From contig JAFTLK010000395.1 in the NCBI GenBank assembly GCA_017455975.1, positions 1 to 51,713 of the forward strand: a stretch of DNA of 51,713 nucleotides. Reading direction: 5' to 3'. The translations under genes and the position numbers were made by a program. The stretch comes from Clostridia bacterium (lineage in GTDB: Bacteria > Bacillota > Clostridia > Oscillospirales > CAG-272). Below are positions 1-51,713 of this stretch, piece by piece (positions within the stretch are counted from its first letter, which is position 1; the number at the start of each line of letters is the position of its first letter). Below the pieces are notes generated by a model. The model did not search any database and had not been told where the DNA came from. It saw only the letters and a program-made list of their open reading frames with translations.

Positions 1-536
1 ACACAGTAATCGTTTGCCTGATAGATACGCCGTGCAGACCAGTTCGATGCTCCGAGCAGATTCAGCTCCCCGCGCGCGCAATGGCGGTTCAGCGCGTCCA
101 TGATGACAGCAACAGGTACGTGTTCGTCATCCCTGTGCAGAAAATAAAGATCCACACACGCGGTCTTCAGATTGACAAGGCTTTCGCTCACATCTGCATC
201 GATACATGCCGCGTTGACACGCGGTGTGCTCGTTGAGGGCAGCGGATGCGCGCCTTTGGTCGAGGTCACGGTTTTCGCACGGTTGCCGCCCTGCTCCAGC
301 CACATCCCATAGATAATCTCGCTGTAGGAGGCCTGTGTATCATCGACCCACTTACCGTAGACAAGGGCCGTATCGATGAAATTACCGCCGGCTGCGGTAA
401 AACGCTCCAGCTGTTCAAAGTTCTGTTCTTTTTTATCATATCCGCCGAATTTGGCAATGCCGAGGGCGAGATCCGAAACATGCAGCGCCTGTGCGCCTGT
501 TCCGACAAATTGGCTTTCAATGGTAATCTGTTTCAT
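1..536 (-). CDS. Aldo/keto reductase (3' end runs off the window)
   Basis: Translated by hand because it is absent from the ORF track. ATG at 536 gives MKQITIESQF...LALGIAKFGG...GGNFIDTALVYG...TSTKGAHP...SLVNLKTACVDLYFLHRDD...LGASNWS, with the AKR motifs IDTAxxYG, catalytic Lys (STK) and DLYxLH. The frame stays open to position 1. Confidence 0.9.
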   Translation of the reverse strand, partial: MKQITIESQFVGTGAQALHVSDLALGIAKFGGYDKKEQNFEQLERFTAAGGNFIDTALVYGKWVDDTQASYSEIIYGMWLEQGGNRAKTVTSTKGAHPLPSTSTPRVNAACIDADVSESLVNLKTACVDLYFLHRDDEHVPVAVIMDALNRHCARGELNLLGASNWSARRIYQANDYC

Positions 537-551
537 ATCTGCTCCGTTCTG

Positions 552-1592
552 TCAATTGACTTCCTTCTGGATCCATGCACTGCGCATACGGATCGCAAGG
601 CCGCGGTACGCATGGCGGACACCGGTTTCCAGGATCCGGATCTGCGGCAGCTCCTCTTCGGCAAAGCCGGCAACACGGCAGATACGGCTGACCAGCGGTG
701 CACGATACTGCTCCATTTTTCCACCGGTGCAATTTTCAATGAGAACAATATCCGGATCAAACAGCGCGATCTCATACGCAAGTGCACGCGCCAGCTCCGC
801 AACGGTTTCATCGCGCAGACCTCTCTGTTCAAACAGCGCCTGCAGCGTTCCGTTGGCTTCCGTCAGCACACGTCCGATGTCGCCGGCGTATGCCTGCCGC
901 CCGTGCAGGATCTCCCCGCCGGAAATCAGCGCACCGGAAATGGTCTCGCCGATGCAGACATAGGCTACGCTGTTGATCGATTCTTTTTCTAGATCTGCAA
1001 GATTGGATGCGGCCGCTGTCAGAACGTCCTTTTCCAGCGCGTCAACGGGACAGCGCAGGACATCCTCGATAATCGCACGCACATGCGTCTGTGCAAGCTC
1101 CGGCACGCGGGAAGACACAACGGTATCCGACTCCGGCACATAAGTACCCGGCAGAACAACGCCGATACCGGCGGCCTCCGCCATATCCAGTTTGCGCAGG
1201 ATGTAGATCTTGACGTTTTTCATGAAGATATAAAGGTTTTCTTCATAATAAAAATCGCCGTTGTATTCGTATGTGATCTTATCGACTATGTTGAGCGCAA
1301 TGTCCATGACCGTCATTGACATATTGCGTGAGGTCAGATCGATAATCATGAAAAACTTGTCTGTATTGAGGCTGACAAGTCCGGCTCGGCGGCCTGCCAT
1401 GTTCTTGATCTCCTTGGATTGGATGATGACATGGCGTTCGAGCAGTGCGTCTACCACCTTGCCGACCGTCATCAGCGAAAGTCCTGTGATCTCGGCGATT
1501 TCCGCGCGGCTGATCTGGTCCTTGCCTGTAATGGCATTGAAGATCGCACGGACACTTTCTTTTTTGATGCTGCTTAAATTGATGCGTTCCAA
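552..1592 (-). CDS. ROK-family transcriptional regulator (wHTH + ROK domain)
   Basis: N-terminal HTH (ISRAEIAEITGLSLMTVGKVVDALL), GRRA hinge, GIGVVLPG and GALISGGEILHG..AGDIG. Start moved from ORF-track 1703 to TTG at 1592, which has a GGAGG RBS. Confidence 0.85.
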   Translation of the reverse strand: MERINLSSIKKESVRAIFNAITGKDQISRAEIAEITGLSLMTVGKVVDALLERHVIIQSKEIKNMAGRRAGLVSLNTDKFFMIIDLTSRNMSMTVMDIALNIVDKITYEYNGDFYYEENLYIFMKNVKIYILRKLDMAEAAGIGVVLPGTYVPESDTVVSSRVPELAQTHVRAIIEDVLRCPVDALEKDVLTAAASNLADLEKESINSVAYVCIGETISGALISGGEILHGRQAYAGDIGRVLTEANGTLQALFEQRGLRDETVAELARALAYEIALFDPDIVLIENCTGGKMEQYRAPLVSRICRVAGFAEEELPQIRILETGVRHAYRGLAIRMRSAWIQKEVN

Positions 1593-1738
1593 TGGTTCCT
1601 CCCTCTCTGTTCCGCATATATGGACGCAGAACCGGCGAAAAAAGCGGTGCCGCAGGTAAATTCTTAACCGCACCGCATAAAAAATGCTATGCGCCGCACG
1701 CATAACATTTATTAAAATTTCATCTTGTTTGTATAATA

Positions 1739-1767
1739 ATTATACTCCGTTTTTGGCTGTTTGTCAA
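1739..1767 (-). promoter_or_regulatory. Sigma-A promoter for ROK/AKR genes
   Basis: Minus strand reads TTGACA-17 nt-TATAAT, a perfect consensus. Confidence 0.8.
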
Positions 1768-1863
1768 GTGCTTTTCTAAACAGAATTGAAAAAATATCCT
1801 CGGGGCTGATTCCGGCCATCCCCGCATCAGAGGAAAATAAAGCAAAAAATCTTCTGATTATGC

Positions 1864-1892
1864 TTGCAATTCCGACTCCTTTCTGCTATAAT
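1864..1892 (+). promoter_or_regulatory. Sigma-A promoter for the glycan-utilisation operon
   Basis: TTGCAA-17 nt-TATAAT with extended -10 TG, about 40 nt upstream of ATG 1933. Confidence 0.75.
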
Positions 1893-1932
1893 GAAAACAA
1901 TAAACATATCGGTTATGGGAGGTACTTCTCTT

Positions 1933-3468
1933 ATGAAAAAAAGACAGATCATCAATATTATCAACTTCATCCGCGCTGTTGAACCACGTCTGCCGATGGA
2001 TCTCATCGAGCCTGTACGCGAGCAGATTGCACTGATGAAAAAACACAATCTGCGCGGTACATTTCTTTTGCAGTATGATGCCATGCTCGTCCCGGAGATC
2101 GTGGATATGCTGAAAGCCCTTGATCCCACGCAGTTCGAGCTCGGCGTCTGGCATGAGATCGTTCAGCCCGAGGTTGAGTCGGTCGGCATCCCGTGGACCG
2201 GTCGCTATCCGTGGGACTGGCACGCACACTGCGGCTTCTCCGTCGGTTATACCAAGGAACAGCGCGAACGCCTCTGCGACGCCCTGTTTGAAAAGTTCCG
2301 CGAACTTTTCGGCGTGTATCCGCGCGTATTCGGCTCGTGGTTCTTCGATTCCCACACGGTCCGTTATCTGTGTGATACCTACGGTCTTGATGCACTCTGC
2401 AACTGCAAGGAACAGTACGGCACCGACGGCTATACACTCTGGGGCGGCTATTACGGACAGGGCTACTATCCCTCCCGCACAAACTGCTTCATGCCGGCAC
2501 AGACAAAAGAAGAACAGCTTGATGCCCCGCTGTTCCGTATGCTTGGCTCCGACCATGTCTATCAGTACGACTTCGGCATGAGTCTTGAGGAAGGCGCAAA
2601 GACGCAGGGCGTTATCACGCTCGAGCCCGTTTACACAAACAACACGGGTGGCGGCGGTGTCCCGAAATGGGTCGACTGGTATCTGCAGGAAAACTACAAC
2701 GGCGACTGTCTGTCCTTCGGCTATGCACAGGCAGGACAGGAAAACGCCTTTGGCTGGAAGGCAATGAAGGACGGTCTGACTTATCAGTTTGCAGAATTTG
2801 AGAAGCTGCAGAACGAAGGAAAGATCGAGGTTGAACCCATGGGCGAGACCGGACGCTGGTTCAAGCAGACCTATGCAGAGACCCCGGCATCTGCCATCAC
2901 CGCACACAATGCCTTTGACGATGACGATAAAACCTCGGTCTGGTTCTCCAATCAATATTTCCGCATCAACACCTATGCAGTCGGCAATGCACTCCGCATC
3001 CGCGACCTGCACGTCTTCTCCGAGCACTATCCGGATCCGTTTGAAGACACGGTTTGTGAAAGCAACGAAGCGGTTTACGAAACACTTCCGCTGATCGACG
3101 GCAACCGCCATACCGGACACGGCATCCTCGCAGGCGGCTATTTCCTCGATGCCGTTGGCGCTGAAATCGCCTGTGAAAAGATGCAGTTTGAAGATCTCGG
3201 CGGCGGCAGTATGCGCCTGACCTATGCGCCGATCACCGTCACCGTCCATGACAATATCATCCGCATCGAGGGTCCCGCATCCTTTGCACTGGAGCTGCGC
3301 CGCGGCTCATCCGACCATCTCCCGACACTTACCGCATCCACATCGGATACCCTCTCCTTCTCCTACAACGGCACAGCATACCGCGTTGCGCTGCGCGCCG
3401 GCACATTTGCATCCGAACACCGTATTGACAGCACCGACGGCATCATTGAAGCAGAAATCTTATCATAA
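1933..3468 (+). CDS. Hypothetical protein, probable glycoside hydrolase/deacetylase (beta/alpha)7-barrel superfamily
   Basis: Long ORF with genome-typical codons. Start placed at MKKRQIINIINFIR after a GGGAGG RBS. GTFLLQYD, ELGVWHEI and YPRVFGSW resemble NodB/GH57-like barrel strands. No signal peptide. Confidence 0.6.
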   Translation: MKKRQIINIINFIRAVEPRLPMDLIEPVREQIALMKKHNLRGTFLLQYDAMLVPEIVDMLKALDPTQFELGVWHEIVQPEVESVGIPWTGRYPWDWHAHCGFSVGYTKEQRERLCDALFEKFRELFGVYPRVFGSWFFDSHTVRYLCDTYGLDALCNCKEQYGTDGYTLWGGYYGQGYYPSRTNCFMPAQTKEEQLDAPLFRMLGSDHVYQYDFGMSLEEGAKTQGVITLEPVYTNNTGGGGVPKWVDWYLQENYNGDCLSFGYAQAGQENAFGWKAMKDGLTYQFAEFEKLQNEGKIEVEPMGETGRWFKQTYAETPASAITAHNAFDDDDKTSVWFSNQYFRINTYAVGNALRIRDLHVFSEHYPDPFEDTVCESNEAVYETLPLIDGNRHTGHGILAGGYFLDAVGAEIACEKMQFEDLGGGSMRLTYAPITVTVHDNIIRIEGPASFALELRRGSSDHLPTLTASTSDTLSFSYNGTAYRVALRAGTFASEHRIDSTDGIIEAEILS

Positions 3469-3498
3469 ATAAATCGCTTTTATAAAAGGAGTTTAATT

Positions 3499-4983
3499 AT
3501 GAAGCGCTCAGTAATTTTCGCACAAACGGCACTTCTGCTCGCTGCACTGCTGATCTCCTGCGGCGACAGCACCAAAACTGCCGCCGATACAACATCGACC
3601 GTCACCACGCCCGTGACAGAAGCAACGGAAACGACCGTCGACGACGGACGGCTCCCCGCACCTGCGATTGTCGATATGAACGGAGCAGAGCTGCGCATCC
3701 TCAATTCCACCCCGGAATCCTTCAACTGGGCAACGACGACCATCCTCGTCGAGGAAGCGGACGGTGACATCCTCAACGATGCGCTGTTCAACCGCGAACG
3801 CACGGTCGAGGAGCTTTACAACTGCTCCATCGTCGAGGTCCCGGAAGCAAACGCCGATATGGAAAAAAAGATTCCGAATGCCGTTGCGGCCGGCGACAAA
3901 TACTTCGACACCGCAATGCTGTTCGACGCAAGAGTTTCGACGATTCTGCTCAAGGACTGCCTGATGTCATGGGATGAGATCAAGAGCCTCGATCTGTCCA
4001 ATCCGTGGTGGGACAACGCGGCAACCGCGGAATACAACTTCGGCGGTATTCAGGCAGCCGTTTCCGGTGCTTACTCGCTTTACAACTACTCCACGCGCCA
4101 TGTCTACGTCTTCAACAACAAGATGATGGCAGAGCTGGATGTCGACGATGATATCTACGAAATGGTCCGTGAAGGCAAGTGGACCGTCGACGAGATGTAC
4201 CGTCTCGGCGAGATGGCGGTGTCTGATCTGAACGGCGACGGTGTCATGAAGGAAACCGATGACCGCTACGGCATCATCGGTACACCGACACGCCATTACA
4301 GTGCGCTTCTGATGGGCTCCGATGTTCGCTACATTGACCGTGACAAGGACGGTGCACTGTACTTTGCCATCGACGGCAACGAATATGCGCAGTCGGTCAT
4401 GGCAAAGTTCGTTGCACTCGACCTTGCAAACAAGGACATCTTCACCAATAAGTTAGCCGACATCAACGTCGATGTCGATACCGTCTTCACCGACGGACGT
4501 GCGATGTTCTGTGCGGCTTATGTCGGTGAGGCAGCAAAGATGCGCGGACTGGAATTTGATATCGGCTTTGTTCCCGCACCGAAATTTGATGAGGGGCAGG
4601 AGAGCTATCATTCTCTCGTTGAGGGCGGTGCGCAGTCGATTCTGCCGCGCATGCTTGACGAGGATGACCTGACCCGCGTCGGTACGATTCTCGATGCCTT
4701 TGCGTACTATTCCTATTACGAATCGATTCCTGCCTACATCGATGTTCTGCTCATGGGCAAGGTCGCGCGCAACGAGGACTCCGAGGAAATGCTGCAGCTC
4801 GTCTTTGACACATCGGCATATGACCTCGGCACCGGCATCTGGTCCGCAGACACCAAGAACAAATACGTCAGCACGATCTTCGAGGTTTCCAAAACCGACA
4901 TTGCTTCCCGAACCGAAAAGATCACCTCCGGCATCGAAAAACAGCTGGAAAAATTCATGACTGCACTGGATGATCTGAGCTGA
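3499..4983 (+). CDS. Extracellular solute-binding lipoprotein (carbohydrate ABC type)
   Basis: Lipobox LLISC, Thr-rich linker, AGDxxYD/FD, PWW, GKWTVD, DLNGDG and GFVPAPKFDE motifs. Confidence 0.85.
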   Translation: MKRSVIFAQTALLLAALLISCGDSTKTAADTTSTVTTPVTEATETTVDDGRLPAPAIVDMNGAELRILNSTPESFNWATTTILVEEADGDILNDALFNRERTVEELYNCSIVEVPEANADMEKKIPNAVAAGDKYFDTAMLFDARVSTILLKDCLMSWDEIKSLDLSNPWWDNAATAEYNFGGIQAAVSGAYSLYNYSTRHVYVFNNKMMAELDVDDDIYEMVREGKWTVDEMYRLGEMAVSDLNGDGVMKETDDRYGIIGTPTRHYSALLMGSDVRYIDRDKDGALYFAIDGNEYAQSVMAKFVALDLANKDIFTNKLADINVDVDTVFTDGRAMFCAAYVGEAAKMRGLEFDIGFVPAPKFDEGQESYHSLVEGGAQSILPRMLDEDDLTRVGTILDAFAYYSYYESIPAYIDVLLMGKVARNEDSEEMLQLVFDTSAYDLGTGIWSADTKNKYVSTIFEVSKTDIASRTEKITSGIEKQLEKFMTALDDLS

Positions 4984-5005
4984 CCGCCGAGAAAGGAGAA
5001 CCGCC

Positions 5006-7003
5006 ATGTATTCAGGGCATGTATACAACAAAGTGGCAAACGAACCGATCGCGGGCTTACGTGTCAGCGACGGATTGAACATCGCCGTCACCGATGCTGA
5101 CGGTGCATTTTCCCTGCCCGGCTGGGAACGCGCGCATGTCATCGCGGTGCAGTGCCTGACCAACGCACACGATGACTGGTATGCGCTGATCGACGGTCAC
5201 GCGGGAGAATATGATTTTTACATTACCCCGGCGGAAGCACCCGCCGATCACCGCTTTTTCCATATCAGTGATTCGGAAATTGAAAACGTGGAAGAAGCCG
5301 GTATCTGGCTGCCGTTTGTCAAAAAGCAGATTACCGAACATCCTGCCGCATTTCTCATGCATACAGGCGACATCTGCCGCATTGAAGGTCTGGAATCGCA
5401 CTACATTGCGATGAATTACGACGTGCTCGGGATTCCCGTGCGCTACTGTCTTGGCAACCACGACTATGTTGATGACCGGTACGGTGACTATTCCTTTGAG
5501 CGGTATTACGGTCCGACATGGTATTCCTTTGATCTCGGAAATACGCATTACATCGTTCTGCCGATGCGCGGCGGCGATGCGCCGAGTGCCTATTCGCAGG
5601 ATGACATCAACCGCTGGATTTACAACGATGTGCGTGCAAAGGATCCGGACAAATCGCTGGTGCTGTTCTGTCATACCCACGCGCCCGACGAAGACACCTT
5701 CGTTTATGAGGTTGACGGTATCACCTTCGATCTGCGCGATTACGGACTGCTGGCATGGGTCTTCGGTCACTACCATATCAACTGGGTGACCGATCTCAGC
5801 GGGTACTATAACATCTGCACCTCACGTCCCGACTGCGGCGGCATCGACTCCTCGCCGACCGCGATCCGTTCCATTGAGGTCTTCGGCGATCATACGCTGA
5901 AGACAACCCTGCACTACAACGATCTGTCCAAGGCCGCACCGGCGGACGATGCCCTATGGGACACAAAGCTGCCAGGTCATGTGATGTACGCAAATCCCCT
6001 GCCGGATAACGGCAGACTGTACATCTCCACCTGCTGTGACGAATATCCCTTTGATGCGGGACTGTACTGTCTGAATCCCGAAAACGGCGATATTCTCTGG
6101 TCGTACAAGCCGTATGCCGGACTCAAAAATGTTCCCTCCATCGACGGCGGCATCATTTTCGCGCAGGATACCTTTGGTTGGGTATACGCGTTGAAGGCAG
6201 ATACGGGTGAGCTTGTCTGGAAACAGCTCGCTCCCGTCAACTGGGGACATCATACAGAAAACGGTGTTCTTGCAGCAGAGGGCAAGGTCTTTTGCGGATG
6301 CGGCAGAAAGGTCGTCACACTTTCCCAGAAGGACGGTTCTCTTCTGTGGATCGGCGAACCGAGCATTTCCTCAGAGGACTGCCCCGCACGCTTTGTGCTC
6401 GCCCATGACAACGGTCGTTCCGTGCTGCTTGCCTGCCGTCAGTGGCGGCACATTTACGCACTCGACGCTGAAACGGGAGAAACCCTCTGGCGCACCTCCG
6501 AGCCGCGATACTTCACGGGCACCCCGCTCGTTGTCGGCGACAAAATCTATCTGCACGCCAAGAACAACCTGTTCCGTCTGCGTCTGTCCGACGGTCAGAT
6601 CGATCAGAAATTCTCGCCCGACGAAACCGTCTGCCTCAATACCGCCATGCAGAGTGTCCTCCGTGACGGTGTGCTGTATACCGCAACAGCCGACCGCGGC
6701 ATGCTGGCATCCGACTTTGAAACCTTTGCAACAATCCGCAGCTATCCCGTCGGTCCGACCCTCTGCCCGATGGCAATGTACCGTCGGCACGATTCCCATG
6801 AATGTGAATCCGCACCGATTTTCTGCGATGACCGGATTCTGTTCACTTCACCCGACGGCTATCTGCACATCTATATGATTGAAACCGCCAAAGAAGTGCG
6901 GAAGATCTCGCTCGGCGCACCGTGCTATGTCGATCCCGTACAGGTCGGAAACACCGTCATCTGCGCCGACTTCTGCGGTCATGTCCGCGCTTATTCTCTG
7001 TAA
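5006..7003 (+). CDS. Calcineurin-like metallophosphoesterase fused to a PQQ-like beta-propeller
   Basis: N-terminal VSDG..AVTDADGAF segment. Metal motifs ISDSE, TGDI, GNHD, CHTH and GHYH. C-terminal repeats such as YALKADTGELVWK and YALDAETGETLWR. Confidence 0.85.
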   Translation: MYSGHVYNKVANEPIAGLRVSDGLNIAVTDADGAFSLPGWERAHVIAVQCLTNAHDDWYALIDGHAGEYDFYITPAEAPADHRFFHISDSEIENVEEAGIWLPFVKKQITEHPAAFLMHTGDICRIEGLESHYIAMNYDVLGIPVRYCLGNHDYVDDRYGDYSFERYYGPTWYSFDLGNTHYIVLPMRGGDAPSAYSQDDINRWIYNDVRAKDPDKSLVLFCHTHAPDEDTFVYEVDGITFDLRDYGLLAWVFGHYHINWVTDLSGYYNICTSRPDCGGIDSSPTAIRSIEVFGDHTLKTTLHYNDLSKAAPADDALWDTKLPGHVMYANPLPDNGRLYISTCCDEYPFDAGLYCLNPENGDILWSYKPYAGLKNVPSIDGGIIFAQDTFGWVYALKADTGELVWKQLAPVNWGHHTENGVLAAEGKVFCGCGRKVVTLSQKDGSLLWIGEPSISSEDCPARFVLAHDNGRSVLLACRQWRHIYALDAETGETLWRTSEPRYFTGTPLVVGDKIYLHAKNNLFRLRLSDGQIDQKFSPDETVCLNTAMQSVLRDGVLYTATADRGMLASDFETFATIRSYPVGPTLCPMAMYRRHDSHECESAPIFCDDRILFTSPDGYLHIYMIETAKEVRKISLGAPCYVDPVQVGNTVICADFCGHVRAYSL

Positions 7004-7021
7004 TCAGAAAGGACTCCGCCA

Positions 7022-8656
7022 ATGTTTACTTATCTTCATTGCTACATGCCCGAAACGTGGGAGGCACAGCTGCACGCAGGTCTGATCCGTCCCGGCGACG
7101 GCATCCGCTTCTGTCAATCCTTGGACATCGACGAGCCGCTGAAATTCAACAATTTAGCAGCTGTGGACGGCGAGCTTTACAACTATGTCCGCGAGCACCG
7201 CTGTCCTCTGTACATCGACCGTCTGCAGGGCGGCTGCTTCCTTGAGGAATATCCCTACGACATGGCACTGGTGAACGAATACCGCACCATGCTCGGCGAC
7301 AAATTCTGGGGCTTCCAGATGCACGAATGGGGCTCCAACCTGCGCTCGGACTTCGGGAAGATCACCTCCAACAACTGCCCGGAATGGACAGCGGAAGCCA
7401 TTGAGGCAACCATTCGCCGCGCGTATCCGTATGAGCACACCTTTGTGGAGGCGATGAATGTCGAGGAATACGCTTCCCTCGGCGGCGTGCCGAAGACCTA
7501 TGAAGAATATCTCTCTGTCATGCAGAACCTGTTTGCAAAGCGGCAGGCATATGTCGGCGGGGACCTGCTTCCCTGCGACAGCTATTTCCAGGCGCAGAAG
7601 ATGGAAATCGATGCAGGGGCAAAGCGTCTGATGCCCGAAATCGGCGCGCAGACCCCAAATACCCGCATTCAGGTCGCCTATGCGCGCGGCATGGCACGTG
7701 CGGCAGGGATTCCGTTCGGCACCTACTATGAGCCGTGGGGCGGCAGTCCGTTCTCTGCCTGCTGCTATCAGCGCGACGGAAAGAACGAATGGAACATCAC
7801 AGGCGATTCCTTCCCGTTCAAGACAGCCGGCGGCAACGGCGGTTCTTCCCGCTCGATGCAATGGCGGATGCATCTGTACTCCTACATGGCAGGTGCATCG
7901 TTTATGGCAGAGGAATGGGGTATGTGCAACACATTCTTCGATTGGGAGAATTTCGAGCTGACCCCCTACGGACAGACAAAGAAGGACTTCCTCGATTTCG
8001 TTGACCGATATCCCGCCATCGGGGAGCCGGTCATTCCGGTCGCGGTGGTTCTGCCAAAGGACATGCCCGTCCTTGATATGGCACTGTCGCCGAACACCTA
8101 CCTCGGCTATCCGGTCGAGGGACAGTTCGCAAAGAATCTTGCCGCGGTGGTTGATGCACTCAAGCATCTGTTTGTCGATTCCGCGCCGATGCTCGGCTCG
8201 GAGACAACCAGTCTGCGCAACTACATGACCCCCGATGCCATCGACATCATCCACGAGGACAGCCCGACCGTGTGGCAGTACCCGGTTCTGGTCGACTGCA
8301 CCGGCAATCCCGCATTTGCCGCAGAACACAAACGCTCCATCGAATCGGCACGCGACGCACGCATGATGATGCGCGAGCTGCTTCCCATCCGACAGATGGG
8401 CGGCGCATCGATGCAGATCACCCGAAACCGTGCAACCGGCGAGCAGTATGTACTGCTTATGAACAACAGCGGTGTTGTCCGCTCGGTTGCCGACGGCGAA
8501 ACGTTCCTGCCCGAGGGCGACATCTGTGTCGGTCTGACGCTGTCCGGCGGCAAAACGCTGTGCAAACTTGAAGGCAACGGCTCCGTTGTCATGGGGGATG
8601 CGGATATGTATCACGTCACGATTCCCTCCGGCGGATGGTTTTTCGCAAAATTCTGA
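7022..8656 (+). CDS. Hypothetical protein, possible TIM-barrel glycoside hydrolase
   Basis: 544-aa ORF with an AGAAAGG RBS inside the operon. WGFQMHEW and LMPEIG Glu motifs, TPYG and PVAVVLP resemble GH42-like architecture. No signal peptide. Confidence 0.55.
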   Translation: MFTYLHCYMPETWEAQLHAGLIRPGDGIRFCQSLDIDEPLKFNNLAAVDGELYNYVREHRCPLYIDRLQGGCFLEEYPYDMALVNEYRTMLGDKFWGFQMHEWGSNLRSDFGKITSNNCPEWTAEAIEATIRRAYPYEHTFVEAMNVEEYASLGGVPKTYEEYLSVMQNLFAKRQAYVGGDLLPCDSYFQAQKMEIDAGAKRLMPEIGAQTPNTRIQVAYARGMARAAGIPFGTYYEPWGGSPFSACCYQRDGKNEWNITGDSFPFKTAGGNGGSSRSMQWRMHLYSYMAGASFMAEEWGMCNTFFDWENFELTPYGQTKKDFLDFVDRYPAIGEPVIPVAVVLPKDMPVLDMALSPNTYLGYPVEGQFAKNLAAVVDALKHLFVDSAPMLGSETTSLRNYMTPDAIDIIHEDSPTVWQYPVLVDCTGNPAFAAEHKRSIESARDARMMMRELLPIRQMGGASMQITRNRATGEQYVLLMNNSGVVRSVADGETFLPEGDICVGLTLSGGKTLCKLEGNGSVVMGDADMYHVTIPSGGWFFAKF

Positions 8657-8689
8657 TGAATCTTTTATGCAGAAATCCGGAATTGGTGC

Positions 8690-8718
8690 TTTACAATTCC
8701 GGATTTTTATGTTATAAT
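8690..8718 (+). promoter_or_regulatory. Internal sigma-A promoter upstream of the second SBP
   Basis: TTTACA-17 nt-TATAAT with extended -10 TG. It overlaps a 13-bp inverted repeat (8673-8706). Confidence 0.7.
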
Positions 8719-8778
8719 GATAAAAAAGGATGCCATCAGTGAACGATGTATCATCAAATCATGTAAAGGAGAACACTC

Positions 8779-10275
8779 ATGAACAACCGTAAATCCATGT
8801 TTCGTACCGTATCCGGTCTGCTCGCCCTGCTGATGACCGGTTCCGTACTGCTGTCCTGCGGCTCCGATACCGGAACACCGGCAGAAACCACCGGAGGTGT
8901 CGATACCACGCCGGTTACTGAAGCTGTCACCGAAGCCGGGATTGAATATGTCGAGGATTCACTTCCTGACAATCTGAACTTTGACGGCCGTCAGTTCACC
9001 ATCTATGTCGCAAGCTACAATGAGTTTTTTGAAGGTCCGGAGGAATCGACCGGTGACGTCGTTGATGACGCTGTCATCGACCGCAACCGCGCCGTCGAAG
9101 AACGCCTGAACATCGAGTTGGAATATTACTTTGACGGCACTGCACAGTGGGATACCATCGCAGGCATCATTTCCAAGTTCATCATGGCAGGCGACACGAC
9201 CTATGACCTGTTCACAGGTCAGCAGTACGGCATCACGTCCCTGCTTGCCAACGGCGGTTTTGTCAATGTCTATGATCTGGAGCATCTCGACTTTACCAAG
9301 CCGTGGTGGAACAACCGTTACATGGACGAGCTTTCCATCGGTAAAGATGCCCGCTACTTCCTCGTCAGCGACTTCTTTATCTCGGCATTCCTTTCCACGC
9401 ACGTTGTCTTCTTCAACAAGACCATGTACGGCAAGCTGCATGAAGACCCCAACGAGCTCTACAACCTCGTTCTCGACGGCACCTGGACACTGGACAAGAT
9501 GGCACAGGTCGCAAAGGATGCATATATTGACTTGAACAACAACGGTCAGACCGATATCGAGGACCAGCTCGGCTATGTCACCTACCTCGCAGCGGCTTCC
9601 GTCGACCCGTTCATGTACCTGTCCGACATCGAATTTACACCGCACGACAGTGACGGCAATGTCTCCATCAATCTCATCAATGAACAGTGTGTCGATCTGA
9701 CAACCAAGATCGTCGAATATTTCCATCAGCCCGGCAGCTTATTCCAGACCGAAAACGGTGCCTGCAACCCGCAGTTTACCAACGGCAAGGCACAGTTCCT
9801 CGGTATCAACACCATCAGTGCTGCAAAGGCTTTCCGCGATATGAAAGATGACTTCAGCTTCCTGCCGTATCCGAAGCTGACAGAGGCACAGGAGCACTAT
9901 AACTGTGTTGTTGCGGACATTGCCGCGCCCGGTGCGGTTCCCGGAACGTCGCTGAATCTCGACATGGCAGGTGCCGTCATCGAAGCGCTGTCCTCCGAAT
10001 CCTACCGTTCTGTCCTTCCGACCTACTACGAAACTGCGCTGAAGATCAAGTATTCCCGCGATGATATCACCTCGCAGATCATCGACATCATCCACGATGC
10101 ATCCTATACAGACTTTTTGTATGCGTATTCCTCCAGCCTCGGCGGTATCGGCGTCATCATGCGTGACCTCGTCGCCAAAAACTCCACCGATTATATGTCA
10201 CTGGTCTCCAAGAAAGAAAAATCCGTCAACAAATTCCTCGAAAAGCTCATCACTGCTTATGAGGAACAGGAATAA
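8779..10275 (+). CDS. Extracellular solute-binding lipoprotein (paralog of 3499-4983)
   Basis: Lipobox VLLSC, AGDTTYD, KPWWN, GTWTLD, DLNNNG and FLPYPKL motifs. Confidence 0.85.
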   Translation: MNNRKSMFRTVSGLLALLMTGSVLLSCGSDTGTPAETTGGVDTTPVTEAVTEAGIEYVEDSLPDNLNFDGRQFTIYVASYNEFFEGPEESTGDVVDDAVIDRNRAVEERLNIELEYYFDGTAQWDTIAGIISKFIMAGDTTYDLFTGQQYGITSLLANGGFVNVYDLEHLDFTKPWWNNRYMDELSIGKDARYFLVSDFFISAFLSTHVVFFNKTMYGKLHEDPNELYNLVLDGTWTLDKMAQVAKDAYIDLNNNGQTDIEDQLGYVTYLAAASVDPFMYLSDIEFTPHDSDGNVSINLINEQCVDLTTKIVEYFHQPGSLFQTENGACNPQFTNGKAQFLGINTISAAKAFRDMKDDFSFLPYPKLTEAQEHYNCVVADIAAPGAVPGTSLNLDMAGAVIEALSSESYRSVLPTYYETALKIKYSRDDITSQIIDIIHDASYTDFLYAYSSSLGGIGVIMRDLVAKNSTDYMSLVSKKEKSVNKFLEKLITAYEEQE

Positions 10276-10278
10276 TCC

Positions 10279-10983
10279 ATGATGCACGCATTTCTTCTGA
10301 TCGGACAATCCAACATGGCAGGACGCGGATTGATTTCCGAAGCACATGACATCGATTCCTCACGCATCCGCATCTCCTCAAACGGGCATTGGACAGATAT
10401 GTTCCGACCAATCAACCGTGACCGCCCGTTTGCCGGGGTCAATCTTGCAGAAAGCTTTGCCGAAGCGTATGCAAAAAAGCACGACGTCGATGTCGGTCTG
10501 ATTACCTGCGCCGAGGGCAACTCCAAGCTCGATGATTGGATGCCGGGTGAAATCCTCTATGACAACGCCGTTTCCTGCTGCCGTCTGGCCGCGCGCACGG
10601 CAAAGATCGTCGGGGTGCTGTGGCATCAGGGGGAATGTGATGTGCCGGAGGCGCGCCGTCTGACCTATCGGGTGCGGTTTGAGCGTTTCATCACCGCTCT
10701 GCGCCGTGACGCAGGTCTTGGCGATATTCCGGTTCTCATCGGCGGACTGGGCGACTTCCTTGCCGACTGTACCCAAGGCAATCAGGAGGAAGACAAGACC
10801 TACTACCTGTTAAACGAGGTGTTTGAGGAAATCGCCGCCAACAATCCGAACATCGGCTTTGTTTCCGCGGTCGGACTCGGCGCAAACGATGACAACATTC
10901 ACTTCAATTCCGATGCACTTTACACCTTCGGTCTTCGGTATTTTGATGTGTTTGAGCAAATGACAGAAACTGCAACCAAATAA
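10279..10983 (+). CDS. Sialate O-acetylesterase / CE6 (SASA) carbohydrate esterase
   Basis: GQSNMAG (Ser nucleophile), WHQGECD and DNIHF (DxxH) motifs. No signal peptide. Confidence 0.88.
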   Translation: MMHAFLLIGQSNMAGRGLISEAHDIDSSRIRISSNGHWTDMFRPINRDRPFAGVNLAESFAEAYAKKHDVDVGLITCAEGNSKLDDWMPGEILYDNAVSCCRLAARTAKIVGVLWHQGECDVPEARRLTYRVRFERFITALRRDAGLGDIPVLIGGLGDFLADCTQGNQEEDKTYYLLNEVFEEIAANNPNIGFVSAVGLGANDDNIHFNSDALYTFGLRYFDVFEQMTETATK

Positions 10984-10984
10984 C

Positions 10985-11034
10985 AAAAACCGTGCTGTAC
11001 ACAGACCCGGATCTGCATACAGCACGGTATTTTT
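10985..11034. terminator. Bidirectional intrinsic terminator
   Basis: Stem ACCGTGCTGTA/TACAGCACGGT with an inner CAGA/TCTG stem, flanked by A- and T-runs, between convergent genes. Confidence 0.75.
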
Positions 11035-11043
11035 GCTTTTCGA

Positions 11044-11499
11044 TTATTCTGCTGCGCGTTCTGCGAAAATGTCTTCTGCCGGTTCTTCTTCGACCGCCTC
11101 TTCAACGACATCTTCAACAACGTCTTCAACTGTTTCTGCGATCTCATCGAGAACCGGTGCTTCTTCCACATATTCTTCGATGGTGATCTCGCATTCCGGC
11201 TCGCCGGAGGTGCATGCATCGCACTCACCCATGCAATCCTCACATGCTTCAAACTCAAATGCTTCGCCGCATGCATTGTATTCGCATGCATCCTTTGCAG
11301 CCTGCTCGCAAGCTTCGACTTCACTCTTTGCTTCCTTCAGAACGAGGTAAGCACCGGAGATGCCGCCGATGGCGGACAGTGCGAGGAACGTGTTTGCCAG
11401 GCTCTTCTTCTTGTTGTACAGAAGGAAAAACAGGACAACAAAAGATGCGGACTGAACAAGCAGTGTCAGACCAATGTGGAATCTGTACTTCTTTAACAT
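11044..11499 (-). CDS. Small membrane protein with Cys-rich and highly acidic tail
   Basis: AGGAGAA RBS. Two hydrophobic segments in the first ~55 aa, 8 Cys between aa 64 and 103, and an E/D-rich C-terminus. Confidence 0.75.
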   Translation of the reverse strand: MLKKYRFHIGLTLLVQSASFVVLFFLLYNKKKSLANTFLALSAIGGISGAYLVLKEAKSEVEACEQAAKDACEYNACGEAFEFEACEDCMGECDACTSGEPECEITIEEYVEEAPVLDEIAETVEDVVEDVVEEAVEEEPAEDIFAERAAE

Positions 11500-11538
11500 A
11501 ATCGTATTCTCCTTTTCGATTCGTGTATTTTGGATGCC

Positions 11539-12648
11539 TTATTTGTTGGCATTCATTTTCAGATAGGAATTGATAAATGCATCCAGATCGCCGTCCATAA
11601 CACCGTCAACGTCAGCCGTTTCACAGCCGGTTCTGGTGTCCTTGACGAGCGTATAGGGCATGAAGACATACGAACGGATCTGTGCGCCCCATTCGATCTT
11701 CGCCTTCTCACCCTGAATGTCTTCAATGCGGTCAAGATGCTCGCGCTCCTTGATTTCAACGAGCTTTGCTTTCAGCATGCGCATTGCGGTTTCCTTGTTC
11801 TGCAGCTGGCTGCGCTCCGTCTGACAGCCGACGACGATACCGGTCGGCTTGTGCAGAATACGGATTGCGGAGTCGGTCTTGTTGATGTGCTGACCGCCGG
11901 CACCGGAAGAACGGTGTGCGGTGATTTCAAGATCGGCTTCGTTGATCTCGATCTCGACGCTGTCATCAAGCTCGGGCATAACTTCAACCGATGCAAACGA
12001 GGTCTGCCGTCTGCCGGATGCATCAAACGGAGAAACACGGACAAGGCGGTGAACACCGTTTTCGCTCTTGAGATAGCCGTAAGCGTCATTGCCCTCAACG
12101 AGGATCGTTGCACTCTTCAGACCTGCTTCGTCGCCATCCAGCCAGTCCAGCAGCTTGACCGTGAAGCCGGACTTTTCTGCCCAGCGGTTGTACATACGGT
12201 ACAGCATGGATGCCCAGTCCTGCGCCTCGGTACCGCCGGCACCGGGATGGAAAGAAATGATGGCGTTGTTGTGGTCGTATTCACCGCAGAGAAGGACTTC
12301 GATACGGATACGGTCTTCTTCCTTTTCGATGCGTTCAACCTCGGAGAGAACCTCCTCACAGATGCTCTCATCCTTTTCCTCAATGCCCATTTCGGCGAGG
12401 GTAATCGTGTCTTCCACATCGGCTTCCAGACGGCGGAAATCCTCAACCGTGCTCTTGCGCGCCTTGATCTCCTTTAAGATCTTCGCGGAACGCTTTGCAT
12501 CGTTCCAGAAATCCCCCTCGGAGGTCTGTGCCTCGAGGTTTTCAAGTTCCCGTTCGAGCTCCTCAATGTGCAGTGTGGAGCCGAGCTCTTTGACATCGGC
12601 GCGGATGTCTTCCAGATGGTGTATTGCTTCTTCTAACTGAATAATCAA
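11539..12648 (-). CDS. prfB: Peptide chain release factor 2
   Basis: GAGGTEAQDW, RLVRVSPF (SPF anticodon mimic) and SSGAGGQH motifs. Continuous ORF from TTG at 12648. Confidence 0.97.
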   Translation of the reverse strand: MIIQLEEAIHHLEDIRADVKELGSTLHIEELERELENLEAQTSEGDFWNDAKRSAKILKEIKARKSTVEDFRRLEADVEDTITLAEMGIEEKDESICEEVLSEVERIEKEEDRIRIEVLLCGEYDHNNAIISFHPGAGGTEAQDWASMLYRMYNRWAEKSGFTVKLLDWLDGDEAGLKSATILVEGNDAYGYLKSENGVHRLVRVSPFDASGRRQTSFASVEVMPELDDSVEIEINEADLEITAHRSSGAGGQHINKTDSAIRILHKPTGIVVGCQTERSQLQNKETAMRMLKAKLVEIKEREHLDRIEDIQGEKAKIEWGAQIRSYVFMPYTLVKDTRTGCETADVDGVMDGDLDAFINSYLKMNANK

Positions 12649-12793
12649 CTCTGTTATGTCCCCTTCGTTATAAAATAGTACAGCTCTGTTGATATAAAAG
12701 TATTATATCATAAATCGCTGAATAATAAACTAATAAATTGTGACACTTTTTTGAATTATTTCCGATTTTTGGAAATCATTCCCTCTCCGGCGG

Positions 12794-14617
12794 TTAAGCC
12801 GGCGCACAGCCGCAATCGCCGTCCAGGCTGACATTGCCGGTAAAGACAAGGCCGCGCTTGCCGTCCACGGTGACCGCTGTTCCGCTTTTCAGGATCTTTG
12901 TCGCGCCGACCGCACCGACGATGACGGGAATGTCAAGTGTCATACCGGCGATGGCTGCATGGGAATCCGCTCCCGGTGCCTCACAGATAATACCGGAAGC
13001 ATGGCGGAGGATCGGCAGCAGGCGGTTGGTCGTCTCCGGAATGACGAGGATCTCTCCATCGCGGAACGTGGCAAGTGCCTCCTGCTCATTTTTGCAGACG
13101 CAGAGATTACCGCAGATACGGCGATCCACAAGCCCGGTACCGGAGGTCAGTACATCGCCGACGATCTGCACCTTGAGCATATTGGTCGTACCGGAAATGC
13201 CGATCGGAATGCCGGCGGTGATGACGACCAGATCGCCGTCACGCACAAGTCCGCAGGCAAACGCCTTTTCCACGGCATGACGGAACAGATCGTCCGTGTT
13301 GTCCATCTCATCGATCAGAAGCGGTGTAATGCCCCACGACAGGTTCATGTGGCGGCAGACCTTTTCAGTCGTTGCACAGCCGATGATCGGGGTTTCCGGG
13401 CGGTATTTCGAGATCATGCGCGCCGTGGAGCCTGACTTGGTCACGGTAATAATCGCGGCGGCATTGAGGTCGTGTGCAGTCGTACAGGTGGCATGAGAGA
13501 TCGCCCCTGTGACACCGGAGAAAATTTCCGGTCCGCGCTCGGAGAAGCGGCGGCGGTAATCGATGTCCCCCTCGGTTCTCGTTGCGATCTTTGCCATCAT
13601 GGCAACCGCTTCCACGGGATACTGCCCTGCCGCCGTTTCACCGGACAGCATGATCGCGCTGGTGCCGTCATAAATGGCATTTGCAACGTCGGTGATCTCG
13701 GCTCTTGTCGGACGCGGGTTATGTGTCATCGATTCCAGCATCTGGGTCGCGGTAATGACCTGCTTGCCGGCGTTATAACATTTTGCGATCAGTGTTTTCT
13801 GGATGACAGGAATATCCTCCATCGGGATCTCAACACCCATATCACCGCGCGCAACCATGATGCCGTCTGCTACAGACAGAATCTCGTCCATATTGGCAAC
13901 ACCGGCGGCGTTTTCAATTTTTGCGATGATGCGGATATCATGCGTACCGCCGTTTTCTTCGAGAACGCGGCGGATCTGCAGAATGTCATCGGCACACTGG
14001 GTAAAGGATGCGGCGATGAAGTCAAAATCGTTTTCAACACCGAATCTGATATCGGCACGGTCCTTTTCGGAGAGAAACGGCATCGACAGCTGAACACCGG
14101 GCAGGTTGACACCCTTGCGGTTGGAAACCTCGCCGCCGTGCAGAACGCGGCATACAATCTCGCGCTTATCGATATGCTCGGCGGACAATTCCAGATTGCC
14201 GTCGTCAATGAGAATCCGCGTTCCCGTGACGATATCCTTCCAAAGATCGCGGTAGGTAATGGAGACGTGCTTGTCGTCTCCCTCGGTATCATACATACAA
14301 AGTGTGAAGGATGCACCGTCCTCCAGCGTCACACGACCATCGGCAAAGGTACCGAGACGTACCTCCGGGCCTTTGGTATCAAGCAGAAGCGACACCGAAA
14401 GTCCCTTTTCCGCACGCAGTTTTTTGATGCGGTTGATCTTTTCCAGATGATCGGCGTAAGCGCCGTGCGAGAAGTTGATACGCGCGACATCCATGCCGGC
14501 ATCCATCATCGCACACAGCGTTTCTTCGGTTTCCGACGCAGGACCGATGGTACAGATAATTTTGGTTTTGCGGGACATCCGTTCAATATACGGAGACGGT
14601 TCAACTGTGCGGTTCAT
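12794..14617 (-). CDS. pyk: Pyruvate kinase with C-terminal PEP-utiliser (swivel) domain
   Basis: KTKIICTIGPAS, ARINFSHG, IIAKIEN, IMVARGDMGVEIP and TATQMLESM motifs. C-terminal DSHAAI. Start may be ATG 14578. Confidence 0.96.
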   Translation of the reverse strand: MNRTVEPSPYIERMSRKTKIICTIGPASETEETLCAMMDAGMDVARINFSHGAYADHLEKINRIKKLRAEKGLSVSLLLDTKGPEVRLGTFADGRVTLEDGASFTLCMYDTEGDDKHVSITYRDLWKDIVTGTRILIDDGNLELSAEHIDKREIVCRVLHGGEVSNRKGVNLPGVQLSMPFLSEKDRADIRFGVENDFDFIAASFTQCADDILQIRRVLEENGGTHDIRIIAKIENAAGVANMDEILSVADGIMVARGDMGVEIPMEDIPVIQKTLIAKCYNAGKQVITATQMLESMTHNPRPTRAEITDVANAIYDGTSAIMLSGETAAGQYPVEAVAMMAKIATRTEGDIDYRRRFSERGPEIFSGVTGAISHATCTTAHDLNAAAIITVTKSGSTARMISKYRPETPIIGCATTEKVCRHMNLSWGITPLLIDEMDNTDDLFRHAVEKAFACGLVRDGDLVVITAGIPIGISGTTNMLKVQIVGDVLTSGTGLVDRRICGNLCVCKNEQEALATFRDGEILVIPETTNRLLPILRHASGIICEAPGADSHAAIAGMTLDIPVIVGAVGATKILKSGTAVTVDGKRGLVFTGNVSLDGDCGCAPA

Positions 14618-14690
14618 TATGTTTCATCGATCCTTTCAGCAGATTTCGGCATTTGACTTTGGAAATTATATCACAACTTTTCCCTTATAC

Positions 14691-14719
14691 ATTATACCAC
14701 ATTTCACCTCCGATGTCAA
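14691..14719 (-). promoter_or_regulatory. Sigma-A promoter for pyk
   Basis: Minus strand TTGACA-17 nt-TATAAT. Confidence 0.8.
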
Positions 14720-14884
14720 GATTTCTCAAATCCTTTTACGGCAAAGGCAATAGTCCGTACCTTTTGTTTACCATTTGTTTACTGTTTTGTCATCAAACTT
14801 TAAGATGTATACGGTATCATATAAACAGACACAGGGGCACCGCCCTGCAATATCATGCCGCAATACAGGAAAGGATTCTACCAC

Positions 14885-15199
14885 ATGGGAACCGTTTTCA
14901 CCTATGCATTTTTCAACGGCTTTCGTATTTTCATGTTTCTCTTTGGATTTCCGATGCTGATCGGATTCGCCTCCCGTATGCTGCTGCAAAGATTCCGATA
15001 TGCATTTCTTGGTACTGCCGCACTCGGAATTTGGTTTCTTGTGATATGGCTTTACGCCAGGACAAATCCGATTCCCGGGAGTGAGGGTCCCGGTCTCCTC
15101 ACACTCTATGCATTCTGCGCTTTTTCCGCTTCGCTTGTAACAGGTATGATACTACGGATCATCCGTGCAATCCGATCGCGGAAAAACACAAACAAATAA
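14885..15199 (+). CDS. Small hypothetical membrane protein (about 3 TM)
   Basis: Hydrophobic ORF with AGGAAAGGA RBS before ATG 14885, followed by a terminator. Confidence 0.65.
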   Translation: MGTVFTYAFFNGFRIFMFLFGFPMLIGFASRMLLQRFRYAFLGTAALGIWFLVIWLYARTNPIPGSEGPGLLTLYAFCAFSASLVTGMILRIIRAIRSRKNTNK

Positions 15200-15204
15200 A
15201 TTCC

Positions 15205-15236
15205 AAAAACGGAGATTTGATGTCTCCGTTTTTTTA
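15205..15236 (+). terminator. Intrinsic terminator
   Basis: AAAAACGGAGA-7 nt-TCTCCGTTTTT followed by more T. Confidence 0.75.
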
Positions 15237-15239
15237 TAC

Positions 15240-15273
15240 CCGGGTTCTAATTCCGCGGCCTCTCCAATATACA
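15240..15273 (+). promoter_or_regulatory. Putative sigma-E promoter of spoIVA
   Basis: CCGGGTTCTAA-15 nt-AATATACA. spoIVA is sigma-E dependent in B. subtilis and C. difficile. The same upstream 11-mer occurs at 30081-30091 (-). Confidence 0.5.
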
Positions 15274-15331
15274 TAACCCGAAACGAATCACAGCACAAAA
15301 CCGGCGTGTTCCGGTTCGGGAGGAATAGAAT

Positions 15332-16828
15332 ATGCAAGAATATGCGATCTACAAAGACATCGCCGAGCGGACGATGGGCAATATTTACATCGGAGTGGTC
15401 GGACCTGTCCGCACAGGTAAATCCACTTTTATCAAGCGCTTCATGGAAACGCTGGTCCTGCCGGCAATTGAAAACGATGCCGACCGTACCCGCGCACAGG
15501 ATGCCCTGCCGCAAAGTGCCGGCGGCAAAACGGTCATGACCACCGAGCCGAAGTTCATTCCGGACGAAGCCGTCACCGTTTCCGTGAAGGATCCCGCCGC
15601 AGGTCAGCATCCGATCCCGCTCAACATCCGCATGATCGATTGTGTCGGCTATCTGATCCCCGGTGCGGTCGGCGGCACGGAAAACGACGCGCCGCGCATG
15701 GTGCATACCCCGTGGTCGGACGCGCCTCTGCCCTTTGAGGAGGCGGCGGAAATCGGCACACACAAGGTCATCTCCGAGCATGCGACCATCGGTGTACTCG
15801 TAACGACCGACGGTTCCATCGGCGAGCTGCCGCGTGAGGCATACACAGCAGCGGAGGAACGGATCGTGCGTGAACTGCAGGAGCAGAACAAGCCGTTCGT
15901 CATCCTGCTCAACTCTGCGCATCCGGGTGAGGCTGATACTGTGGCACTCGGTCTGCAGTTGGAGCAGACCTATCATGCCCCCGTCGCGCTTCTGTCGTGC
16001 CCCGAAATGGACAATGAGGATATCCGTCATATACTTGCCCTCGCGCTGGAGCAGTTCCCCATCCGTGAGCTGCGTATATCCATGCCGGACTGGATGTGCG
16101 CACTTCCGCACGGTCACCGCATTCTGCATGCGGTCAGAGACGCTGTCTGTTCCCTTGCCGCAGAGATCAGGCACATGGGGGATGCACCGACCGCCGTTGC
16201 CGCCGCCAACGACCGTGAATGTCCTGCCGCCATTCGCATCCGAGGCGGTGCACCCGGCAGCGGCAGCATCACATTGGAGCTTGAACCGGAAACCGGTTTG
16301 TTCTATCGTATCCTCGGTGAGGAGACCGGATTTTCCGTCGACTCCGATGCGGCGCTGTTTTCCCTGCTTACGGAGCTTGCAAAAACGAAGCGGGCGTATG
16401 ACCGCGTGGCAGGTGCGCTGGAGCAGGTGCGTACACAGGGCTGGGGCACGGTTATGCCGGACATCACAGAGCTGACGCTGGCAGAGCCGGAAATCGTCCG
16501 GCAGAACGGAAGCTGCGGTGTACGTCTGCGCGCAACCGCACCGTCCATTCATATGATCCGCGCCAACATCGAAGCGCAGGTCGCGCCGATCGTCGGAACG
16601 GAACAACAGTCCGAGGAAATGGTGAAATTCCTCATGCACGAATTTGAGGAAGACCCGGCGCGCTTGTGGCAGACAAACATGTTCGGCAAATCCCTGCATG
16701 AGCTGGTCGGAGAGGGGCTGCATGCAAAGCTCGCCCATATTCCGGACGACGCAAGACAGAAGCTCGGCGAAACGGTCGAGCGTATCATCAACGAGGGCGC
16801 CGACGGACTGGTTTGTATTCTGCTGTAA
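15332..16828 (+). CDS. spoIVA: Stage IV sporulation protein A
   Basis: GVVGPVRTGKSTFIKRF, LPQSAGGKTVMTTEPKF and MIDCVGY motifs, C-terminal IINEG. Confidence 0.97.
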   Translation: MQEYAIYKDIAERTMGNIYIGVVGPVRTGKSTFIKRFMETLVLPAIENDADRTRAQDALPQSAGGKTVMTTEPKFIPDEAVTVSVKDPAAGQHPIPLNIRMIDCVGYLIPGAVGGTENDAPRMVHTPWSDAPLPFEEAAEIGTHKVISEHATIGVLVTTDGSIGELPREAYTAAEERIVRELQEQNKPFVILLNSAHPGEADTVALGLQLEQTYHAPVALLSCPEMDNEDIRHILALALEQFPIRELRISMPDWMCALPHGHRILHAVRDAVCSLAAEIRHMGDAPTAVAAANDRECPAAIRIRGGAPGSGSITLELEPETGLFYRILGEETGFSVDSDAALFSLLTELAKTKRAYDRVAGALEQVRTQGWGTVMPDITELTLAEPEIVRQNGSCGVRLRATAPSIHMIRANIEAQVAPIVGTEQQSEEMVKFLMHEFEEDPARLWQTNMFGKSLHELVGEGLHAKLAHIPDDARQKLGETVERIINEGADGLVCILL

Positions 16829-16835
16829 CTATGAT

Positions 16836-16870
16836 GGGGCTGCTGCAAGCCGGAAACTTGCAGCAGCCCC
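16836..16870. terminator. GC-rich hairpin between convergent spoIVA and pepD
   Basis: Perfect 14-bp stem GGGGCTGCTGCAAG/CTTGCAGCAGCCCC with a 7-nt loop. U-tracts are weak. Confidence 0.6.
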
Positions 16871-16876
16871 ACGTGT

Positions 16877-18325
16877 TTATTTTTCCGCAAGCATGGCACA
16901 TACGGTTTCATACACACGGCGGATCGAATCGATCTCGATGCGTTCCTCGGGCGTATGAATATCACGCATATCGGGACCGATGGAAATCGGATCAAGCCCC
17001 GGCACGGCATGCTTCATCAAACCGCATTCCAACCCCGCATGGATCGCCTCCACGCGCGGCGTTTTACCCCACAGCCGCTCATAAACCGTAACATACCGCT
17101 TGGTCGAGACAGAATCGCGGTCGTATGCCCAACCGGGATATTCTCCGGAATACGAGATCCCGGCACCGAACAGCGCAGCACACTGTGCCAGCTTCGTGCG
17201 GATCTCCTCTTTGCGGATCTCCACCGAAGCACGTGCGAGAAATCCGACGGTTACCGCATCCTCCTCCGTGCGCAGAATGCCCATATTGCAGGACGACTCG
17301 ACAAGCTCCGGCATGTCCTCACACATCGTGACAATGCCGTTCGGCGTCAGATTCAGAATGCCGAGGATGGCTTTTGTATCATCTGCCGTCATCGCACGAA
17401 CCGTTCCGCTGTCATACGATGCGGTAATTTTGCCCTCTGCCCGGTCATCACGGGAGAGAACAGACATCTGCTCCGCGCACAGCGTATCAAGCGCCTTTTG
17501 AACCGCATCGGCACAGCCCGCATGATACGCGATCACTGCCGTGCAGTCACGCGGAATTGCATTGTCCATGGTACCGCCCGCAAGCGAGACAATACGGATC
17601 GGTGCAATCGCCTGTACAGCTGCAAGAATATGACCGATGATGCGGTGTGCATTGCCGCGCGGCATGTGGATCTCAGCACCGGAATGACCGCCCTTCAGAC
17701 CCCGGACACAAATCTCGGCGGTCATCGCATCGATGCTTTCATAGGTCACGGGGCGATGCATATCCGCCCTGACACCGCCGGCACAGCTGACCGTGCAGAC
17801 ACCGTCCTCCTCGGAGTCGAGGTTGAACAGCAGCTTTGCGCGGATATCGGAGTAATCAAATCCTCCGGCACCGCCGAGCCCGACCTCCTCCTGCACGGTA
17901 AACAGGCATTCCAGCTCCGGATGTGCAAGCGAATCGTCGTCCAAAATCGCCAGCATCATCGCAACGGCAATCCCGTCATCGCCGCCGAGCGTGGTTCCGT
18001 CGGCACGGATCCAACCGTCCTCGACGATCAGCGTCAGCGGATCGCGCAGAAAATCGTGTTCCTTGTCTGCGCGTTTGACGCAGACCATATCGGTGTGTCC
18101 CTGCAGCATAACGACGGGCGCATGCTCGTATCCTGCCGATGCCGCCTTTCGGATCAACACGTTGTGCATTGCATCGCGGCGGTATGCAAGACCGTGCTCC
18201 CGTGCAAATGCGCAGAGAAAATCGGCTGCCGCCGCTTCGTTATACGAGCCATGCGGGATCCGGCAGAGCTGCTCAAAATACTCAAATACAGCACGGGGCT
18301 GATAACCGTTCAGAATTTGTTCCAT
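16877..18325 (-). CDS. pepD: Aminoacyl-histidine dipeptidase (M20C)
   Basis: LQGHTDMVC, TLGGDDG, QEEVGL, NLDSEE, HAGLECG and HTPEE motifs. Start at ATG 18325 after GAAAGGA. Confidence 0.92.
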   Translation of the reverse strand: MEQILNGYQPRAVFEYFEQLCRIPHGSYNEAAAADFLCAFAREHGLAYRRDAMHNVLIRKAASAGYEHAPVVMLQGHTDMVCVKRADKEHDFLRDPLTLIVEDGWIRADGTTLGGDDGIAVAMMLAILDDDSLAHPELECLFTVQEEVGLGGAGGFDYSDIRAKLLFNLDSEEDGVCTVSCAGGVRADMHRPVTYESIDAMTAEICVRGLKGGHSGAEIHMPRGNAHRIIGHILAAVQAIAPIRIVSLAGGTMDNAIPRDCTAVIAYHAGCADAVQKALDTLCAEQMSVLSRDDRAEGKITASYDSGTVRAMTADDTKAILGILNLTPNGIVTMCEDMPELVESSCNMGILRTEEDAVTVGFLARASVEIRKEEIRTKLAQCAALFGAGISYSGEYPGWAYDRDSVSTKRYVTVYERLWGKTPRVEAIHAGLECGLMKHAVPGLDPISIGPDMRDIHTPEERIEIDSIRRVYETVCAMLAEK

Positions 18326-18405
18326 GTCGGGTATCCTTTCGTAATTCAAAAATGAGAAGACAGGGGCATCGAACCGTGCCCCTGCGAAAATTCGTTGTAA
18401 TGTGA

Positions 18406-19068
18406 TTATGCCATGTAGTCGCCGTTGTAGCTGACCAGCGTCACGTCGGCAACACCGGGAATTTTGCGAAGATCGTTGACAAATGCTGTCTCCGCACCGG
18501 CAAGACGCACCTCGACGGTCATCTCAACGCCGGCTGCCGTCACGGTCTTGGACTTGAGGGCCTGACGCTTGACGGATGCTGCAAGAGCCTTCTGCACGTT
18601 GTCCTCTGCCGCATCATCTGCCGCATGCAGAACGAGGATATAGGGCTTGGTGACCTGCGCACGGCCGGAGAGGATGTGGAAGACTACGAGCACCGCGCCG
18701 ACAAACAGCGCACCGATCAGCGCAACGGGGATCATACCCGCGCCGATGACAATACCTTCGGAAATCGCCCAGAACAGGAACGCAATTTCCATCGGTTCCT
18801 TAACTGCGGTACGGAAACGGACAATCGACAGTGCGCCGACCATACCGAGCGACAGAATGACGGATTGGGTGACAGCGAGGATCGCAACATTGGTGATAAG
18901 CGTCATCGCGACGAGTGACACACCGAAGCTGCGGGAGTACATGACACCCGCAAAGGTGAACCGATAGATCGCATAGATGAACAGACCCATCAGAAGCGAG
19001 ACAGCAAATGCAAGAAAAATGTCAGCATAATTGACTTCGGCAAACTTGGCAATAAATTCAGACGACAT
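18406..19068 (-). CDS. DUF4956-family membrane protein
   Basis: LSLGMVGALSIVRFRTAVKEP signature, several TMs and a C-terminal ACT-like domain. Confidence 0.88.
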   Translation of the reverse strand: MSSEFIAKFAEVNYADIFLAFAVSLLMGLFIYAIYRFTFAGVMYSRSFGVSLVAMTLITNVAILAVTQSVILSLGMVGALSIVRFRTAVKEPMEIAFLFWAISEGIVIGAGMIPVALIGALFVGAVLVVFHILSGRAQVTKPYILVLHAADDAAEDNVQKALAASVKRQALKSKTVTAAGVEMTVEVRLAGAETAFVNDLRKIPGVADVTLVSYNGDYMA

Positions 19069-19095
19069 TTGAGATAATCCTCCGTATGTATGTTA

Positions 19096-19791
19096 TTAAT
19101 CGTATCTTCTGCTGATTTCGTATTTGGAAAACGGCGACGAGCGGCAATCGGGTGTCTGCAGCAGTGCCGCAATATGTCCGGGCAGGAAAGCGTTGTACTT
19201 GACCTCCAGAATACAGATCGGTCCGTCGTCCGCCGCATCACACGGCAGCGTCGGCAATTCTGGATTCAGAAAATCCACCGCGCGGATTCCCGTGCGGATA
19301 TTGTAGTCAAGCGTAATACGCGTGTCTGAAATCGGACAGACAAACGTCTTGCGCGTGTAGTCAACCACAGCCTTCGGCACATAGCCGTACAGCTTGCTCT
19401 TTGCGTAGAATTCCCGCAGCAGCGCCTCCTCCGCTCCGGCCATCCAGCCGACATCGCCGGTGACCAGACGCCCGCACTGTTCTGCGGTGACGGGACACGA
19501 TTGCTTGTCTGTGAGACGGTTGATCTTGCTTTTCTTTTCCAGCCGGATAAAGGAAGGATCAAGATTGTAATACCGCAGACGGAATTTCTCACGCCGCGGA
19601 AGTCCCTGTGTTTTTTCCTTCAGTGCCTTGTCCTGCGCATTGTCAAAATACAGAGAACGGATCAGATACGTTCCGTCAGGACGTGCATGGCTGTCATACG
19701 GCAGTACAGCCGAAAGTCTGCGATCGAGCGCGGTCATCTGCATACGGTCGATGACATATTTGATTTCATGCCGATAACGCGGCGTTGACAT
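19096..19791 (-). CDS. VTC (polyphosphate polymerase) domain protein
   Basis: RHEIKY, IRSLYFD, REKFRLRYY, RLEKKSK, RITLD, ILEVKY and FSKY motifs. Start at ATG 19791 after GAAAGGA. Confidence 0.88.
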   Translation of the reverse strand: MSTPRYRHEIKYVIDRMQMTALDRRLSAVLPYDSHARPDGTYLIRSLYFDNAQDKALKEKTQGLPRREKFRLRYYNLDPSFIRLEKKSKINRLTDKQSCPVTAEQCGRLVTGDVGWMAGAEEALLREFYAKSKLYGYVPKAVVDYTRKTFVCPISDTRITLDYNIRTGIRAVDFLNPELPTLPCDAADDGPICILEVKYNAFLPGHIAALLQTPDCRSSPFSKYEISRRYD

Positions 19792-19936
19792 GCCTGTCAC
19801 ATCCTTTCTGCGGGCACGTATTTTTGTTGTTTACAGTATACCGCATATATATGACAATTCTGTGAACAAAGGGTGGTGTTTGCCGAAAAACAGCAGAAAA
19901 TTTTCAGATTCAAACCATTCCGTCGGTCAATTACCG

Positions 19937-21328
19937 TTATGCAAAAAAGCTCAGCGTTTCAAAAATGCTGTTGACCGGGAAGATGTCCACTCCGTCGAGG
20001 TTCAGATTCTTCATCTCCGCATTCTTTTTCGGAACAACAATACGTCCAAAGCCGAGACGCGCACATTCCTTGACGCGCTGTTCAATGCCGCCGACCGCAC
20101 GAACCTCACCGGCAAGTCCGAGCTCACCGATGGCAACGAGATCATCGGGCAGAACCTTGTCCTTCAGCGAAGAAATCAAAGCAAGCGCCACGGACAGGTC
20201 CGCCGCCGGTTCCTCCAGCCGCAGACCGCCGATGACATTGAGATATGCATCGTTTGCCGAGAACCGCAGGCCGAGCCGCTTTTCCAGCACAGCGAGGATC
20301 ATCTGCAGGCGATTGTAGTCAATACCGGTCGAGGAGCGTCTGGGTGACGGGAAAAAGGTCTGCGTCACCAGCGCCTGGATCTCCGCGACAATCGGGCGGG
20401 AGCCCTCTATAACACATACAGCACAGTTGCCCGATACGCCCTGCGGACGGCCGGACAGGAGCATTTCCGACGGATTCTCCACTTCATTGAGACCCTTGTC
20501 CGTCATTTCAAAAACGCCGATTTCATTGGTGGAGCCATATCGGTTCTTGATAGCGCGGATGATGCGGTAGGATTGCTGACGCTCGCCCTCGAAATAGACA
20601 ACCGCGTCGACCATATGCTCAAGCACCTTCGGCCCGGCGATCCCGCCCTCCTTGTTGACGTGACCGACGAGAATGACAGAAATGCCCTCGTTCTTTGCCT
20701 TATGGATGAGCGCCATCGCCGCTTCCTTGACCTGCGTCACGGAACCGGGGGCGGAGTTGATCTCGTCGTTGTAAATGGTCTGGATGGAGTCGACGATCAG
20801 TACATCGGGCTTCAGCTTGTCCGTCTGCCGCAGGATGTTGCGGATGTTCGTTTCAATGCACAGATACAGGTTCGCACCGGATACCTCCAGCCGCTTTGCA
20901 CGCAGCTTCAGCTGTCCCTGCGATTCTTCACCCGAGACATACAAAACGCGGCGGTTCTGTCCGAGCGTCGCCGATACCTGCATCAGCATGGTTGACTTAC
21001 CGATGCCGGGTTCACCCGACCGAAGCACGACCGAGCCGAGCACAAGACCGCCGCCGAGGACGCGGTCGAGCTCCCCAAGCCCCGTATCTGTACGCATGTA
21101 CGTCGGGATCTCCAGAGAATCGAACGGGATCGCATCGGCACCGGTGTCGACCGCCGAGGAAAACAGGGCATGGCGTGCCGAGGCTTTTCCCTGTGCCGCT
21201 GTTTCGGTCAGGTATTCCTCCTGCTCCTCCATGGAGTTCCATGCCCCGCAGGACGGGCATTTCCCCATCCATTTTGTCGTTTTATATTCACATTCGGTAC
21301 AGATATAAATACTTTTGGGTCCTTTCAT
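19937..21328 (-). CDS. radA: DNA repair protein RadA/Sms
   Basis: Zn finger CTEC..CPSC, Walker A GEPGIGKST, LIVDSIQ, KNRYG and a Lon-like C-terminus. Confidence 0.97.
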   Translation of the reverse strand: MKGPKSIYICTECEYKTTKWMGKCPSCGAWNSMEEQEEYLTETAAQGKASARHALFSSAVDTGADAIPFDSLEIPTYMRTDTGLGELDRVLGGGLVLGSVVLRSGEPGIGKSTMLMQVSATLGQNRRVLYVSGEESQGQLKLRAKRLEVSGANLYLCIETNIRNILRQTDKLKPDVLIVDSIQTIYNDEINSAPGSVTQVKEAAMALIHKAKNEGISVILVGHVNKEGGIAGPKVLEHMVDAVVYFEGERQQSYRIIRAIKNRYGSTNEIGVFEMTDKGLNEVENPSEMLLSGRPQGVSGNCAVCVIEGSRPIVAEIQALVTQTFFPSPRRSSTGIDYNRLQMILAVLEKRLGLRFSANDAYLNVIGGLRLEEPAADLSVALALISSLKDKVLPDDLVAIGELGLAGEVRAVGGIEQRVKECARLGFGRIVVPKKNAEMKNLNLDGVDIFPVNSIFETLSFFA

Positions 21329-22098
21329 TGTACGGGTGACTCCTTTATATGATATAGATAATCAAGAATTCCGATACACAGCACCGCGGCGACCTGCTCT
21401 CTGTATTCCGGGGTCATCAACGCGGATGCCTCCTCCGGATTGGAGAGAAAGCCGCATTCGGCAAGCACCGAGGTACCCTCCGCCCGATCGAGCAGATAAA
21501 TGGTACTGTCCGCGGCCTTGCAGGCACGGGTATTGTCCGGCTGCAGATGCGTACAGTTCGCCTGCCGCAGCATCTCGGCAAGTGCCTCCGAGGACGGATG
21601 ATGCTTTGAATAAAAGAACTGCATGCCATCGTAGCGCGGATCGGAAAATGTATTCATGTGGATGGACAGAAACAGTGCATCGGGATGTGCCTGGTGTACC
21701 GCAAGACGGTTTTTGAGATCGGCCATTTTCCTGTGCCCCGGTTCGGCACCGTCATACAGCCCATTGTCATCCGTGCGCGTGTATATGACCTCAACCCCAT
21801 TTGCCCGAAGCATATCACCGAGCGCCAGCGTGATGGACAGATTCAGCGTTTTCTCGGCAGCCCCTGCCGCCGACACAGCACCGCCGTCCTCCCCGCCGTG
21901 ACCGGCATCGAGTATCACCGTCGGTCGGAACACAGCCTGTGCAAAATCCGCATCCTGCGTCGGCTCCGCAGAAACACCTGCCGGAACATCCCGTGCCGTG
22001 TGCGGCGGCAGAGGTGCACCGGCAAACCCGAGCACCACACCGCAGAAGCCGACAGAAACAAGCATCAATCCAAGAAGCGCCCGCAATCGTTTTCCCAT
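21325..22098 (-). CDS. N-acetylmuramoyl-L-alanine amidase (Amidase_3, CwlD-like)
   Basis: N-terminal membrane anchor, ILDAGHGGEDGGA, AEKTLNL, LSIHMN and LAECGFLSN motifs. Confidence 0.85.
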   Translation of the reverse strand: MGKRLRALLGLMLVSVGFCGVVLGFAGAPLPPHTARDVPAGVSAEPTQDADFAQAVFRPTVILDAGHGGEDGGAVSAAGAAEKTLNLSITLALGDMLRANGVEVIYTRTDDNGLYDGAEPGHRKMADLKNRLAVHQAHPDALFLSIHMNTFSDPRYDGMQFFYSKHHPSSEALAEMLRQANCTHLQPDNTRACKAADSTIYLLDRAEGTSVLAECGFLSNPEEASALMTPEYREQVAAVLCIGILDYLYHIKESPVQ

Positions 22099-22133
22099 AT
22101 AATTTCACCGCCAAATCCGAATATTGATACCGA

Positions 22134-22162
22134 ATTTTATGCGGCGGTCCTGCATTTCATGA
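22134..22162 (-). promoter_or_regulatory. Putative sigma-E promoter upstream of the amidase
   Basis: Minus strand TCATGAA-14 nt-CATAAAAT, resembling the B. subtilis sigma-E consensus TCATATT..CATAcanT. Confidence 0.45.
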
Positions 22163-22208
22163 CAGGAAAACGGGCTGCAGCACATGCGTGCCCAGCCCAT
22201 GTATGGTA

Positions 22209-22766
22209 TCAGCGGGTTTCGTCCTTTAAGTTGGGCTTGATGCCGAACAAACCGAGAATACGGAAGTTACGGTTGCCGAGCATATAGCCGACCTGTGCCA
22301 CAATGGGTGCAGGCAGGCAGACCAGAATCCATGCGATCTGGTTATAGGGGCTGTACAGTGTGATCAGGCCGAGGTACATGGCGTGCAGGGCGCGGGTCAG
22401 CATGTTCACGACAAAATACACATTTGCTGCCGGCTCGGAGGTTTCCGTATGCGGGAACGTGACAAGCAGCAGAATTGCCATAATGATCATGGGGATATAG
22501 GAAATCAAAGAGATGACCAGTCCGCGCACCGGTGTCTTCTTCCGGCGTCCGGCATCCTCCTGAATGCGGTCCTTTCCGCCGATCTCCCAGAACATGTAGT
22601 ACGTCAGAAACAGATAAAAGCCGATGGAGAACAGCGAGCCGATCAAAAGCATCGTTTCATTCTGCATCGTGGCAAACGCGATCATCAGACCAAACATCGT
22701 AATGGCGACCTGATTGAGCAGACACTTGACAATATTGTATGAATTGGATTTCCAGAATTCTTTCAT
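22209..22766 (-). CDS. Hypothetical integral membrane protein (about 4-5 TM)
   Basis: 185-aa hydrophobic ORF with an AAGAAAGGAA RBS. Confidence 0.75.
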   Translation of the reverse strand: MKEFWKSNSYNIVKCLLNQVAITMFGLMIAFATMQNETMLLIGSLFSIGFYLFLTYYMFWEIGGKDRIQEDAGRRKKTPVRGLVISLISYIPMIIMAILLLVTFPHTETSEPAANVYFVVNMLTRALHAMYLGLITLYSPYNQIAWILVCLPAPIVAQVGYMLGNRNFRILGLFGIKPNLKDETR

Positions 22767-22971
22767 GATCGTTCCATTGGGTTCCTTTCTTGCTTTGAGT
22801 ACAAATAGCTATGCATACATTGTACCGAAATTCGATGAACAAATCAAGTATTTTCCGCGCTTTTTTCGCATATCACGAAAAATTTACATTTTATCCATGA
22901 AAATTACGGAAATTTTATATAATAACGTGCTATAATATTACCGGAACATCAAACAAAGAAAGGAGCTTTTC

Positions 22972-23991
22972 ATGGCTGATTACCATCCCATTGACATTTC
23001 CGTCTATCCGCCGATCTTCCGGCAGTTTGCAACCTATAAAACGGTCATTCAGGGACGCTCTCCGGCGACGGTCGAGGACTACCTGTCCGATCTGAGCCTG
23101 TTTTTCCGCGTGTACAAGCATCTGCGCGGCGGGCGGCGCACCCCGCTTGAGGAGATTTCCCTTGATGATATCGATGCCGCATTTTTGGAAAAGATCACAC
23201 GCACAGACATTTTCGAGGTGTTCAATTACCTTGTCAACGAGCGCGGCAACAAGGTCTGTGCAAGAGCCAGAAAGCTGTCAGCGCTCAAATCGCTGTACAA
23301 ATACCTGACGGTCACGGAAAAGCTCTTTGAGCACAACCCTGTCCGCGACATCGAATCCCCCAAGCAATCGCAGAAGCTGCCGAAATATCTGACGCTGGAC
23401 GAATGCGTGCTCCTTTTACAGACGGTTGCCTCTGACGGCGAGAGCACAACACGCGACCGTGATTACGCAATGATCACGCTGTTTCTCAACTGCGGCATGC
23501 GTCTGTCGGAGCTGGTCGGCATCAATCTGAGCGACATCGACCGCGATATGACTGCACTGCGTGTCCTGGGGAAAGGCAGCAAAGAACGGTTTATTTATCT
23601 CAACGATGCCTGCCGTGCGGCTTTGAACGCTTATCTGCCGACCCGTGCTGCGATGGCAGACCGCATCATCCCCGAGGACCGGGACGCGCTGTTTCTGAGC
23701 ACACGCCGCAATCGGCGCATCAGCCAGAAGACGGTGCAGTACATCGTTTATAAATACCTTGAGATGGCCGGGCTCGGACACAAGAAACTGTCCACGCACA
23801 AGCTGCGCCATACAGCTGCCACACTGATGTACCAGAGCGGCAATGTCGATATCCGTGTGCTCAAGGATATTCTCGGGCATGAACAGCTCAACACCACGCA
23901 GATCTATACGCACGTCTCCGACGAATCCATGCAGCGTGCAATGGATGCCAATCCCCTCGCAGGACTGCAGCTGAACAAAAAGCATTCATAA
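22972..23991 (+). CDS. Tyrosine recombinase, XerC/XerD-like (chromosomal)
   Basis: Catalytic R (GMRLSEL), K (GKGSKER), HxxR (HKLRH), H (LGH) and Y (TQIYTH), plus an N-terminal SAM-like domain. Confidence 0.9.
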   Translation: MADYHPIDISVYPPIFRQFATYKTVIQGRSPATVEDYLSDLSLFFRVYKHLRGGRRTPLEEISLDDIDAAFLEKITRTDIFEVFNYLVNERGNKVCARARKLSALKSLYKYLTVTEKLFEHNPVRDIESPKQSQKLPKYLTLDECVLLLQTVASDGESTTRDRDYAMITLFLNCGMRLSELVGINLSDIDRDMTALRVLGKGSKERFIYLNDACRAALNAYLPTRAAMADRIIPEDRDALFLSTRRNRRISQKTVQYIVYKYLEMAGLGHKKLSTHKLRHTAATLMYQSGNVDIRVLKDILGHEQLNTTQIYTHVSDESMQRAMDANPLAGLQLNKKHS

Positions 23992-24089
23992 ACAGACATC
24001 TGTTGCGCATCCGTCATATCCCATTCAACCGTTTATCACACAAACCTGTTATACTGTATCCAGACGATAAAGAGAAAGGATTGAATCTT

Positions 24090-24773
24090 ATGGAAAAAGC
24101 TTACCGTATGCTCATTGTTGATGATGAGGAAAAGATCCGGGAACTGATCAAAAAATATGCGCTGTTCGAGGGCTACGAGGTTGAGGAGTCCGGCGACGGC
24201 ATGGACGCGGTCGAAAAGTGCCGCCGCAACGATTACGATATCATCATCATGGACATCATGATGCCGTTTCTGGACGGTTTTTCTGCCTGCAAGGAGATTC
24301 GAAAGACGAAGAATATCCCCGTTATCATGCTTTCCGCACGCGGCGAGGAATACGACCATATTCACGGCTTTGAGGTCGGCGTCGACGACTATGTCGACAA
24401 GCCGTTCTCCGCAAAGGAGCTGATGATGCGCGTCTCCGCCGTCATCAAGCGTACGGCACGGCATGAGGAAAAGCAGGCGCGCGAGGTTCTGACCTTTGAG
24501 GGTCTGACCGTGGACTTTACCGGACGGCTTGTCTACATCGACGGACAGAAGATCGACATGACACCCAAGGAGTATGAGCTGTTCTTCTATCTGGTCAAGA
24601 ACCGCGGTATTGCGCTGACACGTGAAAAGCTCATCTGCGATGTCTGGGGCTATGACTTCTACGGTGACGACAGAACGCTCGACACACACATCAAGCTGCT
24701 GCGCAAGTCACTCGGTGCTTACGCCAGATTCATCGTCACACTGCGCGGTGTTGGCTATCGCTTTGAGGCATAA
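24090..24773 (+). CDS. OmpR-family response regulator
   Basis: IVDDE, MDIMMP, LSARGE, DDYVDKPF and TLRGVGY motifs. Start at ATG 24090 after GAAAGGA. Confidence 0.95.
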   Translation: MEKAYRMLIVDDEEKIRELIKKYALFEGYEVEESGDGMDAVEKCRRNDYDIIIMDIMMPFLDGFSACKEIRKTKNIPVIMLSARGEEYDHIHGFEVGVDDYVDKPFSAKELMMRVSAVIKRTARHEEKQAREVLTFEGLTVDFTGRLVYIDGQKIDMTPKEYELFFYLVKNRGIALTREKLICDVWGYDFYGDDRTLDTHIKLLRKSLGAYARFIVTLRGVGYRFEA

Positions 24774-24797
24774 GCCGGACCGCACCGCCATCGGATC

Positions 24798-26363
24798 ATG
24801 ACAAAACGTAAAATTCCGCAGATCGGCATCCGCTGGAAGCTGGCAGCATATCTTGCGATTTTTGTATCGGTGCTGCTGCTCGTTCTCTGGCTGTTCCAGA
24901 TCGTCTTTCTGGGCGATGTCTATCGGAACATCAAGGTCAATCAGATCTATACCGCCGCCGAAACAATCAAGGCACGCATCACCATCGCCAATCCAAAAGG
25001 AAACGCCATGGCACAGCTGACCGATACAATCGCCGCTGATGACCAGATCTGTGTTCTGGTTCTGGACGACACATTCCGTTCTGTCAGCGAGGGCTCCAAC
25101 CACACCTGCTATTCCATCGGTGCTGCCAACAGCTGCTTTGTCCATCAGAGCGCCGGCACGCTGCTCAACGACCTGCTGCGCATCCGCTTTCTGACCACGG
25201 TACGGCAATCCGGGGAGGTCTACTTCCGCGATATGTCACCGGATGCCGGGCATACGACGTCGCTTACCACGGACGGAACACCGCGCCCCTCTGCTGTCCA
25301 GAATCCGAGTTCCGACCGCGAGACCGCAATGCTGTACGTCGAATACTTTACGCACCGTGACAACGGTTATTATATCATCCTGAATTCCAAGGTCACACCT
25401 GTCTCCTCCACTGTGCAAACGCTGCAGTATGAGCTTGTTATCATTTCCGTGCTGTTCATTGTTGCTGCCGTCATCATGGCATTGGTGCTCTCGGCGCACA
25501 TCTCCGCACCGATCATCAAAATCAACGAGCGCGCGCACCAGCTTGCCACCGGTGACTACAATACAGTCTTTGAAGGCAGCGGCTATAAAGAAATTGCCGA
25601 GCTGCGCGACACACTTAATTATGCTGCGCGTGAGCTTTCCAAGGTCGAGGGCTTCCGCCGCGAGCTGATCGCAAATGTCTCCCACGACCTGCGCACGCCG
25701 CTGACCATGATTACAGGTTATGCCGAGGTCATGCGCGATCTGCCGGGCGAAAACACACCGGAAAATGTTCAGGTCATCATCGATGAGGGCAGCCGTCTGA
25801 CAACGCTGGTCAATGATCTGCTCGATCTGTCCAAGCTCCAGTCGGGCACCGCACAGATGACCCTGACAACCTTCTCGCTGACCGAATGCATCAAAACAAT
25901 CAACCGCCGTTATCAGAAGCTCAAGGAAAATGACGGCTATGATATCGACTTTCTGTATGACGAGGATGTGTATGTCACCGCCGATTATCCCAAGCTCGGG
26001 CAAGTCATCTACAACCTCGTCAACAATGCCATCTCCTATACGGGAGCGGACAAAAAGGTTACCATCCGGCAAACCGTCACAAACGAAAACGGAGTCCGGA
26101 CCGTCTGTATTTCCGTTACCGACACCGGCATGGGTATTTCCAAGGAGAATCTCGAATTCATCTGGGACCGCTACTTCAAGGAAAACAAGGCACACAAGCG
26201 TGCGGTCGTCGGCACGGGACTGGGGCTTTCCATCGTCAAGGGAATTCTGCAGATGCACCATGCACAGTTCGGCGTAGACACCTCCGAGGATCCCATCAAT
26301 CACGGCTCCACATTCTGGTTTGCACTTCCCTGCTCCGATGCACCGGACGACCCCGTATCCTGA
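24798..26363 (+). CDS. HAMP-domain sensor histidine kinase
   Basis: Two TMs, HAMP, H-box SHDLRTPLT, N-box NLVNNA, DTGMG and GTGLGLSI. Confidence 0.95.
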   Translation: MTKRKIPQIGIRWKLAAYLAIFVSVLLLVLWLFQIVFLGDVYRNIKVNQIYTAAETIKARITIANPKGNAMAQLTDTIAADDQICVLVLDDTFRSVSEGSNHTCYSIGAANSCFVHQSAGTLLNDLLRIRFLTTVRQSGEVYFRDMSPDAGHTTSLTTDGTPRPSAVQNPSSDRETAMLYVEYFTHRDNGYYIILNSKVTPVSSTVQTLQYELVIISVLFIVAAVIMALVLSAHISAPIIKINERAHQLATGDYNTVFEGSGYKEIAELRDTLNYAARELSKVEGFRRELIANVSHDLRTPLTMITGYAEVMRDLPGENTPENVQVIIDEGSRLTTLVNDLLDLSKLQSGTAQMTLTTFSLTECIKTINRRYQKLKENDGYDIDFLYDEDVYVTADYPKLGQVIYNLVNNAISYTGADKKVTIRQTVTNENGVRTVCISVTDTGMGISKENLEFIWDRYFKENKAHKRAVVGTGLGLSIVKGILQMHHAQFGVDTSEDPINHGSTFWFALPCSDAPDDPVS

Positions 26364-26371
26364 CATCCCCT

Positions 26372-26418
26372 ATACCCGCCGCAGTACGTTGAAAAAAGCG
26401 CCGTCGGCGGGTATTTTT
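26372..26418 (+). terminator. Probable intrinsic terminator after the two-component system
   Basis: ATACCCGCCG...CGGCGGGTAT followed by TTTT, with a long loop. Confidence 0.55.
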
Positions 26419-26431
26419 GCCGCTGCAGCAC

Positions 26432-26460
26432 TTGACAAACCCCGCACTTCATGATATAAT
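26432..26460 (+). promoter_or_regulatory. Consensus sigma-A promoter
   Basis: TTGACA-17 nt-TATAAT with extended -10 TG. Confidence 0.85.
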
Positions 26461-26492
26461 CACAAAAAAGTGTTGAAAAGGAGATTCATCCT

Positions 26493-27821
26493 ATGATTTT
26501 CGATCAGATTCAGAATCTTTCTGTTTACCGTGCGGTTCTGCCGGGCATGGAGGCCGTACTCGACTTCCTCTCCCGCACAGAGCTCACCTCTCTTGCTGCC
26601 GGAAAGATCCGCCTTGGCGGCGGTGTCGTCTGCAATGTGAATCGGTATGAACCGAAAACAGAGAGCAAATGGGAGGCACACCGCAATTACATCGACCTGC
26701 AGTACGTCGTCTCCGGCGCGGAAACGATGGTATATGCATCGCTCGACGACGCGGTGGATGCCGATGAATACAACGCAGAAAAGGATCTGCACCTCTTCGG
26801 CAATGCAGACCGTTCCGTATCCATGGCATTCCATGCAGGCGACTTTGCGCTGTTCTTCCCGCAGGATGTTCATATGCCCGGTCTAAAAAATGAAGAGACG
26901 GACGGCGAGGTGCTCAAGCTTGTTTTCAAGATCCCGACACCATCCTATGAGTATATTGCGCATCTGCAGCAGCTGTGTGAGGCAATTGCCCTGCCCGCAG
27001 ATGCTGCCGCCGCTGTGCTTTCTGCCGCCGAAAAAATTCCGGCGGAAAAAGCAAACACCCTCACCGCCGCTTTCTTTGCCAATGAAGATGTTCAGCCGCA
27101 GATCGAAGCACTGGCAGAGGAAATCGGTATTTCCGTGCCGCTGTGCGATCTGACCGTTTATATGATGTTCGCTCGTCAGACCTACTATAACTACCTGTCC
27201 CACGGTGTTTCACAGGACATCTACGAGGACTCGATGACCGACTTTACCGTCTGGAATCTGACCTGTGTGCGCAATACCGATGCACCGGGACTCCTGCAGA
27301 TGGGATGGCTTGAAATGACACTGAAGGAAAAGCTGTACCGCATCGGACGCTTCCAGTATGAACCGACCACCTTCCGTCACGGCAGATTCGCGTGCGGAGA
27401 CTACGTTGTCCGTCAGGGCGACCCGGTTCTGACCATTCATATTCCGGAGGGTGAGCCGCTGACCGATGAAGTGCGTCTCGACTCCTACCGACGTGCAGAA
27501 AAATTCTTTGGCTCGCACATCTTTGTCTGCCACTCCTGGCTTCTGTACCCGGCACACCGCGCCTTCCTGCAGAATGGCTCCCGCATTGTCTCGTTCATGG
27601 ATGACTTTGTCATGCTGTCAAGTGAGGAAAAACGCGGTGATATCGGCAATCTGTGGCGGATGTACGGCTTCAAGTGCGACCACCGTGATTTCGCTTCTCT
27701 GCCGGAAACGACCGGAATGCAGCGTGCTTACAAAAAGCATCTGCTTGAAACCGGCGGCATGACCGGTGAGGGCTACGGTATCTTCATCATCGAAGACGGA
27801 AAACTGATTACAAAAGCATGA
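26493..27821 (+). CDS. Fusion: YhcH/YjgK/YiaL domain + N-acyltransferase (NAT_N/GNAT_C-like) domain
   Basis: aa ~1-148 carry EAHRNYIDLQY, FFPQDVHMP and KLVFKI. aa ~150-442 carry LYRIGRFQYE, IHIPEGEPL, FVCHSWLL and LPETTGMQR. Single uninterrupted ORF. Confidence 0.8.
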   Translation: MIFDQIQNLSVYRAVLPGMEAVLDFLSRTELTSLAAGKIRLGGGVVCNVNRYEPKTESKWEAHRNYIDLQYVVSGAETMVYASLDDAVDADEYNAEKDLHLFGNADRSVSMAFHAGDFALFFPQDVHMPGLKNEETDGEVLKLVFKIPTPSYEYIAHLQQLCEAIALPADAAAAVLSAAEKIPAEKANTLTAAFFANEDVQPQIEALAEEIGISVPLCDLTVYMMFARQTYYNYLSHGVSQDIYEDSMTDFTVWNLTCVRNTDAPGLLQMGWLEMTLKEKLYRIGRFQYEPTTFRHGRFACGDYVVRQGDPVLTIHIPEGEPLTDEVRLDSYRRAEKFFGSHIFVCHSWLLYPAHRAFLQNGSRIVSFMDDFVMLSSEEKRGDIGNLWRMYGFKCDHRDFASLPETTGMQRAYKKHLLETGGMTGEGYGIFIIEDGKLITKA

Positions 27822-29101
27822 CATACACCGATAAATCACAAAATGCCGACGCACATACACCGTCGGCATTTGCCATACCCGCTTATATTCGGGAGATCCT
27901 TGACCGTTTCGACCGTGCCGGTTATGAAGCATGGTGCGTCGGCGGCTGTGTCAGGGACGCTCTGCGCGGCACATCCCCTCATGATTGGGATTTGTGCACC
28001 AACGCGCTCCCGGAGCAAACGCTCGCATTATTTTCAGACAAACCTTGTCTGACCGTCGGCATCAGGCACGGGACAGTGACGGTCATGTGGGAAAAACAGC
28101 CCGTCGAGATCACGACCTACCGCTGCGAGGGTGCATATATCGGGCACCGCACACCGTCGTCGGTGACCTTCACACCGTCCCTGCGCGAGGATTGCCTCCG
28201 CCGTGATTTCACGGTCAACGCGATGGCCTACCATCCGTCCCGCGGACTTTCAGACTTCTTCGGAGGGGCGGACGACCTGCGGGCGCGGCTGCTCCGCTGT
28301 GTCGGAGATGCACGCGAACGCTTCGACGAGGATGCACTGCGGATGATGCGCGCACTGCGGTTTTCATCAGTGCTTGATTTCGACATTGAGCCAGAAACCG
28401 CCGCCGCCATCCATGCATATGCCCCGCTTCTGAATGAAATTTCCGGTGAGCGCATCAGCTCGGAATTCCGCCGCATGCTCACAGGCGTCCGTGCTGCACA
28501 GCTGCTGTGTACATATGCGGATGTCATCGCCGTCTTTTACCCGCCGCTCGCCGGCTGTTCGGGGCAGCTGCGGGTACTGAATGATGCGTTTGCCATCTGC
28601 CATACGGCAGAGACCCGCCTTGCAGCCGCATTCCGGCTCTGCGGATGCACAAATGCGGATGATGTCCGGATGATCCTGCACTTTCTGCCGCTCGATCGCG
28701 CGTTTTCCGATGCCGTAACAGCTCTTGTACGCGATGCCGCCCTCCCGCCGCCCGTGACACGCACGGACATGCGCCATGCGCTGTCCCGCACCGCATACGG
28801 GTATCTGCCGGAACAGCTGCAGCTCCATGCGGCGCTGTTCCCCGATGACAGAGACGCCTGTGATGCGTCACTAACGCTGTACCGTGCCGTCACAGAATCG
28901 GGCGATACAGTAAAGCTTTCTCAGCTTGCCGTCAACGGGCGTGATCTTGCCGCATGCGGCTTCCACGGTCCTGCCATCGGTAAGACACTGCATCAGCTCT
29001 TATGCGCGGTCATGGATGACCGTGTCGCCAACACAGCCGATGCGCTCCTGACTTACGCAAAAACACTCTCGACGCAGCGCTCGGACGACAGCGGCGAATA
29101 A
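27818..29101 (+). CDS. cca: CCA tRNA nucleotidyltransferase
   Basis: VGGCVRD, DWD, EDCLRRDFTVNAM and EDALRMMRALRF motifs, C-terminal LAVNGRDL. ATGA overlap with the upstream gene. Confidence 0.92.
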   Translation: MTYTDKSQNADAHTPSAFAIPAYIREILDRFDRAGYEAWCVGGCVRDALRGTSPHDWDLCTNALPEQTLALFSDKPCLTVGIRHGTVTVMWEKQPVEITTYRCEGAYIGHRTPSSVTFTPSLREDCLRRDFTVNAMAYHPSRGLSDFFGGADDLRARLLRCVGDARERFDEDALRMMRALRFSSVLDFDIEPETAAAIHAYAPLLNEISGERISSEFRRMLTGVRAAQLLCTYADVIAVFYPPLAGCSGQLRVLNDAFAICHTAETRLAAAFRLCGCTNADDVRMILHFLPLDRAFSDAVTALVRDAALPPPVTRTDMRHALSRTAYGYLPEQLQLHAALFPDDRDACDASLTLYRAVTESGDTVKLSQLAVNGRDLAACGFHGPAIGKTLHQLLCAVMDDRVANTADALLTYAKTLSTQRSDDSGE

Positions 29102-30024
29102 CGCCAGCGTTCCAGATGCGCAGTCATGCATCCTGCCCCGATTTCTGGGAGATAATATGTCAGCGGCGTCATGCTGCCGGTACCGCGATAGGTGTCGATG
29201 ATCGCAAGCTTCACCTTCATGCGGGACGGAATCATGCTTTTAATATAAACCGCGGCGTGCTGTCCGATCTGCAGATTCTCCTTGTATTCGGCAAGCCCGG
29301 CAAGGTTCGGTGTAAGCTCAACAAACACACCGTAGGACTCGATGCTGCGCACAATACCCGTCACCGTCTGACCCGGAGTAAAAGCGCAAGCGTTTTCTTC
29401 CCAGGTTCCAAGCAGTTCTTTATGCGTCACACAGATGCGTCCGCCGGGCGCAATGCTGCGGATCACCACCCAGATCGGCATACCGAGGCTGAACCGTTCC
29501 GACGGATGGGAGATCCGCGACACGGAAATGCTGTCGATGGACAGCATCGACACAACGCCGCAGCCGACATCGACAAACGCACCGAACGGCTCCATATGCG
29601 TGACCTTTGCGCGGATCACATCCCCGGAAACCAGACGGTCAAGAAACGCTTCCCGACACAACCGCTGTGCTTCCCTGCGTGACAGCACCGCGACCTCCTC
29701 GCCGTTCTCTGTCCGCGCAAAACCGCAGACAACAAACGAGACGGATTTTCCGACACGCGTAATCACCGCAATGTCACGCACCGCCTCCCCGTCCGCACAC
29801 AGCTGCACCTCCTCACGCACCATCCGGCCTCGCATACATCCGAGCGCGACCCACAGCGTTCCGGCGCTGTCACACAACAGCGCCGTTCCTTCCAGCACCC
29901 GGCCGCATTGCATGGCCTGCTCCAATTCGGTGCGTGTATACCCCTGTGCACCTGATCGCTCAGGCTCCATTCCCTCCGGCCAGAACCCGGGATCGTACCC
30001 GGTTCCTGCGGTGTCATATATCAT
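29053..30024 (-). CDS. S1 RNA-binding domain protein (about 3 S1 repeats)
   Basis: S1 motifs AKVTHMEPFGAFVDVG and GIVRSIESYGVFVEL. Start at ATG 30024 after GAGAGGG. Confidence 0.85.
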   Translation of the reverse strand: MIYDTAGTGYDPGFWPEGMEPERSGAQGYTRTELEQAMQCGRVLEGTALLCDSAGTLWVALGCMRGRMVREEVQLCADGEAVRDIAVITRVGKSVSFVVCGFARTENGEEVAVLSRREAQRLCREAFLDRLVSGDVIRAKVTHMEPFGAFVDVGCGVVSMLSIDSISVSRISHPSERFSLGMPIWVVIRSIAPGGRICVTHKELLGTWEENACAFTPGQTVTGIVRSIESYGVFVELTPNLAGLAEYKENLQIGQHAAVYIKSMIPSRMKVKLAIIDTYRGTGSMTPLTYYLPEIGAGCMTAHLERWRYSPLSSERCVESVFA

Positions 30025-30057
30025 CGGCTGCCACCCTCTCCTTTTCTGCTTTGCTGT

Positions 30058-30091
30058 ATTGTATGGATGCCGGATGCTGTTTAGAACCCGG
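30058..30091 (-). promoter_or_regulatory. Putative sigma-E promoter of the S1-domain gene
   Basis: Minus strand CCGGGTTCTAA-15 nt-CATACAAT. The -10 matches the sigma-E consensus. Confidence 0.6.
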
Positions 30092-30169
30092 AGCAACGAA
30101 GTGACCCGAATATCCCGGTTTTCATGCTGCCCCGCAGCCCGAATGTGTGCTTTTCTCGTACCGACCCAC

Positions 30170-30198
30170 TTTACAAATCAAGGCATTTGTGATATAAT
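30170..30198 (+). promoter_or_regulatory. Sigma-A promoter for cyclophilin
   Basis: TTTACA-17 nt-TATAAT with extended -10 TG. Confidence 0.7.
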
Positions 30199-30258
30199 AT
30201 TATCCAAAAGGACAATTCCTGTCCGCATTAAAATTCTGAATCTGAAAGGAACAAACCA

Positions 30259-30909
30259 ATGAAACGCAATTCTTTTACCAAACTGCTTGCACTTGCACTG
30301 TGCGCGATTCTGTCGATGCTCTGCTTCGCTTCCTGCGGAGGCAATCCGGCGGAGGGCCTCGGTGATATCGTTTATGTCGAGCTCGACATGGAAAACGGCG
30401 ACTTCATCAAGCTGGAACTGTATCCCAACATCGCACCGATCACCGTTGCAAACTTTGTCGAGCTGTGTAATGAACACTTCTACGACGGGCTGATCTTCCA
30501 CCGTGTCATCTCCGGCTTTATGATCCAGGGCGGTGACCCCGAGGGTACCGGCATGGGCGGCTCTGATGAGACCATCAAGGGCGAATTCCTGAACAATGGC
30601 GTGCAGAACTCCATCTCTCATGTCCGCGGTGTCATTTCCATGGCAAGAAACTCCATCAGCATGGACTCCGCATCGTCCCAGTTCTTTATCATGCATCAGG
30701 ACTATACCGGACTTGACGGTGACTATGCCGCATTCGGACGTGTTATCGAAGGTATCGAAACCGTTGACAAAATCGCCGCAGTCGCAACCGACGGCAACGA
30801 TAAGCCCCTCGCTCCGCAGTATATCAAGACCATCCGCGTCATCACCGAGGAGCAGGCAAAGACCGCAGGTCCCGCACCGCTGGATGCGGCAGAAACAACT
30901 GCAGAATAA
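30259..30909 (+). CDS. Cyclophilin-type peptidyl-prolyl isomerase, lipoprotein
   Basis: Lipobox FASC, FHRVISGFMIQGGDP, SMAR and SSQFFI motifs. Confidence 0.94.
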   Translation: MKRNSFTKLLALALCAILSMLCFASCGGNPAEGLGDIVYVELDMENGDFIKLELYPNIAPITVANFVELCNEHFYDGLIFHRVISGFMIQGGDPEGTGMGGSDETIKGEFLNNGVQNSISHVRGVISMARNSISMDSASSQFFIMHQDYTGLDGDYAAFGRVIEGIETVDKIAAVATDGNDKPLAPQYIKTIRVITEEQAKTAGPAPLDAAETTAE

Positions 30910-30922
30910 TATCAGAAATTCC

Positions 30923-30958
30923 AAACCGGAGCAGTGTACGCGCTGTTCCGGTTTTTTT
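30923..30958 (+). terminator. Intrinsic terminator after cyclophilin
   Basis: AAACCGGAGCAG...CTGTTCCGGTTT followed by a T-run. Confidence 0.7.
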
Positions 30959-30962
30959 GCGC

Positions 30963-31000
30963 AAAAATACCGCCCGACATGACATCGGACGGTATTCTTT
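30963..31000 (-). terminator. Intrinsic terminator after the GH2 gene
   Basis: Minus strand AATACCGTCCGA-7 nt-TCGGGCGGTATT followed by TTT. Confidence 0.65.
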
Positions 31001-31018
31001 GTATATTGAATTTCAGAA

Positions 31019-34120
<3,102 letters not shown>

Positions 34121-34197
34121 TCATTTTGATTCTGATATGAAACAGGCTGCCGCATTTCGGGGGAAACCGCAGCAGCCTGTAGCGTTACATTTCGGGA

Positions 34198-34923
34198 TCA
34201 GACAAGATTCTTGCGGTAGTCGCAGTTGTGCATCGGGGAACCGAAATCGTTCGGCGCTGCCCACTTGACACCGTTGTACAGGATCTTCTGGACATATTCA
34301 TTGTAGAAGGAACGGCATGCTTCGTGACCGGGCTGGAAGTAGAAGACCTTGCCGCGTCCGCGGTGGTAGGTACAGCCGGAACGGAAGACATAACCGTGTT
34401 CAAACCAGGAGATAAAGAGAAGCTCATCGGGCTGGGGAATCATGAAGGGTTCACCGTACATTTCTTCAATGCCCAGATCGACATGCTCGGGAATGCCTGC
34501 GGTGATCGGGTGAGACGGAAGCACATTCCACATGATCTCATGCTGATCGTCGCTCCAGAGCAGCTTGCCGGAGGTACCGACGATTTCACGGAACGGCTTG
34601 GACATATGCGCGGAGTGCATTGCAACAAAGCCCATACCGTCGTCGTAAACGCGCTTCTTGATTCTCTGTACCAGCGCATCATCGACATCGCCGTGTGCCA
34701 TATGACCCCACCACATGAGGACATCCGTATTGTTCAGAACATCGTCCGGCAGACCCTGATCAGGATCGTCCAGTGCCGCAATGCGCACCTCCAGATCGTC
34801 GTGCTGATCGAGGAAGTCCTTGACGCAGCCGTGAATGCCCTTGGGGTAGATCGCACGGATGGATTCCTCGGATTTTTCATGTCTGTATTCGTTCCAGACC
34901 GTAACGCGGATCTTGTTTGCCAT
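34198..34923 (-). CDS. ThuA-domain protein (trehalose utilisation family)
   Basis: VTVWNEYRHE, WWGHMAH, HSAHMSK, EEMYGEPF and FYFQPGHE motifs. Confidence 0.9.
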   Translation of the reverse strand: MANKIRVTVWNEYRHEKSEESIRAIYPKGIHGCVKDFLDQHDDLEVRIAALDDPDQGLPDDVLNNTDVLMWWGHMAHGDVDDALVQRIKKRVYDDGMGFVAMHSAHMSKPFREIVGTSGKLLWSDDQHEIMWNVLPSHPITAGIPEHVDLGIEEMYGEPFMIPQPDELLFISWFEHGYVFRSGCTYHRGRGKVFYFQPGHEACRSFYNEYVQKILYNGVKWAAPNDFGSPMHNCDYRKNLV

Positions 34924-34972
34924 AATTGTTTACCAATCCTTTCAAGATAATGCATAATTTGCTGATACTTAT

Positions 34973-35001
34973 ATTATGTCATATTCCGGGAACAAAGTCA
35001 A
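34973..35001 (-). promoter_or_regulatory. Sigma-A promoter for thuA
   Basis: Minus strand TTGACT-17 nt-CATAAT with extended -10 TG. Confidence 0.6.
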
Positions 35002-35043
35002 GGGATTTTCTCAAAAAATTCCTTTTTTTCGTACATAGGACAC

Positions 35044-38000
35044 TTATGCTTTGATTTTGTAATATGCCATTGCCGCCTCAAAGATCCGCAGTTCCTTTGC
35101 ACCCGGTACATTGATGCACAGCGAATCGTCCACGCGGTCCGGATGCGTCATACGGCCCATCACGCGGCCATCGCGTGAGTAAATGCTCTCCACGGCGTAA
35201 TCGGAGCCGAACGGATTCCATGCAGGATCCATGGACGGATTGTTGTCGGCATCGACATACTGCCCGCCGATCTGTCCGCGAGCGCCGAGCTCCAGCACCA
35301 GCTCACCGGGAATCAGACAGCGTCCTGCCTTGGATGCTACCGGCAGCGTATACAGGTCTCCCGATTCGCAGAAGCGCATCCACGGGGAGGCAGCGGACAT
35401 CATCCGCACGCGCACGGGTTTGGATACAAGATGCCCGCACGGATTTTCCGCAAGTGTCAGACGGTCTGCATCCACAGTGACATCGTCACGCAGAAGCGGC
35501 GATGCCAGCAGCATGCGGAAGCCCTCGCCCAGCCCAAGCGTCAGCGTTTCATTGCGGGATCGGAACCGGCACAGCGCCTCATACAACCGCGGACGTGCAA
35601 ATACCGCACTGGCAAACCGCGCTGCAGGGTCAGTGACAGCCGCCGGAATACTGCCGTAGTCGGGATAACTGCCGCCGGGGAATGCAAGCACCTGTACCTC
35701 GTCAAGAAGCGCGGCAAACTGTTCTGCCGCCTCTGTGCAGGCGCGCTGTGTCCGACAGGAGAACAGCATACGGATCGGCTCAAAGCCGGCTTTGGCAAAC
35801 CGGGCAGCGAGCACATCCTCACCTGTGATATACGGAAGCACGGGAAGCAGTACACGGGGCTTTGGAATACTGACATGCGGACGCTCCACGGAATGTGCGG
35901 CATGCGGAAACGCTGGTACTATGGCTGCCGCAGGCTCGGACGACTTTTCTATGCCGTACAGCTTTTCCTCCGGCTTCTGCCAGACGGCCGCAAGCACGGA
36001 CAGCGGAATGCTCGCACCGCCGATCAGAATATTGGCAGTATCCTTGGTATATCCAAGCAGAACGCCGCGCATCTCCCGATCACTCTCGACAAGGAATGCA
36101 CCCGGCTTGTCCTCAAACAGCATCTTGCCAGGTATAACCGCTTCATAATTGAAGCCGAGATGATTGCCAAAGCACATGATTGCGACAGTCGCCGCAACAC
36201 CGCCGGACCCGATCGGACAGCAGGAAAGCACCGCGCCGTCTTCCTGCAGCATCTGTAAATACCGCAGAAGTCCGCGCTCGTCCTCGACATCCGGCAAATG
36301 ACTTTCGGTATAATTCGGTGTCAGAAGATAAACGCGCGATCCGGCTTTTTTGAAATCCGGTGTGATCAGCTGCTCCTGCTCGCGGACAGCCGCACCGAAA
36401 GCGATCACTGTCGGCGGAACATCACCTATTTCGGAGGTTCCGTTCATCGAATCCTTACCGCCGATGGCCGCGGCCGCATAGTCCATCTGTGCCCGGAATG
36501 CACCGAGCATTGCCGCCATCGGAACGCCGAAGCGGTCGGGATCATCCCCAACGCTCGGGAAGTATTCCTGCAGGGAGAGTACAATCTCCTTTGCCGGAAT
36601 TCCTGCTGCGGCAAACCGGCAGATGACCGACAACACCGACAGATACGCGCCGTGATAGGGGCTCCGGACAGCATAACGCGGCAGATATCCGGAACAGAAT
36701 ACAGCGCATGTATGTGTCTCCCCCATTCCCATACTGACGGACGGGAAACGGTATGCCATATATCCGGTCGGCGTCAGCATGGTCTTTCCGCACATCGGAA
36801 GCATGACGGTTCTGCCTCCCGCGGTATGGTCAAAGCGCTCGGACAGCCGCTTCTGGGATGCGACCTCCGGATGCATCATCACACGCAGATAGCGTTCCGT
36901 CAGATCTTCTCCCGTCAGATGATCCGGAATGGTACGGTACATGTTTTCTGTATCGGATGCGGGAATGTGCACCTGTACGCGCCGTTCCGCGCCGGCAGCA
37001 TCGAGAAAATCCCGGGACAGCGAAAGCACACTGTGCCCCCACCAGCAAAGCCGGACACGGCGTTCCGCCGTAATGGTACCGACAAGCGTCGCTTCGAGAT
37101 CCTCCTGTGCCGCAATCCGGCTGACCTCCGCCTGTTTTGTCGACGGGATAACAAACAGCATCCGCGCCTGGGTTTCGGAAAAAGCAATTTCATACGGGCC
37201 CATGACACTGCCGACACGGATCCGGTCGGAGACCGAGGTTGGAACACGGTCAAGATCTATGCGAACACCGTCGGCAATTTCAGCCGCGGCTACCGCAAGA
37301 CCGCCCGCGGAAATATCCTCCGCGCGCTTGACGATCTGCATCAGATCGCGTCTGCGCATCAGCCGTACCAGCGCACGCGCCGCCTGCGGATCGCCGATCT
37401 GGGAGGTATATGTCTGCCGTTCACCGCGGCGTGACGACATCGCAGGATCAGCGCGTCCGGCGGAAGCAGACAGACCGCCGCCGAGACCGTCTCGCCCCGT
37501 TTTTGCACCGACAAGCAGGATAACATCGCCCGGCAGCGGTTTTGCCGAAAGATATCCCTCCTCCGGTGCTGCTGCTGCCGAGAAGCAGACCTCCATATGC
37601 TTTGCCGCAAAGTACGGATGTATATATTCCTGCACATGACCGGTCGGAATACCGCTCTGTGCGCCGAACGCTGCAAAGCCGTCCGCCGATTCCGTACTGC
37701 GCCGCAGCGATGCGGCATATCTGTCGCGTGCATCGGTATCACCGCCGCGCAGCTCTGCCGCCGTCGGCGTTCCGACACCGGACAAGCGCATTGCCGCGAA
37801 GACCTCAGCTCTTGCGGACAGCGGATCGGCAATGGTCCCGCCGAAGCTTGAAAAAGCACCGAAGTACGGATCTTTTTCTGTCGAATAGTTGTGTGTTTCG
37901 TTTTTGAAATGCAGAAGCCACGGCACCGCCTGCTGCTCCGTCTTCTGTTTCGGATCATACGGATAGACATTGGCACGGACGGTAAAGGCATTGCGTTCGC

Positions 38001-38913
38001 CCGTCTGTGCGATGCGCGGCAGCATGCCCTCACGGGTCATATACTTTTCCGCAACGGTCGCTATGTCCATCAGAGTAATGTTCTTTGGCCGCGTGCCGTA
38101 CAGCGATTCCCTGATGTCGAGATACTGTTCAAAGGTCTGCGCAATCTCCGCATCGTCAATGGACAATGCCTGTACTGCAGTCAGAAACGAAATGTGTCTG
38201 CAATGGTCCGACCAGTATGTGTCGATCATCCGCAGTTCAAACCGTCCGGGATCGCGCTTTTCCTCCACGCGGAAATAGCTCTGGATGAAGCGCAGATCGT
38301 CGGAGGACATGCGGAAGTTCTCTTCAACGGCGAACATCGTCAGCGCTTCCTCATCCATATTCCGGAAATCGCGGATCGGCATCCAATCCTCTTCCGTTTC
38401 GCGGGAGAGCGGCGGCAGTGTTCCGGTCGTAAACAGCGGAAGCTCGGTGTTGCTGGCCGGATTGATGAGCAGACGCTTCAGCCGCGCGCGGTCGCGTACA
38501 TCGGTAATGCCGCTGACAAGAAAGACATCCGTCTGACGGAAATATAATCGTTCCTCCGTCAGTGCGTCATCTTCCGCTCCGTCATCCGTCAGCATCATAC
38601 GCAGCGCGCGTTCCGTCAGCTGCTCTGCCGGACGGCGGAACAGCGGAATGACACAGAAGCACGCAGTATCGTCCCGCTGTGCCTGTGCACGCACGCTTTC
38701 CTCATCAACTGCGCGTTCTGTCGCAGGATCAAGATAAAATGTACCGTTCAGAATCGCCTGCGGCAGCTCCCCCGGTGTATCGACGATCAGACAGCGCAGG
38801 ATGCGGACATCGGTTACGGTATGCATGCCATAATGCTCTGTCAGATGCAGAAATAACCGCTGCGCGGCATATGCATATTCACTTTTCTTTTCTACATAAA
38901 TGCGATATCGCAT
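35044..38913 (-). CDS. purL: Large-type phosphoribosylformylglycinamidine synthase homolog with altered catalytic sites
   Basis: DTYWSDHCRH, FKNETH, TGRDG, LQEYF and GGKDSM motifs, plus a C-terminal class I GATase fold. Intact 1289-aa ORF. Several canonical catalytic residues are substituted (see findings). Confidence 0.85.
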   Translation of the reverse strand: MRYRIYVEKKSEYAYAAQRLFLHLTEHYGMHTVTDVRILRCLIVDTPGELPQAILNGTFYLDPATERAVDEESVRAQAQRDDTACFCVIPLFRRPAEQLTERALRMMLTDDGAEDDALTEERLYFRQTDVFLVSGITDVRDRARLKRLLINPASNTELPLFTTGTLPPLSRETEEDWMPIRDFRNMDEEALTMFAVEENFRMSSDDLRFIQSYFRVEEKRDPGRFELRMIDTYWSDHCRHISFLTAVQALSIDDAEIAQTFEQYLDIRESLYGTRPKNITLMDIATVAEKYMTREGMLPRIAQTGERNAFTVRANVYPYDPKQKTEQQAVPWLLHFKNETHNYSTEKDPYFGAFSSFGGTIADPLSARAEVFAAMRLSGVGTPTAAELRGGDTDARDRYAASLRRSTESADGFAAFGAQSGIPTGHVQEYIHPYFAAKHMEVCFSAAAAPEEGYLSAKPLPGDVILLVGAKTGRDGLGGGLSASAGRADPAMSSRRGERQTYTSQIGDPQAARALVRLMRRRDLMQIVKRAEDISAGGLAVAAAEIADGVRIDLDRVPTSVSDRIRVGSVMGPYEIAFSETQARMLFVIPSTKQAEVSRIAAQEDLEATLVGTITAERRVRLCWWGHSVLSLSRDFLDAAGAERRVQVHIPASDTENMYRTIPDHLTGEDLTERYLRVMMHPEVASQKRLSERFDHTAGGRTVMLPMCGKTMLTPTGYMAYRFPSVSMGMGETHTCAVFCSGYLPRYAVRSPYHGAYLSVLSVICRFAAAGIPAKEIVLSLQEYFPSVGDDPDRFGVPMAAMLGAFRAQMDYAAAAIGGKDSMNGTSEIGDVPPTVIAFGAAVREQEQLITPDFKKAGSRVYLLTPNYTESHLPDVEDERGLLRYLQMLQEDGAVLSCCPIGSGGVAATVAIMCFGNHLGFNYEAVIPGKMLFEDKPGAFLVESDREMRGVLLGYTKDTANILIGGASIPLSVLAAVWQKPEEKLYGIEKSSEPAAAIVPAFPHAAHSVERPHVSIPKPRVLLPVLPYITGEDVLAARFAKAGFEPIRMLFSCRTQRACTEAAEQFAALLDEVQVLAFPGGSYPDYGSIPAAVTDPAARFASAVFARPRLYEALCRFRSRNETLTLGLGEGFRMLLASPLLRDDVTVDADRLTLAENPCGHLVSKPVRVRMMSAASPWMRFCESGDLYTLPVASKAGRCLIPGELVLELGARGQIGGQYVDADNNPSMDPAWNPFGSDYAVESIYSRDGRVMGRMTHPDRVDDSLCINVPGAKELRIFEAAMAYYKIKA

Positions 38914-38973
38914 CCGTGCGCCGCCTTTCCGGGTTGTGATTGTTGATCATTATGAATATTTCAGTTTCTTTGT

Positions 38974-40356
38974 TCAAATGAAACGCCCGATGAGTGCCAA
39001 TCCCTCTGCACCGATGATTTCGACCGGGGTAATCTCACCTGTCGGCGGCGTATCGGAGGAAACACGGACTTCAAAGAAGGTGTCGGTGTGTCCTGTAATG
39101 ATGCCGTCCCGATACGTTTCGCCAAGGAATAGAACCGGTTTACGGTTTTTGATAAGTGCTTCTGCCTGCGCCTGATAAAGTGCGGTTTCGATTTCCCGCT
39201 GTAGCGCGATCAGAGCATTGGCGCGGCGGTTTTTCTCGGCATTCTGCAGCTGCCCCGGCATCTTGTCGGCGGGTGTATTTTTTCTTCGGGAGTAGGGGAA
39301 AACGTGTATGTGCAGCAGCTGTGCTTCTTCTGCGAATGCCATTGTCTCAGCAAAATCTTCCTCTGTCTCTCCCGGGAAACCCGTCATAATATCGGTGGTG
39401 AACCGGACATCCGGAATTTTAGCTCGGATATCGGCTATGATGGCACGCACCTGGTTCATGTTGTATTTGCGCTTCATCCTGTGCAGAACGGCATCCGCGC
39501 CGCTTTGCAGAGAGAGGTGGAAATGATGGGCAAGAACCTTGAGTGCGGCCATACGCGATACAATATCCGGCTTCATATATGTCGGCTCCAGCGAACCGAG
39601 ACGGATACGAATCGGAAGCGCACCGAACGTGCGGTCAACATCTTCCAGAAGGTCGATCAGCCGATAGGAAGACAGTTCTGTGTCGCCGCTCCGCTTCCAA
39701 TCCACACCGTAAGATGCGGTTTCGATGCCGGTCAGAACGATCTCACGGTAACCGTTGGCGATCAGGTCACGCATTTCCGCAAGAACCACATCCGGACGCT
39801 TGGAAACGACCTGCCCGCGTGCATTGGGAATGGCACAGTAGGTACAGCGGTTCTCGCATCCATCCTCGATCTTGATGTACGCCCGCGTGCGTTCCAGTCC
39901 TGTGTGCTGCAGCGACATTGCCTCCATGCCAAGAGCGTCGATGTCCGGTACGTTTTGCTGTGTCTGCGGCAAGCATCTCTGCTCGATAAACGCAGCAGCA
40001 ACATCAACACAGGAGAGCTTATTACGGGAGCCGCAGACATAGATGACACCCTCGATGCCCGCAGTGCGTTCCGGCTGTGTCTGTGCCATGCATCCGGTCA
40101 CGAGTACCGCCGGACGATGTGCAGGATCCTGTCCGCGTGCCGCCGCACGGCGGATCATCTGGCACGCCTTACGGTCGGATTCCGCCGTTACCGTGCAGGT
40201 ATTGATGATATACACATCAGCATCCTCGTCAAACGGCACAATCTGAAAACCGCGTGCTGTCAGACCTTCCGCGATGGCTTCACTTTCATATTGATTGACT
40301 TTGCAGCCGAGCGTCATGATCGCAGCTTTCGGCTGTATTTTTCTGTGTTCGTTCAT
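38974..40356 (-). CDS. mtaB: tRNA t6A37 methylthiotransferase
   Basis: TLGCKVNQYESE, INTCTVT, CENRCTYC radical-SAM motif, SLEP, HLSLQSG and a TRAM-like C-terminus. Confidence 0.93.
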   Translation of the reverse strand: MNEHRKIQPKAAIMTLGCKVNQYESEAIAEGLTARGFQIVPFDEDADVYIINTCTVTAESDRKACQMIRRAAARGQDPAHRPAVLVTGCMAQTQPERTAGIEGVIYVCGSRNKLSCVDVAAAFIEQRCLPQTQQNVPDIDALGMEAMSLQHTGLERTRAYIKIEDGCENRCTYCAIPNARGQVVSKRPDVVLAEMRDLIANGYREIVLTGIETASYGVDWKRSGDTELSSYRLIDLLEDVDRTFGALPIRIRLGSLEPTYMKPDIVSRMAALKVLAHHFHLSLQSGADAVLHRMKRKYNMNQVRAIIADIRAKIPDVRFTTDIMTGFPGETEEDFAETMAFAEEAQLLHIHVFPYSRRKNTPADKMPGQLQNAEKNRRANALIALQREIETALYQAQAEALIKNRKPVLFLGETYRDGIITGHTDTFFEVRVSSDTPPTGEITPVEIIGAEGLALIGRFI

Positions 40357-40360
40357 GTAT

Positions 40361-41566
40361 TTAACCCTGTTCGTTTCCCACAAGTGCAGAAACAATAAAA
40401 CCGTCTATGTTGTTGCCGGAGATCTGATACGATCTCGCTGTTTTGGGAATCGGAATCTTTTGTCCGTCGCTTCCGTTTGACTTGACGTAATACAGACAGT
40501 AAATATCACCGTTATTGGCAGTAATATAATACCGTGTTCCGTCATAACTGTAGTCCCGGATAAAATTGATATATTCTTCGAGTGCCAGACCCATATTCTG
40601 GATCGCAAGTGCGTTTCCGATGCCGACATATCTGTAATGCCACGATTCGTAGGAAATGCGTGTCACATCTTCCTTACTTGCGGAATACCGTAAAATAAAC
40701 CCGTACTGCGAGCAGTTCTGGTCGATCCAGAAATACTCATCCTTGCCGTTGAAGGTCCACATTGCTTCATCGCCCTCGACCTCAAGATCACCCTCGTCGT
40801 ATACCGCAAGGTCCATGGCATATCCTGTATGATGCTCGCTGTACCCCGGCTTCTGTACATACTGCTCCGCATAATCGGCACCGTTGAGTTCCGCCTTGCT
40901 GTCATAGACCTGCTGCTGTTGCTTTGCATTTCGGAAGCCGCTGTTGACCATGACATTGCGGTTCTCTGTTTCTGCGTAAAACGCATCCATCATAGAATTC
41001 ATCGCCTGTATGGTTTCCATGCGCAAAAATATACTGCCGCTCGTGACTTTGTAGCTCTTTGACTTGTTTTTATATACCGAGTAAACGTCCTCTTCCTCCT
41101 CAAAGATATAAGGAACATCGAAATTGACGAGGATACAGCTGCCGCGGTGAACATCTGCTGCATTGACAGTTGCGTACTGCGTCAGATACCCTTCCCTTTC
41201 CGCATCGGTCAGATACGGTCCGTACACGGTATTTTCCGGATTCTCAAACGGTCGTCTCGTTTTATCTGAGAAGATATAATCCCAATCGATGCTTCTTACG
41301 ATCAGAAGTGACAAGGACACAAAAATCATGACGACAAGACAGACAGCAAGCCCGGAAACCGCGCCGCGTCTCTGCTTTTTTCGTTTTATATTTCTGTTTT
41401 GATGCGGATGTGTTGTTCTTGTATATGCAGGCGCATATTTCGTATCGGTCGTCGGACGTCTGTTTGTTTGTGTACTGCGCGTTTGTCCTGTGCGGCGGTT
41501 ACGCTGTGATACATTTTGATTCTGTGTCCGTGTATTTGCTGTATTTTTGTTTTGTTGATTCTGCAT
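40361..41566 (-). CDS. M15B D-alanyl-D-alanine carboxypeptidase (VanY/LdcB-like), membrane anchored
   Basis: SGFR, PGYSEHHTGYAMD (SxHxxGxAxD) and ESWHYRYVG motifs. Polar low-complexity N-terminus followed by a TM. Confidence 0.9.
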   Translation of the reverse strand: MQNQQNKNTANTRTQNQNVSQRNRRTGQTRSTQTNRRPTTDTKYAPAYTRTTHPHQNRNIKRKKQRRGAVSGLAVCLVVMIFVSLSLLIVRSIDWDYIFSDKTRRPFENPENTVYGPYLTDAEREGYLTQYATVNAADVHRGSCILVNFDVPYIFEEEEDVYSVYKNKSKSYKVTSGSIFLRMETIQAMNSMMDAFYAETENRNVMVNSGFRNAKQQQQVYDSKAELNGADYAEQYVQKPGYSEHHTGYAMDLAVYDEGDLEVEGDEAMWTFNGKDEYFWIDQNCSQYGFILRYSASKEDVTRISYESWHYRYVGIGNALAIQNMGLALEEYINFIRDYSYDGTRYYITANNGDIYCLYYVKSNGSDGQKIPIPKTARSYQISGNNIDGFIVSALVGNEQG

Positions 41567-41701
41567 GAGTGACTCCTCACTGTCATAACGGAGGCCGTTG
41601 TTATCAGGCGTTGAATTTACAGCCTGTCAAGTATATTATATCATATCCAAATGCAAAAGAAAAGGATAATTCTTTAATTTTTCATGTTTTCTCTGAAAAA
41701 G

Positions 41702-41735
41702 AGCAAAAAAGAGTGTCGCAGAAGCGACACTCTTT
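41702..41735 (-). terminator. Intrinsic terminator of the ABC module
   Basis: Minus strand AAAGAGTGTCGC-TTCT-GCGACACTCTTT followed by TTT. Confidence 0.8.
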
Positions 41736-41746
41736 GGGGTTTTGAA

Positions 41747-42796
41747 TTAGCCGACGATACCGGATCTTTCGATACCCTGTACCAGGAATCTCTGGCCGAA
41801 CAGGTAAACGACGATCAGGGGTGCAATAACCAGCAGACCGCAAGTATTTCTGATAGCGGAGATATACAGGTCACCTGCCGCGAAGTCTGTTTCAAGAGAC
41901 TTGGGCGTCATGATGATATCGGGCATCAGTCTCATACCGGAGCTGGTGAAGAAGACGGTGGTATAGAAGTCATCCGTCCACTGCCAGCAGAATGCAAACA
42001 GGAAGATGGTAACCATCATCGGGATGGACAGCGGAATGATGATTCTGAAGAATGTCATCATCGTGCCGCAGCCGTCCAGGTAAGCGGATTCTTCAAGTTC
42101 GTCCGGGACACCGCGGTAGAACTGTCTCATCATGAAGACATACAGACCGTTTCTGTAAGCCAGACCGGTGATGGAGAGCAGAGCCAGCGGCCAGTAGGAG
42201 TTATTGAGGTTGATGGATGTGAAGTTGATCAGCTCAAGGCTTTCGGTAACACCGCCGCCCAGGAGGTTGAAGATACCGAGAATATCAAAGTATCTGAACT
42301 TCATGAACAGGGAGAGCTGCAGCGTCTGGTGCGGGATGACCATCGTCAGGACGACCAGTAAGAACAGGAGCATGGAGCCCTTGAACTTGAACTTTGCAAA
42401 ACCGTAACCGATCAGCGAGCAGATAAACGTCTGGGTGATACCGCAGAACAGAGACAGAGCAAGCGTATTGATGCAAGCTTCAAGGTACTTGGATTCTGCG
42501 ATGATCGCCTTATAGGTATCGAGGGTGGGGTACTTCGGAATGTACTTGACCGTGACGTCGATGAAGTCCTCGGGGCTCATGAAAGAACCCGTGATCTTCG
42601 AGAAGAACGGCATCAGGACGACATATGCGAGACCCAGAAGGATGATAAAGCGGAAGAACCACCATACAACACTGACGACAAAGTTGCCGGAAAGATACTT
42701 GATACGCATTCTTTCCTTTTTGGAGGTACGGTCGAATTCTACTCTGATTTTATCCTTAGTTTCTTTTGTGATCTTCGGTGCATTTTGAGCATTCAT
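41747..42796 (-). CDS. Carbohydrate ABC permease (MalG-type)
   Basis: EAA loop ESAYLDGCG and FAFCWQWTD. Confidence 0.93.
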   Translation of the reverse strand: MNAQNAPKITKETKDKIRVEFDRTSKKERMRIKYLSGNFVVSVVWWFFRFIILLGLAYVVLMPFFSKITGSFMSPEDFIDVTVKYIPKYPTLDTYKAIIAESKYLEACINTLALSLFCGITQTFICSLIGYGFAKFKFKGSMLLFLLVVLTMVIPHQTLQLSLFMKFRYFDILGIFNLLGGGVTESLELINFTSINLNNSYWPLALLSITGLAYRNGLYVFMMRQFYRGVPDELEESAYLDGCGTMMTFFRIIIPLSIPMMVTIFLFAFCWQWTDDFYTTVFFTSSGMRLMPDIIMTPKSLETDFAAGDLYISAIRNTCGLLVIAPLIVVYLFGQRFLVQGIERSGIVG

Positions 42797-42814
42797 CGTT
42801 AGTTCCTCCTTTCT

Positions 42815-43798
42815 TTATCTTTCCTGACGCTGATAGAAGGTGTACGCAGAGAGGACACCGGCAACAGCGGCAATGATCAGCATGACGATGATGAAGTACA
42901 TCCAGGACATAGCGGAGGACAGAACGTTACCGCTGGGCTGGTCATAAACCTGATCGATGTAGGTCATAACCTGGTTGTCTGCGGATGTAAAGGAGTCGAT
43001 AACCGTGTAGACCGTGTTGACCAGGATCATCGGGGAGATCATCGGGAGCGTGATCTTCCAGAAGGTTTCCCAAGTGGTCGCGCCGTCAATCTGGCAGGAC
43101 TCGTAAATTGCGGGGGAGATGGACTGCAGAGCCGCGAGGAAGATCAGCATCTGGACACCGGAGCGGTTAACGATATCATAGATATCGTTAACAAGTCCGA
43201 CGACGTAGTTCAGAAGTTCTTCACCGATGACCATGTTACGGAACAGTCTCTGGACGTCCATTGCGGAAATGATCTGTGCAGACTGTTCGGCACCACCGTC
43301 ACCCATATCCATGGAAGAAGTGTTTTCCATGTACTGGAGCATCTGGTTCTGCTGGTCGATCTTATCGATCAGACCGGTGGACAGAATAACCGGGATAAAG
43401 AAGATCGCACGGAATGCTGCACGACCGACCATCTTTTCGTTCAGCATGACAGCCATGAAGAGCGAGAAGATAACGATTGCGGGGATATCGAAGATCAGCT
43501 GCTGAATACCAGCAGTCAGCGTCTGAACGAACGTAGCATCGACGAACAGAGCTTCCTGATAGTTTTCAAGGCCGACCCATGTCAGACGGAAACCACCGCC
43601 GGTGACAATGTTGATTTTCGTAAAGGAGTACAGGATGGAGTCGTATACGATCGGAGCGTAAATGATTACGAAACCGATGATGAACGGAAGTACAAAGAGC
43701 CAACCTGCTCTGGATTTACGAGCGTCAAGAGAAGAGGCTTTTTTCTTCTTTTTCGGTGCTGCATTGATTTTCTGCGGCGCCTGTTGAACGTTATTCAT
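42815..43798 (-). CDS. Carbohydrate ABC permease (MalF-type)
   Basis: GWLFVLPFIIGF, VGLENY and EAA loop ESCQIDGAT. Confidence 0.93.
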   Translation of the reverse strand: MNNVQQAPQKINAAPKKKKKASSLDARKSRAGWLFVLPFIIGFVIIYAPIVYDSILYSFTKINIVTGGGFRLTWVGLENYQEALFVDATFVQTLTAGIQQLIFDIPAIVIFSLFMAVMLNEKMVGRAAFRAIFFIPVILSTGLIDKIDQQNQMLQYMENTSSMDMGDGGAEQSAQIISAMDVQRLFRNMVIGEELLNYVVGLVNDIYDIVNRSGVQMLIFLAALQSISPAIYESCQIDGATTWETFWKITLPMISPMILVNTVYTVIDSFTSADNQVMTYIDQVYDQPSGNVLSSAMSWMYFIIVMLIIAAVAGVLSAYTFYQRQER

Positions 43799-43816
43799 TC
43801 ATTACACCTCTCATTC

Positions 43817-46800
43817 TTAGTTGATTCTGATAAAGCTGAGCGCTTCGACCTGTTCGGTCTTGTCGTCAGTTGTATCTTCTTCGGTACCGTTATCATCAAC
43901 AGTTACAGTGACAGGGAAGTTGTTGTAGTTGAGGAAGAATACCGTACCGCCCTCGTATTCAACGCGGACAACCTTACCGTTATCAACAAGCGTTCTTGCG
44001 TTGATGTCGATAACTTCTTCTTCTTCCTGAACTTCGAGTTCTTCCTCTTCTTCACCTTCAGCTGCTTCGCCTTCAGCTGCTGCATCTTCATCAGCTGCAG
44101 CGTCTTCACCTTCAGCGTCTTCAGCACCTTCTTCGCCTTCTTCGTCCTTCTTACCGAAGAGTTCATCTGCTTCTGCTTTTTCACGTTCAAGTGCTTCAGC
44201 TTCTGCTTCTGCCTTCTTCTTTTCTTCGAGTTCAGCGAGGAGTCGATCGATTTCTTCCTGGAGTTCAGCCATTTCTTCATCGTTGAGGACACGGTGTGCT
44301 GCGACGAAGTCATGGTCGACGATCAGCTTGGTCTGGAGATCTGCGATGGCATCGTTCAGCTTGTTGTAAGAGCTGACAAGGTCTTCGTACCAGATATCGA
44401 AGTCGATGGAGTAATACTTGGAGAAGTCACCGTTGGTCTTGAGCTTTTCGGTGTTCTGATAGGACAGCTGGAAGTACATACCTGCGCCGTTTTCGATTGC
44501 CTTCAGGATCTGATAGTTCATATCACCGGCGTTGTTCATTGCCATACCGGCAAAGTTGACGTAGCCGTGGAGAACCATACCCATGAACGGAATCGTTTCG
44601 GAGGTGTTCAGGTATTCGGAGGAGTCAAGCGGAACATTGAGGATGTGGTTGACGTAAGGCAGGGAGTAATAGTTACCTGCATCGGTCATGACATCGCCGT
44701 ATTCTTCCTTGATTCTTGCGAGGAGTTCAACCGTGTAATCCTTGTTGTCTTCGCGGTTGTACGGATCCTTCTTATCGAAGTCGGAGTTGAGGTACTCACC
44801 GAGCGTGGAGACGGAAATACCGGTCGGATTGAGGGTCTTGTAGTTTTCGGTAAAGGTATCGTAGAAGTGCTCAAAGTATGCCGGGGTGATCGCGAGCATG
44901 TAAGATCTCATGTACTGCTGGTACAGCGGATCGTACTCTCTCATGTTTGCATACTTGGTGTTCATTGTCTTGACGAGGTGCTGACGTCTGTTCAGACCGT
45001 CGAAGATAGTGTTTTCAGCAGCATCTGCCCAAACAAAGTCGAAATCGGGGTAAACGCCGATATTCTTGGAGGAAGCGTAGGACAGGAAGTCCTTGAAGCC
45101 TTCTGCACCGCCGACGTTCTTTTCAACTTCGAGGTTGTAAGGAATGGTGGACCAAAGACCGCCGTTGAAGAAACCGGTCAGTCTGTAGTTGATGTTTTCG
45201 ATACCGTCAGCATTGAGCTGTTCGGTCATCGACTTGAGGTCTTCAAACGTGGTAAGGGGGGTCTGAACTTCTACAGGGAAGGAAAGAATCTTTTCCTGTG
45301 TCGGAGCAGTACCGAATGTTTCGATGTACAGCGGAATGTCTTCTTCGACATCGTCAGCAGTCAGTCTGGTCAGAATGCCCTTCTCTTCCATGTAATCTCT
45401 GCAGGCATTGACCATGCCCATGTAAGAGGTTTCATAGTAGTCATTGGAGCCGGGCATATCATTATCTTCAGCGTATTTCGGGTCATTGAGCATCGTGAAA
45501 CGAAGCGTGTAGTTGCCGGTATACTTACGCTTGGAGGTAACTGTCCACATTGCGGAGCCTGCACCGCTGATTGCGTCAGCAATGTCGTAGGTATCGCGCT
45601 GTCTGGGGGTAATGGTGGTCTTTACGTTGTCATACGTACAGGTCTTACCACCGGTTTCGGTAGAGATGCTTGCGAGTGCTTCGCCTTCTTCGATGATCGC
45701 AAAGAAGCCCTTGTTTTCATTGAAGTAAACTCTCTTGATTTCACGCTTCATTTCCCAGTCAACATATTCACCGAAGATGTTGTAGTAGGGTTCGACAGGC
45801 GTGTTGACGATCTCTTCTTCTACGACGGCGTAGTTTTCTACGACACCGTAAACAGGAAGTCTGACAGATTCCTGATGTTCGCCGGAGATCTCATAGAACG
45901 CGTAGTCCTGACCGTAAACCTTACCGGTGACAGTCTTACCGGACAGTTCTGCGAAATCTTCAAAACGGACGATCGTACCGGAACCGTCGGGAAGGAGCAG
46001 GTAACCGTCAAATTCATAGTTACCGCATCCGAAATAGGGGAGAATTTCAATGGAGGTCAGCTGATAAGCTGTGTCGTCAAAACGGAGACCGTTGACGGGG
46101 AATCTGACACGGAGAGTACCGTCTTCCAGATAGTATTCCAATGCCATCTTGAAGAGTGCGGGCGCCGTATTGGTACCTTCGTACTCTGTCATTTCATGGT
46201 CCTTGTCCAGTTCATCGTAGGTGTACAGCGGGCAGTGTTCGAGGATGTAACCTTCAATGAGGTTCAACTCACGGTCGGTTGCATACGGGTCGAAGACATA
46301 AACCGCCATCTTCTGCGTGATCGGGAAGGTTGCCATCATTTCCTTGACACCACGGTCAGTCAGAGAAGGATCGTCCGGGTCCTTGAGGGAGTAGAACGCA
46401 TTCATCTTCTTGAGGGCAAATTCGTTGCCCTGGAGATTTGCAAGGATCTGTTCCTCAAAACGGTTCTTTTCGATCTGTCTCGGAACCAGCTTACGGGTCT
46501 CTTCACGACCGATGGAGTACTCGACACGAACACCGTTCTTGATGTTCTTGATCTTGATCTGTTCTCTTTCCGCAGCTTCTTCAAAGCTGTAGTAGGTGGA
46601 TTCCTTATCGTTGTCAAGGTACTTGACAATGACCTGAGAAAGCAGCTTGGACTTAATGTCCTCAGAAGAACCCTTCGAGTACTGGTTGATGTTGAAAGGG
46701 TTGGAGAAAAGAGTCTGGCCGAAGAGATTGTCATGGTATGCAATCTCACCGGTGTAAGATTCTACATACAGAGAGTATCTGCCGTCAGCAGAAGTGACCA

Positions 46801-46978
46801 TTTCGGTCATCGCAGCAAGCTTTTCTTCTGCTGTTTCGTATACCTCCGTCATGTATTCGATGGTATTGGTTTCTTCTTCAGTTTCTTCCTCATCTGCGGC
46901 AGCAACCGGAAGAATTGCGAAGGTGCTGAAGATCATCAGGAATGCCAGTATTCCGGAAAGTAATCTGAATTTTTTCAT
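43817..46978 (-). CDS. Secreted DUF5696-type protein
   Basis: Start at ATG 46978 (AAGGAG RBS), Sec signal ending VAA-A. LLLPDGSG, RLPVYG, PLTTFEDL, GFFNGG, GVYPDFDF and ETIPFMGMVLHG motifs. 1053 aa. Confidence 0.75.
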   Translation of the reverse strand: MKKFRLLSGILAFLMIFSTFAILPVAAADEEETEEETNTIEYMTEVYETAEEKLAAMTEMVTSADGRYSLYVESYTGEIAYHDNLFGQTLFSNPFNINQYSKGSSEDIKSKLLSQVIVKYLDNDKESTYYSFEEAAEREQIKIKNIKNGVRVEYSIGREETRKLVPRQIEKNRFEEQILANLQGNEFALKKMNAFYSLKDPDDPSLTDRGVKEMMATFPITQKMAVYVFDPYATDRELNLIEGYILEHCPLYTYDELDKDHEMTEYEGTNTAPALFKMALEYYLEDGTLRVRFPVNGLRFDDTAYQLTSIEILPYFGCGNYEFDGYLLLPDGSGTIVRFEDFAELSGKTVTGKVYGQDYAFYEISGEHQESVRLPVYGVVENYAVVEEEIVNTPVEPYYNIFGEYVDWEMKREIKRVYFNENKGFFAIIEEGEALASISTETGGKTCTYDNVKTTITPRQRDTYDIADAISGAGSAMWTVTSKRKYTGNYTLRFTMLNDPKYAEDNDMPGSNDYYETSYMGMVNACRDYMEEKGILTRLTADDVEEDIPLYIETFGTAPTQEKILSFPVEVQTPLTTFEDLKSMTEQLNADGIENINYRLTGFFNGGLWSTIPYNLEVEKNVGGAEGFKDFLSYASSKNIGVYPDFDFVWADAAENTIFDGLNRRQHLVKTMNTKYANMREYDPLYQQYMRSYMLAITPAYFEHFYDTFTENYKTLNPTGISVSTLGEYLNSDFDKKDPYNREDNKDYTVELLARIKEEYGDVMTDAGNYYSLPYVNHILNVPLDSSEYLNTSETIPFMGMVLHGYVNFAGMAMNNAGDMNYQILKAIENGAGMYFQLSYQNTEKLKTNGDFSKYYSIDFDIWYEDLVSSYNKLNDAIADLQTKLIVDHDFVAAHRVLNDEEMAELQEEIDRLLAELEEKKKAEAEAEALEREKAEADELFGKKDEEGEEGAEDAEGEDAAADEDAAAEGEAAEGEEEEELEVQEEEEVIDINARTLVDNGKVVRVEYEGGTVFFLNYNNFPVTVTVDDNGTEEDTTDDKTEQVEALSFIRIN

Positions 46979-46995
46979 TTTTAACTCCTTTCCGA

Positions 46996-49134
46996 TTAAA
47001 TACGGTACGAAATTTCTACGACGATAGCGGTAACGAAGGACACGATGTTGTTTGCAAGACCGGAGAAGAGGACTGCGACGAACATGATGAACGCCATACC
47101 GACGATCGTGCAGACGCACATGATGAGGTTCTTACCGAAGGAATAGTCATGGGTGACCATGGATCCGAAGACGATGAGCAGACCGACCCAGATGAAGGAG
47201 AAGGTGAGCAGCAGGTTCAGGATGGAAACTTCGGCAATTGTCAGGAAGTGCGTGCAGATGGTGATGGGGAACATGAACAGCGGAATCGGAACGAGTGCGT
47301 AACCGGTCGCGATGAAGATATCCTTAAAGGAGCCTTCGCCGTCGAACAGGGTGGTCAGACACCAGTTCGCAGATGCCCACAGCAGGAACGGAACCATAAT
47401 GGAGGTAATGGTTGCGAGGATGTTCATGTAAGAGTTGTAGGGGTTAACGAGGTAGGAAGAACCGACGGACTTGTAGGTGAAGGCGAGGATCGTCATGCCG
47501 ATGTAGAAGAATGCACCGCGAATGGAACCGCGCTTTTCATGCTTCAGATCCCAGAAGCCGTCGAACGGATGGAAGATGACCCAGAAGCCGTACATGATTT
47601 CTTCCCAGAAGGTACGCTTACCAACCTTGGTGTGACCCTTGACGTTGATCTTGTATGCGTACTTGAAGAACAGGGAGTATGCGAGGATTGCAACGACGAC
47701 GACAACGATAACTACCATGACATACTTCTTGACCCAGTCCTGACGCCACATAGCAAATGCTGCGGAGTAGTTCTCGGTATCGTATGCGGACTTATAGTAG
47801 TCCATTGCTTCTTCGTAATCACCGGATCTGTAAAGAGCCTTACCGATACCGATGTACGCTTCGTCGAAGTTGGAGTTTCTCTGGAGAATGTTGGTCCAGT
47901 CTTCCTGAGAAAGGTCATACTGTCTTTCTCTGTTATGCTGGATGGCCGTCAGCAGAAGGTCGCCGTATTCGGTTCTCTTGTAAACCGTGACGTTGTTCGC
48001 GGTCTTGTCGAGGACGAGAATGTCATTGCCCTTGTATGCGATAGCCTGAATGGAGGAAAGGTTACCGGTCTGCATACCGGAGTCGCCGAAGATGAACAGG
48101 AGCTTACCTTCTTCATCGTAGGTATAGATCTTCTGTCTCTTTTCGTCGATGATGGACCAGGTACCCTGCGGGCCGAGTGCAACGTCGATGATCTTGGACG
48201 GACCGCCGATATCGTTGTTGGACGCGCCTGTGTTCATGACGGAAACTTCACCGCCGGGAGCGAAGAAGCCGTTTCTCTTCAGAATGTCGGAACCTGCGGT
48301 ATTCAGCTTCTTAACGGGAGCATTGCCTGCATCCTTGGAGGTAATTGCAGCCTGCTGTGCAGCTTCGTCGATGGAAGAGGTGGTAACGTAGATGAAGCCG
48401 TCTTCATCAATGGTGATGTTGTTAAATTCAGTGGAGACATACTGGGTGGAGGTTTCACGCTGCTCCTTGGTCTGAATTCTTCTCCACAGAATATCGATTG
48501 CGGAGATGTTGACCTGCTGAGCACCGATAAAGCCCTGGAATTCTCCGTCTGGAGCGATGGAGATGACACCCATGTAGGTGGTCGAAGAAACGATGTACAT
48601 TCTGCCCGCAGCATCTACCGCCAGTGCAACCGGCTTATAGATGGAGTTTTCCGGGAAGACGTCGGATCTGGGTTCTTCGATGGTTTCTACATATTCGCCT
48701 TCAAGGTCGAACAGAACGATACGGTTGTTATCGGTATCTGCAACATAGATGAATTCGTCGGTGACGAAGACACCCTGCGGGTTAGCCAAGGAGTCCGGGA
48801 CACCCTGATCGTTTGTAAATTCGCTGATTTCAAACGTGTACTGCAGGTAGCGGTTGCAGACAATGATTCTGTTGTTGGTAGCATCCGCAATGTAAACCTT
48901 ATTGTTCTTGTCAACAAACAGGTCACGGGGAGAGTCCATCGGCTTTGCAGCGTCAAGACCCATGGCTGCGGAGTCAACAATCATATCCGGAGTATATGCG
49001 TCGGGGGAAGCTGCGTACATACCGTCGATATCGTAGGTATAGGTGGAGTACGGCGTGATTGCCATAACAGACAGGGAGCCGAACACCATCAGACAAACCA
49101 TAACGAGGGTAATCAGTTTCATTAAGTTTTTCAT
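46996..49134 (-). CDS. NHL beta-propeller + TPR + Yip1-domain membrane protein
   Basis: Signal peptide; NHL repeats (PRDLFVD..VYIADATNNRI, PQGVFVT..IYVADTDNNRI); TPR (AYIGIGKALYRSGDYEEAMDYY); TM; Yip1-like HPFDGFWDLKHEKRGS plus several TMs. Confidence 0.85.
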   Translation of the reverse strand: MKNLMKLITLVMVCLMVFGSLSVMAITPYSTYTYDIDGMYAASPDAYTPDMIVDSAAMGLDAAKPMDSPRDLFVDKNNKVYIADATNNRIIVCNRYLQYTFEISEFTNDQGVPDSLANPQGVFVTDEFIYVADTDNNRIVLFDLEGEYVETIEEPRSDVFPENSIYKPVALAVDAAGRMYIVSSTTYMGVISIAPDGEFQGFIGAQQVNISAIDILWRRIQTKEQRETSTQYVSTEFNNITIDEDGFIYVTTSSIDEAAQQAAITSKDAGNAPVKKLNTAGSDILKRNGFFAPGGEVSVMNTGASNNDIGGPSKIIDVALGPQGTWSIIDEKRQKIYTYDEEGKLLFIFGDSGMQTGNLSSIQAIAYKGNDILVLDKTANNVTVYKRTEYGDLLLTAIQHNRERQYDLSQEDWTNILQRNSNFDEAYIGIGKALYRSGDYEEAMDYYKSAYDTENYSAAFAMWRQDWVKKYVMVVIVVVVVAILAYSLFFKYAYKINVKGHTKVGKRTFWEEIMYGFWVIFHPFDGFWDLKHEKRGSIRGAFFYIGMTILAFTYKSVGSSYLVNPYNSYMNILATITSIMVPFLLWASANWCLTTLFDGEGSFKDIFIATGYALVPIPLFMFPITICTHFLTIAEVSILNLLLTFSFIWVGLLIVFGSMVTHDYSFGKNLIMCVCTIVGMAFIMFVAVLFSGLANNIVSFVTAIVVEISYRI

Positions 49135-49151
49135 GTTTTACCCTCCTGTGA

Positions 49152-50027
49152 TTAGTCTTTCATACCGGACGAACCCATGGTTTCGATGATGTTGGACTGC
49201 GTGATGACGAAGACCGTGATCGGGACGATCATCATGATGACCGTAGAAGCGGCACCGGCACCTGCACGGACAATACCACCGGCAAGGATCTGGCTGATTG
49301 CGTAGTTGAACGTCTTGAGTTCCTCAGAATAGATGTAAATGGAAGTACCGGAGTTCCACAGACCCTGGAAGGAGTAAACGATCAGGGTCAGCCACGCGGG
49401 CTTAACCATCGGCATTGCGATCGTTAAGAAGGTTCTGAATTCGGATGCACCGTCGAGACGTGCGGATTCAAGAACTGCGTCGGAGACAGAGGATTCCATG
49501 AACTGCTTCATGAGGTACAGACCCAGCGTAGAAGCGAAGGTCGGGATGATGATTGCGAGGTAGGTGTCGACCCAACCGAGCGCGGTCATAACGATGAAGT
49601 TACAGATACCGGTAACGGTGGAGTTGAACATCAGGGAGAGGACGATTGTCTGGAAGAAGAATTCACGTCCGGGGAAGCGGATCTTTGCGAGTGCATAAGC
49701 TGCGAGAGAGGAGAGGATCAGGTTACCGGTCGTACCGACAACAGCGATGAGGATCGTGTTGAAGATATAACGGGAGAACGGGACCCAGGAGGTGCTCATC
49801 AGTCGGAAGAGGTCACCGAAGTTCTTGAGTGTCGGGTTGACAACGTAGAATCTCGGCGGGAAGATCCAAAGCTCATCGAGGGGCTTCAGTGCCTGCATGA
49901 TCGCGTAGACCATGGGGAGGAACATAAATGCACCGAGGAGGACGAGCATGACCGTGATACCGGCGTCACCGCCGGCAGAACGGTTGAGGACAACTTTATG
50001 ATTTCTTGTTCTTAACTTTTTGCTCAT
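49152..50027 (-). CDS. Carbohydrate ABC permease (MalG-type)
   Basis: PPRFYVVNPT, ESARLDGASE and QGLWN motifs. Confidence 0.93.
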   Translation of the reverse strand: MSKKLRTRNHKVVLNRSAGGDAGITVMLVLLGAFMFLPMVYAIMQALKPLDELWIFPPRFYVVNPTLKNFGDLFRLMSTSWVPFSRYIFNTILIAVVGTTGNLILSSLAAYALAKIRFPGREFFFQTIVLSLMFNSTVTGICNFIVMTALGWVDTYLAIIIPTFASTLGLYLMKQFMESSVSDAVLESARLDGASEFRTFLTIAMPMVKPAWLTLIVYSFQGLWNSGTSIYIYSEELKTFNYAISQILAGGIVRAGAGAASTVIMMIVPITVFVITQSNIIETMGSSGMKD

Positions 50028-50028
50028 A

Positions 50029-50991
50029 TTACTGTCCCACCTTCGAAAGCAATTTCTTGATAAGGGCGTTAGCGCCGACCATCATGAAGAACAGGATGGT
50101 AGCGATTGCGGAGGAGTAACCGACCTCAAAACGCTGTCCACCGTAGTCTTCGAGGTGGTGCATGATCGTATGTGCGGCGTAATCGACAGACGGGAAGCCG
50201 CAGAGTGCGGTAACGATACCGCCGAAACCGAAGGAACCGGTGATCGCCATGACTGCACCGAACATCAGCTGAGGCTTCATGACGGGCAGAGTGATGTACC
50301 AGAGCTCCTGCCATCTGTTCTTGATACCGTCAACGGCAGCTGCTTCGTAAAGGCTCTTATCGACGGTCTGGAGACCTGCGATAAAGGAAAGGAATGCAGT
50401 ACCGAGGGAGGTCCAGAGTGCGACGACGATACACAGCGGCATGACATAGTCGGCATTCTGGAAGAACTGAATCGGTTCAGCAATGAAACCAAGCTGGAGC
50501 AGCCAACCGTTGACCCAACCGTAGGAGTCACCGGAGAAGAGGGTTGCCCAAATGGTATAAACCTGACCGGAAATGGAGGGTGCGTAGAAGACCAGCGTTA
50601 CGAGTGCACGGATCTTCGGAGGGAGCTCGTTGATAAACCATGCAACGAGGAACGACAGCAGGTATGAAACAGGACCTGTGATCGCTGCGAAGATGAACGT
50701 ATTCTTAACTGCGAGCAGGAAGATATCGTCATCGAGGAACAGGCGGATGTAGTTGTCAAGGAAGACAAATACCGGAGGTTCCAGCATGTTAAATGTCGTG
50801 AAGCTGAGGACAATCGACAGAACAACGGGCAGAATCGTAAAGGTAAGGAAGAGAATGTAGAACGGTGCCAGCATGACGTAACCGATATAGTTTCTCTTCA
50901 TTTCCTTGATCGTCCATTGAGCCATCGTCATGTCCTTGCGCGATACCGGCTTTTTGGATTCAGGGGTTGCAGCCGCGGTATTCTGAGACAT
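50029..50991 (-). CDS. Carbohydrate ABC permease (MalF-type)
   Basis: FVFLDNY and EAAAVDG motifs. Start at ATG 50991 after AAGGAG. Confidence 0.93.
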   Translation of the reverse strand: MSQNTAAATPESKKPVSRKDMTMAQWTIKEMKRNYIGYVMLAPFYILFLTFTILPVVLSIVLSFTTFNMLEPPVFVFLDNYIRLFLDDDIFLLAVKNTFIFAAITGPVSYLLSFLVAWFINELPPKIRALVTLVFYAPSISGQVYTIWATLFSGDSYGWVNGWLLQLGFIAEPIQFFQNADYVMPLCIVVALWTSLGTAFLSFIAGLQTVDKSLYEAAAVDGIKNRWQELWYITLPVMKPQLMFGAVMAITGSFGFGGIVTALCGFPSVDYAAHTIMHHLEDYGGQRFEVGYSSAIATILFFMMVGANALIKKLLSKVGQ

Positions 50992-51059
50992 GTGATTCAC
51001 TCCTTATTTTTCAGATTTTTGAAAACGAATTTGTTTGTGCAATTCCTTTGTGTCGGTGA

Positions 51060-51713
51060 TTATTCAGCTTCACCGGTTTCAGCAGCTGCAGCTTCTTCTG
51101 CTCTGCTTGCAAGGGTTTCACCCATTTCAAGCGTATCCAGACCGAATTCTGCTCTCTTTCTGGAGATTTCCTTGTTGATGAAGATGTACTGTGCAAGCAT
51201 CGATTCAACAGGGTCCTTATTGTCGTTGTAAGCTGCGAGGAATGCGAAGTCGACATAACGGGTAATGATGTAAGAGCCAGGATACTCGGGCGTAGCTCTG
51301 AGCTTATTGAACTGTGCCATCAGCGTTTCGAGCTCGGTGGAGGACCAGTTCATGTTCATCATTGCTTCCTTGTTCGCGGTCGGATGAATCGTACCGTTAC
51401 CGAGGAGTGCCGTGTATTCGTTACCGTATCTGGACTGTGCATCAACAGATGTGATCCAGTCGATATACTTCCAAGCGTTTTCAGGATTCTTTGCATCAGC
51501 CATCATGACAAGACCGGAAACAGCAGTCGTTGCGGTGTTGTTGATGGTACCGTCTTCCTGCTCATAACCGGGCAGCGGCATCATAGCCCAAAGGCCTCTG
51601 ATTTCGGTTGCGAATGCGTTCAGCTGCGTATACATGGTGTAGTCAGCGATACCGAGCGGCATTTCACCGGTTCTGAAACGGTTAGCAAAGTCGTAGGTCA
51701 GCGGGAACTTGTA
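51060..51713 (-). CDS. Extracellular solute-binding protein (C-terminal part; 5' end outside the window)
   Basis: The frame is open to the window edge: YKFPLTYDFANRFRTGEMPLGIADY...APEIRG-like ATEIRGLW..PLPG...AWKYIDW...PEYPGSY. Confidence 0.88.
   Translation of the reverse strand, partial: YKFPLTYDFANRFRTGEMPLGIADYTMYTQLNAFATEIRGLWAMMPLPGYEQEDGTINNTATTAVSGLVMMADAKNPENAWKYIDWITSVDAQSRYGNEYTALLGNGTIHPTANKEAMMNMNWSSTELETLMAQFNKLRATPEYPGSYIITRYVDFAFLAAYNDNKDPVESMLAQYIFINKEISRKRAEFGLDTLEMGETLASRAEEAAAAETGEAE

Follow-up and report, generated by a model that had tools for sequence, protein, structure and literature searches.

What does a PurL do once its glutaminase domain has lost the catalytic cysteine? 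The window analysed here, a 51,713-nt contig (JAFTLK010000395.1) from a Clostridia metagenome-assembled genome of 412 contigs with 4.9% contamination, carries such a gene. The original prediction, made when the gene was first read, offered two answers: an enzyme that uses free ammonia, or a domain that is now structural. All features of the window described below lie on the reverse strand, and coordinates are those of the window.

A large PurL look-alike without the glutaminase cysteine

The ORF in question (P0001, 35,044–38,913, 1289 aa) translates into a large clostridial-type PurL look-alike with a PurS-like N-domain, a linker, the A1-B1-A2-B2 domains and a GATase-like domain; Pfam matches are to FGAR-AT_linker, AIRS_C and GATase_5. 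The TIGR01857 profile is matched over positions 2–1239, which corresponds to the architecture of a large PurL, and the score of 841.1 bits stays under the curated equivalog cut-off of 1057. P0001 is 35% identical to the canonical PurL of its own genome over the full length and retains the motifs WSDHCRH, TGRDG, GGKDSM and SPYHGAY. Its AF2 model (pLDDT 84, pTM 0.89) superimposes on human and Salmonella PurL with a TM of 0.72–0.75 over ∼1230–1260 columns (Foldseek), and retention of a PurL-like fold is confidently predicted.

The glutaminase-like domain (residues about 1018–1284; 35,062–35,862) is recognized by GATase_5 (E = 7.9e–36) and modelled mostly at pLDDT 85–94, in line with a flavodoxin-like alpha/beta fold. 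The nucleophile is missing from it. Alignment with the genome's canonical PurL places GLGEGFR (35,515–35,535) at the former nucleophile elbow, GICNGFQ in the canonical protein, and the Cys position is occupied by Gly1129 (codon GGC, 35,527–35,529). The former oxyanion loop, PGGFSGGDEP in the canonical protein, reads PGGSYPDYGSIP (35,644–35,679): PGGFS has become PGGSY and is accompanied by an insertion of 4–6 residues, modelled with low confidence (pLDDT <50 at model residues 996–1004). In the triad region MGHSERI aligns with MTHPDRV, so that THPDR (35,134–35,148) stands for GHSER and HPD falls at 35,137–35,145. Translation and alignment thus bear out the three altered motifs that had been reported for this gene. 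A fourth active-site motif, not mentioned in the first reading, has disappeared as well: ASKAGRC (35,317–35,337) stands in place of SHGEGRF.

We found the same states throughout a divergent clade of 21 aligned relatives, with identities down to 48%. The elbow Cys is replaced by Gly in 21/21 members, as opposed to its retention in 68 of 69 canonical PurLs, and the elbow Asn and Gln are replaced by Glu and Arg (18/21 each). The His and Glu of HGEG have become Ser and Ala in all members and the following Phe has become Cys in 20 of them; the rebuilt oxyanion loop is common to all 21. Since these changes are shared by the whole clade, sequencing error is ruled out, as had been supposed from the number of substitutions. 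Both the Cys nucleophile and the pocket motifs (oxyanion loop and HGEG) of class I amidotransferases are therefore lost. In the His-x-Glu part of the triad, 19/21 members retain the His and 17/21 have Asp for the Glu. Arg1260 is retained. It is equivalent to Salmonella R1263, which together with D657 forms a gate at the mouth of the ammonia channel (PMC7124931), and the whole gate pair (R1260/D695) is present in P0001. The old glutaminase pocket has gained conserved E1130, R1133 and C1199, the last in 20/21 members; further newly conserved cysteines are C443 (21/21) and C41 (20/21), and one of the new cysteines might conceivably stand in as nucleophile. A new metal or Fe-S site built from the gained cysteines was considered and not adopted; the same cysteines are not conserved in a related PurL-like protein of a second genus (genome G041).

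Losses in the synthetase half

We next compared eight synthetase positions that do not vary in canonical PurL: the His of WSDHC, the Glu and His of ETH, the Arg and Asp of GGxIRD, the Asn of YGN, the Asp of DxGAGG and the Glu of SESQER. P0001 keeps five of them. The motif ETHNYSTEKDPYFGAFSSFGGTIAD (37,825–37,899) retains E339, H341 and D363 but has lost the invariant Arg (R362), which none of the 21 clade members keeps (Ala, Ser, Cys or Gly instead). FGAQSG (37,651–37,668) stands where the canonical protein has YGNQIG, and the invariant Asn (N418) is likewise kept by 0/21 members (V, A or T instead). SETQARM (37,159–37,179) replaces SESQERM, and its invariant Glu (E583) survives in a single member, with A or G in the others. 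All 69 canonical PurLs have equivalents of the three residues, as do the enzymes of Thermotoga, Thermus and human; such universal conservation suggests that they matter for the synthetase site. Synthetase residues that survive include H237, E339, H341 (Thermotoga H72, Salmonella H296), D363, D533 and the C-loop residue Q505. The second His of ETHNHP, which varies in the clade (H/Y/F/D), was not counted as a defect because human PFAS has Phe there.

Across the protein, 353 positions are at least 97% invariant in the 69 canonical PurLs, and 108 of these are lost in the divergent clade. The losses amount to 15/23 positions in the N-domain, 26/75 in A1, 33/88 in B1 and 24/82 in the GAT domain, and to 5/48 in A2 and 2/9 in B2. 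Hence the A2-B2 half (35,914–36,993), which includes GGKDSM and represents the auxiliary-ADP or structural half, is the best preserved part of P0001 (7/57 lost).

An intact PurL in the same genome

The genome contains a second, intact purL adjoining fhs, a copy that the first reading had suggested looking for; it scores 1850.8 bits against TIGR01857, well over the cut-off. A separate PurQ was not found in the genome. In congeners the intact gene lies within purO-purH-purD-purL-fhs. Within one genus of uncultured Clostridia from the herbivore hindgut, 10 of 11 genomes have the Cys-less copy, and the canonical copy was detected beside it in 8 of the 9 congeners that carry it; in one of these genomes (G065) each gene sits on a contig of at least 129 kb. 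Among ∼75 genomes of other genera of the family and order the Cys-less copy is absent, except in G041. P0001 is therefore almost certainly not the PurL of this cell, and the conversion of FGAR to FGAM would be carried out by the canonical copy next to fhs.

P0001 is nevertheless under purifying selection. Whole-gene dN/dS is 0.06–0.2 (NG86), with 0.061 in the least saturated genome pair (dN 0.029, dS 0.47), and the GAT domain taken separately gives 0.05–0.10 in six genome pairs. Because selection acts on the whole protein, the dead glutaminase domain included, P0001 must still do something. It evolves faster than the canonical gene, with a dN 3–6 times higher in the same genome pairs, and has a weaker codon bias (ENC 43.7 versus 33.3).

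These values, far from 1, refute the simple decay against which the early reading had been hedged. One could cite the contig number and contamination of the assembly and the fast evolution of the gene in favour of a decaying pseudogene, or of an artefact of assembly or binning. Both can practically be dismissed given the low dN/dS, the 25 clusters (identities down to 48%) in which frames of 1264–1343 aa stay open, the canonical copy beside the Cys-less one in nearly all congeners, and the recurrence of identical motif states in yak, buffalo, deer, horse and goat assemblies obtained independently.

The mtaB locus and the probable origin of the divergent copy

P0001 is not part of a pur operon. 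Directly upstream lies mtaB (38,974–40,395), encoding the tRNA ms2t6A methylthiotransferase (TIGR01579, 387 bits versus a cut-off of 357). The two genes share a strand; the 60 nt between them contain a weak promoter-like match and lack a terminator. A gene for a VanY-type D,D-carboxypeptidase (40,361–41,566) opens the conserved string VanY-MtaB-PurL* (PurL* denoting the degenerate PurL-like protein), and a ThuA-family gene with its own promoter-like site (34,198–34,923) follows downstream and adjoins the locus in most relatives as well. With mtaB, vanY, thuA and lacZ as neighbours, the locus shows no conserved biosynthetic partner genes.

The position behind mtaB is not peculiar to degenerate genes. 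In six genomes (G081, G079, G082, G080, G001 and G011) mtaB is followed directly by an intact purL, and in G075 by a purL that has lost its glutaminase Cys; in several other families of the same order the slot holds the sole, intact purL. In G041 the arrangement is VanY-MtaB-PurL*-LacZ/ThuA, with an open frame for PurL* and a canonical PurL in a pur operon as well; here every catalytic motif of both sites is gone. Two further degenerate PurL-like proteins (P0127 and P0160) are encoded directly behind mtaB, one (P0150) behind purH, and two others (P0131 and P0128) elsewhere. A functional link to mtaB drawn from synteny alone is weakened, because intact PurLs of the order have this adjacency by common ancestry and degenerate PurLs occur at other sites.

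In the tree the pur-operon PurLs form a clade (support 100/99) and the divergent clade falls outside it. Duplication within the genus is disfavoured (AU test, P-value = 0.0285), whereas a sister position of the divergent clade to the pur-operon PurLs as a whole survives the same test (P-value = 0.655). A placement within the mtaB-linked grade next to G075 was not relied upon: the GAT-domain changes of G075 are convergent, and the AU test keeps the sister position. Such convergent changes may account for the long-branch pull of the divergent clade towards G075. The mtaB-linked P0001 is probably an old resident purL copy that was made redundant.

A retired enzyme or a changed one?

We consider P0001 to be a catalytically retired clostridial-type large PurL, a pseudoenzyme kept by selection for a non-catalytic role, and put the probability of this reading at roughly 60%. 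It combines the loss of key catalytic residues with purifying selection and a predicted intact fold. With a pur-operon purL in place, the resident mtaB-linked purL would have become redundant. It would then have lost the glutaminase nucleophile, the oxyanion loop and the glutamine-binding residues together with the three invariant synthetase residues, and with them both activities, while the overall fold, the A2-B2 auxiliary-nucleotide half and the inter-domain Arg-Asp pair were kept. The remaining role would most likely be that of a regulator or scaffold that binds a ligand or another protein. For the glutaminase domain this agrees with half of the original interpretation: the loss of glutaminase is real and ancient, and a structural role fits the kept fold and the low dN/dS of the domain.

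A wider version of this reading is more tentative. The mtaB-linked PurL-like proteins of the window's genus, of G041 and of P0127 and P0160 might together make up a conserved bacterial pseudoenzyme class whose specific role depends on a partner, derived by retirement of the ancestral copy. They could sense FGAR or adenine nucleotides and regulate canonical PurL or purine flux, or act with the putatively co-transcribed MtaB, and would be the first cellular counterpart of herpesvirus vFGARAT. We put this version well below even odds.

A new enzymatic function is a considerably weaker candidate than the retired-enzyme reading. The PurM-type ATP site could act on a substrate other than FGAR, by carbonyl activation or phosphorylation, with the rebuilt GATase-like pocket binding or delivering a different group. 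A changed rather than absent activity is conceivable because 59 of the 108 lost positions carry a new residue shared by 17 or more of the 21 members of the clade and several synthetase residues survive (E339, H341, D363, D533 and the TGRDG C-loop); strong purifying selection on every domain and the residues gained in the former glutaminase pocket point the same way. However, at the three positions that are constant in all PurL types the clade has small apolar residues that differ between members, the neighbourhood offers no conserved biosynthetic partners, and in the syntenic relatives G041 and P0127 practically no active-site residue of either site is left, which suggests a trajectory toward a non-catalytic protein.

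The other half of the original interpretation, an FGAM synthetase that works with free NH3 and keeps the glutaminase domain as a structural plug, we regard as improbable for P0001. It would suit the ammonia-rich habitat of these herbivore-hindgut genomes, the retained channel gate and H341. Yet the loss of the invariant Arg, Asn and Glu from the synthetase argues against an ammonia-dependent enzyme, and so do the intact glutamine-dependent PurL in the same genomes, the faster evolution of P0001, its place outside any pur operon and the disappearance of all catalytic motifs in G041. The idea fares better elsewhere. The elbow Cys is lost in 58 of 148 cluster representatives of clostridial-type PurL, and 22 representatives combine this loss with an intact synthetase. 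A single ancient Cys-less family does not explain the pattern, as about ten or more separate losses have to be placed on the tree (FastTree, with long-branch caveats). Sole-copy PurLs with an intact synthetase and a Cys-to-Gly or Cys-to-Ser change, such as those of the related genomes G075 and G088, are good candidates for ammonia use.

The retired-enzyme reading bears on annotation. Pipelines label P0001-type proteins PurL or PurQ, so that metabolic reconstructions of gut Clostridia list as a purine enzyme a protein that almost certainly is none. The clostridial proteins also offer a natural degeneration series, from intact mtaB-linked PurLs through Cys-less forms with an intact synthetase (G075, G088) and forms with both sites altered (P0001) to those in which all motifs are gone (G041, P0127). 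Such a series could help to follow how a 140-kDa channelled enzyme is dismantled with its scaffold kept, and to tell which residues serve catalysis only.

Comparison with known systems

P0001 shares domain order, length and predicted fold with the clostridial-type large PurL (TIGR01857) but differs from it in its sub-cut-off score, the missing Cys and HGEG, the rebuilt oxyanion loop, the synthetase losses, the lack of a pur operon and its faster evolution. Its motifs VQ-I/V-GDP and TGRDG-x-GG-x-x-x-AS resemble those of the small PurL that acts in a complex with PurQ and PurS in Bacillus and Thermotoga; unlike that complex, P0001 is a fused single chain. The trypanosome AdoMetDC prozyme and plant PDX1.2 are, as P0001 probably is, dead paralogues under selection beside an active enzyme; they are shown to bind and regulate that enzyme, a role that would be conjectural for P0001.

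When we searched the literature for PurL pseudoenzymes of bacteria, viral cases alone turned up. The vGAT/vFGARAT proteins of gammaherpesviruses (ORF75 family, BNRF1) are full-length PurL/PFAS homologues without the catalytic triad that do not complement purine synthesis and are retained for a non-metabolic role while the cell has a working PFAS of its own (PMC7605207). Unlike these viral proteins, which descend from the eukaryotic large PurL and target host immunity, P0001 is a clostridial-type protein encoded on a bacterial chromosome. The likeness is one of analogy and not of descent, the match of P0001 to TIGR01739 having an E-value of 0.001. If a partner or ligand of P0001 is found, the concept of a PurL-derived pseudoenzyme would extend from herpesviruses to bacteria.

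A PurL-like protein with altered active sites

The single open frame of 1289 codons at window 35044-38913 (-) matches the Pfam FGAR-AT linker, AIRS_C and full-length GATase_5 families. It aligns end to end with the NCBIfam model of the clostridial large FGAM synthase (TIGR01857), scoring 841 bits, below the curated cut-off of 1057. The original prediction had suggested looking for a second, intact purL in the genome, and a whole-assembly search found one on contig C202 (1851 bits, above the cut-off). Its translation carries all canonical motifs, and the gene is followed by that for formate-tetrahydrofolate ligase (fhs). The genome has no separate PurQ. The two copies are 35% identical over their full length, and their alignment confirms the predicted loss of glutaminase motifs: the nucleophile elbow GICNGFQ reads GLGEGFR, with Gly1129 (GGC at 35527-35529) in place of the cysteine; the triad motif GHSER reads THPDR (H-P-D at 35137-35145); and the oxyanion motif PGGFSGGDEP reads PGGSYPDYGSIP, insertion included. 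A fourth pocket motif is also lost (SHGEGRF to ASKAGRC).

The divergent copy is flanked by mtaB (TIGR01579, 387 bits versus a cut-off of 357) and a ThuA-family gene, with a VanY-type peptidase gene farther upstream and a GH2 beta-galactosidase gene farther downstream. No terminator-like hairpin was found between mtaB and the PurL-like gene; their 60-nt spacer contains a weak promoter-like site (TTGAAC-17-CATAAT, 38949-38977, -). A better promoter-like site precedes thuA (TTGACT-17-TG-CATAAT, 34973-35001, -).

We then considered the synthetase part. A set of 69 canonical clostridial-type PurLs gave 353 reference positions with at least 97% invariance; of these, the divergent copy and its Cys-less relatives (the divergent clade) retain 179 and have lost 108. 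Losses affect 15/23 positions in the N-domain, 26/75 in A1, 33/88 in B1, 24/82 in the glutaminase-like (GAT) domain, 5/48 in A2 and 2/9 in B2, and in 59 of the 108 cases at least 17 of 21 clade members share the same new residue. Retained synthetase residues include H237, E339, H341, D363 and D533, of which H341 corresponds by PDB alignment to Thermotoga H72 and to Salmonella H296, a residue with a gate role (PMC7124931). The TGRDG C-loop with its Gln is also kept, as is the R1260/D695 pair, equivalent to the R1263-D657 mouth gate of Salmonella (PMC7124931). The Arg of GGxIRD and the Asn of YGN, by contrast, are found in 0/21 clade members and the Glu of SESQER in 1/21, versus 69/69 canonical PurLs for each. 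The Thermotoga, Thermus and human enzymes have all three residues as well, and from this conservation we infer that they are important. An AF2 model of residues 90-1289 is confident (pLDDT 84, pTM 0.89), with weak spots only at the former oxyanion loop and the C-loop; superposition on the large PurLs of human and Salmonella gives TM 0.72-0.75. The PurL scaffold is preserved, its chemistry probably removed.

Conservation and selection

In a search of 5.8 billion proteins the divergent copy matched 25 clusters with identities of 48-99% and scores of 1188-2922 bits, after which scores fall sharply to ordinary PurLs (34-36% identity, 783 bits and below). The clade comes from MAGs of uncultured Clostridia and Oscillospiraceae (yak, buffalo and water-deer colon, horse faeces, goat caecum). 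Homologues share the Cys loss, a check proposed in the original prediction: the elbow Gly is found in 21/21 aligned members, as are the replacement of the HGEG His and Glu by Ser and Ala and the rebuilt oxyanion loop, while the triad His is retained in 19/21. Within the window's GTDB genus, 10 of 11 genomes in the collection have the divergent copy, and the one without it is 58% complete. Of ~75 genomes from the other genera in this family and order, only G041 has it. Canonical PurL is found in the same MAGs; in one congener, G065, the contigs that carry the two genes are each 129 kb or longer, making mis-binning unlikely.

Simple decay with dN/dS near 1, which the original prediction named as refuting, can be dismissed: Nei-Gojobori estimates on codon alignments are 0.06-0.2 for the divergent gene (0.061 for the least saturated pair, G062/G069, with dN 0.029 and dS 0.47) and 0.05-0.10 for the GAT domain alone, where constraint equals that of A2 and exceeds that of the N-domain and A1. 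The gene is therefore not decaying. Set against canonical PurL across matched genome pairs, the gene evolves fast, with a 3-6-fold dN (0.139 versus 0.023 for G000/G068) and a 3-4-fold dS (1.2 versus 0.35). The latter accompanies a weaker codon bias (ENC 43.7 versus 33.3), which suggests that the divergent copy may be expressed at a lower level than the canonical one.

Origin of the divergent copy

In a congener with long contigs, canonical purL lies inside a purO-purH-purD-purL-fhs cluster. A purL directly after mtaB on the same strand also occurs outside the genus: G081, G079, G082, G075 and G080 represent five further families of the order, and G001 (an N-terminal fragment only) and G011 two further genera of the family. 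Other genomes have purL within the pur operon instead. The full motif set was verified for the mtaB-linked PurLs of G081 and G079, those of G082, G080 and G011 show canonical sequence in all aligned motif blocks that were examined, and that of G075 is without the glutaminase Cys. Each sampled genome has one purL type, both occurring together only in the window's genus and G041. The pur-operon PurLs group together (support 100/99), with the genus's canonical copy among them and the divergent clade, on a branch of ~1.4 substitutions per site, outside. An AU test disfavours duplication of the pur-operon copy within the genus (p=0.0285) and does not reject the divergent clade as sister to the whole pur-operon clade (p=0.655). 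Descent from a resident mtaB-linked purL is the most economical reading of the synteny, and we give it a probability of roughly two in three. Branching within the pur-operon clade departs from GTDB families (f1, f5, f8, f14, f16 and f17 are interleaved), which suggests either that the pur operon has spread horizontally or that resolution is poor.

G041, from another genus of the same family, has the order VanY-MtaB-PurL-like...PurL-like-LacZ/ThuA across two contig ends (PurL-like fragments L105 3677-5836 (-) on contig C136 and L106 1-1317 (-) on contig C37). The frames are still open, interrupted by the contig ends. This copy is 25-27% identical to either PurL of the window's genome and has lost all motifs of both active sites (WSDHCRH to WKSRASF, FKNETHNHP to QINVNSRTC, GICNGFQ to GVGGGFC, GHSER to CRFET). 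In a search of 1.84 billion cluster representatives, its closest matches came from the window's clade. G041 also encodes an intact pur-operon-type PurL adjoining fhs (L118). Cysteines gained in the divergent clade lack conservation in G041; they are C41 (in 20/21), C85 (16/21), C87 (17/21), C443 (21/21), C1159 (14/21) and C1199 (20/21), in place of canonical R, A, E, G, I and F.

Cysteine loss in other PurLs

Among the 148 cluster representatives best matching the G041 fragment (alignment A4, P0122-P0269), the elbow Cys is lost in 58 (Gly 45, Ser 4, Asn 3, Asp 3, Ala 2, Glu 1). With the Cys lost, the synthetase is intact in 22 representatives, degenerate in 16 and partly degenerate in 2, and 20 partial sequences do not allow scoring. 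The opposite state, an intact glutaminase with a dead or degenerate synthetase, is seen in four (P0123, P0132, P0141, P0196). The P0129 elbow, GLGEGF, is that of the window copy. Cys losses are scattered over a FastTree phylogeny, needing at least about ten independent events. P0127 and P0160 adjoin the window's clade there (98% local support, with long-branch caveats), and their genes also lie directly behind mtaB. P0150 (L116 230-5089), with both sites degenerate, directly follows purH (AICARFT), as in a pur operon, so mtaB-linked copies are not the only ones to degenerate.

The single PurL of G075 (L086/L109, contig C26), from another family of the order, is mtaB-linked and has a fully canonical synthetase but reads GLGGGFQ at the elbow, and also PGTNGE, SGGSSGGGEP and SYGEGR; no PurQ was found in that genome. 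Of two congeners, G088 (L110, contig C5) has elbow GISNGFQ (Cys to Ser) and G087 (L111, contig C34) a normal elbow Cys. The sole-copy PurLs of G075 and G088, rather than the window gene, are the plausible ammonia-dependent enzymes and, alternatively, candidates for use of a Ser nucleophile.

Interpretation

A bacterial PurL pseudoenzyme is the description that fits the window gene best. In this view, an old purL linked to mtaB would have been made redundant by a pur-operon PurL and stripped of glutaminase chemistry, probably of synthetase chemistry too, with selection keeping it for some role, probably non-catalytic. A changed catalytic activity is a less likely alternative. The free-ammonia enzyme preferred in the original prediction is not supported for this gene: the genome has an intact PurL and the synthetase site is altered too. 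In the literature searched we found no description of comparable bacterial PurL pseudoenzymes; the closest described analogue of the window protein is the herpesvirus vGAT/vFGARAT family (PMC7605207).

Follow-up and report, generated by a model that had tools for sequence, protein, structure and literature searches.

A conserved twin-importer operon of a gut Clostridia bacterium, with an NHL/TPR/Yip1 membrane protein and a predicted GH129-like protein, proposed to capture and import glycans

The window analysed here is a whole contig of 51,713 nt from an uncultured gut Clostridia bacterium. At 41747-51713, on the minus strand, the ORF list places six complete genes and the 3' end of a seventh, which in operon order encode a substrate-binding protein (SBP), a MalF-like and a MalG-like permease, an NHL/TPR/Yip1 protein, a DUF5696 protein, and a second MalF-like and MalG-like permease. 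The features are as follows:

51060..51713, minus strand: S, giant substrate-binding protein, XloE-type; open at the window end, C-terminal 217 aa present; SBP_bac_1
50029..51000, minus strand: F1, permease, MalF/UgpA-like, 323 aa; BPD_transp_1, best NCBIfam match UgpA, EAA loop YEAAAVDG
49152..50027, minus strand: G1, permease, MalG/UgpE-like, 291 aa; BPD_transp_1, UgpE 9e-23, MalG 1.5e-16, EAA loop ESARLDG
46996..49134, minus strand: Y, NHL/TPR/Yip1 membrane protein, 712 aa; Pfam Yip1 8.5e-14, NHL 1.2e-10, TPR
43817..46978, minus strand: D, exported DUF5696 protein, 1053 aa counted from the ATG after the overlap; PF18952 1.5e-136
42815..43798, minus strand: F2, permease, MalF-like, 327 aa; BPD_transp_1, EAA loop YESCQIDG
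41747..42796, minus strand: G2, permease, MalG-like, 349 aa; BPD_transp_1 2.5e-14, EAA loop ESAYLDG
41708..41735, minus strand: intrinsic terminator closing the operon; 12-bp stem with 6 GC pairs, 4-nt loop, then TTTGCTCTTT

The intergenic gaps, in operon order, measure 59, 1, 17, 17, 18 and 18 nt (the first is 68 nt if F1 begins at the ATG at 50991), the two 18-nt spacers, D-F2 and F2-G2, being in-frame. The region's best terminator-like site (stem plus T-run, 41735-41708) lies directly past the last stop codon. A preliminary description, made from the sequence alone, had pictured a tightly packed minus-strand unit with one terminator, and the ORF list, the gaps and the terminator bear this out. 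Its seven-gene order likewise agrees with the Pfam assignments, but not all seven genes are whole: since the window is the entire contig, the contig end cuts the SBP and leaves just its tail.

All four permeases carry BPD_transp_1, with best NCBIfam matches to UgpA, UgpE, MalG and MalF, and in their translations F1, G1, F2 and G2 each keep the EAA coupling loop (EAA-x2-DG). By sequence, then, the operon encodes two complete predicted CUT1-type ABC importer membrane modules, F1G1 and F2G2. F2 has an inserted loop of ~70 aa ahead of the conserved core, such that BPD_transp_1 covers only residues 217-326, and its gene always follows D immediately, both in 80 relatives and in 20 distant loci. Canonical type I importers need an SBP, and an SBP of the CUT1 sugar class was found once (S) for the two permease pairs; no second SBP lies beside the cassette here, and a nearby one occurs in only 1 of the 80 close relatives. 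Pfam finds no ABC_tran domain in the seven-gene unit, as the preliminary description had noted. That absence is nothing unusual, given that CUT1 systems ordinarily share one MsmK/MsmX ATPase encoded in trans, and candidate MalK/MsmX-type ATPases with ABC_tran, OB_MalK and TOBE_2 domains are present on two other contigs of the same genome (C177 and C119). The unit resembles importers with a shared ATPase (MalEFGK2, MsmEFGK/MsmX, and the systems served by MsmK, Athe_1803) in its MalF/MalG permeases with EAA loops, its oligosaccharide-class SBP and its candidate trans ATPase. It differs from them in that one operon holds two permease pairs, that its only SBP is a giant, CBM-extended non-lipoprotein, and that two further conserved envelope proteins, Y and D, are encoded between the pairs.

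The full length of S, ~1005 aa, was obtained from an overlapping contig (94% nucleotide identity over 558 nt) and a related locus (86%). The protein is predicted to start with a signal peptide that lacks a lipobox, followed by a pair of CBM35-like beta-sandwiches, then a helical spacer and finally the CUT1 SBP fold. When its profile was searched against the PDB, the SBP part matched Lin1841 (5ysb, E 2.6e-29) and other sugar SBPs, and residues ~289-400 matched the CBM35 region of CITase (5x7g, E 6.4e-9); plant glycans are the usual ligands of CBM35 modules. A lipobox was present in only 2 of 37 members of the S family, as opposed to 34 of the 42 ordinary SBPs of the same genome.

In the AF2 model of Y (pLDDT 86), a signal peptide is followed by a six-bladed NHL propeller (~31-387), TPR-like helices (~389-470), a TM helix (~472-502) and a five-helix Yip1 domain (~509-711). 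In this model the propeller and the TPR helices face the outside of the cell, borne by the Yip1 membrane domain. The Yip1 match (PF04893) scores 52.2 bits against a cut-off of 28.6 and spans profile positions 3-172 of 173. Foldseek pairs the propeller with the NHL domains of TRIM71, Thin and Brat at TMt 0.75-0.80, and the sequence profile finds Pizza proteins, derived from the PknD sensor, and TRIM71 at E 1e-56 to 1e-25. Y is split into separate NHL/TPR and Yip1 genes in 7 of 20 distant loci; being fused in some loci and split in others, the two halves probably work together. A Yip1 protein has been linked to ABC-transporter assembly before: Bacillus subtilis YknW, like Y, is encoded with ABC-transporter genes and is needed for the assembly or activity of its transporter, YknWXYZ (PMC4887032). 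However, the YknYZ part is an exporter of the MacB type that comes with a membrane fusion protein, and YknW lacks the propeller and TPR ectodomain that Y has.

D matches DUF5696 (PF18952) at 456.9 bits against a cut-off of 25.6. Its AF2 model (pLDDT 78) begins with an N-terminal beta domain and a beta-sandwich with a PDGSG motif, followed by a (beta/alpha)8 barrel (~545-880); after the barrel come an insert made of a coiled coil and an acidic low-complexity stretch (~900-990) and, at the C-terminus, a beta unit that is conserved. Foldseek retrieved the GH129 structures 5opq (E 4.4e-25, TMt 0.67) and 5wzn (~1e-17), as well as GH101 (~1e-13). A diverse D profile searched against the PDB gave 8rzg/5opq at E 5e-11 and 5wzn at E 4.9e-9, in an alignment that spans the N-terminal domains and the first barrel strands and stops before the catalytic strands. 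By predicted fold and profile search, D is thus a GH129/GH101 homologue, in keeping with the GH-like barrel first suggested for it. It shares the multi-domain fold and the C-terminal beta unit with GH129 (ZgGH129/DagB, 5opq and 8rzg; NagBb, 5wzn) and GH101, whereas the PDGSG motif is missing from ZgGH129 in the alignment, and the Pfam GH129 model gave no match to D. The solved GH129/GH101 enzymes are described only as glycosidases, and none of them is known to be encoded within a transporter cassette.

The candidate nucleophile and acid/base of D, D733 and D766, were assigned by strand position only. Of 65 members, 62 keep D733, located where barrel strand 4 ends; the D766 position, 33 residues further on, holds an acid in 40 of 45 close relatives, with D/E in 7 of 20 distant members. 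Since the acid/base position is not kept family-wide and the catalytic strands cannot be aligned to GH129, D may be non-catalytic in many lineages. The hydrophobic N-terminus of D is either a signal peptide or a signal anchor and carries no lipobox (a lipobox-like match occurs in only 2 of 27 D N-termini inspected). That the protein is anchor-less, as in the earlier picture, is therefore uncertain.

Across 80 relatives, the order S-F1-G1-Y-D-F2-G2 was the same in every informative locus, that is, wherever contig extent allows the order to be read, down to 42% D identity. In a phylum-wide sample (~17 genomes), the Y-D-F2-G2 core was contiguous in 20 of 20 loci, with the giant S-F1-G1 module upstream of it in 13, downstream in 3, and not seen within ~9 kb in 4. 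DUF5696 occurs in ~8% of sampled Bacillota genomes (32/401, 19 genera), whose carriers include gut fibre-degraders and biotechnologically used thermophiles, and in all 20 loci examined it sits in this cassette. Free reassortment of the genes, the outcome against which the preliminary description had proposed a synteny search, was thus not seen, and comparison of sequences and gene orders identifies the operon as the Oscillospiraceae form of a twin-importer cassette conserved across Bacillota.

One such cassette has already been annotated. The first eight genes of the xylan degradation locus (XDL) of Caldicellulosiruptor (Anaerocellum) bescii read xloEFG-Athe_0177-Athe_0178('GH129')-axoFGE, the D orthologue being listed as GH129 (Rodionov et al. 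2021, PMC8579813). This stretch, Athe_0174-0181, has the same seven-gene architecture and order as the window, with a giant SBP of ~950-1000 aa and no ATPase in the locus, the common CUT1 ATPase of C. bescii being MsmK (Athe_1803; PMC12096829, PMC8579813). It is co-induced on xylan and Avicel (RNA-seq; PMC8579813 Table 3 and data sets), and XynR binds its operator (PMC12285236). The orthologous Caldicellulosiruptor cassette thus responds to xylan. The two loci differ, however, in several respects. C. bescii has a second SBP (AxoE, 595 aa) after G2, where the window's operon has none; its secreted GH43/GH10 xylanases are co-operonic and under XynR/AraR control, whereas the window's operon stops at the terminator amid housekeeping flanks; and its D is 733 aa long, compared with 1053 aa (including the coiled-coil and acidic insert) in the window, at ~25-27% identity. 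The preliminary description knew of no mechanism for the cassette, which is accurate for Y and D, for which we found no enzymatic, binding or interaction data in the literature on any organism, but not for a cassette annotated with RNA-seq and regulator-binding data. Two of the seven core proteins, Y and D, therefore stand without known function in the middle of an existing xylan-utilisation model, and with the uncultured gut version now tied to the XDL of C. bescii, their role can be studied in a species that is open to genetics and already has expression and regulator data.

We propose, with a probability of about 0.7, that the unit is a seven-gene glycan capture-and-import operon working as follows. 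The giant S would grip a polymeric or oligomeric glycan via its CBM-like domains and hand oligosaccharide to F1G1. The GH129-like D, encoded directly upstream of F2G2, would trim or remodel this glycan at the membrane surface, and F2G2 would take up the product. Y would hold S and D at the membrane beside the permeases, a tethering role made plausible by the fact that both are exported non-lipoproteins. A shared ATPase would drive both permease pairs, as MsmK does for all C. bescii CUT1 systems. Service to the orphan SBPs of the genome, also raised in the preliminary description, would be a further, conjectural role of the unit. Points against the proposal are that F2G2 here is without the adjacent SBP that a canonical type I importer requires, that the acid/base position of D is not kept family-wide, and that no CAZyme or regulator was found beside the operon.

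A stronger version of this proposal would make Y the stoichiometric scaffold of a utilisome-like supercomplex that joins S, D and both permease pairs and channels capture, cleavage and import. The strict co-linearity of all seven genes and their very tight spacing, including the 18-nt in-frame spacers, are consistent with such a complex, as are the extracellular protein-protein interaction modules that Y bears on a multi-pass membrane domain, the export of S and D without the lipid anchors of the genome's ordinary SBPs, and the ability of YknW to modulate ABC-transporter assembly. However, the S-F1-G1 module lies on either side of the core and was unseen in 4 of 20 loci, which fits a looser association, and signal anchors at the N-termini might be enough to retain S and D; we therefore consider a supercomplex possible but doubtful. 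We hold it unlikely that Y is the membrane hub of a new monoderm glycan-import machine, in which an anchor-free CBM-SBP and a GH129-like enzyme are tethered over two permease pairs so as to couple capture, cleavage and import of two product classes. Were it so, Gram-positives would possess a functional equivalent of the utilisome of Bacteroidota. SusCD utilisomes are alike in concept, in that their genes likewise group a transporter with an enzyme and a glycan-binding protein at the cell surface, but here the organism is a monoderm, import runs through inner-membrane ABC permeases and the complex is putative. Pfam finds no TonB-dependent transporter or SusD fold in the seven genes, so the SusCD analogy drawn at the outset is functional at most, with no Sus-type component behind it. 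If Y and D do tether or couple the enzyme, binding protein and permeases, Gram-positive oligosaccharide uptake would be modelled and engineered differently; if not, the cassette amounts to two co-regulated CUT1 importers and a surface enzyme.

The missing second SBP could alternatively be explained if, in the window's lineage, D were a pseudo-glycosidase that replaces it as the substrate receptor of F2G2. D always stands directly before F2-G2, at the SBP gene position, so that D-F2-G2 mirrors S-F1-G1, the window's lineage has no second SBP adjoining the cassette, and most distant D family members have lost the acid/base-position residue. Yet in most other lineages the cassette has ordinary SBPs beside it (AxoE in C. 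bescii), suggesting that F2G2 normally has an SBP of its own; the window's own subfamily keeps the candidate catalytic pair D733/D766, and gating by anything but an SBP fold is not known for a type I ABC importer. We thus regard this role of D as improbable. The surroundings of the operon bear on its substrate. The flanks consist of housekeeping genes (NifS, MnmA, VanY, AlaRS, rRNA methylase and similar) that recur across relatives, VanY coming next after the terminator past G2. Among the flanking genes we found no CAZyme beside the operon and, on either side, no regulator domain of the kind sought as a criterion for a Gram-positive PUL, such that a tie to dietary polysaccharide is drawn by analogy only. 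Such surroundings would be explained if the cassette served to turn over or recycle glycans of the cell's own envelope, or to use mucin-type glycans of the host, and not dietary fibre; moreover, characterised GH129/GH101 enzymes act on the alpha-GalNAc of mucin O-glycans or on alpha-linked anhydro-galactose (PMC8106489 and PDB descriptions). The sole expression data on an orthologous cassette point to xylan, however, and the CBM35-like domains of S would also suit plant polysaccharide, leaving an envelope or mucin substrate very improbable in our judgement.

Whatever its substrate, the operon is transcribed in vivo: RNA-derived contigs of two gut metatranscriptomes, which are assemblies from related strains (95-99% identity), such that their bare flanks could reflect strain differences and not lower expression, cover 41.7-51.7 kb and end near the terminator.

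The reading that best fits the minus-strand cassette S-F1-G1-Y-D-F2-G2 is an operon for glycan capture and import, with two CUT1 importers as its basis and one ATPase, supplied in trans, serving both. New here are the recognition of a published Caldicellulosiruptor bescii counterpart, the homology of DUF5696 to GH129 at the sequence level, the lipobox contrast between giant and ordinary SBPs, a cassette form without CAZymes and with a single SBP, and transcription of the cassette in vivo. The source genome is metagenome-assembled (4.2 Mb, 412 contigs), and the window, one entire contig of it, holds six complete ORFs of the cassette at 41747-51713, plus a seventh represented by its 3' end:

minus strand, first gene (S, a giant SBP, tail only): Pfam SBP_bac_1
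minus strand, four permease genes (MalF-/MalG-like pairs F1/G1 and F2/G2): Pfam BPD_transp_1
minus strand, Y, 712 aa: Pfam Yip1, NHL and TPR
minus strand, D, 1053 aa: Pfam DUF5696, E 1.5e-136

The gaps between the genes are, in order, 59 (or 68), 1, 17, 17, 18 and 18 nt, the region's strongest terminator-like hairpin lies directly 3' of the last gene (41735-41708), and the EAA-x2-DG coupling loop is kept in all four permeases. No ABC ATPase domain was found by Pfam in the seven-gene unit. ORFs, Pfam and hairpin position thus confirm the tightly packed unit with a single terminator reported in the preliminary description, and its remark on the lack of an ATPase holds for the operon but is unremarkable for the genome: a MalK/MsmX-type ATPase (ABC_tran, OB_MalK, TOBE_2) is encoded on another of its contigs, C177, with a second candidate on C119. 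Since all CUT1 transporters of C. bescii are likewise without a local ATPase and rely on MsmK, Athe_1803 (PMC12096829, PMC8579813), its absence here is ordinary. The D-F2 and F2-G2 spacers (43799-43816 and 42797-42814) are each exactly 18 nt and in frame, such that the D, F2 and G2 ORFs share one reading frame broken by stop codons only, which may reflect translational coupling or have arisen by chance.

In two gut metatranscriptome runs (X11 and X16), RNA-derived contigs of 95-100% identity tile 41.7-51.7 kb, and hence transcription of the operon does take place in vivo. Almost none of these contigs reaches into the 3.7 kb beyond the terminator, though with related strains making up the two runs this gap carries less weight. 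Two further runs (X4 and X5, 'TRANSCRIPTOMIC WGS') were discounted as expression evidence, their long contigs covering operon and flanks evenly, as DNA would.

Scanning one genome per species yielded at least 540 DUF5696 loci, the best 80 of which were fetched. By our annotation script, every sufficiently long locus among these 80 carries S-F1-G1-Y-D-F2-G2 on one strand, an order that persists down to 42% D identity. An even phylum sample (401 genomes, 278 genera) held DUF5696 in 32 genomes and 19 genera; in all 20 regions fetched from it Y-D-F2-G2 is contiguous, while the S-F1-G1 module lies upstream in 13, downstream in 3 and was not seen within range in 4. These two sets of loci rule out chance co-localisation and bear out the cohesion of the gene set, as opposed to free reassortment. 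Seven of the 20 regions carry Y as two genes (NHL/TPR and Yip1), and this alternation of fused and split forms indicates, from gene structure, that the two halves of Y act together.

The DUF5696 protein of a complete genome in the phylum sample led to Caldicellulosiruptor, where the counterpart is arranged as follows:

CP001393.1, 209-231 kb (exact-sequence look-up): locus of C. bescii DSM 6725
first part, in order: SBP (954 aa), F, G, NHL/SGL/TPR/Yip1 (716 aa), DUF5696 (733 aa)
after DUF5696, in order: F, G, SBP (595 aa), GH43-CBM-GH43-CBM6, CBM-GH10

The region is the xylan degradation locus described in the literature, whose operon Rodionov et al. 2021 (PMC8579813) give as xloEFG-X-GH129-axoFGE-xynF-.... 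All its genes are upregulated on xylan and Avicel and are assigned to the XynR/AraR regulons (PMC8579813), and XynR binds the Athe_0174 operator with a Kd of 161 nM (PMC12285236). The role of the two accessory proteins is discussed in neither paper; in the paper library searched, neither 'DUF5696' nor the Calkro/Calkr/COB47 locus tags gave a match.

Unlike C. bescii, with its ordinary SBP (595 aa) and GH43/GH10 genes beyond G2, the window's cassette has neither. Of the 20 distant loci, at least 11 have ordinary SBPs beside the cassette, as does C. bescii; among the 80 close relatives a single one does, and the window has none flanking it. The flanking CAZymes looked for on the strength of the preliminary description are not among the recurrent neighbours in the 80 close loci: these neighbours are of the housekeeping kind (NifS-like aminotransferase, VanY, AlaRS, rRNA methylase, ROK kinase, POR, CPSase) and include no CAZyme or regulator. 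In the window the seven genes thus stand alone as a unit, in which two permease pairs have a single giant SBP between them.

The remainder of the S gene is held by contig C224, which overlaps the window's end at 94% nucleotide identity, giving a composite S of 1005 aa; the orthologue at an 86%-related locus (L003) has 1006 aa. The earlier assignment of this gene as an SBP stands by its SBP_bac_1 match, although the full gene is far larger than the tail in the window. SBP models match only residues ~600-880. In a family profile this part resembles Lin1841, the Listeria sophoro-oligosaccharide SBP (E 2.6e-29), and further CUT1 oligosaccharide SBPs, whereas residues ~289-400 resemble the CBM35 region of cycloisomaltooligosaccharide glucanotransferase (E 6.4e-9). 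Pfam CBM_35 matches below threshold point to a possible second CBM35-like module at ~105-138. The contig break falls inside the S gene (window 51156-51713 against C224:1-558), and an overlap of only 94% suggests strain heterogeneity in the bin, whose contamination estimate is 4.9%.

The AlphaFold model of D (pLDDT 78, pTM 0.74) matched the GH129 3,6-anhydro-D-galactosidase ZgGH129 (E 4.4e-25, target TM 0.67), the GH129 alpha-N-acetylgalactosaminidase NagBb (E ~1e-17) and GH101 (E ~1e-13), with GH36 and GH31 weaker. By sequence, an alignment of close DUF5696 relatives had no match in the PDB, but a profile of 46 diverse members matched ZgGH129 (E 5e-11) and NagBb (E 4.9e-9), which makes the relationship of DUF5696 to GH129/GH101 one of homology beyond mere shape likeness. 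The GH-like barrel tentatively suggested before is thereby upheld. The D-GH129 alignments end before the catalytic strands. Firmicute PF11308 proteins barely match solved GH129 structures, and hhalign aligned only their C-terminal tail with DUF5696. Candidates for the catalytic residues by strand position are D733, which ends barrel strand 4 and is conserved in 62 of 65 sequences, and D766, 33 residues on, where strand 5 ends; at the latter, 40/45 close relatives but only 7/20 distant ones have D/E. D785 is subfamily-specific, like the acid at D766, while E829 and a PDGSG loop are family-wide in DUF5696.

Elsewhere in the same genome, C365:7034-8950 (-) encodes a protein of 620 aa that lacks a signal peptide. 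It has a match to DUF5696 (E 4e-15) and one slightly under threshold to Glyco_hydro_101 (E 3e-5), and bears a PLLNLVYHD motif similar to one in ZgGH129. This cytoplasmic paralogue, outside any twin-importer cassette, bridges DUF5696 and GH101/GH129. Further weak DUF5696-like matches lie at C376:23099-24400 (+) and C341:4294-6887 (+), one of them with an internal TAA (E 2.9e-38); the two C341 ORFs resemble D only around residues 144-245.

In the model of Y (pLDDT 86), a signal peptide precedes a propeller of six blades (31-387); TPR-like helices (389-470), a single long TM helix and a five-helix Yip1 domain follow, an order from which we infer that propeller and TPR helices are extracellular. 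The propeller is similar to NHL domains that bind ligands or partners (TRIM71, Thin, Brat, the PknD-sensor-derived Pizza designs); the sole enzymatic propeller among the matches, virginiamycin B lyase, is a poorer likeness (TMt 0.57). A precedent for a Yip1 protein as ABC-transporter assembly factor is YknW of Bacillus subtilis YknWXYZ (PMC4887032). Literature searches combining Yip1 with SBP/PUL returned nothing relevant, and with Caldicellulosiruptor nothing.

Giant SBPs have Sec-type signal peptides but a lipobox in only 2 of 37, as against a lipobox-like motif in 34 of 42 ordinary SBP-like ORFs of the window's genome; among the D N-termini inspected, 2 of 27 had a lipobox-like match. To stay at a monoderm surface, S and D would need either a signal anchor that is not cleaved or some partner, and this need is the best, albeit indirect, argument for a possible tethering by Y. 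In the import operon as we read it, the CBM-extended S would supply one permease pair, the GH129-related surface protein is genetically locked to the other, and Y probably arranges the exported parts or keeps them in place. The full supercomplex previously proposed, a Gram-positive 'utilisome' with Y as scaffold, seems rather unlikely.

In some relatives (L082:9986-15787, L073, L026, L035) D reaches 1450-1933 aa and S up to 1288 aa; Pfam matches nothing in the added portions, and these accessory proteins thus bear lineage-specific extensions. Roughly 7 kb downstream of the cassette, beyond PurL, a MiaB-like radical SAM enzyme and VanY, window 31019-34923 encodes a GH2 beta-galactosidase (1018 aa) and a ThuA-like protein, the only CAZyme-type genes found in the scanned part of the contig and not conserved neighbours of the cassette. 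A plus-strand ORF run at 3499-10983 includes three ORFs without a Pfam match (494, 544 and 498 aa), the first of which is weakly SBP-like (phmmer E 2.6e-6), together with a metallophosphatase/PQQ-propeller protein (5006-7003) and a SASA-type sialate O-acetylesterase (10279-10983).
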